Part shown: positions 1 to 64,000 of the stretch, piece by piece
Layout: every line of letters starts with the position of its first letter
How positions within the stretch are numbered: position 1 is the stretch's first letter
Assembly: GCA_965200245.1 (NCBI GenBank)
Contig: CBDATS010000004.1
Span: 768,001 to 832,000 of the forward strand
Length of the DNA: 64,000 nt
Direction of reading: 5' to 3'
From: a bacterium
GTDB taxonomy: Bacteria > UBA8248
Translations under genes and position numbers: made by a program
The notes under the pieces: generated by a model
The model's input: only the letters and a program-made list of their open reading frames with translations
The model's database searches: none
What the model was told of the DNA's origin: nothing

Positions 1-61
1 CCACTACGCCCAGGGAGAAGAGAATCGCGCTCAGAATCAGGTAATGCTCGAGCGGCACCAC
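1..61 (-). CDS. nuoK: NADH-quinone oxidoreductase subunit K (5' part; runs off window start)
   Basis: Manual translation from GTG at 61 gives MVPLEHYLILSAILFSLGVV; AGGAGG RBS upstream; follows nuoJ. Confidence 0.85.
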   Translation of the reverse strand, partial: MVPLEHYLILSAILFSLGVV

Positions 62-73
62 GTCCCATTCCTC

Positions 74-592
74 CTAGCGGCTTCGCCTGCGCGCCAGCAC
101 CACGGCGCCGACGATGCCCACGAACAACAACACGCCCATCGCCTGAAACGGCAGGACGTAATCCGTCAACAGGAGATTTCCGACCACCTGCGTGTTCCCC
201 AGCTCGTCCACCCGCTCGGTCGGGAAACTCCCCTTCCTGCCCGTCATGAGGGAGGTGGAGAGGAATATCTTGAGCAGCACGCTGAAAACCGCGAGCCCCG
301 CTATGGCGCCCAGCATCTTCTGGCCGGGAAGGAGAAGTTCCCTTTTCTCCTCACGGCCCAGGTTGATCAGCATCACCACGAACAGGAAGAGCATCATGAT
401 CGCGCTGGCGTAGATGATCACCTGAACGATGGCGACAAACTGCGCGTGAAGTGAAAGATACAGCCCCGCGAGGCCCAGGAAGGTCAATATCAGGGCGAGC
501 ACGCTGTAGAGCGGACTCGGGAACACGACCACGGCTATCGCGCCTACCGTCGTCACCACCGCCAGGAAATAAAAAAACAGGGACCCGGCCAC
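74..592 (-). CDS. nuoJ: NADH-quinone oxidoreductase subunit J
   Basis: Hydrophobic protein with AQFVAIVQVIIYASAIMMLFLFVVML motif; operon position. Confidence 0.93.
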   Translation of the reverse strand: MAGSLFFYFLAVVTTVGAIAVVVFPSPLYSVLALILTFLGLAGLYLSLHAQFVAIVQVIIYASAIMMLFLFVVMLINLGREEKRELLLPGQKMLGAIAGLAVFSVLLKIFLSTSLMTGRKGSFPTERVDELGNTQVVGNLLLTDYVLPFQAMGVLLFVGIVGAVVLARRRSR

Positions 593-637
593 TACCGCCC
601 TTCCTCCTGCGGGCGGGCGCCCGCTTCAAATCGAATC

Positions 638-1117
638 CTAGACATACGTGAGCAGGTTTTTCTCGTCATAGCGGGCGTGAAGTTCCGGGTGATCCTCGGT
701 GCGCTTCACGAGCAAATCGCCCTTCTCATAGAGGAACTTGCCCCGATCGTCCTGACAGAATTCATACTCGTTGCCCAGCACGATCGCGCCGACCGGACAG
801 GCCTCCTCGCAGTACCCACAGAAGATGCAGCGAAGCTCGTTTATCTCGTATATGCTGGCGTAGCGCTCGCCCTTTGAAGTCGGCGCATCGGGGCTGTTCT
901 CCTCCGATTCCACGTAGATGCAATCCACAGGACACGCAGCCGAGCAGAGTTTGCATCCCACGCAGCGCTCAAGACCATCCTCCCAGCGCAGCAACTTGTG
1001 AAGACCCCGGTAGCCCACGGGCATCTCTTCCTTGATATCGGGGTACTGCACGGTCACGCGGTTTTTGAAGGAATGCCTGAGCGTCAGCCACAACCCCTTG
1101 CAAATCTCACCTAGCAT
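638..1117 (-). CDS. nuoI: NADH-quinone oxidoreductase subunit I
   Basis: Two CxxCxxCxxxCP motifs (CVGCKLCSAACP, CIFCGYCEEACP); TVQYP. Confidence 0.96.
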   Translation of the reverse strand: MLGEICKGLWLTLRHSFKNRVTVQYPDIKEEMPVGYRGLHKLLRWEDGLERCVGCKLCSAACPVDCIYVESEENSPDAPTSKGERYASIYEINELRCIFCGYCEEACPVGAIVLGNEYEFCQDDRGKFLYEKGDLLVKRTEDHPELHARYDEKNLLTYV

Positions 1118-1144
1118 GAAACCTCCCCCCTTTCGATCGGCCCG

Positions 1145-2125
1145 CTAGCCAAGGTAAACGACTGCGCCGGCAGTGAGCATCACGTTCAGGATAGAGAGCG
1201 GCAGAAGCACCTTCCATCCGAAACCCATCAGCTGGTCATAGCGCAGGCGCGGGGTGGATGCGCGCAGCCACATGAAAAAGAACATGAACGCCAGCACCTT
1301 GATCAGGAACCACAGGACGGGCGGCAGCAGCGGTCCGCGCCACCCGCCGAGGAAAAACGTCGCCCCCACCGCCGAGAGCGTGATCATACTGCAGTACTCC
1401 GCGAGAAAGTAGACCGCAAAGTGCATGCTGCTGTACTCGGTATGAAAGCCGCCCGTGAGTTCGCTTTCGGCCTCGGGCAAATCGAACGGCGCCCGGTTCG
1501 TCTCCGCCAGCATGCAGATGACGAAGAGCAGAAAACCCAGGGGCTGCAGGATGATATAGGGCATCCCGGCCTGACCCTCGACGATCTCCTTCAGGCTCAG
1601 GGTACCGGAGATCATCACCACACCCAGAAGCGACATCCCGAGCGAGAGTTCGTAGCTGATGAGCTGCGCTGCCGATCGGAGCCCGCCGAGGAGCGGATAT
1701 TTGCTGTTCGAGGCCCATGAGCCGAGCACGACGCCGTACACCCCGATGCCCGCCATGGCGAAGACGTAGAGGATCCCGACGTTCACGTCCGCCACCACCA
1801 GGTCCACTTTCTGGCCGAGGAAGCTTACGGAATCGCCGAAGGGAACCACGGCGAAGGCGGCCAGTGCCGGGATGAGCGTAATGGCCGGCGCGAGAACGTA
1901 AATCACCTTGTTGGCCTGAGCGGGAATGATGGTTTCCTTGAACATGAGCTTGATGCCGTCGGCGATGGGCTGCAAAAGCCCCGCCGGACCCACGCGGTTG
2001 GGACCCACGCGCACCTGTACGAGCGCGAACACCCGCCGTTCCATCCAGGTCATGTAGGCGGCGAGCAGCAAGAGCCCGCCAAAGCCTACGAGCACTTTTC
2101 CGAGAATGATGAGCAGAGAGACCAT
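1145..2125 (-). CDS. nuoH: NADH-quinone oxidoreductase subunit H
   Basis: [46 protein letters not shown] motifs. Confidence 0.97.
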
Positions 2126-4723
2126 CTAGGCGCCCACCTCCAGGGGGTTCTCTGCCCTGCGGACCTGAATCTCCACACCCTGGCGGCCCGGCGCGCCGCC
2201 GGTATTCAGGAGCGAGTCACCATGCACGCGCAAGCAACCCTCGGGCGCAAAGGCGACACCTGTGGGCACGTTCCTGTCGACGTGCACAGGAAGCCGCACA
2301 ATCTCGCCGCCCACCTCGAATTCCACAGATTCGCCGTCTGCGACGCCCAGTTTTTCTGCGTCACCCGGCGAGAGGGCGAGCGCGGCCTCGGGCATATCGG
2401 CCAGATGACAGGCCGACCCCATATACGCCCCGGAAAGCCACAGGACGGGCGTAAGCAGCATCCTGAGACCCGGCTCCTGCGCCTCTTTTTCGGGAATCTG
2501 CGCGATCTGGAAGGTTCGCACTCCTTCCCGTTCCAGATGCAGACCCTCATCGGATATCCGTCCGAAAGCGTCCGCGTAATCACCGATGAGCGAGCGCGCC
2601 TGAATCTGAATCTTCTCCAGCACATTCGCCCGCAGGGGCCGTTCCATCGCCTTTGCGATATCGACGAAGGCCCGCCAGGCTTCGGGGATCATCTTGTCAA
2701 TCATTGGCTTGAGCGTGCGCGGGAGGGACTGCACCCTGCGTTCCAGGTTCGTGACGCTGCCCGCCTCCTCATAAAGCGTGGGTGCGGGGATCACGACATC
2801 CGCAAATTGCGCGCTTACGTTCAAATGAGACGTCTGCAGGACGACGAAATCGGCCTTTCCGAGCGCCTCGCGCGCTCGCGCACCGTCGGGATGCTCCGCC
2901 GGCGGGTCACAACCCAGAATGTAGAGGCCCTTCACTTCACCGCTGGCGAGGCCATCCAGTATGTCACCCGCGCCCTTGCCGGCTTGCGCGTCGGGTGGCC
3001 TGCCCCACACCTCCCCGCAGACGACGCGCGCAACCTCGTCCGACAACTCACCGCCGGGCAGCATTTCAGGGTGCAGACCCATATCGACCGCCCCCTGGAG
3101 ATTCGGTGCGCCGGTGGCGAAGAGTATGTTGGCGCGCAGCAGGAATCCCAGATTGATCGCCTCCGTTACGGCGACCTTCCCGGTCTCCCCGGGGCCTGAG
3201 ACAACGCTCACGGGGCCTTTTGCCCCCAGAATCGCGCGGGTGGCGTCCATGATGTCCTCGGCCGCCACGTCCGCCTCCTCGCAGAGACGCGTCAGTTCCA
3301 CCGAATCGAGGAGCGCAGCGTACTCCGCCGCGTTCGCTCCTTCCGGCTTCATACCGCCGTCCACGAGGCAGGTCGCCAGTGCGCGCAGCGTACGCGAAAT
3401 ACCGCCCAACACCGGCACCAGGTGATGCGTCCAGCCCTGAACGCGCAGGTCGATACGCCTTTGGTTCACGTTGACGATGACGGCACCTGCCCGGTGCGCC
3501 TTCCTGATCTGAAGCGCGAGTATGGGATGTTGCGTGAACGGGTCGCTGCCCACAATGACGATGGCCTTCGAGCGGCCCAACTCCTCGATGGAACCCGCGC
3601 CGCCCACGCCGCCGAGAGCCGCGCGCTGAACGTCCGTCTGCACAATATCGCGCGGATGAATTCGGCTGTCCACATGGTTGGTTCCCAGAACCGATCGCAT
3701 GAACACGCCGAACTGATAGGCCGTTTCGTTTGTGGAAGAAGCTCCACCCAGGCCGGCGACGGCGCTGCCGCCTGATTTTTCGACGATAGCGCCCAAACCC
3801 CTCGCAGCCTCGCCGACAGCCTCCGCCCAGCCGACAGTCACCAACTCGCCGTCTTTCCGGATCATCGGCTGCGTGATGCGCCCCCCGCCGTGTGCGCCGC
3901 TCCAGCCGAAGCGCGCGACATCACATATCCAGGTGTCGTTCACCCTTTCGTTCTCTGCCGCCGTGACGCGCTTTATCTCGCCGTCCTTCGTCCAGACGCT
4001 CTGGTGGCAACCCACGCTGCACAGCGTGCAGGGACCCCGGGATTCCTCCATCTCCCACACGCGGGCAGTGAAGCGGTACTTGTTGTCCGTGAGCGCACCT
4101 ACGGGGCAGATGTCGATGACGTTGCCCGATACGATGCTTGTAAGCGGAAGATCCTCGAAGATGCCCACCTCGGTCCTGTCGCCACGCTGCGCCCAGCCGA
4201 ACTCCGCACCGCCGTCGATCTCCTCGGTGAAGCGAATGCACCGCGTGCAGTGCACACAGCGGTTCATCTCGGGCTTGATGAAGGGGCTCAACTCCTTGCG
4301 TGGATAGATGCGCCGGAACTCGTGCGTCCTGCTGATCGCCTTGCCGTAGGCCATGGTCTGATCCTGCAGGGGGCACTCACCACCCTGATCGCACACGGGA
4401 CAATCGAGCGGGTGGTTCTTGAGCAGAAACTCGAACACCCCTTCCTGCGCCTCGATGACGCGCGGGGTTACCGAACTGACCACCATGCCCTCCGCCACGG
4501 GCGTGGCGCACGAAGGCTGCAGCTTGGGTATCGGCCTGCCGTTTCCGGCGTCGAGCACCTCGACGAGACATGCCCGGCACTGGCCCACGATGGAGAGGTT
4601 CCTGTGGTAGCAGAAATGCGGAACGTGCGCGCCGATACGAAGCGCGGCCTCCAGCACGGGCAGACCCCTATCCATCGTGACGCTCTGGTCGTTGAATACG
4701 AAGGTTACCTGCTCATTCGACAT
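2126..4723 (-). CDS. nuoG: NADH-quinone oxidoreductase subunit G
   Basis: HFCYH..CRAC, HPLDCPVCDQGGEC, CVHCTRC..CP and CTLCSVGC..C Fe-S motifs; molybdopterin-oxidoreductase-like C-terminal region. Confidence 0.96.
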   Translation of the reverse strand: MSNEQVTFVFNDQSVTMDRGLPVLEAALRIGAHVPHFCYHRNLSIVGQCRACLVEVLDAGNGRPIPKLQPSCATPVAEGMVVSSVTPRVIEAQEGVFEFLLKNHPLDCPVCDQGGECPLQDQTMAYGKAISRTHEFRRIYPRKELSPFIKPEMNRCVHCTRCIRFTEEIDGGAEFGWAQRGDRTEVGIFEDLPLTSIVSGNVIDICPVGALTDNKYRFTARVWEMEESRGPCTLCSVGCHQSVWTKDGEIKRVTAAENERVNDTWICDVARFGWSGAHGGGRITQPMIRKDGELVTVGWAEAVGEAARGLGAIVEKSGGSAVAGLGGASSTNETAYQFGVFMRSVLGTNHVDSRIHPRDIVQTDVQRAALGGVGGAGSIEELGRSKAIVIVGSDPFTQHPILALQIRKAHRAGAVIVNVNQRRIDLRVQGWTHHLVPVLGGISRTLRALATCLVDGGMKPEGANAAEYAALLDSVELTRLCEEADVAAEDIMDATRAILGAKGPVSVVSGPGETGKVAVTEAINLGFLLRANILFATGAPNLQGAVDMGLHPEMLPGGELSDEVARVVCGEVWGRPPDAQAGKGAGDILDGLASGEVKGLYILGCDPPAEHPDGARAREALGKADFVVLQTSHLNVSAQFADVVIPAPTLYEEAGSVTNLERRVQSLPRTLKPMIDKMIPEAWRAFVDIAKAMERPLRANVLEKIQIQARSLIGDYADAFGRISDEGLHLEREGVRTFQIAQIPEKEAQEPGLRMLLTPVLWLSGAYMGSACHLADMPEAALALSPGDAEKLGVADGESVEFEVGGEIVRLPVHVDRNVPTGVAFAPEGCLRVHGDSLLNTGGAPGRQGVEIQVRRAENPLEVGA

Positions 4724-4740
4724 CTATCGCCTCTTCCCTG

Positions 4741-6045
4741 TCACACCGTGGAGGGATACGGGCTGCCCAGCGGGCAGCGGCCCAGAGTATTGTGCGCTTC
4801 GAACTCGTCGTGGAATTTCGTCAGGAACGCGCCGAACATCATGGCGCACGCGTCCGAGAGCACGCAGATGGTGTTGCCGCGCATGTTGGGGTCTATCGAC
4901 GCGAGGGTTTCCAGATCATCGGGTTTGCCCTCGCCCTTCTCGATGCGTGCCAGAATCTCGGACACCCAGCCGGTTCCCTCCCGGCAGACCGAGCACTGCC
5001 CGCAGGATTCGTGTTCAAAAAAGGCGGCAAGCCTGCCCGCGGCCTGCACCATGCACGTCGTCTCGTCCATGACAATGACCCCGCCGCTTCCGCCCATGCT
5101 GCCCGCACGGGCCAAAGAATCGAAATCCATCGTCACCCTGTCCTCGTAAACTTCCTTCGCGGTGAGGACAGGCGCGCTCGCGCCACCGGGAATCACTGCT
5201 TTCAGGGCCGCGCCGTTTCGCATGCCGCCACAGTGTTCGTGAATCATCTCCTCGCAAGTGAGACCGAGCGGCAACTCGTAAAGGCCCGGCTTCGTCACGT
5301 GGCCCGAAACACAGTACATACGGGTGCCCGCGTTCTTCTCGTCGATTCCGATGCCCGCGAACCATTCCGCTCCTCTGTTCACGATGTGGGGGAGATTCGC
5401 GAGTGTCTCCACGTTGTTGATGACCGTGGGTCGCGCATAGAGGCCCACCACGGCCGGAAACGGCGGTTTGAGACGCGGGTGGCCGCGCTTGCCCTCGAGC
5501 GACTCCAGAAGACCCGTCTCCTCGCCGCAGATGTAGGCGCCTGCCCCCCTGTGGGTGTAGATATCGCATGAAAATCCGCTGCCCATGATGTTCCGGCCCG
5601 CGTAGCCCTTCCCGTAGGCCTCGGCCAGCGCCTTCTCCACAACACGCCAGGGGGCGACGAACTCTCCCCGAATGTAGATATAGGCCTTCTCGATGCCCAC
5701 GGCGTAGCACGCGATGAGAATGCCTTCGATGAGCTGGTGCGGGTCGCGCAGCATGAGTTCGCGGTCCTTGAACGTGCCGGGTTCTCCCTCGTCCGCGTTG
5801 ACGGCCAGGTATTTCGGCCCCTCCACCTGGGGAACGAAACTCCACTTGAGGCCACAGGGGAACCCCGCGCCACCGCGCCCTCGCAGGCCCGAGGCTTTCA
5901 CCATTTCGATGACGTCTGCGGGTTCGACACCGCCCAGGAGCCTGCGTATTGCCTCGTAGCCGCCCGATGCCTCATAGCCAGCGATATGGGGCGCATCGGG
6001 GTTATCGAACCGGCCCGTAACAATTTTCTCCAGCACCAGCGCCAT
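4741..6045 (-). CDS. nuoF: NADH-quinone oxidoreductase subunit F
   Basis: GLRGRGGAGFP, NADEGEPGTFKDR, GAGAYICGEETGL, ESCGQCSVCREG. Confidence 0.97.
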   Translation of the reverse strand: MALVLEKIVTGRFDNPDAPHIAGYEASGGYEAIRRLLGGVEPADVIEMVKASGLRGRGGAGFPCGLKWSFVPQVEGPKYLAVNADEGEPGTFKDRELMLRDPHQLIEGILIACYAVGIEKAYIYIRGEFVAPWRVVEKALAEAYGKGYAGRNIMGSGFSCDIYTHRGAGAYICGEETGLLESLEGKRGHPRLKPPFPAVVGLYARPTVINNVETLANLPHIVNRGAEWFAGIGIDEKNAGTRMYCVSGHVTKPGLYELPLGLTCEEMIHEHCGGMRNGAALKAVIPGGASAPVLTAKEVYEDRVTMDFDSLARAGSMGGSGGVIVMDETTCMVQAAGRLAAFFEHESCGQCSVCREGTGWVSEILARIEKGEGKPDDLETLASIDPNMRGNTICVLSDACAMMFGAFLTKFHDEFEAHNTLGRCPLGSPYPSTV

Positions 6046-6055
6046 TTTCGGATCC

Positions 6056-6655
6056 TCAGTCCTGGCCTTCGCCGTGCGTTTCCCTGGTACCCGCCAGTGC
6101 GGGTGATACCACCTCGTCCGCTCCGATGGGAGAGACCGTCTCGCCCTTTTCCAGTGCGGTCAGGATATCATTCATGATCTCCGGCGTTACACGCTCGAAG
6201 TAGTCTTCGTTTACCTGCACGCAGGGAGCACCTCCGCACGCGCCGAGGCATTCAACCGCCTCTATCGAGAACTTCCCGTCCTGGCGCGTTTGGCCCGTGC
6301 GGCAATCGAGTCGGTTCTCTATCTCGCGCAACAGCCTGCCCGCCCCCATCAAGGAACACGATAGGTTGTTGCATACCTGCACATGGAATTCGCCGATGGG
6401 CTGCGTCTTGAGCATGGTGTAGAAGCTCACCACGCTCCATACCTCCATGGCGGAGACCTCGAAAATCCCGGCCACATGCTGCATTGCCGCACTGGTGATG
6501 TAACCCGCCTGCTTCTGGGCCAGTTGAAGAGCGGGGATGAGAGCTGATCGTTTCACCGGATATTTGGCGATGATGCGTTCCAGTTCCGCTCGGTTCTCTG
6601 GCGAGAACTCGAAATGCTCTTCCTGCCCGGAATGGGGAAACCGTATCAACGCCAA
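6056..6655 (-). CDS. nuoE: NADH-quinone oxidoreductase subunit E
   Basis: CNNLSC and ECLGAC 2Fe-2S ligands; TTG start. Confidence 0.95.
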   Translation of the reverse strand: MALIRFPHSGQEEHFEFSPENRAELERIIAKYPVKRSALIPALQLAQKQAGYITSAAMQHVAGIFEVSAMEVWSVVSFYTMLKTQPIGEFHVQVCNNLSCSLMGAGRLLREIENRLDCRTGQTRQDGKFSIEAVECLGACGGAPCVQVNEDYFERVTPEIMNDILTALEKGETVSPIGADEVVSPALAGTRETHGEGQD

Positions 6656-6681
6656 AACAGTACCGCCTTCTCTGTTTCCTC

Positions 6682-7905
6682 TCAGCGATCTATCTCGCCC
6701 AGCACGATGTCGATGCTGCCAATGGCGGCCACGACATCGCCCATCAGACCGCCCCGGGTGATGTCGGGCAGCGCGTGAAGATTCGCAAAACTGGGCGCGC
6801 GCACTTTTACCTTATAAGGACCCGGGCTGCCATCGCTGATGATGTAATAGCCGAGTTCCCCCCGGGGGGACTCGATAGCACAGTACACCTCGCCCTCGGG
6901 CACGCTGTAGCCCTCGGTGAATATCTTGAAGTGGTGGATCAGCGCCTCCATGTCATGGGCCAACTGCTCCTTGGGCGGCGGGACCACCTTGGGATTGTCC
7001 GCCATGAGGGGTCCCTCGGGCATGCCCTCGAGCGCCTGCATGGCGATGCGCCGGGACTCGCGCATCTCGGCGACGCGCACCAGATATCTGTCGAGAATGT
7101 CGCCCCGCTCGCCCACGGGAACCTCGAAGTCGAATTCCTCATAGCCCGAGTAGGGCTCGTTCTTGCGGATGTCGTAGGGGACACCGCAGGCTCTGAGCAA
7201 GGGACCCGTGATCCCCAGGGCGCAGGCCTGCTCGACCGTCATGGCGCACACGCCCTCCGCGCGCCTTCGATAGATGGGGTTGTTGGTGAGGAGTTCCTCA
7301 TACTCGTCCACGCGATCAGAGAAGGGCTCCAGAAAATTCCGGCAATCCTCATAAAACGCCGCGTATGGTTCGCGTGCCACGCCGCCCACACGGAAATAGC
7401 TGGTCATCATGCGCACGCCCGAGACCTTCTCGAAAATCTTGAGTAACTGTTCGCGCTCCCTGAAGCAATAGAGAAAGACCGTCATCGCGCCCAGATCAAG
7501 TGCGTGTGTACCGAGCCAGACCAGGTGGCTGTTCAGGCGTGTCATCTCGGCGAGCAACACGCGCAAATACCTGCAGCGCCGGGGAACCTCCATGTCCAGG
7601 AGTTTCTCCACCGCCAGCACGAAACCCAGGTTGTTCGACATGGGTGCCAGATAATCCATGCGGTCGGTCATGGGGAGCGCCTTGTTGTAGGTCTTCTCCT
7701 CCATGTTCTTCTCGATACCGGTGTGCAGGTAACCGATGATGGGCTTGCACGTGAGCACCGTCTCGCCGTCGAGTTCGAGCACCACGCGCAAAACCCCGTG
7801 TGTGCTCGGGTGCTGCGGCCCCATGTTGAGCGTCATGGTCTCGGCCTGGATGGGACCGAGCATGTCGCTGTCGAGGGGGTCCGTGCGCCGGGAATCCGTT
7901 ACCAT
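6682..7905 (-). CDS. nuoD: NADH-quinone oxidoreductase subunit D
   Basis: NMGPQHPSTHGVLR, IGYLHTGIEK, C-terminal GEIDR. Confidence 0.97.
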   Translation of the reverse strand: MVTDSRRTDPLDSDMLGPIQAETMTLNMGPQHPSTHGVLRVVLELDGETVLTCKPIIGYLHTGIEKNMEEKTYNKALPMTDRMDYLAPMSNNLGFVLAVEKLLDMEVPRRCRYLRVLLAEMTRLNSHLVWLGTHALDLGAMTVFLYCFREREQLLKIFEKVSGVRMMTSYFRVGGVAREPYAAFYEDCRNFLEPFSDRVDEYEELLTNNPIYRRRAEGVCAMTVEQACALGITGPLLRACGVPYDIRKNEPYSGYEEFDFEVPVGERGDILDRYLVRVAEMRESRRIAMQALEGMPEGPLMADNPKVVPPPKEQLAHDMEALIHHFKIFTEGYSVPEGEVYCAIESPRGELGYYIISDGSPGPYKVKVRAPSFANLHALPDITRGGLMGDVVAAIGSIDIVLGEIDR

Positions 7906-7923
7906 CGATAGCCCTCGTAATCC

Positions 7924-8484
7924 TTATTCCACCGCCCGGGGCTTGCCCGCGGGGGTATTCCGGAAGGTGAACGCCACCGGCTCGGCGGAGATATCAAAAT
8001 CCTTGCGGTGGGGATGTCCCTCGAAGCCATCGGGCGTAAGGATACGCTCGAGTTCGGGGTGTCCCTCGAAAGTAATTCCCAAAAGGTCGTACGCCTCGCT
8101 CTCATGGAGTCTGGCGCCGGGCCATATCCCGCAGACGCTGGGCATTTTCGGCTCCAGATCGTCCGCGCAGGGAACTTCCAGGCGCAGGCGCCGTGACTTC
8201 TCGGGATTCAGGAGCGAATACGTCACCTTGAACCGGTAGGAAACCGGCAATTCCAGACAATCCACCCCGCAGACGAAGCTCAACAGCCTGTAACCTCTCT
8301 CATCGCGCAAAAAGCTGGCCGCGTCGAGCAAGGCTTCCGGCGAGACCTGCGCGGAAATCTGGCCGCGATGCTCGCGCGCGCCGAGAAAGCCGCCCCCAAT
8401 CTTCGCCTGAAGCAGGACAAGGTCCGGTTCCGTCTTCTCGATGGGCTCCGCCGTCCCTGCCTGCTCGCGCTCCCCTTCACTCAA
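7924..8484 (-). CDS. nuoC: NADH-quinone oxidoreductase subunit C
   Basis: ESEAYDLLGITFEGHPELERIL and GHPHRKDF motifs. Confidence 0.93.
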   Translation of the reverse strand: MSEGEREQAGTAEPIEKTEPDLVLLQAKIGGGFLGAREHRGQISAQVSPEALLDAASFLRDERGYRLLSFVCGVDCLELPVSYRFKVTYSLLNPEKSRRLRLEVPCADDLEPKMPSVCGIWPGARLHESEAYDLLGITFEGHPELERILTPDGFEGHPHRKDFDISAEPVAFTFRNTPAGKPRAVE

Positions 8485-8594
8485 CGGCTCAATCCCTCAA
8501 TCAGCAAAGGTGTGTTCATTTCAAGAAAAACGCTCACCCGGGCTTCGCTTCGACTTTCGAAACTCACACGGCGCGGGAAGCTTTCTCACGTTAT

Positions 8595-9092
8595 CTATAG
8601 CGAGGTGACGCCGGAATCCTCTCGGTAGAGCGTTTCATCCGCAATCTTCGCCTGAAGCTTCATGATTCCGTCGATGAGCGTTTCGGGACGCGGCGGACAG
8701 CCCGGCACATAGATATCAACGGGGACTACCTCGTCCACACCCTGTACGAGGGCGTAGTTGTTGAATATCCCGCCCGTGGAAGCGCACGCACCCATGGAAA
8801 TCACCCATTTCGGATCAGGCATCTGATCGTATATCTGCCGCAGCACGGGCGCCATCTTGCGCGACACCCTGCCCGCCACGATCATCAGGTCCGCCTGGCG
8901 CGGCGACGCGCGGAACACCTCGGCACCGAAACGCGATATGTCATATTTTGCCGCCGAAGTCGACATCATCTCGATGGCGCAGCACGCCAGGCCGAAAAGC
9001 GCGGGCCAAAGGCTGTTCTTGCGGGCCCATTTGATGACGTCGGTCGCGCGGCCCAGTACCACCTGGCCCTCGAGTTGCTGTTCTAGTCCCAT
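8595..9092 (-). CDS. nuoB: NADH-quinone oxidoreductase subunit B
   Basis: [25 protein letters not shown]; start reset to ATG at 9092 (MGLEQQ), which overlaps the nuoA stop region. Confidence 0.96.
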
Positions 9093-9439
9093 TCGAGTGC
9101 TCCCCGGCGCCACTCGTAGATCAGGCTGGCCACCAGCAAAGCCATGAAAGGCAAGATGGCGAGAAATCCGTATACGCCGAGACTTTTCAGGTTCACCGCC
9201 CACGGATAGAGGAAGATAGTCTCCACGTCGAAGACGATGAACAGTATCGCCACAAGAAAGAATTTCACGCTGAAACGGCCGCGCGCGTTCGACTGCGGCA
9301 CAATGCCGCACTCATAGGCGAAGTCCTTCTCCACCGTGGACTTGCGCCTGCCGAGCAGAAACGTCACGCCCAGATTCATAATGGCGAACCCGACAGCCAG
9401 CGCTATCAGAATCAATATGGGCACATACTCTTCCGGCAT
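9083..9439 (-). CDS. nuoA: NADH-quinone oxidoreductase subunit A
   Basis: YECG and [12 protein letters not shown] motifs; start reset to ATG at 9439 (MPEEY). Confidence 0.95.
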
Positions 9440-9748
9440 TTTCCGCCCCCACGGCGCCCGCAAGCGCTCTCCCGGCCATATTGCTGAGGATATCAAACCG
9501 AACGCATCTTACGGCTGGCATCCCATGGTGTCAACAATTCCAGCCGCCATGCGCCCTGTCCCGCAAAACACGGCCCGGCCAAAGGGGCTCTCATCACGCA
9601 CCTTCAACAGCTTACAGGCATTTTTATATTTTCTCGTCCGGGGAAATGGGGTATTTTGCATTGTTGCTACCTGTCGCCGGGAAGAGTGGCGCAACCTGCC
9701 CGGACACCTGAAGCGTCGTATCGCCGTGCGGACGTGAGGATCTGAGCC

Positions 9749-10879
9749 ATGAACGAACCGAATCCGATAATCAAGGCGCGCCTCAACGCCCTGAGACACG
9801 ATTTCGAGGAGTTGGCACCGTTCCAGGTGGGCTATCCCTGCAACCAGGATTTCAATTATTCGGATTTGATGCCCTTTCTGGAATACACCTTCAACAATGT
9901 GGGCGACCCTTTTCACGACAGCAATTTCCGCAGCAACACGCACGATGTGGAGCGTGAGGTCATCGCCCGGTTCGCTTCCCTGATGCATCTCGAACAGGAG
10001 CAGAGTTGGGGCTACGTCACCTCCGGGGGAACCGAGGGCAACATGTACGGCATTTATATGGGGCGCGAACTTTTCCCGAACGGCATGGTCTATTTCTCCC
10101 AGGACACACACTACAGCGTCCTCAAGATCCTGCGCGTCCTGAACGTGCGCAACATCATGATCAAAAGCCAGGAGAACGGAGAGATCGACTACGAGGATCT
10201 CCGCGAGACCATCCGTATCCACCGTGACGTTCCTGTCATCCTCATGGCGAACATCGGCACGACGATGAAAGGCGCCGTGGACAACATGGACAAGGTGCGG
10301 GACATTCTGGATGACCTGGCGATCACGAACGCCTACATCCACGCAGACGCTGCCCTGAGCGGCATGATTCTGCCCTTCGTAGAGGATCCGCAACCCTACG
10401 GGTTCAACGCGGGCTTCGACAGCGTCTCCATCAGCGGCCACAAGCTTATCGGCTGTCCACTGCCCTGCGGCGTCGTGCTGACGAGGCGCGATTACGTGGC
10501 GCGCATCGCCCGTTCGATAGAATACGTGGGCGTGCTAGACACCACGCTGTCCGGCTCGCGCAACGCGCTGACGCCGCTTATGCTCTGGTACGCCCTCGAG
10601 CGCTACGGGATGGACGGATTCAGTGAACTCGTGAAGGGGATGCTGGCGGTCGCCGAATACGCGGTCGAGCGCTTCCAGGAGTTCGGGGTCCCCGCATGGC
10701 GCAACAGGAACTCGGTGACTGTCGTCTTCCCCAGGCCTCCGAGCGAGGTATCGCGCAAGTGGCAAATCGCCCCGCTGGGAGACATCGCCCACCTCATCAC
10801 CATGCCGCACGTCACGCGCGGGATGATCAACGAGTTCGTCGACGACTACGTGAAGCAAAAGCACAGGCAAACTGCCTGA
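9749..10879 (+). CDS. PLP-dependent histidine decarboxylase / serine decarboxylase-like group II decarboxylase
   Basis: GYPCN, NNVGDPF, WGYVTSGGTEGNMYG, THYS, HADAALSG and SGHK (PLP lysine) motifs. Confidence 0.85.
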   Translation: MNEPNPIIKARLNALRHDFEELAPFQVGYPCNQDFNYSDLMPFLEYTFNNVGDPFHDSNFRSNTHDVEREVIARFASLMHLEQEQSWGYVTSGGTEGNMYGIYMGRELFPNGMVYFSQDTHYSVLKILRVLNVRNIMIKSQENGEIDYEDLRETIRIHRDVPVILMANIGTTMKGAVDNMDKVRDILDDLAITNAYIHADAALSGMILPFVEDPQPYGFNAGFDSVSISGHKLIGCPLPCGVVLTRRDYVARIARSIEYVGVLDTTLSGSRNALTPLMLWYALERYGMDGFSELVKGMLAVAEYAVERFQEFGVPAWRNRNSVTVVFPRPPSEVSRKWQIAPLGDIAHLITMPHVTRGMINEFVDDYVKQKHRQTA

Positions 10880-10891
10880 GGAGGTTGCCGG

Positions 10892-11284
10892 ATGAATCGA
10901 ATCATCATCACGGTGCGCGATGAGGTCGGCGTCATCGCGGACATCAGCAAGGTGCTGGCCGATGAGAACATCAACATCGAAGCCCTGAACACAGAGGTTG
11001 CAGGCGAGAAGGGTGTCGTCATTCTCACCACGAACGAGTCAGACCGCGCCCTGCATGTACTGATGAGCGCGGGCTTTCGGGCAGTCACCGATGAAGCGAC
11101 GGTCATCAGGCTGCGCGACGAGCCCGGTGCCCTCGCCAGGGTGGCCGAGAAATTCAAGGTCGCGGGCGTGAACATCCAGAGCATGCACATTCTGAATCGC
11201 CACGCCGGCTACGCGAACGTCGCTCTCACCACCGATGATGAAACGAAAGCAAAAGTGTTGCTGGAAGGCCAGGAGGTTCTCTGA
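10892..11284 (+). CDS. Tandem ACT-domain protein
   Basis: Two ACT repeats (DEVGVIADISKVLADENINI; DEPGALARVAEKFKVAGVNI); GAGGAGG RBS 12 bp after the decarboxylase stop region. Confidence 0.88.
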   Translation: MNRIIITVRDEVGVIADISKVLADENINIEALNTEVAGEKGVVILTTNESDRALHVLMSAGFRAVTDEATVIRLRDEPGALARVAEKFKVAGVNIQSMHILNRHAGYANVALTTDDETKAKVLLEGQEVL

Positions 11285-11620
11285 GGATTCCGGGGAGGGA
11301 ACGCCCGACTCTGCAGGGACAGGTCGCAACCATGATTTTCGAATCCGCAACAGACCTGGCTGAAGTCTACCGGCAATCGCGGAATGACGACCCAAGAGCA
11401 AAGATATGGGATTTCCACGGGAAAGTCGACAAACCATGGAAAAATACTCGACACAAACAGGGAGATATTGAAAACAAAAGCATTGACAACTTCTAGTGCA
11501 TCCCAAACGACCAGAAAGCGAACGGAGGAGGCATAAATCCATTCCTGTGGATCCGCGCCGGTTTTGCAGGGGCTGTTCGCGAACGACCCCTGCGGCCTGC
11601 TGCATCTCCCCGCAAGTCAC

Positions 11621-12490
11621 TTATCCCGCCAGTATCAGCAAGACGATTCCCGCCAGAATCACCACGCCTCCCAGCAAGGTTTCGCGGACTCGCTCGCGCT
11701 CCCTGAAGAACACATAACCTATGGCGATGGCCAGGAGAATCTCGACCTGTTTCACCGATTCCACGTAGGAAGTGAGCGTGAGACGATACGCCTCCGCCTG
11801 CGAGAGGCTCGTAATGAAGGCGAACAGCCCCAAAGACACGAAGCCTTTCCAGAGTCTGGGCGCTTTCCGGAAGTGCCCGGCGGACTTCCAGACAGTGAGC
11901 GGCAACACGACAAGCGACGCCACCGCATAGGTGGCAAACGTGCCGAAGGTGGCATCCGAGAGCACCGCCGCCTGCTTGAAGGTGATCACCGAGGGCGCAT
12001 ACAGCAACGAGGCGAGTATCGTATAGCGCATCCCCTTGTCGGTAAACAGTGTGCGGACGGGCTCGAACCAGCCGATTCGCGCGCGCGAGACGTTCAGCCC
12101 GTAGACACCCACCAAGGTGACAATGATACCAACAAGCCCCCAGGCGGAGGGCGTCTCGCCCAGCGTGACGAATGCGAGCACGACCAGCCAGATGGTCGCG
12201 AGTTTCCACAGCGAGGTCACCACCCCCATCGATCCGTAGAGGAGCGCCTTCGAGAGCGAGAGCGTGGCCGAAGTCTGCAGGAAACCGAACAGCAGACACA
12301 TCCACCAGAAGCCGGGCTTTATCTCGGGTACACCCCTCATCCACACCGCCAGGGCAGCGAAGGGGAGCAGGAACGCGAACCGCCCCAGCACGTTGATGTA
12401 TTCATCGAGTTGATGGCCTATGGATTTCATCGCCGCGTTCCTGAGCACCTGCGCAAGAGCCGCTATAACGGCGAGCGTCACCCAGTCCAT
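11621..12490 (-). CDS. EamA/DMT family transporter
   Basis: About ten hydrophobic segments in two repeats, LGE and FRER motifs; start at ATG 12490 with GGAG RBS. Confidence 0.85.
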   Translation of the reverse strand: MDWVTLAVIAALAQVLRNAAMKSIGHQLDEYINVLGRFAFLLPFAALAVWMRGVPEIKPGFWWMCLLFGFLQTSATLSLSKALLYGSMGVVTSLWKLATIWLVVLAFVTLGETPSAWGLVGIIVTLVGVYGLNVSRARIGWFEPVRTLFTDKGMRYTILASLLYAPSVITFKQAAVLSDATFGTFATYAVASLVVLPLTVWKSAGHFRKAPRLWKGFVSLGLFAFITSLSQAEAYRLTLTSYVESVKQVEILLAIAIGYVFFRERERVRETLLGGVVILAGIVLLILAG

Positions 12491-12694
12491 GTCCTGCTCC
12501 TCCAGCGTGCGAAAAGCCAGGGCCATTTCTACGCGCACTTCCCAGGCAAGTCCAACGACGACAGGGTTTCACCGGGTTTTCGCGCAAAGGTCCCACCCGA
12601 AGCGTCGTCCGAAACTCCTCCCCCGTCTGACACGGCGGTGTGCGGTATGCTAGTCTGGTGTTGGTAATTCTATCCCCGGGCAGGAGACTGGCGC

Positions 12695-13723
12695 ATGATT
12701 CGCGACGATGTATTCGTCTTCGACAACGTGGTGCACATGTATGACTACTCGGACGAGAACCTCGTCTCCGGGAAAAGCGAATACGATCGCAACTATCACG
12801 TGAGCAAGGTGCTTCGCAGGAGGCGAACCGCGCCGACGGACATCTACGCCGGCTGGGATCCGGTGGAGGGCTTCAAGCGTCGCTGGAACGTGGAGGACAT
12901 GGGACGCCTCGTCTTTGAGGATTCCGGCACCGATATGGCGATGGCCCAGGCCGTGCCCCTGTTCGATCTGTACAAGGACGGCTTTGCGCCCGTGAAGGCG
13001 CAGTACGCCTTCACGCAGGCCTTCCCCGAACGCTGCCTGTTCTGCGGAGCCGTGGACCCCATGTACCCGAGCGTAGCCGCAGCCTGCGAGGAGATGGAAC
13101 GCCAGGTGAAGGAATGGGGGGCGAAATCCATCAAAATCTACAATGCCCACGTGGACGGAAAATCCTGGGCGTGCGACGACCCTGAAATCGCATACCCCCT
13201 TTACGAGAAAGGGCGAGAACTCGGTATCGAGGTGTTCCAGTTCCACAAGGGGAATCCTATCACGAGGGCGAAACTGCGCGACCTGTCCCCGCTCGACATT
13301 GAGGGCGCGGCGCTTGATTTTCCCGATCTGCTCTTCGGCGTTCACCATCTGGCGGTACCCTACTTCGAGGAAGTCGTCTGGATGGCAAATCGTTATGAAA
13401 ACGTCTTTCTCGTGCTCTCGGGCATCGGCCACACACCCATGGTCGCGCCCAGAACCTTCACAGAATGGATGGGCAGGTTGCTGCGCGACGTGGGTTCCGA
13501 AAGAATCCTCTGGGGTTCCGAAATGGCGCTTCTCGGGAACGCGAGGCCCGTCCTCGAGTGGATATGGGAGATGGAAATCCCTGAATCCATGCAGGACGAC
13601 TACGGCTACCCGCAAATCACCGAGTTGGACAAGCGCAACATCCTGGGACTTAACCAGGCGCGCATTTTCGGCGTGGATGTGGAGGCCAAGAAACAGGAAC
13701 TCTGGAACGGAGGCGCGCGATGA
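12695..13723 (+). CDS. Amidohydrolase_2-family TIM-barrel metalloprotein with atypical metal motif
   Basis: DNVVH, QFHKG, VHHL, ILWGSE and KRNILGLNQARIFG pattern; AGGAG RBS. Confidence 0.85.
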   Translation: MIRDDVFVFDNVVHMYDYSDENLVSGKSEYDRNYHVSKVLRRRRTAPTDIYAGWDPVEGFKRRWNVEDMGRLVFEDSGTDMAMAQAVPLFDLYKDGFAPVKAQYAFTQAFPERCLFCGAVDPMYPSVAAACEEMERQVKEWGAKSIKIYNAHVDGKSWACDDPEIAYPLYEKGRELGIEVFQFHKGNPITRAKLRDLSPLDIEGAALDFPDLLFGVHHLAVPYFEEVVWMANRYENVFLVLSGIGHTPMVAPRTFTEWMGRLLRDVGSERILWGSEMALLGNARPVLEWIWEMEIPESMQDDYGYPQITELDKRNILGLNQARIFGVDVEAKKQELWNGGAR

Positions 13724-14058
13724 ACGAGTACGAAGCCCTCGTCACCGATGTCCAAGACATCATCGAGACGCAGATTCACCCGCTGCTCAAGATTCACGGC
13801 GGCGGTATCACGCTCAAGGGCGTGAGCGAGAAGGGCGAGGTCGCGCTTCGCTTCGAGGGTGCGTGCCGGGGCTGCATGCTGAAGAGCGTCACCTACGCCC
13901 TGGGCGTACGTCAAAAGCTCATGCAGCACCCGGGCGTCACGGATGTCTCTGTCGAGGGTGTGCGCCTTTCGGATCACGCCATCAAACGGGTGGAGAAATT
14001 CTACTCCGGCTATTCGTTTTGGGTGGGGGATCCGCTCAAAGACCAGTCATCGTCTTGA
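13720..14058 (+). CDS. NifU/NfuA C-terminal domain protein (Fe-S carrier)
   Basis: IHPLLKIHGGGI...FEGACRGC (CxxC); ATGA overlap with upstream gene. Confidence 0.85.
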   Translation: MNEYEALVTDVQDIIETQIHPLLKIHGGGITLKGVSEKGEVALRFEGACRGCMLKSVTYALGVRQKLMQHPGVTDVSVEGVRLSDHAIKRVEKFYSGYSFWVGDPLKDQSSS

Positions 14059-15365
14059 TCGCCTCGCGCTACCAGACACGAAAAGAACTGCGCCTGTGGT
14101 ACGGATGGGTGATCCTCCTCGCCGTCTTCATCATCATGGCGGTGACCATCGGCATCCGAAACTCCATCGGTGTCTTCTTCAAGGACATCTCCGGCGAATT
14201 CGGCTGGAACCGTGCGCAGACAGCCGCTGCCTTCACGATGGGCATGCTCGGCCAGGCGGTGGTTGCCCCCTTCGCGGGCTGGGTGCTCGAGCGCTTCAAC
14301 ATGCGCTGGGTTATCGGGGCGGGCATTTTCATGAACGGAACGGTGCTCATATTCGGAGCCTGTATCGGCGCGCTATGGCATTTTTACGCCATGTATTTTC
14401 TCCTCTCCGTGGGTTTCGCCTTCACGGCCAATCTGCCGCAGGTACAACTGCTCTCGAACTGGTTCGTCCTGAAACGGGGATTGGCGATGGGCTTCTCGCA
14501 CGCCGCCCAGGGCTTTGCACCCATTCTCAACATCTTTACCCCCCTGCTCATCGCGAGCCTCGGCTGGCGGGGGAGCTATCTCGCGCTGGCGGGACTGACG
14601 CTGCTGATCGTGCTGCCGTTCGCCCTGTTACTGCTGCGCGACCACCCCAGAGAGAAGCGCAGCGCACCCGACGCGCCCTTTCTGACGCCCGAGGAGTTCT
14701 CGCGTGCCCGCGTCAGGGCCGCCGTCATCGTTCCTGCAGGCAGAGAAAGGGAAACCACCTCCCTCTCTTTTTTCTTCACCCGCAGGTTCATGCTGATCGG
14801 AGGCATTTACGGCAGCATCGCGTATACCTTCACCGCTGTTCTGGTGCACCTGGTTCCCCATGCGACGGATCAGGGTTTTTCCCTTTCGGGGGGTGCAGCG
14901 CTCTTCGCCCTCTATGGAGCGTCCCTCGCCGCGGGAAACGCGTTGAGTGCGATTTCGGATCGCATCGGAAGGCTCCCCACCTACATGGTGGGCGTGATAT
15001 GCGGTGTGGCATCCTGTTATCTTCTCGCCTCCTTCACGCGCGAATCGCCCGAGTGGCACATATATGCGAGCACCATGGGAGTGGGTTTCGCTCTCGGTTT
15101 CGTCCGGCCTACGGCGTCCTCCCTCCTGGCCGATCATTTCGCGGGACCGGGCTTCGGCCTAGTGAACGGATGCGCGATGATGGTCTTCTCCCTGGTGGGT
15201 GCCCTAGGTCCCTGGGTAACGGGAATGCTCTTCGACGCGAGCGGGAACTATTTAACAGGTTTTCTCCTGGTGGGCGGCATGTTTGTCGCGGGCGCGATTT
15301 TCGTCCTGAACCTCTCGCGCATACCGCGCGAAGCGCGTAGCCAAGGCGCTGAAAACCATGCATAG
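14055..15365 (+). CDS. MFS transporter
   Basis: WYGW N-terminus, about 12 hydrophobic segments, SNWFVLKRGLAMG and SDRIGR motifs; probable TTG start overlapping the NifU stop (TTGA). Confidence 0.88.
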   Translation: MIASRYQTRKELRLWYGWVILLAVFIIMAVTIGIRNSIGVFFKDISGEFGWNRAQTAAAFTMGMLGQAVVAPFAGWVLERFNMRWVIGAGIFMNGTVLIFGACIGALWHFYAMYFLLSVGFAFTANLPQVQLLSNWFVLKRGLAMGFSHAAQGFAPILNIFTPLLIASLGWRGSYLALAGLTLLIVLPFALLLLRDHPREKRSAPDAPFLTPEEFSRARVRAAVIVPAGRERETTSLSFFFTRRFMLIGGIYGSIAYTFTAVLVHLVPHATDQGFSLSGGAALFALYGASLAAGNALSAISDRIGRLPTYMVGVICGVASCYLLASFTRESPEWHIYASTMGVGFALGFVRPTASSLLADHFAGPGFGLVNGCAMMVFSLVGALGPWVTGMLFDASGNYLTGFLLVGGMFVAGAIFVLNLSRIPREARSQGAENHA

Positions 15366-16617
15366 CGAATCGCGCTTCTGGTACGGCTGGGTGGTGCTGG
15401 CCGTAGTCTATCTCGTCATGATCTCGCTCATCGCCTTTCGCGCCACAATAGGACCCTTCTTCAAGGAAATCTCGGGCGAACTCGGCTGGAGCCGGGGGGC
15501 GACGGCGGCCGCCTTTTCCATCGGGATGCTGGCCCAGGCGGTCATCTCGCCGCTTGCGGGCATTCTCTCCGACCGCTGGAGCATCCGGGCAACGATGTCG
15601 GCGGGCGTCGTGGTGTTCGGCCTCTCCTTGCTTATCGGGAGCCAAATCACATCGCTTTGGCACTTTTACCTGATGTACATCGGCCTTTGTGCGGGTTTCG
15701 CCGCGGGCACGTGGGTCGCCCAGGTGCCCACGCTCTCGAACTGGTTCGTGAAAAAGAGAGGCCTCGCCTTGGGAATCGCCAACACCTGCCAAGGAGGCGC
15801 ATTCTGCCTGAACATCGCTACACCGTACCTCATCGCGGCCCTGGGATGGCGAATGAGCTACCTCGCGCTGGCGGGCGTGGTCCTGCTCTTCGTGCTGCCC
15901 ATCTGCATCGTCTTTCACAGGGACCATCCATCGGACAAGGACACCATCGCCGATGCGCCCTTCGTCCATCACACGCTGGATGAACAACCTCCGGAACCCC
16001 CGCCTACATCATCCGGCACTCCGCAAGTCCCCCTGTTCAACCTGTCGTTTTTCTTTTTCCTGGGTTCTTTCCTGCCTATGGCCTACGCCTTCGCGGGCAT
16101 GCTCGTTCATCTGGTGCCCCACGCCACCGACCAGGGCTTCTCGCTCGAAACCGCGAGTGTCATTTTCGCCATATGGGGGTTCTGCCAAGTGGGAGCGAAC
16201 CTCATAAGCCCGGTCTCGGACAGGCTCGGCAGGACGCCGACGTTCCTGATCGGCGTGGCGCTCGGAATCGCCTCCGCTCTGATTCTCGCCACCTACGAGA
16301 AGGGCGACCCCCAGATGCGCTTCTACCTGGGCGCGATAACCAATGGCGCTGCCCTGGGACTCATGCGGCCAACCGGATCAGCCATCCTGGCAGATTACTT
16401 CGAGGGTCCGGGCTTCGGGCGCGTGAATGGGGTGGCGATGATGGCGTTCGCCCTTTGGGGTTCGGCAGGGCCATGGACCACGGGCTTTCTCTTCGACATG
16501 CACGGCTCCTACCTTTGGGGCCTGTCGGCCTTCGCGTTCATGTTCTTCCTCTCCGGCGTCTTCGTCCTGTTGCTCGGCTGGACGAAAAGAGATAGGAGAG
16601 AGATGTCATCCACCTGA
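15358..16617 (+). CDS. MFS transporter (paralog of upstream MFS)
   Basis: WYGW, SNWFVKKRGLALG, VHLVPHATDQGFSL, SDRLGR; overlaps upstream gene by 8 bp. Confidence 0.9.
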   Translation: MHSESRFWYGWVVLAVVYLVMISLIAFRATIGPFFKEISGELGWSRGATAAAFSIGMLAQAVISPLAGILSDRWSIRATMSAGVVVFGLSLLIGSQITSLWHFYLMYIGLCAGFAAGTWVAQVPTLSNWFVKKRGLALGIANTCQGGAFCLNIATPYLIAALGWRMSYLALAGVVLLFVLPICIVFHRDHPSDKDTIADAPFVHHTLDEQPPEPPPTSSGTPQVPLFNLSFFFFLGSFLPMAYAFAGMLVHLVPHATDQGFSLETASVIFAIWGFCQVGANLISPVSDRLGRTPTFLIGVALGIASALILATYEKGDPQMRFYLGAITNGAALGLMRPTGSAILADYFEGPGFGRVNGVAMMAFALWGSAGPWTTGFLFDMHGSYLWGLSAFAFMFFLSGVFVLLLGWTKRDRREMSST

Positions 16618-16646
16618 AATACAGAAACACGAATTCAGGAGTGAAC

Positions 16647-17567
16647 ATGCCGGTCGAAAAAGTCGATGGATTCTACTTTCACCCCACTTCGCGCGAGCGC
16701 GTCCTGGCGCAGCGCCATGCCAATCCGGCCAGGACGCCGTGGATGCCGATGGAAAAACCACTCGCAGAGTGCAAGGTCACCCTGGTGTCCACTGCCGGTA
16801 TCTTCATGAAGGGCGACGAGTCGTTCGACTACGAGAGAGAACGCCGTGAGGGCACATGGGGAGATCCTACCCACCGGGAAATTCCCAGGACGGCGGGCCA
16901 GGACGATGTACAGTATTCGCACCTGCACGTCGACACCTCGTTCATGGCCGAGGACAGGAACGTATCCTGGCCGGTCGACGTTTTCCTCGAGTTCGAGAGA
17001 GGGGGAAAAATCGGTGCACTCGCCGAAATGCTCTATTCCATCATGGGCTACATCCCGAATTTCAATCCCCTGGTGAAGCACACCGCGCCCTTGATGATCG
17101 AGAAGATGAGAGAAGAGGGTGTGGACGCGGCTTTTCTCTATCCGGTCTGACCTCTGTGCAACCGGTCCGGCGGACTGCTTCAGCGCGAAATCGAAAAGGC
17201 GGGAATCGCCACTGTCATCATCTCCAACGTGCCCGAAACCACCGAACGCGTCTGTGTCCCCAGGGCCGTTTTCGTCCAGTATCCCTTCGGGCGGCTGTTG
17301 GGCGTCGTGGGCGATTACGCAGGCCAGCGCAGGATTTGCGAGGACATGGCCGCGCTGCTCGAAGAAGCGGACGCACCCAACACCTACCGACATCTGCCGT
17401 ATGAGTGGCCCGAATCGCCAGAGACCACCAAATGGCGTCCGGACGTCCCCCCGCCCATCTTCGCCATCCGCCAGGCCAAGGAAGGCGGGTACGAACTGAT
17501 GGATGACTTCAGGGACGAAGAACGCGCCGCGTATTCCGATTCGGGAAGCCAGGCGAGCGCATGCTGA
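16647..17567 (+). CDS. Selenoprotein of the glycine/sarcosine/betaine/proline reductase selenoprotein B (GrdB/PrdB-like) family; Sec at TGA 17148-17150
   Basis: ORFs 16641..17150 and 17229..17567 share a frame; read-through gives VDAAFLYPV-U-PLCNRSGGLLQREIEKAGIATV (UxxC); family motifs KPLAECKVTLVSTAG, GDPTHREIP, MGYIP, VPRA..PFGR; AGGAG RBS before ATG 16647. Confidence 0.88.
17160..17180 (+). promoter_or_regulatory. Putative bacterial SECIS hairpin
   Basis: AAC-CGGTC-[CGGCG]-GACTG-CTT stem-loop starting 10 nt after the in-frame UGA, with G in the apical loop. Confidence 0.65.
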
Positions 17568-17589
17568 CTTCTGCGCACCGCCTGCAAGA

Positions 17590-18999
17590 CTACGCCTTCT
17601 CCAACCTAGCGAAATCGAGGTAAAACCGTCCGTCCACCTCAGATCGCAACAGCGTCTGCGTGAAATCTTTCGATTCTATCCGGTAGATCCGCTCTTCACC
17701 TCTTCCTTTCGAGACGTTCGTGAGTGTCTCTCCATCAAGGCCGCCGGGCACTCTCTTCCCCGTCAGGGAGAGTATGGTGGGGGCCAGGTCTGTATTTCCC
17801 GTCGGTGCGTCTACCCGCGCGCCCGCCTGAAATTCGGGGCCTTTCGCAATCAGGAAATTGCGAAGTTCATAGGGACTGCAAGAACCGTGCGTTCCGCCGC
17901 ATCCCTTGTTGTTGACAGAGGAATATCCCCAACCGGGGAGCGCACCCTCACGGTTCCCGTCCTCCGGGAAACCATCGCCCCACTGAAAGCCCATAAGCAA
18001 ATCGGGCGCGCGAGGTCCGCCACAGCCGACCAGGCCCAGGGGCATCACGCCCGGCAAGGCTCCCCGGGCGCCTTCTCCATCTTTCGAGAACAATGGCCCC
18101 GCCCATTCTTTCGTCCGTAGAAACGCAGCGATCTCCAGAAGCGCTTTTTCCGATTTGGCATAGAAAAGGGCGGCCCCCTCGCTGTGCGCCGCCTGCCAGA
18201 TATTCCCTCGGCCGGAGATGTCCGCCAGTTCCGCATCCAGGTCGATCATACTTGTCGTCGCAACGACCCCATGATCCGAGAACAGGAGAAGGTTTGTTTC
18301 TGACCAATCGTCTCGCTGCGCCTGAAACTTCTCCCAGAACGCGCCGAACAGACTATCCACTCCATGAAGTGCCTGGTGATGCACGGTACCCGCGGTGCCC
18401 CGGTGATGCTGCGTGCTGTCCGGCTCGCTCAGATGAATGACGAGCACCGCGGGTTCCAGTTCGGGAACCACGTAATCGAGCGCCAGGTCGAGCGCCCATG
18501 CGCAGCGCGGAAGGTCCGGTTCGGCACCGGAGGGGACTGTTCCGGCCTCCTCTATCGTGTCCCGCCCCTCGGCGGGATACGCCGCAACGGGATGAATCAA
18601 GTGCGCGGCGTGACCTGCGTTCCAGAGCCACGCGGAACCACTCGACGCGGTGCTGATGATCACGCCGCCGCCCACGCGCTCGAAAAAGGTATCCCGCAAC
18701 AGCAGGCGCCCGCCCATGGCGCGCTCCCAGGCGAGGAGGTTCTCGTGCCGACCCGTCGTGATGGTTCGGCCCAACTCGCGCGAGAAGAGCGAATTGCCCG
18801 GAAGACCATGCTTTTCAGGGTAGACGCCTGTGGCAAGGCTTGAGACGCAAACTCTCGTAGAGGTGGGAAACGTGCTGCGGTGATTCTGAAACCATGTGCC
18901 GCGCTCCGCCACCGCCATCAGGTTCGGCGCGCTCTGTTCGCTCAGGGCATCGGCGCGCAGGCCATCGAACTGAATCGCTATCACACGAGGCGAGGCCAT
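17590..18999 (-). CDS. Alkaline phosphatase superfamily / nucleotide pyrophosphatase-phosphodiesterase
   Basis: FDGLR, FPTST (Thr nucleophile), EPDSTQH, SDHG, GTHGS motifs. Confidence 0.88.
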   Translation of the reverse strand: MASPRVIAIQFDGLRADALSEQSAPNLMAVAERGTWFQNHRSTFPTSTRVCVSSLATGVYPEKHGLPGNSLFSRELGRTITTGRHENLLAWERAMGGRLLLRDTFFERVGGGVIISTASSGSAWLWNAGHAAHLIHPVAAYPAEGRDTIEEAGTVPSGAEPDLPRCAWALDLALDYVVPELEPAVLVIHLSEPDSTQHHRGTAGTVHHQALHGVDSLFGAFWEKFQAQRDDWSETNLLLFSDHGVVATTSMIDLDAELADISGRGNIWQAAHSEGAALFYAKSEKALLEIAAFLRTKEWAGPLFSKDGEGARGALPGVMPLGLVGCGGPRAPDLLMGFQWGDGFPEDGNREGALPGWGYSSVNNKGCGGTHGSCSPYELRNFLIAKGPEFQAGARVDAPTGNTDLAPTILSLTGKRVPGGLDGETLTNVSKGRGEERIYRIESKDFTQTLLRSEVDGRFYLDFARLEKA

Positions 19000-19072
19000 C
19001 CGCTTTCCATCCCGAAAAAAAGCGGCGGGGGTTTGTTTCTGCCCCCGCCGCAATCAAATGAACGGTCTGTCG

Positions 19073-19849
19073 TCAGCTGGCCTGTTCCGAGGCCTGCATG
19101 GCTTCTTCGAGTTGCCCGGGCGTCAGGGGGTCGCCCACGCCGATCATCGAATCGCGCGTCACGAGCTGGAAGAGTTGCGCCTCGGTCCAGTCTTCGGTTC
19201 CCGCCGGACGCTGGGGGATGATGAGATAGCGGCAATCTGCGTTCGAGTCGATGACGATGAGTTCTACGTCATCGGGCGCATCGAAGCCCATGTCCTTCAA
19301 GGTTCCCCTCGGGTCCGTCACCGCCTTCGAACGATAGGGGAAACTCTTGTACCAAGTGGGAGGCTGTCCGAGGATTTGTCTCGGGTAGCACGAACAGAGC
19401 GTGCACACCACCATGTAGCGGGTCGTATCGGTATTCTCAAGCGCCACCACGCGGTTGATGCCCGTGGTGTCGATCCCCATCTCGGCGCACGCGGCATCTG
19501 CGTCCGCCAGGAGCCTTTCCTTGAAACCCTCGTCCACCCATGCGCGCGCGATTATGCGCGAACCGATAGCAGGGCTCTGGCCGTAGATCTCCTCCACCGC
19601 GCGCCGCATCTCGTCCGTCGTAAGAATGCCCTTCTCGCGAAGGACGTTCATGAGAGCCATCATGCGCACCTGATAGTAGTCCAGATCATGCTCGACCTGG
19701 GTCACGGCACCTTCGCGGTAGGCGTCATCCGACTGCATCCGCGCGTTGTGCGCCGAAGGGTCCTGGCTGTAGGTGTGGGAATGGTCGCCGTGGTGGGTAT
19801 GTCCATTGTGATGATCGTGTGAGTGCGCCATGGTGTGCTCCTCGCTCAC
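19073..19849 (-). CDS. Co-type nitrile hydratase alpha / thiocyanate hydrolase gamma-like subunit
   Basis: VVCTLCSCYPR metal motif (19388-19405), ARAWVD, VTRDSMIGV; His-rich N-terminus. Confidence 0.9.
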   Translation of the reverse strand: MSEEHTMAHSHDHHNGHTHHGDHSHTYSQDPSAHNARMQSDDAYREGAVTQVEHDLDYYQVRMMALMNVLREKGILTTDEMRRAVEEIYGQSPAIGSRIIARAWVDEGFKERLLADADAACAEMGIDTTGINRVVALENTDTTRYMVVCTLCSCYPRQILGQPPTWYKSFPYRSKAVTDPRGTLKDMGFDAPDDVELIVIDSNADCRYLIIPQRPAGTEDWTEAQLFQLVTRDSMIGVGDPLTPGQLEEAMQASEQAS

Positions 19850-19870
19850 GGGAGAGCCGGCGGGTTCGGC

Positions 19871-20158
19871 TTAAACCGGCTCCAGCCAATGTTCATAAAT
19901 TTCGATATAGAGTTTGTCCTGTTTTCGTCCCGCCTCGTGATCCCACAGATCGTTGATGTCGAACTCCACCCAGTAGAGTTCCCGGAGCGGTAGTCCGTCA
20001 CCACCATAGGCGAGATTCTCGGGGTTTTTGTATTTGCCGAAATAGCGGTTGATGAAACCGATCTTCCCCTTCACGAAATACGTCGTCCGGTGATGGCCGT
20101 CGGGGTACATCTCCTTGACTCGCACCCTGTCGCCCACGCGGAAGCGGGTTTCCTCCAT
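19871..20158 (-). CDS. Nitrile hydratase beta C-terminal SH3-like domain / thiocyanate hydrolase alpha-like subunit
   Basis: FRVGDRVRV, GHHRT..FVKGK, NPENLAYG, LYWVEF..LW, IEIYEHWLEP; start at ATG 20158. Confidence 0.87.
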   Translation of the reverse strand: MEETRFRVGDRVRVKEMYPDGHHRTTYFVKGKIGFINRYFGKYKNPENLAYGGDGLPLRELYWVEFDINDLWDHEAGRKQDKLYIEIYEHWLEPV

Positions 20159-20240
20159 CGGAACATCCCCTTTGCAGTTGAATCGACTGGAACCGGAATA
20201 CTGTCTGAATTTTACATTGCGGGGGCTCTTTGTCCAGTCC

Positions 20241-21263
20241 CTATATCTCAAGCCCGTAAATTCGCCTTGCATTGGTGGTGAGGATCATTTCCTGTTCCGC
20301 TTCCGAGAGGCGGTTCAGGCCCGGAATATCCCGCGCGGGCTGGTGGCAGCCCATGTCCGCCGGATAGTCCGTGCCGTAGAGAATCCGCTCCGCACCCAGC
20401 GCCTTCGCCGCAAATTCAAGGCAATCCGCGTTGTGGATGATGGTGTCATAGTAGAAACGGCCGAAATACTGCTCCGGGTCTTTCGCCCCGTGTATTTTTG
20501 GCTCCCTGCGCTCGGCGTAGCCATGCTGCCAGCGGCCTCGAATCCAGGGCGTGAAGCCGCCCAGGTGGGAGAGATAGAACCGAAGCCCCGGAAACCTGTC
20601 TATCACGCCGCCGAATATCAAGCACGCCACCGCAACCGTGGTGTCGAGCGGATTGCCAATGAAGTTCCTCAGGTAGAAATCCCTGAGCCGATCGTCTGAA
20701 CCCAGCACGTTCGTGGGATGCACGAACACGGGCATGTCGAGGACCTGGGCCTTTGCCCAGAATACGTCCAGACCCGGATCGTCCAGGTTCTTTCCCGCCA
20801 CGTTCGAGGCGATCATGACGCCAATGTGGCCGTTCGCCTTCGCGCGCTGGAGTTCCGCCGCAGCGGCCTCGGGCAACTGGAGGGGAACGGTGGCCATGCA
20901 CGAAAATTTGTCGGGATACTCGATGGTCAGGGCCGTCAGACCGTCGTTCAGCGAGGCGGACAGTTCCCTGTTCGCTTCGGCCTCGAGCGTATAGAGCGTC
21001 ATGGCGGGACCGATGGAGAGCACCTGATGCGCAACACCCATCCGTTCCATGTCGGTGAAGCGCGGTGCGAGTTCATAGTAAAGGGGCGTGAGCCTGTTCC
21101 TGAGTTCCGACTCGCGCCCCAACACCTTTCCTCGCGTGACAAGCCACTCGCCCTGCTCGTCAGCCTCGATCGACGCCGTGCGGCCAAAGCGGCCCGCGCG
21201 CACATCCGCAATGAACTGCCCCGGATAGATATGGGTGTGGGGATCGATAGCCGCCATCTTCAT
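20241..21263 (-). CDS. Amidohydrolase_2 family, ACMSD-like decarboxylase/hydrolase
   Basis: IDPHTH, PVFVHP, HLGGFTP, LYGTDYP. Confidence 0.88.
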   Translation of the reverse strand: MKMAAIDPHTHIYPGQFIADVRAGRFGRTASIEADEQGEWLVTRGKVLGRESELRNRLTPLYYELAPRFTDMERMGVAHQVLSIGPAMTLYTLEAEANRELSASLNDGLTALTIEYPDKFSCMATVPLQLPEAAAAELQRAKANGHIGVMIASNVAGKNLDDPGLDVFWAKAQVLDMPVFVHPTNVLGSDDRLRDFYLRNFIGNPLDTTVAVACLIFGGVIDRFPGLRFYLSHLGGFTPWIRGRWQHGYAERREPKIHGAKDPEQYFGRFYYDTIIHNADCLEFAAKALGAERILYGTDYPADMGCHQPARDIPGLNRLSEAEQEMILTTNARRIYGLEI

Positions 21264-21341
21264 CCCTGTCTTGTGAGGAGAGGAGGAGGCATTCCCGGGC
21301 CTCCGCCCCGCATGCGCCCGGTCTCTACCGGTGCCGGAGTT

Positions 21342-22358
21342 CTACACGTCCAGTTTGTAGAGCTTCTTCACGTTTCCGTAGAGCATCTGTTCCTGCTCCT
21401 CGTCGGAGAAGCGCGAGAGCCCCGGAATCTCCTTCGCCCCGCCCAGATAGCCCATGTCGAATGGGTAATCCGTACCGTAGAGAATCCTGTCTACGCCGAG
21501 GGTCTTCACGGCGAACTCGAACGAATCCGCATTGTGGATGATCGTATCGTAATAGATCTTGCCGAAATACTGCTCGGGGTCTTTCGCTCCGTGCACCTTG
21601 GGTTCCCTGCGCTCGCCGTAGCCGTGCTGCCAGCGGCCCCGGATCCAGGGAGTGAATCCACCCACGTGCGAGACCAGAAACCTGATGTCCGGAAAGCGGT
21701 CGAACACGCCGCCGAATATGAGGCAGGCGATGGAAATCGTCGTGTCGAGCGGGTTGCCGATGAAGTTTCTGAGATAGTAGTCCTTGAGCCTGTCGTTGAT
21801 GCCCATCACGTCCACAGGGTGAATAAAGATCGGCACGTCGTGCTCGCATGCTTTCGCCCAGACGACATCAAGTGCGGGATCGTCGAGATTTTTCCCCGCC
21901 ACGTTCGAGCCGATCTGGCATCCGAGGTGGCCATTCTTCACCGCACGGTCGAGTTCGGCAGCCGCGCCTTCGGGATCCTGGAGCGGAATCTGCGCCATAC
22001 ACAGAAAACGATCGGGATGTTCTTTCGTGAGCGCGGTCAGCGCGTCGTTCAGCGATGCAGAGAGTTCCCTGTTGAGCCCTGCGTCGAGCGCATAGTGAGT
22101 CATCGGCGGAACGACGGAGAGTATCTGCATGTCCACGTTCTGGTTGTTGGCCATGTCGCTCAGGCGCATTCCGACGTCATAGGTTTCTTTCGGAAGCGGG
22201 TTTTTGTGAATCCGTTCTTCACCGAGAACGGTGTTTTTCGTGACGAGCAATTCCCACGGGTCGCCCGCTTCGATGGTGACGGCGTCGCCGAAACGGCCCT
22301 GGCGTACGTCTTCGATGAAACTCTCGGGAGCGATGTGGGCATGGGGGTCGATGGTCAC
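21342..22358 (-). CDS. Amidohydrolase_2 family, ACMSD-like decarboxylase/hydrolase (paralog)
   Basis: IDPHAH, PIFIHP, HVGGFTP, LYGTDYPFDMG; GTG start at 22358 with GGAG RBS. Confidence 0.88.
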   Translation of the reverse strand: MTIDPHAHIAPESFIEDVRQGRFGDAVTIEAGDPWELLVTKNTVLGEERIHKNPLPKETYDVGMRLSDMANNQNVDMQILSVVPPMTHYALDAGLNRELSASLNDALTALTKEHPDRFLCMAQIPLQDPEGAAAELDRAVKNGHLGCQIGSNVAGKNLDDPALDVVWAKACEHDVPIFIHPVDVMGINDRLKDYYLRNFIGNPLDTTISIACLIFGGVFDRFPDIRFLVSHVGGFTPWIRGRWQHGYGERREPKVHGAKDPEQYFGKIYYDTIIHNADSFEFAVKTLGVDRILYGTDYPFDMGYLGGAKEIPGLSRFSDEEQEQMLYGNVKKLYKLDV

Positions 22359-22488
22359 AGGAACTTCTCCTTGTCGATACGTGAATGAGGAAAAACCTGA
22401 TTTCGTGCAGAAACAGATTCTCGGGAATTTTGAGGGGCGATTATGCACACTTTACCGTCGCCGCGCCAGAGCACGAGGCATTGCGCCG

Positions 22489-23736
22489 TCAAAACGCCTT
22501 GTCGATCACGATACGCACGTTTCTCTCTCCCACCCGTACAGGATGTGCGATGCGGCCTTCCAGATCGCCCGCGCCTGCCGGACCGGCGGCACCGTCCGCG
22601 TCCAGGCGCGCCGAGAGCGTAACCATGCCCTCGAAGGGGGTGTCGGGAATCATCACGTTCCGTTTCGATATTTCGAACGGCAGAGGAAAGCGGGGGTTCG
22701 CCACGCGCACGACCGCCAGCGGGGGACCTCCGCTGCCCTTGCGCGCGATCAGGAACAATACGGGCTTGCCACCGGCTCTCTCCCGCAAGGCTGGGGCCAC
22801 CTCGATAACGCCTGAAATCACATCTTCAGCCTCTTGTCTACGCGCGGGCTGTGACACGGCCTCGCCTTTTGCTTCCTGCGAGAGTACGATTTCCACGTTA
22901 CGCGCACCCACCTGCACGGGCCCGTTCGCACCGCCGAAAATATCTCCCGGCTGCGTTCCGACCTTTCCGTCGCCATCAAGCTTGGCAACCAGGCTGACCT
23001 CACCAGCGAACGCCGCCCCCTGAATCATTACATTTTGATCGCTCATGGTGAACTCCAGGGGAAAGGCGGGATTCAGAATCCGCATGACCGCCAGGGGCGG
23101 GGCGGGCTGTTTTCTGCGTGCGATGATGAAAATCGCAGCCTTGCCCCTCGCCCTTTCCGCCAGGGCGGGTGCGACGCGCACCACCCCGCGAATCGTCTTG
23201 TCCCCTCCTTGCGTAGATGCCGTCCCTGGAGGCGGATTGCGTTTTTGGGGAGATTTCTTTGCTACCCTGGGCGGAGGAGCAGTGCCGATTCGGTCGATCA
23301 GCACGTCCACGTTCCGTGCACCCACGGACACCAGGCCCGCCGCCCTTCCCTCGAAATCGCCCTTGACCAGCGATCCCGGAACGCCGTCTGCATCGAGGCG
23401 GGCACGTACACGGACGCGGCCCGCGAGTTTCTGTCCGCGAATCATCACGTCGTCTTTCGTGATGACGTATTTGTAGGGAAACCGTGTTTCCACCAGGCGC
23501 TGAACCGCGAGTGGCGGCCCGCCTGTTTCGCGTTCAACGATGATGAAGAGTGTGCGTGTGCGCCACGCCTCCACGGGCAGTTCGCCGCTCATACGGATGA
23601 CGCCGGAAACGGACTCTGCCGGCGGACCGAATTCGGGCAGGAGATCGCAACCACCGAGAATCAAGGAAAGACAAATCGCCGCAAGAGCGACGCGGGAATT
23701 TCCGAATACGCGCTTCATGGTCTTTTTCCTGTTCAA
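22489..23736 (-). CDS. Lipoprotein with three tandem CcmI/CycH C-terminal Ig-like domains
   Basis: Lipobox LGGC; three repeats of FI.A/V...PPLAV.R....FP..F/Y......VMI.......ARLD.DG....GD..G. Confidence 0.72.
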   Translation of the reverse strand: MNRKKTMKRVFGNSRVALAAICLSLILGGCDLLPEFGPPAESVSGVIRMSGELPVEAWRTRTLFIIVERETGGPPLAVQRLVETRFPYKYVITKDDVMIRGQKLAGRVRVRARLDADGVPGSLVKGDFEGRAAGLVSVGARNVDVLIDRIGTAPPPRVAKKSPQKRNPPPGTASTQGGDKTIRGVVRVAPALAERARGKAAIFIIARRKQPAPPLAVMRILNPAFPLEFTMSDQNVMIQGAAFAGEVSLVAKLDGDGKVGTQPGDIFGGANGPVQVGARNVEIVLSQEAKGEAVSQPARRQEAEDVISGVIEVAPALRERAGGKPVLFLIARKGSGGPPLAVVRVANPRFPLPFEISKRNVMIPDTPFEGMVTLSARLDADGAAGPAGAGDLEGRIAHPVRVGERNVRIVIDKAF

Positions 23737-24650
23737 TTCGCCCGCAAGAAGGCTTCCACCTCGCTCAGGCGGGGTAGCGCCGCCCTTCCCCCGAGGGCGA
23801 CGCAGTTCATCGCGGCGACCGCATTTGCGAAGCGCAACGTATCCTCAAGACCCATCCCGCGCAATACGCCGTAGAGGAATGCACCGTGAAAGGCATCGCC
23901 CGCCCCCGTGGTGTCGACAACGTCCAAACGAAAACCCGGCGATTCGTAAAACCGCTTCCCGTCGTATGCGAGAGAGCCATGCGCACCCAGAGTAACGCCC
24001 ACCACCCCGGGTCCCATCGCGTGAAGCCGGCGCAGGGCTTCTCTGTGATCGGAAACCCCGGTGAGGAGAGCGGGAAATTCCTCTGCCGCCATCAGGTAAT
24101 CCGTGAGGCCAATCAAGTCCTCGATACCCTCGGGCGCGTGCTCGGCATCCAGGAACACGGGCATGTCCTCATCACGCGCCCACCCTGCGGCTTTGATTTC
24201 CGCTTCGACGTGGTGGCCATCCAAATGAAGCGAGCGGCCCGAGCGTACGATATCCTCCCTTACGTCCGCAGGTGCCAGGGAAACTTCACGACGCCAGAGG
24301 ATCGTCCTCGAACCTTTTTCCTCTCCGTCGCCTTCCTGCTGCACGATGATGAGAGCGAACTGGCTCGCGCGCCCTTTCTGCGTGACGACGCCTTCCACGT
24401 TCACGCCCTCGTCTTCCAGACTCGCAAGGGAAAACGCACCCGGTTCGTCATCGCCCACCGCGCCGATGTAGGCGACATCCAGGCCAAGACGCGCGAGTGC
24501 AGCCATGGCCGTCGCCGCCTGACCGCCGCCTGCGCGCGCCGTCTCCAAGGCGCCGTTCTTGGTGTTCCGTTTCGGGTATTCACTTACCACCCAGAACTGA
24601 TCCGCCGAGTTCAGGCCGATTCCCACGGCGTCGAATTTTTTCTGCGACAT
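23733..24650 (-). CDS. PfkB-family carbohydrate kinase
   Basis: GGGQAATAMAALARLG and VDTTGAGDAFHG signatures. Confidence 0.92.
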   Translation of the reverse strand: MSQKKFDAVGIGLNSADQFWVVSEYPKRNTKNGALETARAGGGQAATAMAALARLGLDVAYIGAVGDDEPGAFSLASLEDEGVNVEGVVTQKGRASQFALIIVQQEGDGEEKGSRTILWRREVSLAPADVREDIVRSGRSLHLDGHHVEAEIKAAGWARDEDMPVFLDAEHAPEGIEDLIGLTDYLMAAEEFPALLTGVSDHREALRRLHAMGPGVVGVTLGAHGSLAYDGKRFYESPGFRLDVVDTTGAGDAFHGAFLYGVLRGMGLEDTLRFANAVAAMNCVALGGRAALPRLSEVEAFLRAN

Positions 24651-24667
24651 GAAAGGGATATCCCGCT

Positions 24668-25420
24668 TCAGATGAATTCGCGCAGGCGGACACTTTCGGG
24701 GTCTGCGGCGTGGAGCGCGTCGTGTTCTGCAGGAGTGGGTTCGGGCGTTGCGGGAGTGTGTTCCAGATCACACAAGTCGAATCCAGTGGCCGCGCGCAAG
24801 GTGTCCGCCGTTACTCCCTCGTGAATCGATTTGACCCGCAGGCGGCCCTCCGCCTTCTCAAAAATGCACATAGGGGTCACCACCGCCTCGACGTTGCCCG
24901 AAGCCGTCACAAAGTCGCATCGCTCGGGAAAGCTCCTCGCGTCGTGAACCGTTCTCCACAGCACCGTCCGCCCGGCTGTGGGCAGAATGTGCGCGCTGCC
25001 CGCACCGCCCGGAAGGCGCACCTTGGGAGAAACCGGATTGCCAATGAAGGAGAGGTTCATGTTGCCCCTTGCGTCGATTTGCGCCCCTCCCAGAAACGCC
25101 AGGTCGAGCTTGCCCCGGGCGGATAAATCAAAAATCTCCGTAAGGGTGAAATACGAAAGCGCACCCTCCATGAGCTGCCGTGCTACGGTCGATCCGGGCA
25201 GATAAAGGGGCCTGGGGTCTACGCCGCCCGGGATGTTCAGGTAGGTCAGGTTCGGCGCGTGGGTTTTCCGCGCCATGACGGCAGCCACCATCGGCAACGG
25301 GGAGGCCACCCCGTGGAAAACGATCTCACCCTCGCGGATGAGCCTGGAGAGAAAAACCGCCATCCTGTCGGCGGTGGCGCGTACCTCCTCGGATACGCCT
25401 TCGCGCGGGGCAACGCTCAT
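24668..25420 (-). CDS. Class I CoA-transferase-fold beta subunit (GctB/AibB-like, no catalytic Glu)
   Basis: GVASPL, HAPNLTYL, FLGGAQIDARGNMN, RLPGGAG, TGFDL. Confidence 0.82.
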   Translation of the reverse strand: MSVAPREGVSEEVRATADRMAVFLSRLIREGEIVFHGVASPLPMVAAVMARKTHAPNLTYLNIPGGVDPRPLYLPGSTVARQLMEGALSYFTLTEIFDLSARGKLDLAFLGGAQIDARGNMNLSFIGNPVSPKVRLPGGAGSAHILPTAGRTVLWRTVHDARSFPERCDFVTASGNVEAVVTPMCIFEKAEGRLRVKSIHEGVTADTLRAATGFDLCDLEHTPATPEPTPAEHDALHAADPESVRLREFI

Positions 25421-26259
25421 GCGACGCTCCCGGAGGCCGCAGTGCTCCCCGCATGATCGCGCACCTCCCAGGAATCGAGGTGGACGCGCAGGGACTGCGC
25501 CTCTGACGCCGAGTCGAGATACTTACCCACCGCGCCCTCGTCGATGTCGTAGAAGGGGTGACAGCCACCGGGTCGTGCGCCCCCGGGCGCGTGCACGACC
25601 GCCTGCACCATGAAGGCGGGAATCGCCGTCCTGTCGGGTTTTTCGACGAAAAACGCCGTATCCTCGATGCGCTCGGCCGTAAGTATCACCGACTCGGCCG
25701 CTCTGGACATCAGCACGTCCTCGAACACGCCGCCGTCTATTCGCGCGTTTCCCTCCGCGTCCGCATATGTTACGTGGAGCACGGCGAACCTGGGCCTGAT
25801 TCCGGGGATCATGTATACCGGCTCGCCCGTGTAGGGATCCTTTACCCGCCGAAAACCGGTATGCTCCGGTACGTCACTGCCCTCCAGACCCGCTACGGGC
25901 TGGCTGGGCAGTCCATAGGCCGAAGCCCTGAGACCCGCGATGACCGTGGAACAGGCATGCTCGACCACCTGCACGCGGCCTTCCTCCACCCGGCGGCGAT
26001 ATGAAGGCGCTAGGCCGAAGAGGTTCTCGAAACCCACATAGCCTGTCTGCGTCTCCACCACGGCCTGAGCCGCGCAGAGCAAATCAATGTCGTAGGCGCC
26101 CGCCGTTTTCACGAGACGCAAGTCCTTGCGCTCCTGACGGGCGAGTTCGCGGACGAAGGCGGCGGGGATTCTCGTAAGCGCGTTTCCGCCCAAGGCGAGT
26201 AAATCTCCATCCTGCACGAGAGCCGCCGCCTGATTGAGGGTCACCAGCTTGTCCGCCAT
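25417..26259 (-). CDS. Class I CoA-transferase-fold alpha subunit (GctA/AibA-like)
   Basis: VQDGDLLALGG, GLRASAYGLP, DPYTGE, HVTYADAEGN, VILTAERI; ATGA coupling to beta gene. Confidence 0.85.
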   Translation of the reverse strand: MADKLVTLNQAAALVQDGDLLALGGNALTRIPAAFVRELARQERKDLRLVKTAGAYDIDLLCAAQAVVETQTGYVGFENLFGLAPSYRRRVEEGRVQVVEHACSTVIAGLRASAYGLPSQPVAGLEGSDVPEHTGFRRVKDPYTGEPVYMIPGIRPRFAVLHVTYADAEGNARIDGGVFEDVLMSRAAESVILTAERIEDTAFFVEKPDRTAIPAFMVQAVVHAPGGARPGGCHPFYDIDEGAVGKYLDSASEAQSLRVHLDSWEVRDHAGSTAASGSVA

Positions 26260-26516
26260 CGATTCCTACTCATTGAGGTGAACGCTGTCTCGATTATCCA
26301 TTAGACGCGCGCGCGCCTCAAGACGAGCGAAGCTGCGTTCCCGGAAGTAACTTCATAAGAGTTTGAATCCCTGTGGAAAAGCCCGATTTTTTCCATTTGA
26401 CAAAAACATCCATATTTTCTAGGCTTTGGAATGGTTTTCGGGCAATCCAGAGCCTTCCCGCCCATAGGCTCGCATAACGGCCCGAGGAAAGACTGTTCCC
26501 GTTCTGCCCGTCTGGG

Positions 26517-27449
26517 ATGAACATGAATCCCCAGGAAAATACGTCGAGTCCCGAAGTTACGCCTTCGCCTTCAGGAGCGATTGAGTCAACCGGTTTCCCC
26601 TGGGGCAGCGATATGTCCGCAGGGAACCTCGAAAACTGGGAAATCCTGGAGAGCGGGCAGGCGTCTGAGGCGGATTACCCGCAAATTCAAGAGGCCGCCT
26701 CCGGTACACAGGATGATTCCGAACGATTCAACGTCAAAATCGACATCTTCGAAGGACCGCTCGAACTGTTGCTCCACCTGGTGCGCGAGCACAGACTCGA
26801 CATTCACGACATTCCGGTCGCGTTCATCACGGAGCAATACCTGAAATACGTGGAACTGCTCAAAAAACTGAACATCAACCTGGCGTCGGAATACCTCGTC
26901 ATGGCCTCCTATCTGGTCTACATCAAGAGCAGAACGCTCCTGCCCCGGTCCGACGACGTCATCGAAGAGGAAGACCCCGAGGTCTTGAGGCAGGAACTCC
27001 AGCTTCAACTCATCGAGTACCAGAAATTCAAGAAAATCAGCCAGATGTTCCGCCACGCCGAGGAGGAGCAATCCTGGCTCTTCACGCGTGGCGCGGGCCC
27101 CCTCCTCATCGAGAACGAGGAAGATGAAGCGCCCAGGCTGCAAGTGACGGTGTTCAACCTCATCAGCGCCATGCAGTATCTCATCGAATCCATCGGGGAA
27201 GAAGGCGTGCACCTCGTGGACATCGACGAACTCGAGATCGCCGACATGAGAACCAGGCTGTTGGATACCCTGGAGGACGCGGGTGAGGAGGGCGTCCTGT
27301 TTCAATCATTGTTTCAGACGAGGCGCGCGCTGGAAGTGGTGGCAATGTTCCTGGCCCTGCTCGAACTCGTCAAGGGAAATCTCATCGTGGCGCAACAGGC
27401 GTCCAATTTCGGAGAAATCCGTATAATGAAGGCGGTGCGAGATGAATAA
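26517..27449 (+). CDS. scpA: Segregation and condensation protein A
   Basis: FEGPLELLLHLV, SEYLVMA, IKSRTLLP, MFLALLEL; exact start uncertain. Confidence 0.93.
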   Translation: MNMNPQENTSSPEVTPSPSGAIESTGFPWGSDMSAGNLENWEILESGQASEADYPQIQEAASGTQDDSERFNVKIDIFEGPLELLLHLVREHRLDIHDIPVAFITEQYLKYVELLKKLNINLASEYLVMASYLVYIKSRTLLPRSDDVIEEEDPEVLRQELQLQLIEYQKFKKISQMFRHAEEEQSWLFTRGAGPLLIENEEDEAPRLQVTVFNLISAMQYLIESIGEEGVHLVDIDELEIADMRTRLLDTLEDAGEEGVLFQSLFQTRRALEVVAMFLALLELVKGNLIVAQQASNFGEIRIMKAVRDE

Positions 27450-28374
27450 TCCCCAACCGGAAAACCACAATGCCGAACCGATAGAAACGGATATCCCCTT
27501 CGAACTTGCCCAGGACGAGGCATCGCCCCCGGACGCCGCCGCCAGGGCACTGGCGGAGCATCAGATGGAGGCGATGGAAGAACCTCGCCAGGAGACGACC
27601 TTCGAGATTGACGAATCGCAGGAATACCTCGACACGGCCAATTGCCAAGACGACGGGGAGGTCGACAAAGACGCGCCGCTCGTCATGGATATGGACGAGG
27701 CGAAACGTATCGTCGAATCCATCCTGTTCGTCGCCAGCGAACCGCTCAGGCCACGTGACCTTTCCATCGTTTTAAAGGGCGTTTCCAACGTGAACGCCAA
27801 GGTCGTCCGAAAAATCCTGGCCGGGCTGGTCGAGGAATATCAGGAGAGAACCCTGCAGATTATCGAGGTGGCCGAAGGTTTTCGCCTTTGTACCAGAGCA
27901 GAATTTTCCCCCTGGGTAAAACGGTTCACCAAAACGGAGAAAAAAACCAAACTCTCCCAGGCAGCACTCGAAACCCTGGCAATCCTGGCCTACAAGCAGC
28001 CCATCACCAAGGCGGAGATTGAGGAGATAAGGCGGGTGGACTGTGGCGGCGTGCTGCACACCCTGCTTGAACGCGGTCTCATCCGCATCATCGGACGGCG
28101 CGACGTCGTGGGCCGGCCCATCGTCTACGGCACCACGCCCCTGTTCCTGGAGCACTTCGGCTTCAAGAACCTCTCTGACATGCCGAAGCCAGAGGAATTC
28201 GAATCGAGCGAACAACTCGACTTGTCACCTGCGAACATTGGACAGGAAATCCTCGCTCTCAATACCGAGTCGGAGGCGCCGCCGCCGAACAGCCACGCCA
28301 ACGGTCATACAAACGGCCATGCCAACGGGCACACGGAAGAAACCATCGAAAGGAAGGCGGGGATTCCATCCTGA
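27442..28374 (+). CDS. scpB: Segregation and condensation protein B
   Basis: LSQAALETLAILAYKQPITKAEIEEIR, GRPIVYGTT..FLEHFG. Confidence 0.94.
   Translation: MNNPQPENHNAEPIETDIPFELAQDEASPPDAAARALAEHQMEAMEEPRQETTFEIDESQEYLDTANCQDDGEVDKDAPLVMDMDEAKRIVESILFVASEPLRPRDLSIVLKGVSNVNAKVVRKILAGLVEEYQERTLQIIEVAEGFRLCTRAEFSPWVKRFTKTEKKTKLSQAALETLAILAYKQPITKAEIEEIRRVDCGGVLHTLLERGLIRIIGRRDVVGRPIVYGTTPLFLEHFGFKNLSDMPKPEEFESSEQLDLSPANIGQEILALNTESEAPPPNSHANGHTNGHANGHTEETIERKAGIPS
28294..28332 (+). repeat. 12-bp imperfect tandem repeat encoding (H-x-N-G)3-H in the ScpB tail
   Basis: cacgccaacggt catacaaacggc catgccaacggg cac. Confidence 0.75.
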
Positions 28375-28402
28375 CGTAACCCGGGGAATTCTGATACAAC
28401 CC

Positions 28403-28439
28403 AAGGGGGGGGAGCCCGGGCTTTCCTCCTTTCTTTTTT
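28403..28439 (+). terminator. Probable intrinsic terminator after scpB
   Basis: G-rich/C-rich stem with G-U pairs followed by TTTCTTTTTT. Confidence 0.6.
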
Positions 28440-28481
28440 CACGTGCGGCGGAACCCGAACCTTTCCGCCAAGGAGGGAAAC

Positions 28482-29426
28482 ATGCGTTTCGGAATCATGG
28501 CGACGGGAGGGGTGGGCGGTTTTTTCGGTGCCATGCTGGCAAGGGGAGGCAAGGAGGTCGTTTTCATCGCGCGCGGCGCGCACCTGGAAGCCATGCGTAA
28601 GGAAGGGCTTCGCGTGGAAAGCGTCGTGCCCGGCAAATTCAGCGTGCGGGAAGGAATGTTTACGGATTCTCCGGAGGAAGCAGGCGTTTGCGACGTCATC
28701 CTCTACTGCGTGAAAACAACCGCGAACGACGACGCCATTCCTGCCATCGCGCCCATGGTCGGTGCGGACACGGTGATCGTAAATCTCCAAAACGGCGTTG
28801 ACAACGAGGAAAAACTGGCGGACGTCTACGGCGCGGAACGTGTGATGGGGGGTGCGGCCTACATATTCACCTCCATTGCGGGGCCGGCCCTTATCCGACA
28901 GATAGGCGGTCCAAGGAGAATGGTTTTCGGCGAGATGAGTGGCGGCACGAGCGGGCGGGGCGACGAGATACTGGCCGAACTGAAAGAGGTGGAAATCAAC
29001 GCAGAATACTCCGAAGACATCGAGGTGGAACTTTGGACGAAATTCATCTTCATCTGTGGGGTCGGCGGGATGACGGCGCTTACGCGCTCAACCATCGGCG
29101 AGATTATGGCCTACGAGGGTACACGGAACATGATGCGAGAAACGATGCGGGAGGTCTGTCTGGCAGGCCGGGCGAAGGGCGTGAATCTCCCGGGCGACGC
29201 AGACGAGGGGCGCTTCCGGTTCATCGATGAGCAAAACCCGGCCAGCAAGGGCAGCCTGTGCCACGACCTGGAAGCGGGCAGGCGCCTCGAGATCGACGCC
29301 CTGTGTGGAACGGTCTCGCGTATCGGGGCACAGGTGGGTGTCGAGACGCCGTGCAACGATTTCATCTCGCATACCCTCAAGCTCGCAGACCTTCAAATCG
29401 CAGGCGAGGTGAAGCCCGCATCATGA
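28482..29426 (+). CDS. panE: 2-dehydropantoate 2-reductase (ketopantoate reductase family)
   Basis: ATGGVGGFFG, LQNGV, LWTKFIF, GSL..DL..GRRLEID; AGGAGG RBS. Confidence 0.85.
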   Translation: MRFGIMATGGVGGFFGAMLARGGKEVVFIARGAHLEAMRKEGLRVESVVPGKFSVREGMFTDSPEEAGVCDVILYCVKTTANDDAIPAIAPMVGADTVIVNLQNGVDNEEKLADVYGAERVMGGAAYIFTSIAGPALIRQIGGPRRMVFGEMSGGTSGRGDEILAELKEVEINAEYSEDIEVELWTKFIFICGVGGMTALTRSTIGEIMAYEGTRNMMRETMREVCLAGRAKGVNLPGDADEGRFRFIDEQNPASKGSLCHDLEAGRRLEIDALCGTVSRIGAQVGVETPCNDFISHTLKLADLQIAGEVKPAS

Positions 29427-29518
29427 GATGAGCATTTGCATTCCCCCGCCATCTGCCACGTGGTAGTCTTCGCAAAATGGCTCATTCACTCGCAACGACA
29501 CATGGAGACACAATTTCG

Positions 29519-29986
29519 ATGGCGCGAAAATACTGGCTCATGAAGAGTGAACCCGACGCATACTCGTTCGATGATCTGATGGCGGAACCCCGGCAGACCG
29601 CTTGCTGGGACGGTATCCGAAACTACCAAGCCAGAAACTTCATGATGGAAATGAAGGTGGGTGACCTCGTTCTATTTTATCATTCGAACGCGAAGCCGCC
29701 CCACGTGGCGGGTACCGCGCGTGTGGTGCGGGAGTCCTACCCCGACCACACGCAATTCGATGCGAAATCGAAATACTACGACCCCAAATCCCCCGCCGAT
29801 ACCCCGCGCTGGCAAATGGTCGACTTGCAGGCGATGGAAAAACTCGCCCGACCCGTCTCATTGAGCGAACTGAAAGAAAATTCCAGACTCGCGAAGATGC
29901 GCGTCACCCAGCGCGGGCAGCGGCTGAGTGTTCAGCCCGTGACCAAAATGGAATTTGATGAGGTGCTGCGCATGGCGAAGGAATAA
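29519..29986 (+). CDS. EVE domain protein
   Basis: YWLMKSEP, WDGIRNYQARNF, FYHS, YYDPKS, RLSVQPV. Confidence 0.93.
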   Translation: MARKYWLMKSEPDAYSFDDLMAEPRQTACWDGIRNYQARNFMMEMKVGDLVLFYHSNAKPPHVAGTARVVRESYPDHTQFDAKSKYYDPKSPADTPRWQMVDLQAMEKLARPVSLSELKENSRLAKMRVTQRGQRLSVQPVTKMEFDEVLRMAKE

Positions 29987-30014
29987 TCTTCGACATGCGC
30001 GGCCCGGGCGTCCC

Positions 30015-31436
30015 CTAGCTCGCCAGACGCTGTTTCATTGCCTCGAAGTCCGCCTCGTAGAAGAACTCCTTCTCTCCGAAGGCCGGCTTGAGGCCGGTAA
30101 GCCAGGTAGCGTTTTCATCATACTCAGCGAAGAAGACGCGGCCCAGCCACTCGGGGTTTCTCGCCTGAAGGAACTGAAGCGCGATGATACGCTCGCCGCG
30201 GACCTCTTCTATCCCCAATACCAGTACCTTGCCGGGTGCCGCGCTCATCGAGGGTCCCCGCGCGGTACGCGCCAGACCGGACACCTGGGAATACGCCTTC
30301 CGGTAAATCGCGTGAGCCTCCACCAGGGGCAGTTCGAAGTAGCGCTTGGCGCCCGTATCCCGTTCCACGAACATGTAATAGGGTATCAGGCCCAGCCGCA
30401 CCTGCTCCTTCCACATGCCAGCCCACATATCCGCGTCGTCGTTGATATGCTTGAGAAGCGGCGCCTGCGTCCTGATGACGGCGCCCGTATCCCGCACCCG
30501 CCTGATGGCCTCGCGCGCCATCGGGGTCTCGACCTCGCGCTTGTGGTTGAAGTGCGCCATGATGGCGATGTGCTTGCCGCCCTTCACCAGTTTCTCGAAA
30601 AGGCGAAGTGCATCGTCCGCATCGGGGTCGGTGCTGAAGCGATAGGGCCAGAAGGTCAGCGCCTTCGTGCCGATACGGATGTCGCGGATGTGCGCGAAAC
30701 GCGAATCATCCAGCAGGGGCAGCATATAGCCCTCGAGCGCCTTGGTCTTCATGATCATCGGGTCGCCACCGGTGAAGAGGACGTCCGTCACTTCCTTGTG
30801 CTCGGCGAGATACCTGTGCAGGATGTCCGCATCCGTTGAGATGAAACGAAGTTCCTTGTCTCCCACGAATTGCGCCCAGCGGAAACAGAAGGTGCAATAG
30901 GCATGGCACGTCTGCCCCTGGCCGGGAAAGAAGAGCACTGTCTCGTGGTATTTGTGCTGCATGCCTTCCAGATGTTCATCGTCAAGGGTGGGCACGTTCA
31001 GCGTCTGCTGCCCGGCGGGATGCGGGTTCAGGCCGGCCCTGATCTCGTGGATGGCAGCATTGAGTTGCTCCTTGGGCGCCTCCCGCCTCAGGAGGTCCGC
31101 CACGCAGTCGAAATCCTCTTTCGAGATCATCCCCTCCTGGGGAAAAGAGAGCTGGAACAAGGGGTCTTCGGGCACGTTGCTCCAGTCGATGAGATTCTCC
31201 ACCATGTAGCGGTTCGTGCGGAAGGGCAGCACGTGTCCCACCACCTTCATGCTGAAGCGTATGTCGTCGGGCAGGCCTTTGAGTTCGGGAACGCTGTCGA
31301 TGTGGTTCACCACTATCGGTTTGTAGCGAGGCGGATCTATAGACAACAGATTCTGGCCACCCAGGCCGCCGTTTTGGGTCTTGGGTGCGCTCGCTTCCGC
31401 TTGAGCGAGGTTCTCTGAAGAAGGAGTTGTGTTCAT
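30015..31436 (-). CDS. KamA-family radical SAM protein (lysine 2,3-aminomutase-like)
   Basis: HKYHETVLFF, CHAYCTFCFR (CxxxCxxC), FTGGDP, HFNH, PYYMF. Confidence 0.88.
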   Translation of the reverse strand: MNTTPSSENLAQAEASAPKTQNGGLGGQNLLSIDPPRYKPIVVNHIDSVPELKGLPDDIRFSMKVVGHVLPFRTNRYMVENLIDWSNVPEDPLFQLSFPQEGMISKEDFDCVADLLRREAPKEQLNAAIHEIRAGLNPHPAGQQTLNVPTLDDEHLEGMQHKYHETVLFFPGQGQTCHAYCTFCFRWAQFVGDKELRFISTDADILHRYLAEHKEVTDVLFTGGDPMIMKTKALEGYMLPLLDDSRFAHIRDIRIGTKALTFWPYRFSTDPDADDALRLFEKLVKGGKHIAIMAHFNHKREVETPMAREAIRRVRDTGAVIRTQAPLLKHINDDADMWAGMWKEQVRLGLIPYYMFVERDTGAKRYFELPLVEAHAIYRKAYSQVSGLARTARGPSMSAAPGKVLVLGIEEVRGERIIALQFLQARNPEWLGRVFFAEYDENATWLTGLKPAFGEKEFFYEADFEAMKQRLAS

Positions 31437-31690
31437 GTCGTAAGCCCCTCTGCGATTGACATCCACATTCGAATCACTCGTAGTATTTTCTATCGTCTAC
31501 ATTATCTCAATATAGACTCATCATTCACCATGCGCCATACACGCACCCCAACCATGCTAGCATGAATCGGCCATATATCAAGCATATAATCGACCTTGTC
31601 AGCTTTCTTCCTGAAAAGTTCACCGTCCAACATTCAGATTCTTTCAAAAACAAGACCCCGGCGTTCGCTCAAGGGCAGGGTTGCAACCAC

Positions 31691-32431
31691 TCAATGGGGC
31701 ATGTGGGCGGGGTTCCAGAACTCGCCCGTGCGAATCGTGTGGGCCTGTCGATCACCGTCGGGATGCCAGCTATCCTCGTTCTTGCGCGCCTGTTCCTCGA
31801 AATCATATTCGACGCGGTGGATTTCCCCTTCCCACCTTCCGCCTCCCTGATACTCGAGCAGAACATAGGCCGGACGGTTGTCCCCGTCCCAGTTCACGGC
31901 GGCGGAGGCGGCGCATACGAGGGTCTGGTTTCCGACCTGGCGGATGTACGGTCCGTGCACCTGACCGAAGGCCACAACTTCCGATTTCTCCCCGGCCAGG
32001 CGTTCGACAATCTCATCATCCGTAAGCCTGAGCGGGAGCGCACCCTCGTCGTTGCCCGGCGCACCGTGAAAGATGTGAAGGTCGTGGCCGGGTTCGGGCG
32101 TAATCGTCATTTCACGGGGAAGCCCCCCGAGCCAGTCGAGTTGGTCTTCCGTCAAATGCTCGCGCGTCAAGCGCGAACTTTCGTTTCTTCCGGGAAAGGG
32201 ATTGTCCTGCTCGTCGACGTGGTCGATGACCCAACGGTCGAAATTCCCCAGTATGGGAAGGCAATTCTTCCGCGAACGCAGGCGCTCGACCACTTCACCC
32301 GGCTCGGGCCCGCCCATTACGTGATCGCCCGGCACGATCTCCCAGTGCACGTCATGCTTGTCGATTTCCGCCAGAATGATGTCCAGCGGTGCCAGTTGGG
32401 CGTGGATGTCGGAATAAAGCGCGAGTCTCAT
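31691..32431 (-). CDS. Calcineurin-like metallophosphoesterase
   Basis: SDIHA, GD, GNFD, FHG motifs; the last motif reads GQVH instead of GHxH. Confidence 0.85.
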   Translation of the reverse strand: MRLALYSDIHAQLAPLDIILAEIDKHDVHWEIVPGDHVMGGPEPGEVVERLRSRKNCLPILGNFDRWVIDHVDEQDNPFPGRNESSRLTREHLTEDQLDWLGGLPREMTITPEPGHDLHIFHGAPGNDEGALPLRLTDDEIVERLAGEKSEVVAFGQVHGPYIRQVGNQTLVCAASAAVNWDGDNRPAYVLLEYQGGGRWEGEIHRVEYDFEEQARKNEDSWHPDGDRQAHTIRTGEFWNPAHMPH

Positions 32432-32629
32432 TTTTGCTCTCCATGATGGATGAAAACCGGTCAGTTGCGATGAACATTCGGAAAAAACGATATTGACCAC
32501 TCCGCTTGTCAGGCACTGGGCGTTTTCAGGGACTTGTATGCTTGACTACGCAAACCACTATATGAAGTGAAATTACAGCAACGCATACAAAGCTCTCTCA
32601 TTTGATCTGAATATACAGCGATGTGTGCT

Positions 32630-33709
32630 CTAGTGTAGCAGTCTTCTCCCCGACTCCGCCAACGCCGCCATCTTCTCCCCAAGGCGGGGGTAGAGCAGCT
32701 TTCCGTTTTCTTTCACGAGCTTTCCAGCCACGAAGACCGTATCCACATTGGCGAACGACGCCTGGAAAACCACCGTCTCGAGCGCGTCATGCACCGGGAA
32801 GAGGTTCAAATCGCCCTTTCTGATCAGGACGATGTCCGCCTGCTTGCCCGGCTTGAGAGTGCCCGCCCTGTATCCCAGCCCCAGGGCGTTGGCGCCGTCT
32901 ATCGTCGCCCACTCAAGGGCGCGACGCGCCGGAATCGCGACATCGACCGGCGAAGTTCTCCCGTCGAGTATCTTCTGGTTCTCCTGCGCGCGGGCGAACT
33001 GAAGCCCCATCCGCATCATGGTGAACATGTCGCCGCCGATGTGCGCGCTCCAGAGCAAGTCGTATTCGCGGGCCAGACAGATATCGTGCACGCACATCTC
33101 AAGCGTGGAAAGATCAGGACCCCTCGTGGCGAGGGCGAGTTTGATGAGGCCATCTTCCGCGGCAAGTCGTCCCGCCCGCAGGCGTCTCACCTCATCGGGA
33201 GGATGCGGCCTGTGGCTGAGCGGCGTCTCGCCCTCGGTAATTCTGGGCTTGGGCGTCCCGTGACCGAAAACCGCGCGGATGCCCGCCTCCTCCAGGCCGT
33301 CGAGACCTGCGTCGGTATGCCCGGGCGTGGGGTTGTTGTGACACCAGTCGAAAAGCGTCGTGACGCCGCCGTTTAACTGGTTGAGCGCACCGAGGAGGTT
33401 CGCGAGATATACATCTTCAGGCCGGAACCCGGGACCGAAGCCCTCGTGCATCTGTCGAATATACTCCACCAGCGTCCAGTCGCCGGCTATCCCGCGTATG
33501 CCCGTCTGCCAGGTGTGCTGATGTGCATTCACGAAACCCGGCAAGACGATAAAATCGCCCGCATCCACCTCCTTCGCCCCGGGCGCATGGACGTTCCGGC
33601 CGACTGCCCTTATCTCATCGTCTTCGATGAGCAGGTCGCCGCCTTCGATATCACCAAGCAGGGGGTCGAGCGTGAGGATGCTTCCCCCGCGCAAAAGCGT
33701 TCTTTTCAT
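32630..33709 (-). pseudogene. Amidohydrolase (deaminase-like) with apparent internal in-frame deletion
   Basis: PGFVNAHQH and GTLKPGKQAD present, but SAHIG is joined directly to GDMFTMMR; 359 aa. Pseudogene status is inferred. Confidence 0.6.
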
Positions 33710-34818
33710 CACAATGATCCTCCTACGGGCGGCGCAAATTCCCTGAGTGCCTTTTCGTTCCACTCCAGCCCGAGTCCGGGTTTGTCTGTGAGCACGAGAT
33801 TCCCGTCCCTGAATCCCATCGGTTCCTTGATGATGCACTCCCACCAGGGCATGTGCTCGCACCAGACCCCGTGGGGTTCCGCGCTCATAAGGTGTGCCGA
33901 AACCTCGTGGAAGAGGTGCGGCGTCACCGGCTTTTCGAACTCCTTCGCCAACGCCGCCGCGCGGCGCCAGCCCGTGACGCCCGAGCAGCGTTCCAGATCA
34001 GGCATGAGAATATCTGCCGCACCAGCCACGAGCAGGTGCCGCATACCTCGCGGGTTGTAATTCGTCTCCCCGGTGCAGATCGGAATGCTGCTGGCCCCGG
34101 CGACCGCAGCGCATCCCCTGATGTCTTCGTGATCGACCGGCTCCTCCACCCAGTAGAGACCAAAAGGCTCGAACGCCTTGCACGCCCTTATCGCGGTTTC
34201 CACGTCCCAGGCCTGGTTGGCGTCCACCATGAGCGCAACCTCATCGCCTATCGCCTCGCGCACGGCGCTGATCCGCTCGACATCTTCATCCACCCTGCCA
34301 CCGACGCGGAGTTTCATGGCCCTGAAGCCGCGCGCCTTGAGAGCCACGGCCTCCTCCACGAGTTCGTCTATCGAGAGATTGAGCCAAAGACCCTCGCTCG
34401 CGTAGCAGGGAATTTCGCGCCTCTCACCACCAAGGTATTTCCAGAGCGGCTCGCCCGCCGCCTGGGCCGCCAAATCCCAACTGGCAGTATCGAGCGCGGA
34501 CATCGCCAGGGCGCTGATCCCGTCGCGTCCCACGAAACTCACCGCCTTGCGCATCGCTTCCCAGTTCGCCTCTGTGTCCGCCGGATCCCTACCCAGCAGG
34601 TTGGCGAACAAATCGCGCACCATCGCTATCATCGCGCGGACCCGTTCGGGAGCGAAAGCGAAACACCAACCGTGGCCCTTCAGGCCCTCTTTCGTTCGGA
34701 GGGTGACGCAGCAGGTGTTTACGGTATGCACCTCGAACGTAGCCACCTTGAGCGGCCGGGCCAGTGGCACGCATGCGTGAACCGGCGTCATGCTGATGAT
34801 GGTTTGGGAAGACGGCAA
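33709..34818 (-). CDS. Mandelate racemase/muconate lactonizing enzyme family (enolase superfamily)
   Basis: KLR, MVDANQ, WVEEP, TGE, MPD, TPH, EH motifs. Confidence 0.9.
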   Translation of the reverse strand: MPSSQTIISMTPVHACVPLARPLKVATFEVHTVNTCCVTLRTKEGLKGHGWCFAFAPERVRAMIAMVRDLFANLLGRDPADTEANWEAMRKAVSFVGRDGISALAMSALDTASWDLAAQAAGEPLWKYLGGERREIPCYASEGLWLNLSIDELVEEAVALKARGFRAMKLRVGGRVDEDVERISAVREAIGDEVALMVDANQAWDVETAIRACKAFEPFGLYWVEEPVDHEDIRGCAAVAGASSIPICTGETNYNPRGMRHLLVAGAADILMPDLERCSGVTGWRRAAALAKEFEKPVTPHLFHEVSAHLMSAEPHGVWCEHMPWWECIIKEPMGFRDGNLVLTDKPGLGLEWNEKALREFAPPVGGSL

Positions 34819-34957
34819 AGCGGTTCTCCTTCACATCGAGTGTGGGATGTCACCAGTTCTTCATACGGTTTGCGCGACAGGTTACCTTGTTCATCCTCGA
34901 ATGGCTATAATTGCCTTGTTCGAAGTTGTCGAATAATCCATGAGGGAAGAACCAAAG

Positions 34958-35827
34958 ATGCCCGCTATCCGGTTACAGAAAATTATCGCTCAGGCGGGCC
35001 TTGCCTCACGCAGGGAGGCGGAACGCCTGATCGCCGAGGGCCGCGTTCAGGTGAATGGAGCGCGCGTGTTCACCCTGGGCGCCAAGGCGGACCCGCTCGC
35101 CGATTCCATCAAGGTGAATGGAAAGATCGTCACGAAAAAAGAGCCTCCCGTCTATCTCGTGCTGAACAAACCAAAAAACGTGCTCACCACCATGCGGGAT
35201 GAAATGGGCAAGGACAGGCCCACGGTGGCAGGGTTGCTGCCCCGGGGCCTTCGGCGCGTATTCCCCGTTGGCAGGCTCGATTTCGACGTGGAGGGCGTGT
35301 TGCTCCTCACCAATGACGGTGAGATGGCGAACCGCCTCGCCCACCCGAGATACGGGATACCCCGCGTCTACGATGCAAAGGTGAAGGGGACGCCCTCCGA
35401 AGCCGCCCTCGCCCGGATGACGGACGGTTCGTGGATGCGCGGGCGGAGCAGGAAACCCCAGCTGGCCCAGGTGCGAATCATTCGCGCGAACACAGAGAAA
35501 AACGCGTGGCTCAGAATCGAACTCCGCGAGGGCAGACAGCACCAGGTCAAGAAAATGTGTGAGGCCGCGGGGCATCCCGTCATCAAGCTCATCCGGCGCT
35601 CTTATGGGGGAATCACGGCGAGAGGCCTTCCAGGCGCCAAGGTGAGGACACTCAGCAGCGATGAGATCAAAAAACTCAAGAATATGACAGATATCCGCGC
35701 AGGGGCGGAGAAACGCCCGGCTCCGAGGACGGGCTGGGCCAGGGCCAGGACAAATCCCAAACGCGCGGCGCGCAGGGGAGCCGTGAACCGGAAAAAGAAA
35801 CCGGCGGACAAACCCGGCCCCCCATGA
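34958..35827 (+). CDS. rluB: 23S rRNA pseudouridine synthase, RluB-like
   Basis: S4 domain RLQKIIAQAGLASRR, PVGRLD (catalytic Asp), LLLTNDG, EGRQHQVK. Confidence 0.85.
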   Translation: MPAIRLQKIIAQAGLASRREAERLIAEGRVQVNGARVFTLGAKADPLADSIKVNGKIVTKKEPPVYLVLNKPKNVLTTMRDEMGKDRPTVAGLLPRGLRRVFPVGRLDFDVEGVLLLTNDGEMANRLAHPRYGIPRVYDAKVKGTPSEAALARMTDGSWMRGRSRKPQLAQVRIIRANTEKNAWLRIELREGRQHQVKKMCEAAGHPVIKLIRRSYGGITARGLPGAKVRTLSSDEIKKLKNMTDIRAGAEKRPAPRTGWARARTNPKRAARRGAVNRKKKPADKPGPP

Positions 35828-35925
35828 AACGCGGGTTCAACAGTTGAACCGGAAGAGAGAATCCACGGGTGTCCTGTGGTATGATGCGCCAACGCAAATA
35901 CGGAGAAACAAAAGGCCCCTGGACA

Positions 35926-36531
35926 ATGAGCGCAACCGCTTCGAACAGATTGACGCTGGCGACCAAGATCACACTGGTTCGGGTTTTCCTGATCCCCGTA
36001 TTCGTGATGTGCCTCGCCTACAGGAAACCGGGAATCGCCCTGGCCGTCTTCATCATCGCGGGCGTTGCGGACGGCGTGGACGGCTATATCGCGCGAAGCC
36101 GCGGCGAGATGACGGAATTGGGCGCCATGCTCGATCCCATTGCGGACAAGCTGCTCATGTTCACCGCGTACATCATGATGGGGATTTCGGAAGACATTCC
36201 GATCTGGCTGGCCATTTTCGTCGTGAGCCGGGACCTGCTGATTTGCATCGGCTGCATGGTGTTGTTCATGACGGTGGGCCTGCAGACGCCATCGCCATCC
36301 ATGCTGGGAAAAACCACGACGACCGCCCAGATGATCACCGCCGGAGCCGCCCTGCTGGCGGCAGCGCTCGGAGCGGAAACGAACTTCGTGTTGCTGTCCA
36401 CGTTCCTCATTACCTGCGCGCTGACGCTCGCCTCGGGAATTCACTATCTTTTCTTCGTGGGCGCCCGGATGCTCTACCAAAAACCCGATGACGCCGGGAC
36501 GGAGAAAACCACCTCCGCAGCCCGGAACTGA
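35926..36531 (+). CDS. CDP-alcohol phosphatidyltransferase
   Basis: DGVDGYIAR...GAMLDPIADK signature. Confidence 0.92.
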   Translation: MSATASNRLTLATKITLVRVFLIPVFVMCLAYRKPGIALAVFIIAGVADGVDGYIARSRGEMTELGAMLDPIADKLLMFTAYIMMGISEDIPIWLAIFVVSRDLLICIGCMVLFMTVGLQTPSPSMLGKTTTTAQMITAGAALLAAALGAETNFVLLSTFLITCALTLASGIHYLFFVGARMLYQKPDDAGTEKTTSAARN

Positions 36532-36547
36532 GGCCGGATTGTCCGAT

Positions 36548-37606
36548 ATGGAAAATTCACCCCAATTCCTGTCGTGGAAGAGAATCTGGCTGATTCTCAT
36601 CCTCGTCACCGCCGTGTGGCTCCTGGTGAGCGCCCGGGCGGCGCTGGTTCCCCTGGCACTTTCCTTCATCCTGGCCTATCTGCTTCAACCCGTGGTCGAC
36701 GAACTGGAGAAATGGAAAATTCCGCGCCCTCTCGCCGCCCTGATCCTCCTGTTGGGGCTGGGCTTTTTCGCGTTCCTGATGTGGGCGAGCATCGCACCCG
36801 TGGTGAGAGAACAAATCACGGTGTTCGTGGGGAAACTCCCCGGCTACATCAGGCTCATCGAAAAGTGGCTCATCTCGATGTTCGATACGTTCCAGCTATC
36901 CCAGAACGCCAATCTGAAGGAATACCTCACCGAAAACCTCTCCCTCTTGGCTCAGTTGCCCGTCTCCGCCCTGAGAACGGGTGGGGAGTTTCTGTTCCGG
37001 ACGACCAGCGGCATCTTCTCCATCGCCATCAGCATCGCCTATCTCATCCTCATCCCCGTCATGACCTTCTATATCCTGAGGGACAAAAACCTGATAGCGG
37101 AGGGGGTTTTCGCCTACGTTCACCGCGACTACCAGGAAGAGGTGAAGAAACGTCTCTATCGCCTCGACGAACTTCTCGGCTCGTTCATCAAAGGCCAGTT
37201 GCTGATCGCACTCATCCTCTCCGTACTCTATGTGCTGGGTTTCTTCATCGTGGGCGTGCCGTTGTGGCTGGTTCTGGGTATCTTCACGGGCATATCGTGC
37301 ATGTTTCCCTACGTGGAATGGATTATCGCCCTGCCGGTCGCCCTGCTGCTCACAGCCCTCGCGCATCAGGACTGGATACACCCGCTGGCGACGCTGGCCG
37401 TGTTCGGAATCATCTCACCCATTGCGGGCGTCGCTCTCGTGCCACGCATTCTGGGCAACCGTATCGGGCTTCATCCCGTGGTGGTACTGGCCTCGATCAT
37501 GATAGGGGGAGAGTTGATGGGTTTCGCGGGAATCCTTTTGGCCGTTCCGTTCGCGGCGGCCATGAAGGTGGCGCTTGAGGCGATCAGCGATTACTACCTG
37601 CAGTAA
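36548..37606 (+). CDS. AI-2E family transporter
   Basis: LAYLLQPVV, FIKGQL, PRILGNRIGLHP, GILLAVP. Confidence 0.9.
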   Translation: MENSPQFLSWKRIWLILILVTAVWLLVSARAALVPLALSFILAYLLQPVVDELEKWKIPRPLAALILLLGLGFFAFLMWASIAPVVREQITVFVGKLPGYIRLIEKWLISMFDTFQLSQNANLKEYLTENLSLLAQLPVSALRTGGEFLFRTTSGIFSIAISIAYLILIPVMTFYILRDKNLIAEGVFAYVHRDYQEEVKKRLYRLDELLGSFIKGQLLIALILSVLYVLGFFIVGVPLWLVLGIFTGISCMFPYVEWIIALPVALLLTALAHQDWIHPLATLAVFGIISPIAGVALVPRILGNRIGLHPVVVLASIMIGGELMGFAGILLAVPFAAAMKVALEAISDYYLQ

Positions 37607-37654
37607 GTCCTGCCGGACGCTTCACTGAATACAGGTTGCGAACTATCATGCAGT

Positions 37655-38179
37655 TCAGTCGGGGACTTCCACGCCCCTGTCCACCGCGCGCGCCATGAGA
37701 AAGAGGAGGTCGGAGATGCGATTCAGGTAGACGAGGAGTTCGGGGTTGTCGATGTAGCCCTCGTCGCGCAGCCTGACCGCCCATCTCTCGCCCCGGCGGA
37801 CGATGGTGAGCGCCACGTCCAGTGCGGCACCACAAACCGAGTCACCCGAAATCACCCAGTCGGTGATTTGAATTTCCTTTTCATAGCGTGCTACCTGGGC
37901 GTCGGCCCACGCGACCTGCTCCGTTCCCAGGCGCTCCGAGAGCCTGCCGAGCTTGCCCCGCAGCGTCGCCAGGTCGTTGCTCACCAGGAAGAGGTCTTTC
38001 TGGATTTTGAGGATTTCGGGCTTGAGCCATTCGGGCGCCGTCGAGCGTGCGAGACCAAGCGCGGCCTTCGCCTCATCGAGTGCGCCGTAGGCCTGCACCT
38101 GGATATGATATTTGGGAACCCTGTCCGCAAACCATAAATCGGTGTTCCCATCGTCTCCTCTTCGCGTGACGATGGACAT
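37655..38179 (-). CDS. PduO-type cob(I)alamin adenosyltransferase
   Basis: TRRGDDGNT, AYGALDE, RRGER, YLNRISDLLF. Confidence 0.92.
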   Translation of the reverse strand: MSIVTRRGDDGNTDLWFADRVPKYHIQVQAYGALDEAKAALGLARSTAPEWLKPEILKIQKDLFLVSNDLATLRGKLGRLSERLGTEQVAWADAQVARYEKEIQITDWVISGDSVCGAALDVALTIVRRGERWAVRLRDEGYIDNPELLVYLNRISDLLFLMARAVDRGVEVPD

Positions 38180-38196
38180 CGAATCGCTCCTTCAGG

Positions 38197-39258
38197 CTAG
38201 AGTCTCTTGATGACGTCGGTGGCTGCGGATCGTGTCGTTCCGTTTCCGCCCAGATCCGGCGTGCGGTTCCCCTCGGCCAGATGAGAACGTACCGCGCCGT
38301 CGAGCCGTCTGGCGGCGTGTTCCTCACGGAGATAATCAAGCATCAGGGCGGCGGAAAACAGCGCGGCCACCGGGTTGGCGATTCCCTTGCCCATGATGTC
38401 GGGTGCCGAGCCGTGGACAGGCTCGAACAGGCCGGGCGCGTCTCCCCTGGGATTCGTGTTCGCGCTCGCGGCAACCCCCAACCCGCCGACGATGGCGGCA
38501 CCCAAATCGGTCAAGATGTCACCGAACAAATTCGTGGAAACCACGACATCGAAGTGCTCGGGCCTTCTCACGAACTCGAGCGCGGCGGCGTCAACGAGAT
38601 ATTTCGTCGTCTCGATTTTCCTGTAGCGGGGCCGGGCCGCGACTTCTTCGAAAATCTCGTCCCACATCACCAGCGTATGACCCTGCGCGTTCGATTTGGT
38701 GACGTTCGTCACGTGTTTTCTGCGCTTGAGCGCCGCCTCGAAGGCTGCTTCGATGATGCGCTCACAGCCCATGCGCGTGAAGAGCGTGATCTGGGCGGCA
38801 AGTTGCGATGGGTGTCCTTCGTAGTGTCTGCCGCCGATGGGGCTGTATTCGCCCTCGGTGTTCTCCCGGAAGAAGAGTATGTCGATATCGCCCGGTTCGT
38901 AGCTGCGCAGCGGCGATTCGAGACCGTCGTACAAGACGATGGGACGCATGTTGACGTAGAGGTCGAACCCGCGGCGAAGTGGCAGGAGAAGCTGGTTGAG
39001 CGTGATGTGATCGGGAATGTCAGGCCTGCCCACGGCGCCCAGCAGAATCGCGTCGTGTTTCCGTATGCGCTCAAGGAAATTCTCGGGACACATCCGCCCC
39101 GTCTCGTGATAGAAATCACTCCCCCAGGGGTATTTCGTAAAGGAAAACTCGAGACCATGTTCGATCTTCGCGAGCGCGCGCAGTACGCGCACCACCTGCG
39201 TGATGACTTCAGGCCCGATTCCGTCTGCGGGTATTAAACCAATGCTGTGCTTCGCCAT
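38197..39258 (-). CDS. Tartrate/isopropylmalate dehydrogenase family beta-decarboxylating dehydrogenase
   Basis: DGIGPEV, RENTEGEY, TKSNA, NLFGDILTDL, FEPVHGSAPDI. Confidence 0.9.
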   Translation of the reverse strand: MAKHSIGLIPADGIGPEVITQVVRVLRALAKIEHGLEFSFTKYPWGSDFYHETGRMCPENFLERIRKHDAILLGAVGRPDIPDHITLNQLLLPLRRGFDLYVNMRPIVLYDGLESPLRSYEPGDIDILFFRENTEGEYSPIGGRHYEGHPSQLAAQITLFTRMGCERIIEAAFEAALKRRKHVTNVTKSNAQGHTLVMWDEIFEEVAARPRYRKIETTKYLVDAAALEFVRRPEHFDVVVSTNLFGDILTDLGAAIVGGLGVAASANTNPRGDAPGLFEPVHGSAPDIMGKGIANPVAALFSAALMLDYLREEHAARRLDGAVRSHLAEGNRTPDLGGNGTTRSAATDVIKRL

Positions 39259-39319
39259 CGCTTCTCCTTCATGATTCCGTCCCCGGCGGGCAAGTCGCCC
39301 GCATCCGCACTGCGGTGAA

Positions 39320-40918
39320 TTAAAGTCCTTTTTCGATGAGGTACTCCACTGGATTGTAGTCGTCCGTCAAAACCGGACCGTAGAGGCGTGCGCCAGGCGG
39401 TGCCACACGCATGCCTGCGGCGAACGCGTATTGGGGTTCTTTGCCAATCGCCTCGCTCACGCGGCGAAAGCGATTCGCATCCTCGTCCCGGAACGCGAAG
39501 AAGAGAATGTTCTGCGCGATATAGGGATTCGCGGGGTCTGTGCTGTAGATGAATATCTCGGGGAACACCACCTTCATCGTCCGGTAGACGGACGCGTATA
39601 TGGCCCCGCCCTGTCCTGCGCGATAGCCGATAAGGTTCAGCATGAATACGCCACCGGGCGCAAGACGCTCGCGCGCTTCCTCGAAGAACTCCTTCGTCAC
39701 CAGATGCGGCGGGATGTTCCTCAAGCCCCGGTAGGCGTCGCCCACAATGAGATCGTATGTTTCACCTGTTGAACGCAGAATGCGCCTGCCGTCTCCTGCC
39801 AGGTTTTTCAATTTCGGGAATTTCCCCAGCCGAAAAAACTTCTCTCCCGCATCAATGACTTCCGCGTCGAGTTCGGCCACGGAGATCGACATCTCCGGCT
39901 TCATGAGCTGGAGCACCTTCGGCATCGTGAACGCGCCGCCGCCGATGAAGATCGCGCGCTTCATGTGAGGCACGAACAAGGGCCCGAGTTCCAGGAAGCG
40001 GGTGTACTCGTAGAAAAATTTCCTGTCGTCGCCCAGGACCATCGCCCCCTCGGGCTGATGATCCAGAAACAACTCGCGTACCCGTACACCACCCGCTTCT
40101 TCCTTCTCGAACACGCGAATCATGTGGTACATGTTCTCGCGCACCCACACCGTATTCCTGTCCACGCCGGGGATGACGCCGAGCCAGACCGAGCCCGTCC
40201 CCATCATGGCCAAGACGAAGATCGCGACAAACATGCTCGCACGCGCGTTTCGTTTCGAGAACAGACTGGCGAAGTCGCCGCTGAGGAAAAGCCCCAGGAT
40301 CGCCGTGAGCGTCAACGCGGCGGCCGTCGTGAGGAAGATACCATTCAGCCCAAAGAAAGGTATGAAGACGAATCCCGTTGCGAACGTGCCGACAATGCTC
40401 CCGACAGTGGACCAGGTAAAGAGGTTTCCCGTCACTGCTCCCAGGCTTCCCTCACCTCTTGCTGCAAGCTTCACCGCGAAGGGTGTGAGCGTGGCGAGCA
40501 CGCATCCCGGGGCGGCGAAGAGCAAAAGCCCGGCAAACACCGGCCCCGATTGCAGGCTCAGGCTCTTTTCCATCGTGGGCAGCAGAATCCCCCGCAGTGC
40601 AGGCACCAGGGCCACCAGGCCCGCGCCACCCAGCATGAGGAGGAAAAACAGCCTCGTGGATGGATTCCTGTCCGCAAGCCTGCCGCCGATGGAATAGCCG
40701 AGGCTCAGCGCGGCGAGGATGATGCCTATCATTGAAGTCCACGTGTAGAGCGTGTTGCCAAAATGAGGCGCGAGCACGCGCCCGGCCGCGATCTCCATGA
40801 CGAGAATCGAGCCGCCCGAGAGAAAGACCGAGAAATAGAGATAGAAACCCGCCACACTCTTCCGTTTGCTCTCAAACGCCTTGTCCTGCGGCGCTCGACC
40901 AGGCTGTTTCGCCACCAC
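39320..40918 (-). CDS. Membrane-domain/spermidine-synthase-like SAM methyltransferase fusion
   Basis: N-terminal TM block (EIAAGRVLAPHFG, STVGSIVGTF) plus IGGGAF, ELD, DGR, DAY, LTDDYNPVE. Confidence 0.87.
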   Translation of the reverse strand: MVAKQPGRAPQDKAFESKRKSVAGFYLYFSVFLSGGSILVMEIAAGRVLAPHFGNTLYTWTSMIGIILAALSLGYSIGGRLADRNPSTRLFFLLMLGGAGLVALVPALRGILLPTMEKSLSLQSGPVFAGLLLFAAPGCVLATLTPFAVKLAARGEGSLGAVTGNLFTWSTVGSIVGTFATGFVFIPFFGLNGIFLTTAAALTLTAILGLFLSGDFASLFSKRNARASMFVAIFVLAMMGTGSVWLGVIPGVDRNTVWVRENMYHMIRVFEKEEAGGVRVRELFLDHQPEGAMVLGDDRKFFYEYTRFLELGPLFVPHMKRAIFIGGGAFTMPKVLQLMKPEMSISVAELDAEVIDAGEKFFRLGKFPKLKNLAGDGRRILRSTGETYDLIVGDAYRGLRNIPPHLVTKEFFEEARERLAPGGVFMLNLIGYRAGQGGAIYASVYRTMKVVFPEIFIYSTDPANPYIAQNILFFAFRDEDANRFRRVSEAIGKEPQYAFAAGMRVAPPGARLYGPVLTDDYNPVEYLIEKGL

Positions 40919-41090
40919 GCGCTCCTCGAAAAAATAACGCCCGAAAAAGGAAACCGCACTCTATGGCACTAAAAGAACTGAGGCAAGCCGGGGGTCCGCC
41001 TGGATTTTTTCGGGTCGATGCCGCATAAATAGAATTGAACTCGCGCCGAGCGGTGCTCTATTGATTTTCCCTCTACAAGAGAACGACGAT

Positions 41091-41780
41091 TTGGCCTCCG
41101 ACAAAGTATATCCATCATCCAGGGCCGCCATCGCCGATATACCCGATGGCTCCACTATCCTGCTGGGCGGGTTCGGAGGAGCGGGCATCCCGGAAAACCT
41201 CCTGGTCGCCATGGCCGACCACCCCGCGCGCGACCTGACCGTCGTCACGAACCACGCGGGCTTCGGCGAGCGTGGCCTCGCCGTGCTGCTCCGGCAGGGA
41301 AAGATCAGGAAAATCATCTGCAGCTACGCCTTCCACAGAAGCGCGTTCGTGTTCAGGGAACTGTATCTGGAGGGAAAAATTGAACTCGAACAACTCCCCC
41401 AAGGAACCATGGCCGAGAGGATACGCGCAGCGGGCGCGGGGATATCCGCCTTCTACACGCCCACCGGCTTCGGTACGCAGTCGGCCGAGAACAAGGAAAG
41501 CCGCACGATCAACGGACGCAACGTCGTGCTCGAATACCCTCTTCCCGGTGACGTGGCTGTCATCAAGGCACACCGGGCCGACCGCATGGGGAACCTCACC
41601 TACCGGGGCACGGCGGCGAACTTCAACCCCGTCATGGCGACGGCAGCACCGCTCACCATCGCCGAGGTGGAGGAAATCGTAGAACCTGTCAGCATTGCGC
41701 CTGAGAGCGTGCACACGCCTTCAATATACGTGCAAAGAGTCGTGAGAGGAGAAGACCTTGGCCTCAGATCAGAAACCTGA
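41091..41780 (+). CDS. 3-oxoacid CoA-transferase subunit A
   Basis: GGFGGAGIPENL, PQGTMAERIRAAGAG, ADRMGNL, NFNP, VHTPSIYV. Confidence 0.9.
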   Translation: MASDKVYPSSRAAIADIPDGSTILLGGFGGAGIPENLLVAMADHPARDLTVVTNHAGFGERGLAVLLRQGKIRKIICSYAFHRSAFVFRELYLEGKIELEQLPQGTMAERIRAAGAGISAFYTPTGFGTQSAENKESRTINGRNVVLEYPLPGDVAVIKAHRADRMGNLTYRGTAANFNPVMATAAPLTIAEVEEIVEPVSIAPESVHTPSIYVQRVVRGEDLGLRSET

Positions 41781-42453
41781 AAGCCGCGCGCTCGCACCGG
41801 CTGACATCGCCCGGCGTGTGGCGGCGGAATTGCCAGACGGTGCGGTGGTGAACCTGGGCATTGGCATTCCCACGCTGGTGGGCGACTTCGTGGAAGCCGG
41901 ACGCGGCGTGATGTTCATGGCCGAAAACGGCATCATCGGTGCAGGCCCCAGGCCTGAACCCGGCCAGGAGGACAAAGACTACATCAACGCGTCGCGCGAA
42001 CCCATCACCACCCTTCCGGGTGCGTCGGTTTTCGGACACGCAGACGCCTTTGCCATGATACGCGGGGGCCACATCGACATCGCCATCATGGGCGCGCTGC
42101 AGGTCTCGGCCTGTGGCGACCTCGCAAACTGGACGGTACCTGGCTTGGGCAAGGGCGGCATCGGCGGCGCGATGGACTTGGCGGCGGGCGCGAGAGAAGT
42201 TTTCGCTATCATGACCCACACCATGAAGGACGGTGGCCTCAAGCTCCTGGAAGAATGTACCTACCCGCTTACCGCGCAGCGCGTGGTCACCAAGCTGTTC
42301 ACCGACATCGCCTTTATCGAGATCACGCCGGAAGGCCCTCTGCTCAAAGAGGTGGCCGAAGGGCTCACGGCGGAAGACGTGCAGGCGGTGAGCGAACCCG
42401 TGCTCATCACGAACGGGCCGCCCGGCGTGCTCACGCGCGAGGAGACCCTATGA
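41758..42453 (+). CDS. 3-oxoacid CoA-transferase subunit B
   Basis: VNLGIGIPT, AENG (catalytic Glu present), GDLANW, GGAMDL. Confidence 0.9.
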   Translation: MASDQKPESRALAPADIARRVAAELPDGAVVNLGIGIPTLVGDFVEAGRGVMFMAENGIIGAGPRPEPGQEDKDYINASREPITTLPGASVFGHADAFAMIRGGHIDIAIMGALQVSACGDLANWTVPGLGKGGIGGAMDLAAGAREVFAIMTHTMKDGGLKLLEECTYPLTAQRVVTKLFTDIAFIEITPEGPLLKEVAEGLTAEDVQAVSEPVLITNGPPGVLTREETL

Positions 42454-43670
42454 CGCTTGCAGGCAGCGGACTTTCTTCCAACCCCGACTCCGCCGCCGCT
42501 GCGCAAGAGGCGATAGAAGAGGCCATGGCGGAGGCGGGGCTCGACACGGCTTCTCTCGTTTTCCTGTTCGCGACGCCCGGACACCTGGGCAGATGGCCCG
42601 AGGTGGTCGCCGCCGTGGCGGAGGGAACGGGCGGGGCGCGCATGGTCGGCTGCACGGGCTTCGGCGTCATGACGGCGCAGGGTGAAATCGAGCGCAAGCC
42701 CGGAATCTCTGTTCTGGCAGTGGGAGGCAACGCGCCATCCGCTGTGCCTTTTCTCGTCGAGGGCCTGGCCGACTCGCCCACGGAATGCGGACGCGCCATC
42801 GGCCGGGCGGCCAAAAAAGAGTTGGGCGGCGTACTCTCCCCGGAGAATCCCCCTCTGGTCGTCATCATGCCCGACAGCTATCACCTCCAGGCCGACGCGC
42901 TGTTCGAGGGAATCCATGAGGAGTTGGGCGATGAGGTCATCATCGTGGGAGGCGGTGCCGCCGAGGATGGTGGGGCGGGGAAAACCTTTCAGTTCCTGGA
43001 CGGGCAGGTACAGACAGGTGCCGTCTCGGGCGTCGTATTCGCGGGTGCACCCAAGCGGTTCATCGGGATATCACAGGCCTATCTGCCAGTGGGCGAACCC
43101 AGGCTCATTACCCGTGTCGAGGAGAACCTCGTATGGGAAATCTCGGGCAAGCGTGCGTATGACGCCTACGCCGAGGCGGCGGGTCCCGAATGGATGGAGA
43201 ATATCCGCTTCGCCGCCATGAACCTGTTCGTCGGCATTCCGGGAGATCCGGACAAGGTGAGGCTTGATCATGGCGAGTACATCGTACGGCCCATCGTGGG
43301 CGCGGACGAAGAGCAGGGAATCATCATGCTGCCGACGCCGGTCAGAACCGGGCAGGCCATCACCTTCGCCAGGCGCGACGGAAAACGCGCGCGCGAGGAC
43401 CTCCGCACCATGCTGGAAAAAGGCGCGCGCCGCTTCGCCGCCACAGGGGAGGCGGGTGCACGCGCGTTCGGCCTTTACTTCAACTGCGCGGGTCGAGGCA
43501 GTTCCCTCTACGGAGAGATGGATGTGGACGCTGGAGCGATTCGTGAGAAGATGCGCGATCTGCCGGTCGCCGGTTTCTTCACGGGTTCGGAGATTGCGCC
43601 CATCGGAAAAATCGACCATCTCCACCAGTATTCCGGCGTTTTGGTGCTTGTGGGAAAGGACACGGCTTAA
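42450..43670 (+). CDS. FIST_N/FIST_C domain protein
   Basis: VGCTGFG, VGGGA, YFNCAGRG, GFFTGSEIAP; ATGA coupling. Confidence 0.87.
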   Translation: MTLAGSGLSSNPDSAAAAQEAIEEAMAEAGLDTASLVFLFATPGHLGRWPEVVAAVAEGTGGARMVGCTGFGVMTAQGEIERKPGISVLAVGGNAPSAVPFLVEGLADSPTECGRAIGRAAKKELGGVLSPENPPLVVIMPDSYHLQADALFEGIHEELGDEVIIVGGGAAEDGGAGKTFQFLDGQVQTGAVSGVVFAGAPKRFIGISQAYLPVGEPRLITRVEENLVWEISGKRAYDAYAEAAGPEWMENIRFAAMNLFVGIPGDPDKVRLDHGEYIVRPIVGADEEQGIIMLPTPVRTGQAITFARRDGKRAREDLRTMLEKGARRFAATGEAGARAFGLYFNCAGRGSSLYGEMDVDAGAIREKMRDLPVAGFFTGSEIAPIGKIDHLHQYSGVLVLVGKDTA

Positions 43671-43705
43671 AGGGAATTTCTTCATCATTCACGGGAGTGC
43701 GTCTT

Positions 43706-44134
43706 ATGGGATACAGCACGGGCAACATCATCGTCACGTTCCTTCACGTGCTGAGTGCTATTCTGGCAGTTGGCGGCGTGGCCTTTCTTCGTTTCGTGGT
43801 CATCCCCACGGCGGCGGAATTGCCTGAAGCGGAGCGTGGGCCGTTCATGGCGAAAATCCAGAAACGATTCATCCCGATCCTCCATGGATCGTTCCTGATC
43901 CTGATACTGACAGGGCTTCATCACGTCACCCGACTCGTGCGGAGCGGACTCGCCATTCCAGAGTCGCTGGTCGTGAAGATCGTCCTCGCACTCGTCATCA
44001 TCTTCGTCGGCGTCGCGCTCACTATCCCGAAGGGCTTCGAGGGCATGAAGGCGCAGCGCAAAATGTGGCTTCTCCTGAACCTCGTCCTCGCCCTCATCGT
44101 CGTCTACCTGGGGATATCGGTCACCCACGGATAG
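43706..44134 (+). CDS. Small four-TM membrane protein (CopD-like)
   Basis: LHVLSAILAVGG, ILTG, LVVKIVLA pattern. Confidence 0.6.
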   Translation: MGYSTGNIIVTFLHVLSAILAVGGVAFLRFVVIPTAAELPEAERGPFMAKIQKRFIPILHGSFLILILTGLHHVTRLVRSGLAIPESLVVKIVLALVIIFVGVALTIPKGFEGMKAQRKMWLLLNLVLALIVVYLGISVTHG

Positions 44135-44157
44135 TGTAACCAAAAGGGGCGCAGGCG

Positions 44158-45159
44158 ATGCGGGCGGGCTGGTATAAACGAAAGGGCGGAGCGCGCGAGG
44201 TCATCGAAATCGGCGAGATGGCAACGCCAGAACCCGGTCCCGGCGAGGTCAGGGTGCGACTCCATGCCTCGGGCGTGAATCCCACGGACTGCAAGCGCCG
44301 CGGGGGCCAGGGTTCCGAAGACTGGGGCTATTTTAACCATTTCCCGGATTTTCCGAGGATCATCCCCCACAACGACGGTGCGGGCGTCGTGGACAGGCCG
44401 GGACCCGACACGAGCGGCCATGAAGCAGGTGATCGCGTATGGGTCTACAATGCGCGCTACAAACGCGCGTTCGGCACCTCGGCGCAATACGTCTGCCTGC
44501 CCGAGGGGTTTCTCGTGCGCCTGCCGGAGGAAACCAGCTTCGTAGAGGGCGCCTGTCTCGGAATCCCCGCCATGACGGCTCACCGCTGCCTGTTCGCGGA
44601 CGGCCCAATCCAGAACAAGACGGTGCTCGTGACGGGAGGCGCCGGTCGCGTGGGCGCCTACGCCGTACAACTGGCCAAATGGGCGGGAGCGCGCGTGATC
44701 GCCACGGTCAGTTCAGCGGCCAAGGCCGAGCGGGCGTCGGCGGCCGATCACGTGATCAACTACCGCGAGGAGGATGTCGTCGAACGGATACTTGAAATTA
44801 CAGACGGCGCGGGGCTGGACCGCGTGGTGGACGTGAACCTCGGCGTAAACTGGGAGACGAACTACAAAATCCTGAACATCGGCGGCGTCATCACCTCCTA
44901 TTCCTCCATGGGGAATCGCACCCCCCGCTTCCCCCATTACGAACTCATGCTCAACAACATCACCATCCGCCTGGTGATGGTCCACTGCTGCCCGCCCGAG
45001 GCACTGGCGCATGCTGCGGCGGACATCACGCGCGCCCTGGATGAGGGCGCCCTCTCCCATCATATCGCCGCGCGCTTTCCGCTCGATGAACTCGCAAGCG
45101 CGCACGAGTCGGTGGAACGAGGCGAAGCGATGGGTAACGCCATCGTGGAAATCGACTAG
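44158..45159 (+). CDS. NADPH:quinone oxidoreductase (zeta-crystallin/MDR family)
   Basis: ASGVNPTD, PHNDGAG, GIPAMTA, VTGGAGRVG. Confidence 0.92.
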   Translation: MRAGWYKRKGGAREVIEIGEMATPEPGPGEVRVRLHASGVNPTDCKRRGGQGSEDWGYFNHFPDFPRIIPHNDGAGVVDRPGPDTSGHEAGDRVWVYNARYKRAFGTSAQYVCLPEGFLVRLPEETSFVEGACLGIPAMTAHRCLFADGPIQNKTVLVTGGAGRVGAYAVQLAKWAGARVIATVSSAAKAERASAADHVINYREEDVVERILEITDGAGLDRVVDVNLGVNWETNYKILNIGGVITSYSSMGNRTPRFPHYELMLNNITIRLVMVHCCPPEALAHAAADITRALDEGALSHHIAARFPLDELASAHESVERGEAMGNAIVEID

Positions 45160-46379
45160 AAGATATTCAGCTTCTTGAGTCCCGATTCCAGGGCGTCGAG
45201 CGTGCGATCAACCTGCGCTTCAGTATGCGTCGCCATGAGGGTAGCGCGGAGCCTGCTGGTACCTTCGGGCACCGTGGGAGGGCGGATGGCGAGCAGGTAG
45301 ACACCCGCCTCCATCAGATGATCCGCGAGCGCAAGCGTTTTTTCCGTATCCCTGATGATGATGGGAAAAATCGGAATTTCGGCCCCCGGCGACGGGTCGC
45401 TCACGCGAAGCCCGATATAGCGAAGCCCCGCGCGAAAGCGCGCGCACAGATTCGCCAGATTTTCCCGGCGGCGCTCTCCCTCTGCTCCTTCCGCGACCCT
45501 GACGGCGGCGCGGGAGGCAGCGACCACGGCGGGTGGCAGACTCGTTGAGTAGATATAAGGCCGGGCCTTGTTGACGAGGTAATCCACGACGCTGGAATCC
45601 GCGCACGCGAACGCGCCGTAAGAGGCGAGCGCCTTGCCCAACGTGCCCATGGACACCGAAACACCGTCTTCCACACCGAAGTAAGCGCCGCTCCCTCTGC
45701 CACTCTCACCGATGACTCCCGTGCCGTGCGCGTCGTCCACCATAAGTACCGCGCCGTATTTGCGCGCGATTTCGCAGATGCCGGGAAGCGGGGCCAAATC
45801 CCCGTCCATGCTGAAGACGCCGTCCGTCACGATGAGCTTTCGGCGCGCTGTTGCGGCATTCCTGAGAGCGTCTTCCAGACGATTGAGATTCCTGTGCGGA
45901 TAGATATGGACCTGGGCTCTTGAGAGCCTGCAGCCGTCCACGATGCTCGCGTGGTTGAGAGCATCGCTGAAAACGGCGTCTCCCTCGACCGTAAGGGCAG
46001 TGATGAGCCCCAGGTTCGCCAGAAAACCCGAGCCGAAGACGAGGGCGGCCTCTTTTCGCTTGAAGACGGCCAGTGCGCGCGCCAACTCCTCATGGGCGGT
46101 CATGTGGCCCGATATGAGCGGGGAGGCGGCTCCGCTCGCACCCGCGCCTCTTGCGGCCTCAACGGACGCCTCGATGATGGCGGAATAGCCCGCGAGGCCG
46201 AGGTAATTATTGCTCGAAAGATTAATGAGGGTCCTGCCGCCATGGCGCATGGTCGGCCCCTGCATACCCTCGATAGTGCGCAGACCACGGCGCAGGTTGG
46301 CTTGCGTGAGTTCGCGCAGCACATCCTCCAGCTGCGCCTTCCAATCTTCCTGAGAGGTGTTCATGCCTGTCTCGTCCAT
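45156..46379 (-). CDS. bioF: 8-amino-7-oxononanoate synthase
   Basis: SSNNYLGL, NHASIVDG, DGVFSMDGD, DDAH, TLGKA, IRPPTVP. Confidence 0.9.
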   Translation of the reverse strand: MDETGMNTSQEDWKAQLEDVLRELTQANLRRGLRTIEGMQGPTMRHGGRTLINLSSNNYLGLAGYSAIIEASVEAARGAGASGAASPLISGHMTAHEELARALAVFKRKEAALVFGSGFLANLGLITALTVEGDAVFSDALNHASIVDGCRLSRAQVHIYPHRNLNRLEDALRNAATARRKLIVTDGVFSMDGDLAPLPGICEIARKYGAVLMVDDAHGTGVIGESGRGSGAYFGVEDGVSVSMGTLGKALASYGAFACADSSVVDYLVNKARPYIYSTSLPPAVVAASRAAVRVAEGAEGERRRENLANLCARFRAGLRYIGLRVSDPSPGAEIPIFPIIIRDTEKTLALADHLMEAGVYLLAIRPPTVPEGTSRLRATLMATHTEAQVDRTLDALESGLKKLNIF

Positions 46380-46511
46380 GCACTCATTCTAGGGAACGAG
46401 GGCACGCCCGAAAAGTGGGGGACTGTGAAACTCTTGCGCCGACCCCGTAATGGTGTCATTTTCGGGGAAACCAAGGCGGCGCAGATTCCACACGGCGCAA
46501 AGGAGCCTCGC

Positions 46512-46886
46512 TTGAACTGGCTTTTGGTGGCGGGCGGCGGCGCAATAGGCAGCGCGCTACGCTACGGACTCGCACTCTTCGTGCAGAGAACATTGGGTGG
46601 AAACTGGCCCTTCAGCACTCTGGCAGCCAACGTCATCGGCTCGTTCATCATCGGATGCATGTACGAAATGCTCGCCACGAAGGAGTTGCTGAACGAAGAG
46701 GCGCGCCTGTTCATTATGATCGGCCTGTTGGGCGGGTTCACCACGTTTTCCGCTTTCAGTCTAGAAACCCTGCTCATGTTCCAGGAAGGCGACTGGTTCC
46801 TCGCGGTGCTCTACGCCGTGTTCTCCGTCGCAGGGTGTCTCCTCGCCGTCTGGGCGGGGTTTCAGTTCGCCGCCGCGGTAACCTGA
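46512..46886 (+). CDS. crcB: Fluoride efflux channel
   Basis: GGAIGSALRY, NVIGSF, GGFTTFSAF; TTG start after AAGGAG. Confidence 0.93.
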   Translation: MNWLLVAGGGAIGSALRYGLALFVQRTLGGNWPFSTLAANVIGSFIIGCMYEMLATKELLNEEARLFIMIGLLGGFTTFSAFSLETLLMFQEGDWFLAVLYAVFSVAGCLLAVWAGFQFAAAVT

Positions 46887-46933
46887 AGCGCCCGAAACCT
46901 ATCCACCAGTGCTGCACACCGTCGGACAAGCCT

Positions 46934-47719
46934 TCAGATCGAGTACATCTCGCCTCCGTCAACCTGAAGTGCAGCTCCCGTGATGTAGCTTGCACGCTCG
47001 CTGGCGAGAAAAGCCACCGCCGCCGCGAATTCCTCCGCTTCCCCGAGGCGACCAATGGCGATATCCTTCGTCACTTCGGCATACACTTCTTCCTCGGTGC
47101 GGCCGCTCTCCGCCGCCATCCTGGCGATGCGCTCGGGCCAGTGGGTGGAAAAACGCCCGGGGTTCACGATGTTCACCAGAATGCCGTCGCGCACGAACTC
47201 GCCGGCGAGAGATTTCGTGAAGTTCAAGAGTGCCGCCTTGGAGGCGTTCGAGACCACACGACGGGGCCGGGGCTGGCGGCTGCTCGTTGAGCCCGTCATG
47301 ATGATACGTCCCCACTTCTGCTTTTGCATGTAGCGAATCACCAGACGGCTGAACTCGGACGCCGCATAGAGGATACTGCTCATGGAGTTTTCCCAGTCCG
47401 CACGCTCAACATCCAGAAAATCCTTTGTAGTGCTTACGCCTGCGTTACTCACCAGGACGTGCACGGTCCCGAACAGGGCGACAGTCTCCTCTACCACGGC
47501 AGCAATGTCTTCCGTCACGCTCACATCGCAGCGCATGGCGCGCACCACGCCTTCCGAGACCGACTGGATTTCCTGCCTGGCCGCTGCAAGGCGCTCCTCG
47601 TTTCTTGCGCAGATGCAGACGTCGCAGCCTTCCTTCGCGAGTTCTTTCGCGATGGCGAGGCCCAATCCCGCACTTCCGCCGGTTACGATGGCGGCTTTCC
47701 CGTGAAGTCCCAGATCCAT
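46934..47719 (-). CDS. SDR family oxidoreductase
   Basis: TGGSAGLG, NAG, SNASK (Tyr of YxxxK replaced by Ser), VDGG. Confidence 0.9.
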   Translation of the reverse strand: MDLGLHGKAAIVTGGSAGLGLAIAKELAKEGCDVCICARNEERLAAARQEIQSVSEGVVRAMRCDVSVTEDIAAVVEETVALFGTVHVLVSNAGVSTTKDFLDVERADWENSMSSILYAASEFSRLVIRYMQKQKWGRIIMTGSTSSRQPRPRRVVSNASKAALLNFTKSLAGEFVRDGILVNIVNPGRFSTHWPERIARMAAESGRTEEEVYAEVTKDIAIGRLGEAEEFAAAVAFLASERASYITGAALQVDGGEMYSI

Positions 47720-47764
47720 ATCGTTCATCCCTGTTCGTGATGTGCGTGAGAAGTCCAGGAATGA

Positions 47765-47793
47765 TTGAGAACACGCATAAGCCACCTTATAAT
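47765..47793 (+). promoter_or_regulatory. Sigma70-type promoter for the CxxU gene
   Basis: TTGAGA-N17-TATAAT, ending 38 bp before the ATG at 47832. Confidence 0.7.
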
Positions 47794-47831
47794 TCAACGA
47801 TTCCGACATTCGCCACCCGAGGAGAGAAAAT

Positions 47832-48104
47832 ATGACGGAGCGCGCCGATTTTCGTCAGTTCTACCGCGACGCCCACAACATGGATTTGCTCACCGACCGC
47901 GAGAAAATCCTGATGGGCCTCGCCGTCTCCATTGTGCGTAACTGCCAGCCGTGAGTGGACCGCCGCCTGGCGGACGCCGGGAAAGCGGGCCTCAGCGAAG
48001 AGACACTCGACGCCGCATTCGATTTGACTGCCGCTGTCATGGCAGGGGTCGCCCAGAGCATGAACCAGCGCTACAAGGCTTCGCGGGACAAGGGCACTTC
48101 GTAG
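47832..48104 (+). CDS. AhpD/carboxymuconolactone-decarboxylase-like selenoprotein, 90 aa, Sec at TGA 47952-47954
   Basis: Not in the ORF track. Manual translation: MTERADFRQFYRDAHNMDLLTDREKILMGLAVSIVRNCQP-U-VDRRLADAGKAGLSEETLDAAFDLTAAVMAGVAQSMNQRYKASRDKGTS; GAGGAG RBS; fills the intergenic gap. Confidence 0.85.
47955..47975 (+). promoter_or_regulatory. Putative SECIS hairpin
   Basis: CCGCC-[GCCT]-GGCGG stem-loop just downstream of the UGA. Confidence 0.5.
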
Positions 48105-48114
48105 AGACCTATTC

Positions 48115-48666
48115 ATGAAGGACTGGTTCAAGAAGTTCACCGATTTCGACGATCCGAACAAGCTCATGCCCTGGAAGGACAAAAGTCCCGCACCTCAGGG
48201 GGAGACACCCGAGGACCGCCCCGAAATCCCCATCAAGCCGGTCTGGTATTTCGCGATGTACTTCATCATGGGCGTGGGGTTCGACACCCTGTTCCCGACC
48301 TACGTCTTCCCGGAGAACGTGCGCTTCACGCTTGGGGTCGGGCTGGTGCTCGCAGGGGCTGTTCTCAATTCGACCTCCATCGCCTGTTACAGGAAGGCCC
48401 GCACGAACCACGAGGCGGACAAACCCGCGCACGTCCTCATCACGGAGGGACCCTACCGCTACTCGCGGAACCCGATCTACCTGGGCTTCACATGTCTCTT
48501 CCTGGGACTCGGGGTTTTCCTCAACAATTTGTGGATATTCGTTCTGGGCGCGCCACTGCTCGCTACGGTGCAGGTGATCATCGTCGCGCCTGAGGAGGAT
48601 TATCTGGCGGAGAAATTCGGCGAGGAATACGGCGAATACTGCCAGAGTGTGCGCCGCTGGCTCTAG
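48115..48666 (+). CDS. Isoprenylcysteine carboxyl methyltransferase/PEMT-family membrane protein
   Basis: LITEGPYRYSRNPIYLG, EEDYLAEKFGEEY..Y...VRRW. Confidence 0.9.
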   Translation: MKDWFKKFTDFDDPNKLMPWKDKSPAPQGETPEDRPEIPIKPVWYFAMYFIMGVGFDTLFPTYVFPENVRFTLGVGLVLAGAVLNSTSIACYRKARTNHEADKPAHVLITEGPYRYSRNPIYLGFTCLFLGLGVFLNNLWIFVLGAPLLATVQVIIVAPEEDYLAEKFGEEYGEYCQSVRRWL

Positions 48667-48928
48667 CGCAGTTCACTCACTCGAAACGAAAAGAGGTCGG
48701 AGATCGCGTCGCATCTGTCCCTGAAACGCGATCCGAGGGAATCGGTCTCAGGGAAAATAGATGGAATAGGCAAAGAGAACCACTATTATTCCTCGGAGGC
48801 GCATTATGTATGATAATCAACACAACGGAGAGTTATTCGCATCATCGAGTTGTCAGTGGAGATTGAAATGAGAACACCGTCATAATTGACCCTGTCAATA
48901 GGGTATGCCATGACTATCGCTTAACCGT

Positions 48929-49177
48929 ATGATATTGAAGATATTAGCTTATGACAAACTCGCGATTCAAAGGACAATTCATATTTTTCAAGGAGAAAAA
49001 GTATTGGACGCCCAAAACCAAGAACAGAAAACAAAAGTTGGGTTTGTCGTTGAGGAAAAAAATGACGAGTCCCTTGATTTGGTAATTAGTAAAATGAGAA
49101 ATTTGGAGTTGTTTGACGGCATTGATGACCCTTATGCCGAACTCATGAGAGAAAGAGGCATAGAAGTCAGAAAATAA
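48929..49177 (+). other. Low-GC hypothetical ORF or gene remnant
   Basis: AT-rich 82-aa ORF whose stop overlaps the next ATG (TAATG). Confidence 0.4.
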
Positions 49178-49310
49178 TGCCGGTATTCGACGCAACAACT
49201 CTTATGTTTTTGCTAAAACCAGACGCCCAGCCTCCGACTGATCCCACCACCCAAAGCCACTTTCAAAAGTGATTCAGCGGATTGATTCTCTGATCGACAC
49301 CTTGGCACCA
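49177..49310 (+). pseudogene. PIN-domain-like gene fragment, frameshifted
   Basis: MPVFDATTLMFLLKPDAQPPTDPTTQ continues in another frame as KPLSKVIQRIDSLIDTL, then is lost. Confidence 0.45.
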
Positions 49311-49399
49311 CTAATCAAGCCGGACATTGGCGTGTTCAATGACTTCAGGCACGATATCTTTGAGCCAACAGATCGGGGCGTATAGCAGAGCAGAGAACA

Positions 49400-49624
49400 A
49401 TGATCGAAAGAATCATTGGCAGGAATCCGCATATCCAGGGCGGAACTCCGGTGTTTGCCGGCACCAGAGTCCCGGTGCGTATCCTGATGGAGCATCCGGA
49501 GGCGGGTGACCGACTCGACGAATTTCTGGAAGACTACCCCAACGTATCGCGGAATCAGGTCGCAACATTGCTGAAACACGCGACGGTGATGTTGGTGTCC
49601 GCCGAAAATGAAACTGCTACTTGA
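49400..49624 (+). CDS. DUF433 family antitoxin-like protein
   Basis: NPHIQGGTPVFAGTRVPV, FLEDYPNVSR. Confidence 0.88.
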   Translation: MIERIIGRNPHIQGGTPVFAGTRVPVRILMEHPEAGDRLDEFLEDYPNVSRNQVATLLKHATVMLVSAENETAT

Positions 49625-49670
49625 CGAGGCCGTCCCAAAGCGCCTCGCTGCATCCTTCCCGGAAATGCTC
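49608..49670 (+). pseudogene. DUF5615 PIN-like toxin, truncated after about 20 codons
   Basis: MKLLLDEAVPKRLA start overlapping the DUF433 gene; similarity is lost where the convergent gene begins. Confidence 0.65.
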
Positions 49671-49704
49671 ATAGTTAACCAGACAGAATTTCATTCTGCC
49701 AGTT

Positions 49705-50971
49705 CTATCTTGGCCCTGCCGAATAGATTTTCAGTACTAACTCCGATTCGTCAGCCAAGAAATATTCGGGGGTTTTTCCGGAAATCTCTTCACTTCTTGA
49801 AAGTATGATTGGTACACCCTCACCACGCTTGTCCATTATGCAAGAGCGATGACTCGTGAAGTTATCTCCCTCAACCTGACAACGAGCCAGCAGGCTGGTC
49901 ACAGCCTCGTTACGGACTGCTTGCCGATAAGCGAGACTTTCGGGGGTCATCGTGTTGGGTAGCAGCCCCGGTGTAAATATTTCCAATCGATCATTGAACA
50001 ATCGAAGCCGAACCTTGCTTCCTCCCATCGAATAGTCTCGATGCGCAACGGCATTCGTTATTGCTTCGAAAACTGCGAGCAGGTCATATTGCGGGATATC
50101 TTCTCGTCCGCCAGTTATTATGTTTTTTTTTCGCTTCAACTCGCATGTTTTTCCGCACAAAATCGCAAGCTTGAAAGATTTGATCATCCAATGGCCCTGT
50201 GATGTCTCTTGCATCTCGTTGATAAGCCGCTTCAGCCCGTGGAGAAATTTCCGAACCTCGATATACAACAGCTTGAATGAATGCTCCCGGTATGAAGCGC
50301 TCCGGATTCCTGCAAGCCAGCATTATTCCGGCCACTGTGGGGCGCAAAACACCTTCTTCATCTTGAGATGCCATTGCTAATTTTGAGAGCAACTGTTCCG
50401 GAGGGTCGGTATATCGAGAGACACGAAAACGGCTCCAAAGCGGCTCATGCAGGTCGGCAAGTGTCGCTGTCGGTATGGGTGTTTCGCCGAAACGGATTAG
50501 ACGTGCTCGACTACGTTGCTGGAGTAAGCGCGCAAGCAGTTCAGGGGGCATGAGACGATTCGATGATCCGACCCGATGAAAGTATCTATCCGTACTCTGA
50601 TGTAAGAATAGACTCGGCGGGACTTCAATGCGGATCACGGGGCGTTCCGCACCTGTATTGTCAGGTAGAGTAAGGCGCTCAATTACCGGCGCCAATGACG
50701 GCCTGATCGAATCCTCGCAAGCTTGGCGGATCAGTCTTTCGACAGTATCAAGGCGCTCCGCGGGAATACCCAAGACTTCCCGTGAATTATCATCTACACC
50801 CATCAACAATACTCCGCCGCGGCTGTTCGCAAACGCGGCGAGTTCATCAGCAAGTTCGTCCTGCCTCGGGCCACGTATTTTTTCACCAGCAAAACGAACC
50901 TCCTTCAATTCCAGGAAGCTATCTTCACCCAGCCGTATTTTTTCCAACAACTCACTTCGTGTCGCAAACAT
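49705..50971 (-). pseudogene. AlbA_2 (Schlafen-like) plus HATPase-like domain protein, frameshifted in an A9 run
   Basis: GEDSFLELK, AAFANSRGG, YFHRVGSS in 50084..51025; AVFEAITNAVAHRDYS, DRLEIFTPG, RGEGV in 49705..50268; frames switch at T9 (50123-50131). Confidence 0.82.
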
Positions 50972-50974
50972 TTC

Positions 50975-52260
50975 GGACTTTCCGTCCCAAACGGGCCCAT
51001 CGGCGAGCAAACGCTTCGTGACCACCTTCCATTACTTCACAGGCTTTCTCCCGAACCATCTGTTCCTGCAGTGCTCCCTTTTATGCCACTCGGCATTGGC
51101 CAGACCAAAAATCTAATGGGTAAATCATTTCTGCGTCACCATTGAGCACCACGGTGGGGTTATGTGTCAAAACAATTAATTGTCGGCGGATCTTGTTCTC
51201 ACGAATCTGACGCACGATGAGTTCATATATCAAGTGGTTGTCCAGATCGTCTTCCGGCTGATCAAGGATTAGCGGCTCATCACCAAAAGAGAGCAGAAAT
51301 GCCAGCAAGGCTGCTGAACGTTGCCCCTGTGAACTCTGATCGATAGATGACCAATTGCGACCGTCCCCAATACGGCTGTATTCGATGCATAGATCATCTT
51401 CAGGAAACCAGCACTGTACATGCTCAACAAATTCAGGGATTTCAAATTTGCGTCGAAGGTAGTTCTGGAAGCAACCTCTGAAATTCTGGTGTTGAATTAA
51501 TCTCTCTTTTAACACTCGTCAAGGCCGATTCGCGATCTTGAGCGTTCGTTAGTTCAGTAGCTAATCCGCTGAAGTCACTACTGAACCGATCATCCACAAC
51601 GTCAAGCAAATCTCACAACTCACGTTCTATCCAGTTTGCATCAAAACCAAAATCAATTATTTCCATACTCACGAAATTATTCGCCGCCAACTTGTCATTA
51701 AGAAACTCCGAGCGAGCTCTTGTTATTGCTTTACGCGTATCTCCTAGCCGCTTCCGCTGAGCTTCTATTTCAGCATCTAGATGGCGGTGATCATTTTCCA
51801 ATTGCTTGAGGTGTTTCAACTCTTCCTCAAATTTCTGCCTCTCATGTACCAAATGCTTAAAAGCCTGTGCTCCATCGATTCCTTGTTCAATGAGCGAAGA
51901 TTGTAACTCCTCATAGTTTGCTTGCACTGCTTCAACTCGCTTCCGCCATTCTGCTAGTTTGGAGTTGCCTTCAAGTTCTTGTATCTCTTCAGAAAGCATC
52001 TCCGAAGTTTGCCTAAGCTCAGTACGTATTCTGCAAATTAATTGCTCTGCTTCACTCCTCCAGGCGAGGCCATCATGACCCTGTGGCGCATCGAAAATGC
52101 CATCCTGCCAGTCATCCAACAATAGGTTTTCAGCCAAGGGTTCAATGCGACTAGTTCTTGCGCGAAGTTGCTCTAGAGTTGTACCTACCTCTCGGACTTG
52201 CCGTTGATCTTGTTGACGTGCATTTAGCACTTCATTGCGAGCAGACCGAGCTAGGACTTT
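50975..52260 (-). pseudogene. TrlF/Ppl-like ABC-type ATPase remnant (coiled coil plus C-terminal ATPase half)
   Basis: SQGQRSAALL, ILDQPEDDLDN, LTHNP, MEGG.EAF.RR; premature stops at 51613 (TGA) and 51081 (TAA), a frameshift between the fragments, and no N-terminal Walker A/PHP part. Confidence 0.75.
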
Positions 52261-52486
52261 ATTGTATCATGATTAGTTCTGCATGATTCGATTGAAATGG
52301 TTGTACGGACTTTCCTATTTCATCTTACTCGAAATTTCAAACCCAAGTGAGTGGATCGAAGTTTCTGAATAGCAATGAAAGAATGGAGGAAATTGCCAAA
52401 GAAGATGCAAGAAGAGGTACGCTGATTAAGAAAATGACACAACAAACGTGGAAGACACCAGTGAGCAGGCCTCAATGAAGCACATG

Positions 52487-52514
52487 AAAAAAGGGGCCGC
52501 CGGAGCGACCCCTT
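52487..52514 (-). terminator. Intrinsic terminator after the PPC-domain gene
   Basis: Minus strand: AAGGGGTCGC-TCCG-GCGGCCCC-TTTTTT. Confidence 0.8.
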
Positions 52515-52545
52515 GAAACCTGCTTCAGCCTGATTCTATGACAAT

Positions 52546-53151
52546 CTAGCGGACTCCCTTGGGCTTGGGGCGCGCCTTTCGCTTCGAGATAGCCTTTTTG
52601 ATCGCGGCTTCGGATTTCCCGTTCGTCTCAATGCCAAAGACCTCGCCCACGCGGGTATGCCTGTCCATCAGGCGCATGAAGGCGATGTCAGTCAACTCGG
52701 CGATCACCATCTCGCACGTACTGAAGATGGTGCAGCCCTCAACGAGGTGCCCACCAAAGCACGTCGCCTCGGGCCGGCCCATCGAGATGGTGACGTGGGC
52801 GTGAAGGTATGGTTCTCCCGCTTCGGTCTGCGTGATGTTGCCGCTCATCTGCAGGAGTTCGAGCGGGCCGTTGATGGGCGTGAAGATGCGGCACTCGTCG
52901 TTGATGGGAAACGGATCGGGGAACTGCCAGACGTTTCTGAGCACCGCCTTTTGCAGGCTCGCCGCCACGCTCAGGATGACGCCTGCCTTCACACCCTTCT
53001 CCTCGCATATCTTGAGCGTCGTGCCAAACAGATCGTCTCCCGGCGCCATGCGGACGGCCAGGACACGGCCGATGCTCGCCTCGGCCACGTCGTAGCGGGC
53101 CTTGCGGGTCTTCCAGTTGGAATTATCGAAATTCGTCAGTTTTCTCGCCAT
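52546..53151 (-). CDS. PPC/DUF296 domain protein
   Basis: VRMAPGDDL, ELLQMSGNI, HAHVTIS, GGHL, TCE. Confidence 0.88.
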   Translation of the reverse strand: MARKLTNFDNSNWKTRKARYDVAEASIGRVLAVRMAPGDDLFGTTLKICEEKGVKAGVILSVAASLQKAVLRNVWQFPDPFPINDECRIFTPINGPLELLQMSGNITQTEAGEPYLHAHVTISMGRPEATCFGGHLVEGCTIFSTCEMVIAELTDIAFMRLMDRHTRVGEVFGIETNGKSEAAIKKAISKRKARPKPKGVR

Positions 53152-53282
53152 GGATACTCATTCTCCCCAAGAGGCCTCTTGCCTTGTATGTGAAAAGATG
53201 CGCCGCCGTGAAATTTTTCGGGGTTATATCACACAGGGTGACGGCGCGCATTCCGCATCAGGGCACTGGCGGCGAAACCGCC

Positions 53283-54566
53283 TCAATCGCTTTGCACTTC
53301 GTAGCGCACCTCCCCGTTCGTGACAGTGCAGACGACGAACGCGCCTTCATCGAACACATTGCCCAGGTGCAAATCGCCAATACCGCGCGGCGGACAGACG
53401 ACGCAGAAATCGGCCGCGCCGCCGGGCTTGAGAACACCCAGGTTCTCGAATCCAAGCGCCTCGGCACCCGCGCGGGTGCACATATCGAGCAGTTGAGCGT
53501 CTGTAATCTCTTCATCCACTTCGCGGAGGGCGCGGGCCTCGTCCAGAAGCGAGAGGGTAGGGCTACTCGCCAGACTGTCCGTTCCCAGGCACAACGCCAG
53601 CCCCGAATCGCGCATGCGCGCCGCATCGGCGAAGGAATGACCGAAAAAGCGCGCCGAGCGCGGACAAAGGCAGACGCTCACCCCGTTCTTCCTCAAAAGC
53701 ATCCAGTCTTCCACGTTCGTCTGGTTCGCGTGTACCGCAAGGGTCAGGCTGCTAAGCGCATCCGCCAGATCGAGATGAGCGACGGGCCGAAGTCCCGAGG
53801 GCTTGAAACCCTCCAGCGCGCCGTTCAACTCCCGGTGAACCCTCGCGAACGTGCCGCCGCCGTCTTGCAGGAACTCGATTTCATCCGCGCTTTCACCCAG
53901 GTGCGTCGCCACGGGCCAGCCTCTTGCTCGCGCCTCCTCCGCCGCCACGCGGTAGAGGGCGAGCGATGCCGAATAGGGCGCGTGGGGACTCAGGCCGTAC
54001 CGAACGGCTTCCGGAACGGAGCCTTCGTACTCGGGAAAAAGGTCGCAGTCTTCGAGCTTTGCCGCCAGAATTTCCTTCGCCCGTGCGGAATCGATCCCGA
54101 GCACCTCGTGGAACACCACACCCCGCATTCCTGAACCCGCTATCGCCGTGGCACTCTCGCCCGAGGTCGAGACGTCGCCCACACAGGTGACACCAGCCGC
54201 CAGGCTCGCGGCGACGCCGATACGCGCTGAGGCCAGAAACAGGTGCGCTGGCCAGGTCCTCATCTCACGCACGAGCGAGACGATCCAGTCATCTATCGGC
54301 CCGGGCTCTCTCTCGACGCCCGAGAGTTCCAGGTGCGTGTGCGCGTTGACGAGGCCGGGAATCAGGACCGCGCGCCCGAAGTCGCGCTCTTCGGCCACAG
54401 GTTCTACGGGACGCACGAAGGCTTCTTCCCCCACCGCCAGAACGCGGCCAGAGGATGTGAGCAGCGCGCCGCGCCGGATAGGCGGCCCGTTCACCGGACA
54501 GACGAGGTCCGCCAGCCAGAGTTCCATTTTCCGAGTCTTGGGTGTCCGGGGGGGCGTTGTCGTCAC
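53283..54566 (-). CDS. Amidohydrolase, probable aminofutalosine deaminase
   Basis: PGLVNAHTHLEL, SPHAPYS, HLGES, CPRS, GTDSLAS; directly after mqnC. Substrate inferred from context. Confidence 0.75.
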   Translation of the reverse strand: MTTTPPRTPKTRKMELWLADLVCPVNGPPIRRGALLTSSGRVLAVGEEAFVRPVEPVAEERDFGRAVLIPGLVNAHTHLELSGVEREPGPIDDWIVSLVREMRTWPAHLFLASARIGVAASLAAGVTCVGDVSTSGESATAIAGSGMRGVVFHEVLGIDSARAKEILAAKLEDCDLFPEYEGSVPEAVRYGLSPHAPYSASLALYRVAAEEARARGWPVATHLGESADEIEFLQDGGGTFARVHRELNGALEGFKPSGLRPVAHLDLADALSSLTLAVHANQTNVEDWMLLRKNGVSVCLCPRSARFFGHSFADAARMRDSGLALCLGTDSLASSPTLSLLDEARALREVDEEITDAQLLDMCTRAGAEALGFENLGVLKPGGAADFCVVCPPRGIGDLHLGNVFDEGAFVVCTVTNGEVRYEVQSD

Positions 54567-54579
54567 GTGGAAGGTGGTG

Positions 54580-55659
54580 CTAAATCAATTCGTAGAAGAA
54601 GTTGCGCCGCTTTGGCATGAAGCCTGCATTTCGCGCCATGCGGTGGAGGTCATCCTCGTTCAGCGCGTAGGTGGTCCCCGCGGCGCTCACCACGTTTTCT
54701 TCCAGCATGGTGGAACCCATGTCGTTACAGCCGTAACGTAAGGACAACTCGCCGACCTTAATGCCCTGCGTCACCCAAGAGGACTGGAAGTTCACGATAT
54801 TGTCCAGATAGAGGCGGCTTACGGCCAGCATTCTGAGATACTCGATGCTCCCCACCGTCTGCGCCTTCAAGGGTGACGCACCGTCGTTCTGGAACGTCCA
54901 GCAGATGTAGGCCGTGAAGCCGCCCGTCTCGTCCTGAAGCTCTCGCAGGCGGTGCAAGTGCTCGATTCGCTCCGCGTCCGTTTCCACGTGGCCGAACATC
55001 ATTGTGGCGGTCGATCGGATACCCAAATTGTGGGCGACACGCATGACCTCAAGCCAGCCCTCGGTGTTCACCTTCAGCCTCGAAATCCTGTTCCGCACAC
55101 GGTCGACCAGAATCTCGCCGCCGCCGCCCGGAACCGAATCCAGTCCCGCCGCGCGCAGGCGAGTGAGCACCACTTCGTATGGCATGTCCTCTAATCTTGC
55201 GATGTGGTGAATCTCGGGCGGACTGAGTGCGTGGAGATGGAGATCCGGGAATTCCCCCTTCATCCAGGAGAAAAGCTCCTCGTACCATTCGATCCGGAGG
55301 TCCGGATGATGGCCCCCCTGCAGCAGAATCTGCCTGCCTCCCACGGCGTAGAGTTCGTCCAGTTTTTGCCTTATCTCATCGCGCGTCCTGATATAGGCCT
55401 CGGGATGCTCGCCTGGTGGGCGGTAAAACGCGCAGAACGTGCAATAGACGTCACACACGTTCGTGTAGTTGATGTTCCTGTCCACGCAATAGGTGGCGTA
55501 GCCTTCGGGGTGGAGGCGCGCTCGTACATCGTCCGCCGCCGTGCCCAGCGCGACCAGGTCGTCTCCTTCGAGCAGGGCGAGCCCCTCCTCATAAGAGAGC
55601 CGCTCGCCTCCCGCCGCCTTTTCAATCGCCTCGTAAAACTCCGTCGTCGCCGTGGTCAT
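54580..55659 (-). CDS. mqnC: Cyclic dehypoxanthinyl futalosine synthase
   Basis: DRNINYTNVCDVYCTFCAF, LLQGG, PGGGGEIL, SSWVTQG, GSTMLEENVVSAAG. Confidence 0.93.
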   Translation of the reverse strand: MTTATTEFYEAIEKAAGGERLSYEEGLALLEGDDLVALGTAADDVRARLHPEGYATYCVDRNINYTNVCDVYCTFCAFYRPPGEHPEAYIRTRDEIRQKLDELYAVGGRQILLQGGHHPDLRIEWYEELFSWMKGEFPDLHLHALSPPEIHHIARLEDMPYEVVLTRLRAAGLDSVPGGGGEILVDRVRNRISRLKVNTEGWLEVMRVAHNLGIRSTATMMFGHVETDAERIEHLHRLRELQDETGGFTAYICWTFQNDGASPLKAQTVGSIEYLRMLAVSRLYLDNIVNFQSSWVTQGIKVGELSLRYGCNDMGSTMLEENVVSAAGTTYALNEDDLHRMARNAGFMPKRRNFFYELI

Positions 55660-55711
55660 GGATTTCCTCAAACGTCGTTCCAGCCGCCGGAATAATGCGG
55701 GAGCGAGGCAA

Positions 55712-57451
55712 TCAGGTCAACAGATGAAACCGGCGCAGCGAATCGGTCCCTCGCCCCGGAACCACGTCGCGGGGATTCTCTATGGCGCGGATGGTAAGCG
55801 GCGCAGCGCGGTTTCTCACTTCGATCTGATGCGCGGGAAAGGAGGAGACGTTCACTCCCGCGCGCTCTGCGACCTGGGAGGAAATGACAAGCCTGCAGTC
55901 GTATTTCTTCGTCAGATCCTGCAATCGGCTCGCCGCGTTTACCGTATCACCCACCGCCGTGAGATATTTCGCCACGCCCCGGCCCATTTGGCCCACCACC
56001 GTGGGGCCGGTGTGTATACCGATGCCGATCCGAAGGGGTTCATCGAGTTCGTCGGCGAGTGTTTCGCTCATCTCATCTAACGCGTCCACTATGGCACAGG
56101 CCGCCGCAAGGGCCTGCCTGCAACCTTCCTCGGGGCCTTCTTCCACTCCGAAGAGTGCCATGACACCGTCTCCCACGAACTGGTTGATGAGTCCGCCCTC
56201 CCTGGTGATCGCCTCGCCCATGACATCGAAGTAGCAATTCAGAAAGAACACGACGTCGTAAGGGAGTTTCTTCTCGGCGATGCGTGTGAAACCCCTCAAG
56301 TCGGCGAACAAGACGGCGACACCGCGCTCCTGACCTGCAGCATAACCCCTTTGCGCAAAACCCTGCGCCGCATCCGCGCCTGCGGGCAGAATCAGCAGAA
56401 CCGATAGATCCGCTACCGGTCGCAACTGGCACGCCAAGCGAACGTCGGGTGCGGCTTTGATCCGCTCCAGCACGCGCCGTTCCTCCGGCTGTGCGGTGGG
56501 CAGGGCATCCGCGCCTCCAAGCAGTTTCACCCGGCAGGTGGAGCACCGTCCGCGCCCCCCGCATACCGAGGCATGGGGGATTCCTCCGACGCGGCTCGCC
56601 TCCAGCACGGTGGAGCCTACCGGAACCACTGCTTCGCGCCCGCCCGCATAGGCGACGCGAAACGTCCTGCGCCTCCGCTCGGCGGCGATACGCGCCCCCC
56701 GCGCTGCGAACACCAGCGCAATCAGACCCAGATAACCCCACCACAGCGTGTCACGTGCGAAGTGGATCTGCGCCCTCTGTGTGCGGTTCGGCATTCCGGT
56801 GCGGCGCAGCATTTCGTGCCGCCACTCCCTGTCCGCCGCAAGACGAGCCGCCTCGCGTCCGCCCTGGCTGAAGCCTGCGAGGGAAATGGCAGCGATGAGA
56901 AGCATGACGGAAAGACATACCGGGAACCACCTCGAATACCAGGGCTTAAGCCTCAGCCAGTAGTGAAGTCCCATGCAGGCGTGCGCCCAGGCGATGAGCA
57001 GAAAAATCGACTGTTTGAGTCCTACGTCTGGCGAGCGATCCCAATAGAGGAACATCAGGCGTGCATAGGAATCCACCGTGCCGAACCACTCATAGGCCAG
57101 GCGCGTTCCCGCAACGTGGGAGATCATGAACAAGGGGATGGAGAGACCGAAAACGATCTGGAGCGCTTCCCAGATCGGCACCCTGAGGCTCCTGCGATCA
57201 AACAGTCCGTACATCGCAAGCACTGTATGCAGGACGAAGGAACCATAGAAGAGTACTGAACCCGGAACGCTTCGCCAGAACCCCAGAAACCAGAACCTGC
57301 CCGCATCCATCATATCGAGCGATACCAGCCCCAGAGTGTGGTTCAAGAGATGCGTGATGAGAAATGCAAAAAGCACGCAGCCCGTCGCGAGGCTCATGCG
57401 CCTGCGCCAGTGTCCGATTTTCGAGGCGACGGCAGACGCATCGGTGGTCAT
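55712..57451 (-). CDS. Membrane-bound class III adenylate cyclase with 2Fe-2S ferredoxin domain (CyaC-like)
   Basis: His-containing TM region (HLLNH, HACMGLH), HASVCGGRGRCSTC..RLACQ, FADLRGFT, GDGVMALF, GDTVNAASRL. Confidence 0.9.
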   Translation of the reverse strand: MTTDASAVASKIGHWRRRMSLATGCVLFAFLITHLLNHTLGLVSLDMMDAGRFWFLGFWRSVPGSVLFYGSFVLHTVLAMYGLFDRRSLRVPIWEALQIVFGLSIPLFMISHVAGTRLAYEWFGTVDSYARLMFLYWDRSPDVGLKQSIFLLIAWAHACMGLHYWLRLKPWYSRWFPVCLSVMLLIAAISLAGFSQGGREAARLAADREWRHEMLRRTGMPNRTQRAQIHFARDTLWWGYLGLIALVFAARGARIAAERRRRTFRVAYAGGREAVVPVGSTVLEASRVGGIPHASVCGGRGRCSTCRVKLLGGADALPTAQPEERRVLERIKAAPDVRLACQLRPVADLSVLLILPAGADAAQGFAQRGYAAGQERGVAVLFADLRGFTRIAEKKLPYDVVFFLNCYFDVMGEAITREGGLINQFVGDGVMALFGVEEGPEEGCRQALAAACAIVDALDEMSETLADELDEPLRIGIGIHTGPTVVGQMGRGVAKYLTAVGDTVNAASRLQDLTKKYDCRLVISSQVAERAGVNVSSFPAHQIEVRNRAAPLTIRAIENPRDVVPGRGTDSLRRFHLLT

Positions 57452-57476
57452 GCAACCAGTCTCCCGACAGATGGCT

Positions 57477-58268
57477 TCAGATGGGATTTTTCTTCAAAAA
57501 CGCCTCCATCCGATCGATGAAGGCTCCGGGCTGATCCCAGAAAACGCTGTGGCCCGCATCAGGGATGATGGAAGTAGCGCAATCGGGCACGTTGTTCCTG
57601 TATACCTCTCTGAAATCAATAGGTCCCGCGTCGTTCTCTCCGTGACACACCCAGGTGGGAACGGAGATTTTGTGCAGTTCACCACTCAAGTCGGGCATCG
57701 TGAACAGCGCGTTCGCGGTATCGGCGAACGTCTCGGGCGTGTTCTTAAGGAACCTCTCCCTGTACTCTGCCGCCAGGGGGCCTTCTCGCAGGCTTTCGGG
57801 AATTTCGCCGCGACGCATCTTGAATTCGTGCAGTACTTCCATGCCTTCAGATTGGGCCACCTGCAAGTGCTCACTGAACATCTCCCGGTACGCGCCCGAA
57901 GGCGGGCCACAGGATGAGGCCGCGAGCATGAGGCGGCTCAAGCGATCCGGATAATGAATCCCCAGCATGGTTCCCGTCCTTCCGCCCATGCTGTGGCCGA
58001 GACAATCCGTGCGCTCGACGCCGCAAGCGTCCAGAAAGCCCGCGACGTCATCTGCGAAGTTCCTTATCGTGTAGGGGCCGCGCGGCTTGTCCGAATCGCC
58101 GTGGCCGCGCAAGTCGAGCGCGTATACATGGAAGCGCTCCGCCAGCCAGTCGATGATGGGCGTGAAGACGAAATGGGAATTCTGGAACCCGTGTACGAGA
58201 AGGAGCGGCGTTCCCTGCCCGCGTTCGATGTAATGGATATCGATTCCGTTCACTCGCGCTTTCGACAA
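57477..58268 (-). CDS. Alpha/beta hydrolase (enol-lactonase-like)
   Basis: VHG, DLRGHGDS, GHSMGG, GEND, AGH. Confidence 0.9.
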   Translation of the reverse strand: MSKARVNGIDIHYIERGQGTPLLLVHGFQNSHFVFTPIIDWLAERFHVYALDLRGHGDSDKPRGPYTIRNFADDVAGFLDACGVERTDCLGHSMGGRTGTMLGIHYPDRLSRLMLAASSCGPPSGAYREMFSEHLQVAQSEGMEVLHEFKMRRGEIPESLREGPLAAEYRERFLKNTPETFADTANALFTMPDLSGELHKISVPTWVCHGENDAGPIDFREVYRNNVPDCATSIIPDAGHSVFWDQPGAFIDRMEAFLKKNPI

Positions 58269-58330
58269 GACTTTCTCCTTTCGTATCCCTGCGTTTCGTC
58301 AATAATCGACCCTGTTGTTCTTTAGGCGAA

Positions 58331-60589
58331 TCAATGTCTCATGCCCCGACGGGGGGGGCGTTCGGTTCTGAGTTCCGGCGTCGCCTCCTCGAAAGCGTGC
58401 GCCACGCGCAGGACATCCGTCTCGCGCCAGGGGCCACTCACGATCTGGAGCGAGATGGGCATACCCTCTGAATTCCGCCCCATTGGCGTGACGAGCGCCG
58501 GAAAGCCCGTGGCATTGTGCGGGCCGAGAAACGGCCTGTGGATGTCCTTGTAGGGAACCTCGCGCCCGTCTATTCGCGTGACAAGGGTCTCGATAGGCGG
58601 AGCGATACAGGGCATCGCGGGCTGGATGAGCGCGTCGGCACCGGTGAAGAACGCCTCGGCCTCGCGCTGCATCAACACGCGATCTCGCATCGCGCGCACG
58701 TAGTCATCGGGATCGATCCGGAACGACCACTCCAGACGTTCGAGCACGTCGGCGCCATAGCCTTCCGGGTCGCGCTCGAAAAACGGCCTGTGGAACTCGC
58801 TGAACTCTGGCCCCGTGACAAGCGGGAACAAATCCATCAATTTTTGAAAATACGCAAAGGAGACATCTTCCACTTCAGCACCCAGGTCCCGGAACACCGC
58901 CGCCGCCGCCTCGAACGCCGCCGTGATTTCAGAATCTACCGCGGCGCCTCCATGATAATCCGGGCAGAGGAGGATGCGGCTGCCGCGAACGCCATCTTCG
59001 ATACCCGCAGTGTAATCGGGAACAGGAACATCCCGGGATTTCGCATCACCGACGTCGTAGCCCGCCACGGCCTGAAGCATGAGACCTGCGTCGCGCGCGG
59101 TGCGCGTCATAGGGCCGGCGTGATCGAAACTCGGGGAGTTGGGGCAGATGCCGTGCAAGCTCACCCGGCCGTGGGTCGCCTTGAAACCCACAACTCCGCA
59201 AAGGGCGGCGGGATTGCGGATGGAGCCACCCGTGTCCGTACCGATGGCGGCGGGCGCAAGTCCCGCCGCGCAGGCCGCGCCCGAACCGCCGCTCGATCCG
59301 CCGACGATGCGCCCTGTATCCCAAGGGTTTCGCACCGTGCCGTAGTGAGGGTTGATGCTCACCGGGGCGGCGGCGAACTCGTGCGTGGTCGTCTTGCCGA
59401 GCATGACGGCGCCCGCATCTTTCAGGCGCCTGATGATCTCAGCGTCCTCGCGTGGCACGTTGTCACGGTGAAAGGAAGAGCCGTTGGTGGTAAGCACCCC
59501 CGCCGTATCGACTATGTCCTTTGCGCCGTAAGGAACCCCGTGCATGGGACCGCGCCACCGGCCACTCATTATTTCGGACTCGGCGGTTTTCGCTCCTTCC
59601 ATGGCGAGATCGGGCGTTATGGTCTGGTAGGCAAACAGTTCGGGATTCAGCGCCTCGATGCGGCGAAGATGGGCTTCGGCAACCTCGACGGGGGAAACTT
59701 GCTTTTTGCGAATCATCTCCGCGAGGTCATGAATACTGGTAAAACAAAGGTCGTCGCTCACTTCATTCTCCTTGGAGGCCGAGCCGCACGACACCTCCAC
59801 GCGGGCTGGCCCCTCGTCGACGAAGCGGGGCTCCCAGCCTGCAGGCACCAAGCCGTCTTCGACAAGAAGTTCATAGTAGTGCTTCAGGCCTTCGAGTTCC
59901 TCGCTTCCCAAATCGTAACGGATGCACTCGGTGAGATAACACCATGCCGTGTTCTTATCCACGCCCGGCGGAAGTCCCCGGTCGATGATCTCCTCGATAC
60001 GTCCGACGCCCTCTTTTTTGGCGCTGCGCAATAGTGCCGCGACATCAGCGTCTCCCGCACCGTGCCGGAACACCCAGAGTGCATAGACGAAGGGAAGACC
60101 CGTGAAGTTCTGCCACTCCTCCCCTAAATCGAGCACATAGTGATCACCCGGCGGTTCGCGCAGGGCGTTGTCACCGATGAGCAGGAAAGCGTCGAGCGAC
60201 TCGTCCTCGCGCGGGGGCTTCAGCGGATCGATGGGCACGAACTCGGGCTCCGCACCCCAGCGGTGTTTGAGGTAAACGCGCGCCATGTTCGTCGCGGCCA
60301 GCGACCAGCTATCCAGCCCCACGCGAAGCACTGAATCCGCAGGCTTTCGACAATAGAGCCGGATACTTTCCACAGGTCCTTTGCTTGCGATGCCTACACC
60401 GGACGCAAATCGAGCGCATCGCATCTGAAAAAGGGCGAATGAAGAGACGAGTGCGCCGTCCAATTCTCCGCGTGCAAGCATATCCGCCAGTTTCGAGGGG
60501 GGTTCAACAATGAGTTCAACCGCTCCGTTTGCCTCAAGCGCTACTGTGAGAGGTCTCGCGTTTAGAAAGGGAACGGTACCAAGCTTCAT
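58331..60589 (-). CDS. mqnA: Chorismate dehydratase MqnA fused in frame to an amidase-signature enzyme
   Basis: N-part: VPFLNARPL, GPVESI, LLIGDNAL, DLGEEW..TGLPFVYALW. C-part: GAKD, GGSSGGS, GTDTGGSIR. Internal AAGGAG plus GTG at 59761. Confidence 0.85.
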   Translation of the reverse strand: MKLGTVPFLNARPLTVALEANGAVELIVEPPSKLADMLARGELDGALVSSFALFQMRCARFASGVGIASKGPVESIRLYCRKPADSVLRVGLDSWSLAATNMARVYLKHRWGAEPEFVPIDPLKPPREDESLDAFLLIGDNALREPPGDHYVLDLGEEWQNFTGLPFVYALWVFRHGAGDADVAALLRSAKKEGVGRIEEIIDRGLPPGVDKNTAWCYLTECIRYDLGSEELEGLKHYYELLVEDGLVPAGWEPRFVDEGPARVEVSCGSASKENEVSDDLCFTSIHDLAEMIRKKQVSPVEVAEAHLRRIEALNPELFAYQTITPDLAMEGAKTAESEIMSGRWRGPMHGVPYGAKDIVDTAGVLTTNGSSFHRDNVPREDAEIIRRLKDAGAVMLGKTTTHEFAAAPVSINPHYGTVRNPWDTGRIVGGSSGGSGAACAAGLAPAAIGTDTGGSIRNPAALCGVVGFKATHGRVSLHGICPNSPSFDHAGPMTRTARDAGLMLQAVAGYDVGDAKSRDVPVPDYTAGIEDGVRGSRILLCPDYHGGAAVDSEITAAFEAAAAVFRDLGAEVEDVSFAYFQKLMDLFPLVTGPEFSEFHRPFFERDPEGYGADVLERLEWSFRIDPDDYVRAMRDRVLMQREAEAFFTGADALIQPAMPCIAPPIETLVTRIDGREVPYKDIHRPFLGPHNATGFPALVTPMGRNSEGMPISLQIVSGPWRETDVLRVAHAFEEATPELRTERPPRRGMRH

Positions 60590-60597
60590 GGTATTGC

Positions 60598-61737
60598 TCA
60601 GGCGTGGACTGCCCATAGATCTCCCTGGCGTGTGACTTCCCGATAGAGCGTGTCCCGCTCGACGGGCTCGCGCCCCGCCTCTCTGATGAGGTGGCGGATG
60701 TCTTTCACTGTGAGCGCGTGCGGGGTCTTAGCACCCGCCATGTGGTATATCTTCTCCTGAACGACGGTGCCGTCCAGATCGTCCACGCCGAAGCGCTGCG
60801 AGATTTGCGCAATGGACTGACCCACCATGATCCAGTAGGCCTTGATGTGGGGAATGTTGTCGAGCAGAAGGCGGCCTACGGCGTAGTTCCTGATGTCGAG
60901 CATCCCGCCCGTGGGGGGGATGTCGTCCATCTGCGTGTTCTCGGGATGAAACGCGAGCGGGATGAAGGTGGTGAACCCGCTGGTTTCGTCCTGCAGGTCT
61001 CTCAGCCTCAGCATGTGGTCCACGCGATCCTCGTTCGATTCCAGGTGGCCGTAGAGCATGGTGCATGTACTGCGGATACCCTTGCTGTGGGCGATGCGGT
61101 GGATTTCGAGCCAATCCTCTGCCGAGTGTTTGCCCTTGCAGATTTTGGAACGCGTGGGTTCGGCGAAAATCTCCGCCCCGCCGCCGGTGAGGGAACCAAG
61201 GCCGGAACGCACCAGATGATCCAGCGTCTCCTCGACGCTCATCTTCGCGACGTGATCGGCCAGCCAGCGAATCTCCGTCGCCGTGAAGACCTTGAGGTGG
61301 AGTTGGGGATGAATCTCCTTGATGCCCTGGATCATCTCCAGATAGTAGTCAAAGGGCAGATCGGGATGGAGGCCGCCCACCATGTGAAACTCCGTACGGC
61401 CCCGGCCTAGCGTTTCCGCCATCTTGAAGATTTCCTCGAGCGAATACGCATAGGCGTCCTGCTGGCCTTCTTTCTTACCGAAGGCGCAGAACTTGCACGC
61501 CTTCCACAATACGCAGATGTTCGAATAGTTGATGTGGCTGTTCACGTTGTAGTAGGTGCGATCCCCATGCAACCGCTCGCGCACGATGTTCGCCATATAG
61601 CCGACGGCGTTGATATTCTCGGTCTCATAAAGGCGCACACCCTCCTCGAACGAGAGGCGAAGCCCTGCTTCTACCTTTTCGAGGATATCGCCCAGTGGGC
61701 TTCTTGAGATGCGGGCGCGCATGAAGTCGCAGTTCAT
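60598..61737 (-). CDS. mqnE: Aminofutalosine synthase
   Basis: Radical SAM motif C-x5-CxxC (CVLWKACKFC), HMVGGLHP, TMLYGH, FIPLAFHP, HIKAYW, EKIYHMAGA. Confidence 0.93.
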   Translation of the reverse strand: MNCDFMRARISRSPLGDILEKVEAGLRLSFEEGVRLYETENINAVGYMANIVRERLHGDRTYYNVNSHINYSNICVLWKACKFCAFGKKEGQQDAYAYSLEEIFKMAETLGRGRTEFHMVGGLHPDLPFDYYLEMIQGIKEIHPQLHLKVFTATEIRWLADHVAKMSVEETLDHLVRSGLGSLTGGGAEIFAEPTRSKICKGKHSAEDWLEIHRIAHSKGIRSTCTMLYGHLESNEDRVDHMLRLRDLQDETSGFTTFIPLAFHPENTQMDDIPPTGGMLDIRNYAVGRLLLDNIPHIKAYWIMVGQSIAQISQRFGVDDLDGTVVQEKIYHMAGAKTPHALTVKDIRHLIREAGREPVERDTLYREVTRQGDLWAVHA

Positions 61738-62273
61738 GGTTCACCTTTCGTATTTCGTCTCATCGGAGAATCGACCAACACGGCAAGACAACGTGCATTC
61801 TGGACGCCGGAGGGTGCGATGTCAACGAGGAGGCGGATGCAGAAACGGTCCCACTTCCCCTGTATCGGGCGTTCTTTTCACTCCCCGAAGGGGTATCTCA
61901 GGCTGAGTGTCACGGACCAGTGGTTCATTCCCGTCATTTCGGCGGCATTCGTGAGATCCGTAACCAGGTGAGACTCGTAGGCGACCTCGGCCTCCTTGTC
62001 GCACATCATGGAGCAGGTGAACTTGAAACCCTTCAGCACCCTCTCGTTTCCGCGGTAGTCGGGGCCTGCGTGAAAATGCGCGGACAAGGTGGTGTCCGTC
62101 AGGTCTTCGTCCTGGCGGCCGCCATGACAGTCAAAACGGCGCACAGTTTTTTCTGAATTGTTCGCATTTCGTCCTCTACCTCTCAAAGTTGGATTGTTTG
62201 TGCGGAACCTCGTGTTGAACGACTCCATAGCCTAGCATCGCGAGCGTCAAGAATGCCAGAGGTATGACAAGCG

Positions 62274-63137
62274 TCAGCCCTGATTGCCCGGATGCCGCTC
62301 TATCTTGACCTCGGTGGTGAGCTGCGAACCACCGTTTCCCCGGAACACGCCGCGGTTCGGGGGCACGTCCGCATAATCACGACCCACCGCCACGCGGATG
62401 TGGCGCTCGTCTCCCTCGGTATTGTTGGTAGGGTCGAAGCCCGTCCAGCCAATGACGGGAAACCAGCACTCCACCCACGCGTGGCTCTCGCCCATGGCCT
62501 TGCCTGAAGTTTCGGGACCGAGATAGCCCGACACGTAGCGGCACGGAATCCCCCAGCCACGCAAGATGGAGGCCATCACATGCGCGTAGTCCTGGCATAC
62601 GCCCTGCCCGGTCTCAAGTATTTCCTCGATGGGCGAGTCCACCCGGGTATTCCCCGGAATATAATCAAAAACGTCATAAAGCTTCGCGGAAAGCTCGCGC
62701 GTACTCACGAGAGGGTCGTCTCCCAACTCTATGCCGTGGGTTGCCACAAATGTCTCAAGCGCAGGACTCGGGTAAACGAAACTGCTCGGGTTCGCGAGCG
62801 GCCAGAGTTCGGACGTCCATGCGGCACTCCGAAGCGCCTTCCGTGTGCCGGGTTCGAGCCTGTCTGGAGGGGAGAAGAGTGGCCCCACCTCCACGCGCGA
62901 GCGCGCCTTGACCTCGAATCTCGCATGTGGACGGGGACGATCCAGAAAATGCGCGGTATTGCCAAACGGATCGGTGAACTCGAAGAGACGTCCCTCGGGA
63001 TCGGTCCGAACCGAAAACTCGTTCAGGGTCTGTTTGCGATCACGCAGCGGGCAGAGATAGAGCGTCATCACCGAGGCCTGCACGGGCATCTCGTATTCGA
63101 AACACATGACATGCTCGACCGTATAGCTCACTATCAT
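62274..63137 (-). CDS. Transglutaminase-like protein with bacterial N-terminal domain
   Basis: GVCQDYAH, RYVSGY, SHAWVE, FDPTN, GRDYADV. Confidence 0.92.
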   Translation of the reverse strand: MIVSYTVEHVMCFEYEMPVQASVMTLYLCPLRDRKQTLNEFSVRTDPEGRLFEFTDPFGNTAHFLDRPRPHARFEVKARSRVEVGPLFSPPDRLEPGTRKALRSAAWTSELWPLANPSSFVYPSPALETFVATHGIELGDDPLVSTRELSAKLYDVFDYIPGNTRVDSPIEEILETGQGVCQDYAHVMASILRGWGIPCRYVSGYLGPETSGKAMGESHAWVECWFPVIGWTGFDPTNNTEGDERHIRVAVGRDYADVPPNRGVFRGNGGSQLTTEVKIERHPGNQG

Positions 63138-64000
63138 GCCGGAATCTCCTCGGCCAGTGAGCGGTTGACGTAGGCCGCCATTACCAATTCGTGGAGCGCG
63201 CGGGTATCGTTTCCTATCGCTTGGCAAAATGCGGCCGAATCAACCTCGGCCGATCCCGCCGCATCCATCTCGATAGCCGCCGTGAAGCGAAGCGCCATCC
63301 GGTGCGGCGGCGCAAGGGGGTAGCGCGCGCCAAGGGGGTCGATTCCAGCGAGCACCTCCTCTATCCGCTGCGCCGAGAAGCGAAGTGAACGTGGAAGATC
63401 GGGGTCGCGGGCCAAAAGGCCGAGCACGTTCTCTCTTTGGACCTTCATCGAATGGCGACGGCAGTAGATTTCATATGCACGACACACTCGAAGCAGATCT
63501 GCCCATGAGAGTGCGGAGACGTCCCGTCTCGCATGCGCAAACTCGACCCACGCCCCCAGAAGTGCGGCCTGGTGCTGCGCACGCTCGATGAAGCGACCCA
63601 ATTCCAGAAAGCGCCAGGCGTCGTCGCGCGGCATCGTCGAGTGCACCACGCCTGCGAAAAGCCGCATACGGTCGATGATTTCGAGCGCCAACCGTGCAGG
63701 TGACTGCTCCCATTGCGCGGCGAAATTCACCTCGCGCATCCAGAGATAACCCTGGTTCAGGCGCGTCCATATGGCAAGCGCAAGCTGTGCGCGTACGCGC
63801 TGGCCGCTCTCGCGTGCCTGGCGCCAGCAAGAGAGGATGGAGTCTGGATTCGCGCCTTCTTCCACGAGATTTCCCGCGAGAGTGTAGGCGTCTGGCATGA
63901 GATACACCTCGGGTTCTTCGGTGTCTGAAATCGTGCCGGGCGGCGGCTGGCCCAGTGCCCGGTATATCGCCGCCCACCCGACGGCCAGTTCATCTACGGA
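63134..64000 (-). CDS. Alpha-E domain protein (DUF403), 5' end outside window
   Basis: ARES...VR, W..LN, FLELGRFIERA, PRSLRFS; frame is open to the window end; ATGA coupling to the transglutaminase. Confidence 0.85.
   Translation of the reverse strand, partial: SVDELAVGWAAIYRALGQPPPGTISDTEEPEVYLMPDAYTLAGNLVEEGANPDSILSCWRQARESGQRVRAQLALAIWTRLNQGYLWMREVNFAAQWEQSPARLALEIIDRMRLFAGVVHSTMPRDDAWRFLELGRFIERAQHQAALLGAWVEFAHARRDVSALSWADLLRVCRAYEIYCRRHSMKVQRENVLGLLARDPDLPRSLRFSAQRIEEVLAGIDPLGARYPLAPPHRMALRFTAAIEMDAAGSAEVDSAAFCQAIGNDTRALHELVMAAYVNRSLAEEIPA

Follow-up and report, generated by a model that had tools for sequence, protein, structure and literature searches.

The five co-directional genes described here, found in a window of 64 kb (the whole stretch of DNA analysed), probably form a composite locus, a reading that we hold with moderate confidence, in which a core amidohydrolase-NifU pair is combined with a carboxylate uptake and conversion module and with a selenol/thiol reductase add-on confined to one genus. 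This reading is built on the observed gene identities, capacity for selenocysteine (Sec) decoding and conservation pattern. The core consists of an Amidohydro_2 enzyme of the ACMSD/LigY class with a degenerate metal motif and an Nfu-type CxxC protein, usually encoded by an overlapping gene, which would donate metal or Fe-S to the amidohydrolase or act as its redox subunit. In this bacterial family, the pair is joined to a carboxylate-type MFS importer, which is duplicated in most species of the genus, and to a divergently encoded EamA transporter, and these proteins would together constitute a module that takes up and converts a small organic acid; elsewhere, the contexts give hints of a role in the catabolism of aromatic or unsaturated compounds or of sugar acids. 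A PrdB-type UxxC selenoprotein accompanies this module only in the genus to which the window belongs, and would work as a Sec-Cys selenol/thiol reductase that is re-reduced by cellular thiols and operates with no pyruvoyl partner of the PrdA/GrdE type. PrdB-like selenoproteins would serve different metal-dependent enzymes in different lineages.

The forward-strand cluster starts with an Amidohydro_2 gene (12695-13723; Pfam PF04909, 94.6 bits, E 1.2e-26, gathering cut-off 26.4), which shares an ATGA overlap with a NifU-domain gene (13720-14058; PF01106 NifU, 55.1 bits versus 27). The latter overlaps through TTGA with the first MFS transporter gene, MFS1 (14055-15365, TTG start; MFS_1, 138.6 bits), followed with an 8-bp overlap by MFS2 (15358-16617; MFS_1, 153.9 bits) and, after a gap of 29 bp, by the PrdB-like selenoprotein gene (16647-17567; GRDB, 35.2 bits). 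Upstream, a drug/metabolite transporter gene of the EamA family (11621-12538, reverse strand; 66.4 bits) is transcribed divergently. Downstream, several convergent genes are present on the reverse strand, namely a type I phosphodiesterase/nucleotide pyrophosphatase-family gene (17590-19053; Phosphodiest, 111.5 bits) and, at 19073-21263, nitrile-hydratase-like alpha and beta genes with a canonical Amidohydro_2 gene (NHase_alpha 241 bits, NHase_beta_C 72.8 bits, Amidohydro_2 113 bits). A previous sequence-only reading of this DNA had described the five genes, their overlaps and the divergent EamA gene, and the open reading frames, junctions and all Pfam domain calls agree with it. The background of complex I and menaquinone that it proposed is likewise present in the window, as the nuoB-J genes (74-9311) and the futalosine-pathway genes for MqnC and MqnE (54580-55671 and 60598-61737, respectively).

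The amidohydrolase-NifU pair is the only part of the cluster that is conserved across bacteria. Both genes are present in 28 of the 51 genomes of the window's phylum, and the NifU-type gene adjoins the amidohydrolase gene in all 28 genomes that hold a NifU-like gene, one of these pairs being interrupted by a 2.5-kb insertion; at the thresholds used, the phylum genomes that lack a match to the NifU-like gene lack one to the amidohydrolase as well. In Alphaproteobacteria, Burkholderiales, Mycobacterium and Pseudonocardia, the two genes are adjacent in 12 of 12 assessable loci, and the order of the pair is retained across several phyla down to 32-39% identity. For example, a Shinella plasmid encodes the pair, at 39% identity and with a 4-bp overlap, as an 'amidohydrolase family protein' and a 'NifU family protein'. 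Among 16 amidohydrolase/NifU junctions, a 4-bp overlap is possible in 10 and a 1-bp overlap in one, and one is an in-frame fusion; a 96%-identical relative of this single fused form is unfused, and no fusion is found among the best 120 homologues listed. The two cysteines of the NifU-type protein, C49 and C52 (CxxC), do not vary among 15 sequences drawn from several phyla. The match of this protein to the NfuA equivalogs TIGR03341 and NF008392 is limited to the C-terminal domain and scores 42.8 and 41.3 bits, respectively, versus cut-offs of 269 and 268. No description of a pairing between an amidohydrolase and an Nfu-type protein was found in our literature search.

The first gene of the pair encodes a protein that matches no NCBIfam model, and its nearest solved relatives in a profile search are LigY (5vn5, E 5e-8), BB4693, ACMSD and LigJ. 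Canonical Amidohydro_2 enzymes bind metal through an HxH motif on strand 1 and an Asp on strand 8. This set of ligands is not intact here, the HxH motif being V-x-H ('FDNVVHMYD') and the strand-8 Asp being replaced by Glu ('WGSE'), and the V-x-H/Glu feature is invariant among 16 aligned family members; in the same alignment, the canonical paralogue encoded at 20241-21263 shows 'DPHTH' and 'GTD'. The amidohydrolase, called atypical in the sequence-only reading, indeed has an atypical metal motif. The only invariant cysteine in the family is C117, so that the amidohydrolase by itself is unlikely to be an Fe-S client. This single cysteine, together with the canonical Nfu character of the CxxC motif and the fact that the NifU-like gene is the only copy of its subfamily in the genome (tblastn, E 1e-8), would be compatible with an Fe-S carrier of general use whose gene simply accompanies the amidohydrolase gene without any specific connection in function. 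We consider such an arrangement quite unlikely because the adjacency persists in the same order at low identity in several phyla, 11 of the 16 junctions allow the stop and start codons to overlap, the NfuA score is far below its cut-off, and at the thresholds used the two genes are missing together from the same phylum genomes. The pair might also constitute a two-component enzyme class that has so far gone undescribed and occurs in at least four phyla, with the amidohydrolase depending on the Nfu CxxC/Fe-S subunit; in this genus, the pair would be wired to a PrdA-independent PrdB-type selenoprotein in a new reductive route for an imported carboxylate. This is an unlikely proposal; if true, it would imply that a bacterium that respires carries out a Stickland-like Sec chemistry for which no pyruvoyl partner is present and, for the pair itself, that half of the HxH metal motif has been lost from a protein with the amidohydrolase fold.

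In two genera, the one containing the window (g1) and g22 (4 of 4 genomes), the pair is part of a larger module that comprises the divergent EamA gene, the amidohydrolase and NifU genes and an MFS gene. The EamA gene is divergent from the amidohydrolase gene in both genera, and the g22 proteins are 53-54% identical to that of the window. The two MFS proteins of the window share 46-47% identity. MFS2 is the copy that is retained in all genus variants examined and in g22; its orthologues are 78-87% identical within g1 and 49-52% identical in g22, where the gene directly follows the NifU gene. By comparison, no MFS1 gene was found in G001 or G007 and that of G009 is in fragments; MFS1 would be a dispensable paralogue, by sequence of the monocarboxylate or oxalate:formate-like type. 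Models of MFS monocarboxylate and oxalate:formate transporters (SfMCT NF049980 and TIGR04259) are the top full-length matches for both proteins, but the scores are only 100-110 bits (100 for MFS1, for which SfMCT is the best NCBIfam model) versus an equivalog cut-off of 320, too low for the models to specify the substrate. The nitrile-hydratase-like genes and the canonical Amidohydro_2 gene are syntenic with the module in both genera. In g22, the nitrile-hydratase-like genes come directly after the MFS gene, there is no selenoprotein gene, and the phosphodiesterase gene, which accompanies the PrdB-like gene in g1, was not found at this position. Compared with g22, the selenoprotein and phosphodiesterase genes of g1 are therefore extra DNA between conserved flanks.

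The gene at 16647-17567 encodes a genuine selenocysteine protein, as had been proposed. The most likely start is the ATG at 16647, preceded by its own ribosome-binding site (AGGAG at 16637-16641), and yields a protein of 306 aa in which the forward-strand UGA codon (in-frame TGA, 17148-17150; context YPV-U-PLC) specifies U168 of the motif UPLC, counted from this ATG. The relatives of this gene across the phylum contain one in-frame TGA, the frame and the protein similarity run on past TGA 17148 at 40-90% identity, and Cys homologues read 'GCPLCC'. A rough pattern search placed the Sec site in 61 of 80 metagenome loci, as TGA in 50, TGC/TGT in nine and TAA in two; about eight of the nine look like true Cys forms, and the two TAA cases are false pattern matches. 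A SECIS-like hairpin, in line with the generally known bacterial consensus to which it was compared, is located at 17163-17177 on the forward strand, with six pairs and a 3-nt loop beginning with G, and the RNAalifold consensus of 13 sequences is a 7-pair stem at +15 to +31, also with a loop that starts with G and with compensatory changes in two pairs. The genome encodes tRNA-Sec together with selA, selB and selD, all three enzymes scoring above curated cut-offs, so that the Sec machinery sought in the genome is complete. Standard gene callers truncate the gene at the TGA, many entries in databases stop after about 169 aa, and as a single sequence the hairpin folds no better than shuffled controls (z 0.24), all of which would fit a true stop, with the gene a truncated remnant and the downstream frame either untranslated or a separate small gene. 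Given the amino acid conservation through and beyond the TGA, the Cys residues at this position in homologues, the compensatory changes in the hairpin and the Sec machinery, a true stop is extremely unlikely. The family assignment comes from TIGR04483 (PrdB; E 2.5e-35, 122 bits, under the equivalog cut-off of 300) and from PF07355 (GRDB; gathering cut-off 22), which matches only over profile positions 216-344. On TIGR01918, the protein scores 50.5 bits versus a cut-off of 65.45.

There are no GrdA, GrdE or PrdA genes in the 64-kb window and no PrdA/GrdE-type partner beside the selenoprotein gene, as the sequence-only reading had stated. The organism, which that reading took to be other than a classic Stickland fermenter, is not free of Stickland-type genes: it has a canonical cluster on another contig, C5, which consists of GrdC-like, GrdA (CxxU), GrdE and full-length GrdB-like genes and includes the single PF09338 match in the genome; GrdA matches are present in 35 of the 51 phylum genomes. 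In Grd systems, proteins A and C are common to several B proteins. The PrdB-like proteins might accordingly be alternative, substrate-specific 'protein B' components that feed the glycine/sarcosine/betaine reductase machinery (GrdA, GrdC-like, thioredoxin) of C5, for which the presence of these genes in the genome and the many GrdA matches in the phylum would speak. This possibility is very unlikely, considering that five sister genomes (G001, G007, G009, G015 and G019, of which two consist of a single contig and all are 94-100% complete) have no GrdA match and retain the operon, with its PrdB-like gene intact, that G048 has a PrdB-like gene and no GrdA match, and that none of 38 neighbours of distant PrdB-like relatives is GRDA or Gly_reductase. 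The same five genomes indicate that canonical Grd/Prd partners encoded elsewhere do not explain the selenoprotein. Moreover, according to the accessible part of a marine metagenome survey, PrdB-type genes outnumber GrdA genes 42 to 1 (PMC1088965).

Within g1, the amidohydrolase and PrdB-like orthologues are located on the same strand of the same contig, 2.7-6.8 kb apart, in 22 of 23 genomes, and the PrdB-like gene is intact in 19 of the 23, with the same spacing in most, although these and the other comparison genomes are all MAGs of close kin so that the counts are not independent. The arrangement is thus kept in the genus. In G004, G008 and G022, the PrdB-like copies are split and the rest of the module is intact; the splits could reflect errors of long-read sequencing instead of decay. 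The co-occurrence of all five genes that was expected beyond the genus is not observed: apart from g22, where the selenoprotein is missing, no amidohydrolase or NifU gene was found in genus g2, whose selenoprotein orthologues form the sister group of the g1 clade (support 85/83), and the PrdB-like gene is absent within 8 kb of the amidohydrolase-NifU pair in 13 of 13 loci from other phyla. The full arrangement is seen only in g1 and on one metagenome contig (87% identity). Outside the genus, selenoprotein orthologues follow a gene for a cyclase-type hydrolase, a Zn-dependent alcohol dehydrogenase (Zn-ADH) or a DinB/MDMPI protein: a cyclase-family gene (PF04199) at all three g2 loci and, among the 80 metagenome loci, MDMPI_N-like genes in eight, cyclase in four, Zn-ADH in four and the arrangement of the window in one. 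In these comparisons, neighbouring genes were assigned by a crude ORF method. Each genome has three PrdB-like paralogues, and the metal-dependent enzyme behind which they lie differs from clade to clade.

Contigs from RNA libraries (four runs of one study) bridge three of the four junctions, namely amidohydrolase/NifU, NifU/MFS1 and MFS2/PrdB-like, the last of these in two runs. These contigs are a weak hint of co-transcription, being of low depth, devoid of strand or end information and possibly derived from DNA carry-over. The 29-bp gap contains no terminator-like site, in an otherwise uninformative promoter/terminator scan, and the selenoprotein gene is probably co-transcribed with the module. 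The bridged junction, the intact gene with its own ribosome-binding site and the uniform spacing leave room for real functional coupling of the selenoprotein to the module within the genus. On similar grounds, namely the tight spacing and genus-wide order, the bridging contigs, the gap free of terminator-like sites and the position of PrdB-like genes elsewhere directly behind metal-dependent enzymes, so that pairing with a hydrolase may be the rule for the PrdB-like family, the five genes could form one pathway, with MFS import followed by the action of the Nfu-matured amidohydrolase and the Sec nucleophile on the substrate or its product in a PrdA-independent reductive cleavage. We find this doubtful: the co-occurrence ends at the genus border, the closest outside selenoprotein orthologues are in genomes where no amidohydrolase-NifU pair was found, three genus members have split selenoprotein copies in an otherwise intact module, and the selenoprotein and phosphodiesterase genes are extra DNA relative to g22. 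Of the single five-gene pathway initially envisaged, the gene identities, the tight spacing and the Sec protein stand, whereas the co-occurrence does not extend past the genus, and we favour the composite locus.

Compared with known systems, the amidohydrolase resembles the branch of ACMSD, LigY, LigJ and gamma-resorcylate decarboxylase (PF04909), with a TIM-barrel domain match over 250 residues and, in the alignment, the 'GSE' of LigY at the place of the strand-8 acid. Unlike this branch, the family has Val in place of the first His of HxH in 16 of 16 aligned sequences and is paired with an Nfu-type gene. The NifU-type protein shares the NifU C-terminal domain, the invariant CxxC and an 'HGGG' motif with Fe-S carriers of the Nfu/NfuA type (PF01106), but has no NfuA-type N-terminal domain, scores far under the NfuA and NifU equivalog cut-offs and is tied to one enzyme family rather than to Fe-S assembly genes.

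The selenoprotein contains a domain homologous to PrdB, aligned to 19-234 of the 238 positions of TIGR04483, and has its Sec, within a UxxC motif, positioned as in PrdB and GrdB (PF07355). It aligns to the C-terminal 130 positions of GRDB and has the short PrdB-like architecture, without the N-terminal part of roughly 215 residues that is present in GrdB. In contrast to both, it is extended at the C-terminus by about 50 residues, and its gene adjoins amidohydrolase, NifU-type and transporter genes instead of a PrdA/GrdE-type gene. It differs from protein B of glycine/sarcosine/betaine reductase, for which a GrdB of full length (about 430 aa) is expected along with GrdA and a partner of the GrdE type. 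The family itself is already on record: to the extent that their text is available, the Sargasso Sea and GOS studies (PMC1088965, PMC2398784) have catalogued stand-alone PrdB-type UxxC selenoproteins since 2005 and found them far more numerous in marine metagenomes than GrdA or GrdB genes. In the available portions of these studies, the 'proline reductase PrdB' proteins combine pfam07355 with UxxC, as does the protein described here, are found where genes for GrdA and GrdB are scarce, and are mostly Sec forms, Cys forms being the minority, just as in the 80 metagenome loci of the present analysis (PMC1088965, PMC2398784). Those portions list and count the family without partner genes or function (PMC1088965, PMC2398784), whereas here the genomic contexts of the PrdB-like paralogues are resolved.

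The observation as a whole, namely that an atypical amidohydrolase gene heads an array of five co-directional genes ending in an orphan selenoprotein gene, is confirmed, and the layout with its overlaps and a divergent EamA gene (11621-12538, minus strand) is borne out by the ORF list and the sequence. The Amidohydro_2 gene (12695-13723, plus strand) is followed on the same strand by a NifU-domain gene (13720-14058; ATGA overlap), two MFS transporter genes, MFS1 (14055-15365, with a TTG start; TTGA overlap with the NifU gene) and MFS2 (15358-16617; 8-bp overlap with MFS1), and, after a 29-bp gap, a GRDB-family gene (16647-17567) with an in-frame TGA at 17148-17150, the likely ATG start of which is preceded by AGGAG at 16637-16641. 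All domain assignments for these six genes are backed by Pfam, and none of the six proteins receives an equivalog assignment in NCBIfam. The best NCBIfam match of the last gene is PrdB (E 2.5e-35; 122 bits vs a cut-off of 300), MFS1 and MFS2 most resemble monocarboxylate or oxalate:formate carriers with scores far under the cut-offs, the NifU protein matches the NfuA model in the C-terminal domain only, and the amidohydrolase matches no NCBIfam model. Just upstream of the EamA gene, a PLP-dependent decarboxylase-family gene and an ACT-domain gene (9749-11284, plus strand) form a pair whose position is kept in the sister species.

Comparison of homologues indicates that the PrdB-like gene encodes a real selenoprotein. 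Each genome has three PrdB-like paralogues, and the relatives across the phylum contain a single in-frame TGA in the same position, with protein similarity unbroken through the TGA and Cys homologues that read 'GCPLCC' at the Sec position. A metagenome scan with the alignment of PrdB-like proteins yielded 295 relatives, of which 80 were kept; a rough pattern search placed the Sec site in 61 of these loci and did not locate it in 19. The placed sites comprise 50 TGA codons, 9 TGC or TGT codons (approximately 8 of them seemingly true Cys forms) and two TAA codons that are false pattern matches. The consensus hairpin 3' of the UGA consists of 7 pairs at +15 to +31 with a 3-nt loop starting with G and recurs across 13 diverse sequences, two of the pairs showing compensatory changes; the hairpin of the window taken alone folds no better than shuffled sequences (z 0.24). 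The Sec machinery is encoded in the genome, with tRNA-Sec present and selA, selB and selD all scoring above the cut-offs. The selD gene (contig C8, 72779-73741) itself contains one in-frame TGA, so that SelD is probably a selenoprotein in this organism. The AlphaFold model of the PrdB-like protein is confident (mean pLDDT 85); Foldseek retrieved no PDB entry for it at E <= 0.001, a wider structural alignment retrieved generic Rossmann-like folds only (best Z 8.1, in the range of common arrangements), and PDB sequence searches with the single protein and with a family profile found nothing. A 2026 database paper names 'UBA8248' genomes (Nitrospinota/Nitrospinaceae in the NCBI nomenclature), with 48-54 genes each, as some of the bacteria richest in selenoproteins (PMC13326102). 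The window also encompasses nuoB-J and the futalosine-pathway genes for MqnC and MqnE, as the sequence-only reading had it.

The phylum was sampled with 51 species genomes, all of them MAGs and close kin, including 23 from the genus of the window (g1) with the window's own genome counted; the bin of the latter has an estimated contamination of 8%, and neighbour genes were called by a simple longest-ORF method. Of the 23 g1 genomes, 22 have an orthologue of the amidohydrolase (89-100% identity), in every case followed by the NifU gene; the genome without a match is 79% complete. The PrdB-like orthologue (82-99%) is located downstream on the same strand, is intact in 19 genomes, and is broken over two or three frames in three (G004, G008 and G022); approximately 2.9 kb is inserted ahead of the split gene in G008 and G022, and the split in G004 occurs without this insertion. 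In G022, the insertion (locus L018, 7419-9929) bears a double glyoxalase-domain gene. MFS1 is fragmented in G009, and no copy of it was found in either G001 or G007 in the g1 comparison; in G007, the amidohydrolase and NifU genes are additionally separated by 2.5 kb of inserted DNA that bears a DNA methylase/HNH gene (L015:5090-7504).

Transcription data are available as contigs of four RNA libraries (X1-X4) from one study, identical to the window over the pieces concerned. These contigs bridge the amidohydrolase/NifU junction in X1, X2 and X4, the NifU/MFS1 junction in X3, and the MFS2/PrdB-like junction in X1 (16468-16685) and X3 (16524-16769), which is a weak hint of co-transcription, given the low depth, contigs that carry neither strand nor ends, and the possible presence of DNA in the libraries. 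A scan of 11400-19200 gave no promoter-like sites and 11 terminator-like sites, compared with 6.8 +/- 2.9 in shuffled sequences, none of them in an intergenic gap; the scan is uninformative because the promoters of this lineage may differ.

The expectation that the amidohydrolase, NifU and GRDB genes recur together was not borne out beyond g1, be it in two other genera of the phylum (g2 and g22), in the genomes G046 and G032, or in other phyla. All four g22 genomes contain EamA and the amidohydrolase-NifU-MFS module with a single MFS gene, 49-52% identical to MFS2, and relative to these the PrdB-like gene and a phosphodiesterase gene (17590-19053) are extra in g1; G046 and G032 have, of this module, only the amidohydrolase-NifU pair. 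Outside g1, the selenoprotein has its closest orthologues (72-74% identity) in g2, and the tree places these as the sister group of the g1 operon clade (support 85/83). In all three g2 loci the selenoprotein gene follows a PF04199 cyclase-family gene, and neither an amidohydrolase nor a NifU match was found in the g2 genomes that carry it. G032 contains two PrdB-like genes in tandem (L011, 8699-10582), the first apparently fragmented by extra stops. Convergent to the operon, the window encodes nitrile-hydratase-like alpha and beta subunits and a canonical Amidohydro_2 protein (19073-21263, minus strand), with a His-rich N-terminus and the motif 'VCTLCSC' in the alpha subunit. Nitrile-hydratase-like and Amidohydro_2 genes are found directly after the module in the three g22 loci that reach far enough, and this synteny with the amidohydrolase-NifU-MFS genes in both g1 and g22 raises the possibility of a functional island that extends beyond the operon. 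The genome also encodes a second atypical amidohydrolase (contig C5, 333928-334935; within L009:9928-13933), 65% identical and without a NifU gene; after it come two genes of the M24 creatinase/prolidase type and one of the glyoxalase family.

The conserved unit of the locus is the amidohydrolase-NifU couple. A scan with the amidohydrolase alignment, one genome per species, retrieved 48 loci including 13 from other phyla (Alphaproteobacteria, Burkholderiales, Mycobacterium, Pseudonocardia and Acidobacteria). A NifU-like gene directly follows the amidohydrolase gene in 12 of these 13 loci, the contig of the 13th stopping inside the amidohydrolase gene, and the 8 kb around the amidohydrolase gene are free of PrdB-like genes in all 13. 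Among 16 junctions inspected, a 4-bp overlap is possible in 10, a 1-bp overlap is seen in one and gaps of 1-18 nt in three, one is left unassigned, and one is an in-frame fusion of 462 aa in a single alphaproteobacterial MAG (L071:8001-9389). This fusion carries little weight because a 96%-identical relative is unfused (346 aa), which points to a possible assembly error, and no further fused forms are seen among the best 120 of 543 homologues. The couple is also present in cultivable Bradyrhizobium, Shinella and Paraburkholderia, which makes direct study possible; on a Shinella plasmid, the two genes (39% identity, 4-bp overlap) are annotated 'amidohydrolase family protein' and 'NifU family protein' and are surrounded by sugar-phosphate and inositol genes. 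The CxxC motif of the NifU protein is invariant in the alignment. In the amidohydrolase family, the HxH motif reads V-x-H, the strand-8 Asp is replaced by Glu and a single Cys is invariant; among solved structures, LigY, BB4693, ACMSD and LigJ are the closest (E 5e-8 to 5e-5). Complex prediction from the two family alignments scored 0.14 against a mark of 0.32 and was counted neither way. In other phyla, the neighbours of the couple are mixed, including FAA hydrolase (2 loci), GST (2), MDMPI_N, AraC regulators, FAD monooxygenase, MFS and TctC, and the substrate would be a carboxylated aromatic, unsaturated or sugar-derived acid. Should the couple turn out to be ordinary, a metal chaperone for instance, the locus would be a routine catabolic module. 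We found no description of the couple in a literature search.

The orphan status of the selenoprotein holds in part. The genome is not free of Stickland-type genes, since contig C5 carries a grd cluster of the canonical type (L005:6886-11658) that encodes a GrdC-like protein (DUF5940 plus thiolase), GrdA with the motif 'CFVU' (CxxU), GrdE and a full-length GrdB-like selenoprotein, the Sec motif of which, 'UGTG', lacks the Cys of UxxC. The sole GrdE/PrdA-family gene of the genome resides within this cluster, so that the three short paralogues all lack such a partner of their own. GrdA matches are found in 35 of the 51 phylum genomes and were not found in five genomes that are 94-100% complete, two of them single-contig (G001, G007, G009, G015 and G019); in each of the five the operon is retained and its PrdB-like gene is intact, so the canonical Grd system was rejected as the explanation of this gene.

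The surroundings of PrdB-like genes elsewhere are diverse. Among the 80 metagenome loci, the arrangement of the window recurs only in one contig (L083, 87% identity), and the immediate upstream gene is MDMPI_N/DinB-like in 8, cyclase-family in 4 and Zn-ADH in 4; the paralogue on C8 likewise has an MDMPI_N gene in front, and 38 neighbours of the group with 40-45% identity include no GRDA, Gly_reductase, Amidohydro_2 or NifU. These varied upstream genes imply that the PrdB-like family is a stand-alone protein encoded behind different, mostly metal-dependent, enzymes. The third, more distant paralogue (C4:1532073-1532870; L007:11273-12070), with the motif 'APAUGLC', lies between OppC-type permease and cysteine-dioxygenase-type cupin genes, near an amino-acid permease gene.

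The proposal of a single pathway thus stands with respect to the gene identities and the real selenoprotein but is weakened by the restriction of the five-gene set to g1 and one metagenome contig. The most fitting reading of the locus is that of a conserved amidohydrolase-Nfu unit plus transporters, which in a single genus would have gained a PrdB-like protein of the known stand-alone family, probably a Sec/Cys reductase. The operon is undescribed with regard to the unexplained amidohydrolase-Nfu couple but not to the selenoprotein family, which is already in the literature: the Sargasso Sea data contain 42 'proline reductase PrdB' genes (pfam07355, UxxC) vs one GrdA and one GrdB (PMC1088965), and the GOS data 235 Sec and 110 Cys forms of 'proline reductase PrdB' (PMC2398784). 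Few environmental selenoproteins are as abundant as the stand-alone PrdB-type proteins, and the available text of the literature assigns these proteins neither partner nor reaction; that of a 2026 review describes the clostridial enzyme alone (PMC13188914), and a literature search on PrdB-like and GrdB-like proteins retrieved one paper, on fluoroacetate dehalorespiration. What is new, then, is not the selenoprotein itself or the existence of such orphans, but the genomic context of the family and a widespread couple: PrdB-like clades are each encoded directly behind their own metal-dependent enzyme (amidohydrolase-Nfu, cyclase-type hydrolase, Zn-ADH or DinB/MDMPI), and none of these pairings needs PrdA, GrdE or GrdA of the Stickland reductases, which provides concrete enzyme pairs for testing.

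Follow-up and report, generated by a model that had tools for sequence, protein, structure and literature searches.

Within the window analysed here, a stretch of 64,000 nucleotides of bacterial DNA, a reading frame related to the GrdB and PrdB reductases is interrupted by a single TGA triplet, and the question that this locus raises is whether the triplet ends a protein, marks a decayed gene or encodes selenocysteine (Sec). The sequence comparisons described below make it very probable that positions 16647 to 17567 hold one functional gene for a protein of 306 amino acids and that the UGA at 17148-17150 is read as Sec. The frame runs on the plus strand from an ATG at 16647 to a stop TGA at 17565-17567, and its sole interruption is the TGA at 17148-17150, which is codon 168 and lies inside the motif YPV-U-PLC. 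Past this TGA, 138 open codons were counted to the stop, in agreement with the approximately 139 codons given in the original prediction, and if the TGA is decoded as Sec, the translation amounts to 306 amino acids, which is the size that had been claimed. The elements of the gene are the following.

16637 to 16641, plus strand: Shine-Dalgarno-like AGGAG, 5 nt ahead of the ATG, read from the sequence.

16647 to 17567, plus strand: the PrdB-like selenoprotein gene in its complete form, with 306 sense codons followed by the stop TGA at 17565-17567, delineated from the translation, PF07355, TIGR04483, the orthologues and dN/dS.

17148 to 17150, plus strand: UGA codon 168, read as Sec (the U of U-P-L-C) on the basis of the homologue column.

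17157 to 17159, plus strand: codon TGC, for Cys171, which presumably acts as the resolving residue in the UxxC pair and is invariant in a 15-sequence alignment (A2).

Under translation table 11, the gene is split into two open reading frames, 16641 to 17150 (169 amino acids) and 17229 to 17567 (112 amino acids). The claim that the TGA at 17148 divides a GrdB/PrdB-like gene in ORF calls is thus borne out by the frame, the motif and the calls themselves. The same truncation error affects most of the public copies: 49 of the 55 matches in public predicted-protein sets are stubs of 168-204 amino acids that cover 43-54% of the query, and the three stub proteins that were fetched, out of these 49, all terminate in ...FPV, exactly at the TGA. 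Read literally, the table 11 frames and the 168-residue form that prevails among the public matches favour a pair of genes, one for an N-terminal protein of 167-169 amino acids that ends at the UGA and another that starts with the GTG at 17229. The orthologous sequences allow this reading to be weighed against that of a single gene.

When 41 related genomes were searched in six frames, an intact orthologue was recovered from 18 of the 22 genomes of the same genus, with 82-90% identity over residues 1 to approximately 300 and one in-frame TGA in each. Three of the 22 (G004, G008 and G022) contain the orthologue in frameshifted pieces, and in one (G017, 79% complete) the six-frame search did not find it. 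Because the orthologue is fragmented in three of these genomes and was not found in another, the gene may be dispensable. In all 19 orthologous coding sequences, that is, the window gene and the 18 same-genus orthologues, the first in-frame stop is a TGA at the position of codon 168, and the second stop follows 133-139 codons further on.

The pattern of substitutions in these 19 sequences is similar on both sides of the TGA. The median dN/dS, estimated by the Nei-Gojobori method over 171 pairs, is 0.082 before the TGA and 0.117 after it; amino acid identity to the window protein is 83-92% before and 86-93% after; and the variable sites after the TGA are distributed over codon positions 1, 2 and 3 as 42, 25 and 97. 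Because of this level of identity, the low dN/dS and the excess of variation in the third position, the substitution pattern indicates that the 3' part is translated in this frame and evolves under purifying selection. The 26 codons that separate the TGA from the GTG at 17229 are especially informative with regard to a pair of genes: they would lie outside both of them, yet their amino acid is invariant at 22 of the 26 positions across the 19 orthologues and the variation is synonymous. Furthermore, the homologues with cysteine at the position of the TGA are single, uninterrupted proteins, and the PrdB model TIGR04483 aligns across the TGA, from residue 31 to residue 254 and hence over residue 168, so that the family-like sequence continues beyond the TGA, as had been proposed. 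Considering these observations, two separate genes appear extremely unlikely, and a single gene that extends through the TGA is the reading that we adopt.

The TGA is conserved far beyond the genus. A scan of one genome per species with a narrower alignment (A3) yielded 206 relatives, from which we kept 80 loci; in these, the column aligned with codon 168 holds TGA in 75 cases, a TGC or TGT cysteine codon in four (L115, L116, L117 and L125) and a frameshift in one (L111); nine of these 80 assignments were made by eye, namely eight TGA of the U-PECC type and the frameshifted one. The record titles of the close relatives name Nitrospinota or Nitrospinaceae and those of the distant ones name Thermodesulfobacteriota, Desulfo- taxa, Syntrophales and Dehalococcoidia or Chloroflexota, and thus the TGA at this column spans three phylum-level groups. 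Five uninterrupted homologues in the protein database (P0016-P0019 and P0054) all have cysteine in this column. Another database protein, P0015 (302 amino acids, 97% coverage), was considered as a full-length homologue and rejected, being out of frame past approximately residue 115; it is excluded from the cysteine count. The expectation that homologues would show either Cys or TGA at this position is accordingly confirmed, no other residue having been seen among the 80 loci.

In alignment A2 there is no variation at residue 168 (where C represents U), at P169 or at C171, and when the window protein is aligned with the product of the GrdB-type gene of the same genome, U168 falls opposite the U of that protein without any gap. 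With Sec at the conserved position of the family and a cysteine at +3, U168-P-L-C171 conforms to the UxxC motif. The original prediction was correct about UxxC within PV-U-PLC; its description of this site as the catalytic position is best taken as a deduction from the alignment with the Sec column of the family.

These data also bear on the possibility that the gene is a pseudogene, in which a nonsense mutation has turned the TGC or TGT codon of a Cys-type gene into TGA, with the consequence that only a fragment of 167 amino acids, or nothing useful, is made. A TGA is indeed a single step away from TGC and TGT, cysteine forms exist at four of the 80 loci, and the orthologue is frameshifted in three genomes of the same genus. 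However, an inactivating mutation would hardly be shared by 18 genomes of the same genus and by 75 of the 80 loci in three phylum-level groups, and a dead 3' half would drift, in contrast to the dN/dS of 0.117 and the dominance of third-position variation past the TGA. We regard decay as a highly improbable explanation of the TGA in the window and retain that of a functional gene.

Bacterial SECIS elements are described, in the part of PMC1088965 that deals with them, as stem-loops immediately past the UGA whose small apical loop includes a G. Downstream of the TGA in the window, a candidate for such an element can be drawn as follows.

17157 to 17182, plus strand: SECIS-like hairpin with an upper stem of 6 bp (17163-17168 with 17172-17177) and the loop GGC at 17169-17171.

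17157 to 17182, plus strand: lower pairs of the same hairpin, U17157-A17182, G17158-C17181, A17160-U17180 and A17161-U17179, below a C-C mismatch.

A hairpin had been predicted to start 10 nt downstream of the TGA, a distance that proves to be approximate: the upper stem at 17163 starts 13 nt past the last base of the TGA, with 12 nt in between, and the invariant lower pairs start 7 nt past it, at 17157. The codons at +5 to +9 (17163-17177; Arg, Ser, Gly, Gly and Leu) all belong to 4-fold or 6-fold degenerate families, yet their 15 nt are invariant in the 19 orthologues, without any synonymous change. This is the sole invariant run of five codons among 79 comparable codons, 15 of which are invariant, and a run of this kind was reached in 167 of 20000 shuffles. 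When paralogues are taken in as well, for 33 distinct sequences in all, 79% of the cells pair in the structure as named, compared to 22-55% in slid controls, although this test is favoured by construction because the structure was set by hand from these same sequences. In the same set, four pairs of the hairpin have changed on both sides, which was matched by one of 500 shuffles. The first base of the loop is G in all 35 aligned sequences.

Similar elements are found in more distant homologues. The Desulfo-type homologues have the same hairpin in a longer and stronger form, and within this clade all six stem pairs are kept in 19 of the 22 TGA genes as opposed to none of the four Cys genes; of these four, three are closely related to one another. 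In the eight Chloroflexota genes, the hairpin found at this distance is another one, of 7 bp, and it includes a single compensatory change from C-G to U-A.

The bacterial SECIS check that had been recommended gave a mixed picture, with a conserved stem-loop past the TGA but no stability above chance: the 91-nt fold downstream of the TGA is no better than shuffled sequences (z = +1.26), and 23% of the 1956 TGA sites of the window fold equally well over the same 27 nt. A comparable hairpin, with a 6-bp stem and a loop that begins with G, occurs at 67 of the 1956 sites (3.4%). RNAalifold, applied to the 35-sequence alignment, did not predict the hairpin and returned only a 4-bp invariant helix, GACC/GGUC, which includes the UGA and shows no covariation. 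A scan of positions 16900-17400 against Rfam, on both strands and with E values up to 10, produced no match; because Rfam is not known to hold a curated model of the bacterial SECIS, this result says little. The support for the hairpin therefore comes from conservation, not stability, and taken alone it is weak evidence.

The genome encodes the complete machinery for the synthesis and insertion of Sec. All four components for which a search had been suggested (selA, selB, selC and selD) are present with scores above the curated cut-offs, namely selA at 572.7 bits, selB at 391.9 bits, the tRNA-Sec at 75.9 bits and selD at 338.6 bits, the last of these genes itself containing an in-frame TGA. 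This finding is pertinent to the possibility that the UGA is read through by a route other than Sec, either by a near-cognate tRNA for Cys or Trp or in a reassigned code, which the data admit to the extent that the residue inserted at position 168 is deduced here from the sequence alone. Reassignment is contradicted by the use of TGA as a stop: because TGA closes the PrdB-like gene itself and other open reading frames of the window, the code is not reassigned. Near-cognate decoding, for its part, is at odds with the complete sel machinery, with the conserved hairpin past the codon and with the fact that only TGA and Cys codons alternate in the homologues. The probability of any such readthrough appears minimal. 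Decoding of codon 168 as Sec, which the original prediction had implied, is in contrast upheld by several lines of evidence, namely the conserved TGA, the selection past it, the Cys homologues, the machinery and the conserved hairpin.

Within the GrdB/PrdB superfamily, the affiliation of the protein can be specified further. The best curated model is TIGR04483 (PrdB), with E 2.5e-35 and 122 bits over residues 31-254 and positions 19-234 of the 238-position profile. The match to Pfam PF07355 (GRDB) reaches 35 bits, above the cut-off of 22 (E 1.3e-8; residues 33-164, profile positions 217-344 of 347), and it stops at residue 164, four residues short of the TGA and three from the end of the profile. 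The GrdB, GrdF and GrdH models align over residues from approximately 37 to 215. The scores nevertheless fall short of the cut-offs for both named proteins: 122 bits compared to 300 for PrdB (TIGR04483), and 46.8 compared to 602 and 50.5 compared to 65.45 for the GrdB models TIGR01917 and TIGR01918, which match only from profile position ~220 to 384. Judging by these models, the window protein falls within the GrdB/PrdB superfamily and nearest to PrdB, without being PrdB or GrdB proper. The label GrdB/PrdB-like that had been attached to it is accordingly valid for the superfamily, with PrdB as the best model, and does not extend to either of the two proteins in the strict sense.

The genomic distribution of the partner subunit points in the same direction. 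PF09338, the family of PrdA and GrdE, is absent from the 13 open reading frames of the window that were scanned around the PrdB-like gene and from 50 neighbouring open reading frames of 13 homologous loci in the Pfam scan. The single PF09338 gene of the genome resides on contig C5 in a separate cluster of grdA, grdE and a GrdB-type gene; grdA (PF04723) and grdE (PF09338) occur only there, at G000:C5:575430-577068, on another contig than the PrdB-like gene. Because there is no PrdA or GrdE partner gene beside it, the window protein is not a proline or glycine reductase itself. One could still envisage that the protein is D-proline reductase PrdB in the strict sense, or a substrate-specific subunit of the GrdB type, with its PrdA or GrdE encoded elsewhere, and the choice of PrdB as the best NCBIfam model (E 2.5e-35, nearly the whole profile) as well as the existence of one PF09338 gene in the genome are in accord with such an arrangement. 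However, that gene stands beside grdA and a GrdB-type gene of its own, the 50 neighbouring open reading frames scanned at 13 homologous loci likewise lack PF09338, the score lies far under the 300-bit cut-off, and the protein has about 30 extra residues at the N-terminus and 50 at the C-terminus. We consider a true PrdB or GrdB subunit quite unlikely and refer to the protein as PrdB-like.

The genes that precede the selenoprotein gene offer a view of its possible context.

12695 to 13723, plus strand: amidohydrolase_2 gene (PF04909, E 1.2e-26), the head of the conserved row.

14103 to 15365, plus strand (start approximate): MFS transporter 1, with PF07690 at residues 328-599 of the open reading frame 13143 to 15365.

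15358 to 16617, plus strand: MFS transporter 2 (PF07690, E 6.9e-45), of the monocarboxylate or oxalate-formate type, separated from the selenoprotein gene by a 29-nt gap.

MFS transporter 1 is a tandem paralogue of MFS transporter 2, with 46-49% identity to the MFS 2 region. For both, the best likeness, below the thresholds, is to lactate and oxalate/formate carriers; among the NCBIfam models, MFS transporter 2 matches best that of the L-lactate MFS transporter, with 110 bits under a cut-off of 320. In this genus the selenoprotein gene is the last in a same-strand row of amidohydrolase_2, two MFS transporters and the selenoprotein. MFS transporter 2 lies directly upstream of it in all 18 same-genus loci (L025-L042), and among the 14 orthologous loci with 5-kb flanks (L066-L079) the amidohydrolase_2 gene is upstream in the same orientation in all 14, at 91-95% identity, and the full row is present in 12, the other two being without MFS transporter 1. 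A hypothetical gene at 11564, ahead of the amidohydrolase_2 gene, belongs to the same-strand row in the window, and a convergent gene of the phosphodiesterase/sulfatase fold follows the selenoprotein gene.

The row is not retained around the paralogues or the distant homologues, and the neighbours there vary. In a survey of 14 loci picked out of the 206 for listing of open reading frames, 13 of which were scanned against Pfam, two paralogue loci have an MDMPI/DinB-like gene directly upstream, two Chloroflexota loci have amidohydrolase_2 in that place and one locus has an FAA hydrolase as a neighbour, and the neighbours at other loci also include extradiol-dioxygenase-type and CMD families. Taken as a group, these neighbouring families weakly hint at a link with ring cleavage or the catabolism of aromatic acids; if true, this would add a new type of chemistry to the GrdB/PrdB superfamily.

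There is also a hint of transcription of the locus. Short metatranscriptome contigs from four runs of one study match positions 16184-16429, 16468-16787 and 17236-17651 exactly; the contig at 16468-16787, which spans the junction between MFS transporter 2 and the selenoprotein gene, is found in all four runs, and the contig at 17236-17651, past the TGA, in three of the four. The depth is 2-4, with DNA carry-over possible, and in the four runs no contig bridges the TGA.

Structure comparison added little to this picture. An AlphaFold2 model built from an 11-sequence alignment has a mean pLDDT of 65.6 and a pTM of 0.72, with the tail at residues 257-306 below 50. A sequence search of the PDB gave no matches at E values up to 1, and a Foldseek search of the PDB with the predicted model gave none at E of 0.001 or less, the best being 5.7e-3 with a TM score of 0.23. 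In the wide VIA-align search, the top Z score of 8.7 is at background level, and the top chains, LacI-type sugar-binding and SDR/Rossmann-type proteins, align over 141-158 residues with an rmsd of 3.1-4.3. As far as the predicted model goes, the similarity appears to be that of a generic alpha/beta layered fold only and gives no functional lead.

By analogy with the better characterised systems, the chemistry of PrdB and GrdB and bacterial Sec decoding being summarised in sections of PMC13188914, we infer how Sec is actually inserted, how SelB binds and what the redox chemistry and the substrate could be. SelB carrying Sec-tRNA(Sec) would bind the hairpin at 17157-17182, with its core at 17163-17177 and the three-base loop that begins with G, and would deliver Sec to the UGA at codon 168 in competition with release factor 2. 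The selenolate of Sec168 would then act as the nucleophile, the thiol of Cys171 would resolve the adduct to yield a selenenyl-sulfide, and a cellular dithiol would reduce the Sec168-Cys171 selenenyl-sulfide again. As in PrdB and GrdB, the protein would most probably catalyse, or have a part in, a reductive cleavage at the carbon adjoining a carboxylate. Because the gene ends a row of amidohydrolase_2 and two MFS transporters, which are of the monocarboxylate type, the substrate could be an imported small organic acid. Our confidence in this chemistry and in this substrate is far lower than in the conclusion that the locus is one gene with its UGA read as Sec.

A further extension concerns the entire clade of PrdB-like proteins of approximately 300 amino acids, of which each genome in this Nitrospinota-labelled genus has two to three copies with Sec and which is also found in Thermodesulfobacteriota and Dehalococcoidia. 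Its members could be stand-alone Sec reductases that function without a pyruvoyl partner and, in this genus, could form the last step of a pathway of amidohydrolase_2, two MFS transporters and the selenoprotein that imports a small carboxylate and cleaves it reductively, a proposal that we put forward only tentatively and deem rather doubtful. The operon, in which transporter and amidohydrolase genes are conserved, provides a concrete and testable handle on the substrate.

The family itself is already known, and the window gene represents the rescue of a mis-called member, the annotation now being corrected from a stub of 168 amino acids and an orphan open reading frame to one selenoprotein of 306 amino acids. 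PrdB with UxxC is an established selenoprotein family (Table 2 of PMC2398784; the table of PMC13188914), and PrdB-like selenoproteins are, according to PMC2398784, some of the most abundant ones that marine metagenomes contain. Under 'Proline reductase PrdB', the GOS survey counts 235 forms with Sec and 110 with Cys (Table 2 of PMC2398784), the Sargasso Sea survey lists 42 Sec forms (Table 1 of PMC1088965), and a PrdB selenoprotein is noted in Deltaproteobacteria (Table 3 of PMC1794560). Our literature search for 'PrdB-like' with 'selenoprotein' found nothing, the name of the family in print being 'proline reductase PrdB'. Table 2 of a 2026 database paper (PMC13326102) places NCBI-labelled Nitrospinota MAGs, which have 48-54 selenoprotein genes, in the group of the ten bacteria richest in them, and the gene described here is a well-supported addition to the selenoproteome of a lineage that may have such relatives.

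Compared to the known systems, the window protein most resembles PrdB of the Clostridium sticklandii and C. difficile type. TIGR04483 is its best curated model and is covered over nearly the whole profile, the U-x-x-C motif is that given in Table 2 of PMC2398784 and the table of PMC13188914, and, like PrdB, the protein is small and single-domain and lacks the N-terminal half of GrdB. Unlike PrdB, it is longer by approximately 65 residues (about 30 extra at the N-terminus and about 50 at the C-terminus), its operon mates are MFS transporters and an amidohydrolase instead of prdACDE, and no prdA (PF09338) is nearby, the only PF09338 gene of the genome being that of the grd cluster. With GrdB, GrdF and GrdH (PF07355, TIGR01917/TIGR01918), the protein has in common a PF07355 match above the gathering score, the Sec column, which is shared with the genome's GrdB-type gene, and the block RSG..L...E..GI.TV after the Sec. 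However, those proteins are of about 430 amino acids and only their C-terminal part is matched, from position ~220, with 47-57 bits compared to cut-offs of 65-800; moreover, the window gene has no grdA or grdE adjacent to it, in contrast to GrdB. As described, the PrdB of the marine surveys (Sargasso and GOS) is of the same Pfam family and has UxxC. As far as Table 2 of PMC2398784 goes, the forms with Sec are more numerous there than those with Cys (235 to 110 in GOS), as they are here (75 to 4), and the marine genes are missed by standard annotation, as was the window gene.

Elsewhere in the genome that harbors the window, two further genes encode PrdB-like proteins, and the TGA of each falls in the same alignment column as the TGA of the window gene:

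G000:C8:244903-245778, outside the window: PrdB-like paralogue (L044), 64% identical, TGA in frame, PV-U-PLCMRS
G000:C4:1532184-1532870, outside the window: PrdB-like paralogue (L045), 41% identical, TGA in frame, PA-U-GLCNRS

Most genomes of the genus likewise contain three or four matches. At two loci (L088 and L108), an MDMPI_N/DinB-like gene lies immediately 5' of the 64% paralogue.

The homologues from Dehalococcoidia/Chloroflexota (L131, L133, L135, L137, L141-L143 and L145) carry the Sec motif PV-U-PECCRN, and the hairpin 3' of the TGA at these eight loci is different, with the stem ACG[CU]GCC / GGC[GA]CGU and a 6-nt loop; in L137, this stem shows a compensatory change from C-G to U-A. 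An Amidohydrolase_2 gene is located immediately 5' of the homologue in L133 and L137.

In the window, the locus is flanked by two Amidohydrolase_2 genes, and its surroundings include the following genes:

8595-9311 (-): NADH-quinone oxidoreductase 20-kDa-subunit-like gene (PF01058), upstream of the operon
9749-10879 (+): PLP-dependent decarboxylase-like gene (PF00282), upstream of the operon
12695-13723: first Amidohydrolase_2 gene (PF04909)
13143-16617: tandem MFS transporter genes
20241-21263 (-): second Amidohydrolase_2 gene (PF04909)

The first Amidohydrolase_2 gene is 91-95% identical among same-genus relatives, compared to 73-89% for its neighbors. The two MFS transporters share 46-49% identity, with 8 nt (15358-15365) common to both coding regions. 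For the first of them, the ORF 13143..15365 is too long, as it overlaps the amidohydrolase gene, and the true start is near 14103.

In two same-genus genomes (G022 and G008), the selenoprotein gene is frameshifted and separated from the second MFS gene by about 2.9 kb (L109, positions 2100-5000, and L111), where three genes occupy the opposite strand, namely, a glyoxalase/extradiol-dioxygenase superfamily member, a polysaccharide-deacetylase-like gene and a CMD family gene. These apparent frameshifts may be real or may reflect errors of long-read assembly. A 302-aa entry in the public protein collection (P0015) was rejected as a 'full-length' homologue: it matches the family up to about residue 115 and follows another frame from there on, exemplifying how a gene caller crosses the TGA via a frameshifted path.

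The genome that harbors the window also has in-frame TGA codons in these regions:

G000:C8:72779-73741, outside the window: selD, one in-frame TGA
G000:C5:575430-578650, outside the window: grdA - grdE - GrdB-type cluster (loci L046, L064 and L065)

Because selD contains an in-frame TGA, the selenophosphate synthetase is predicted to be a selenoprotein here as well. Two Sec codons are present within the grd cluster. Its grdA matches PF04723 with 192 bits and has one TGA, and the GrdB-type gene encodes 442 aa with the Sec context ...LPAT-U-GTGTRSG. The genome's own GrdB-type protein lacks a Cys at +3 from Sec, whereas the protein in the window has the UxxC motif.
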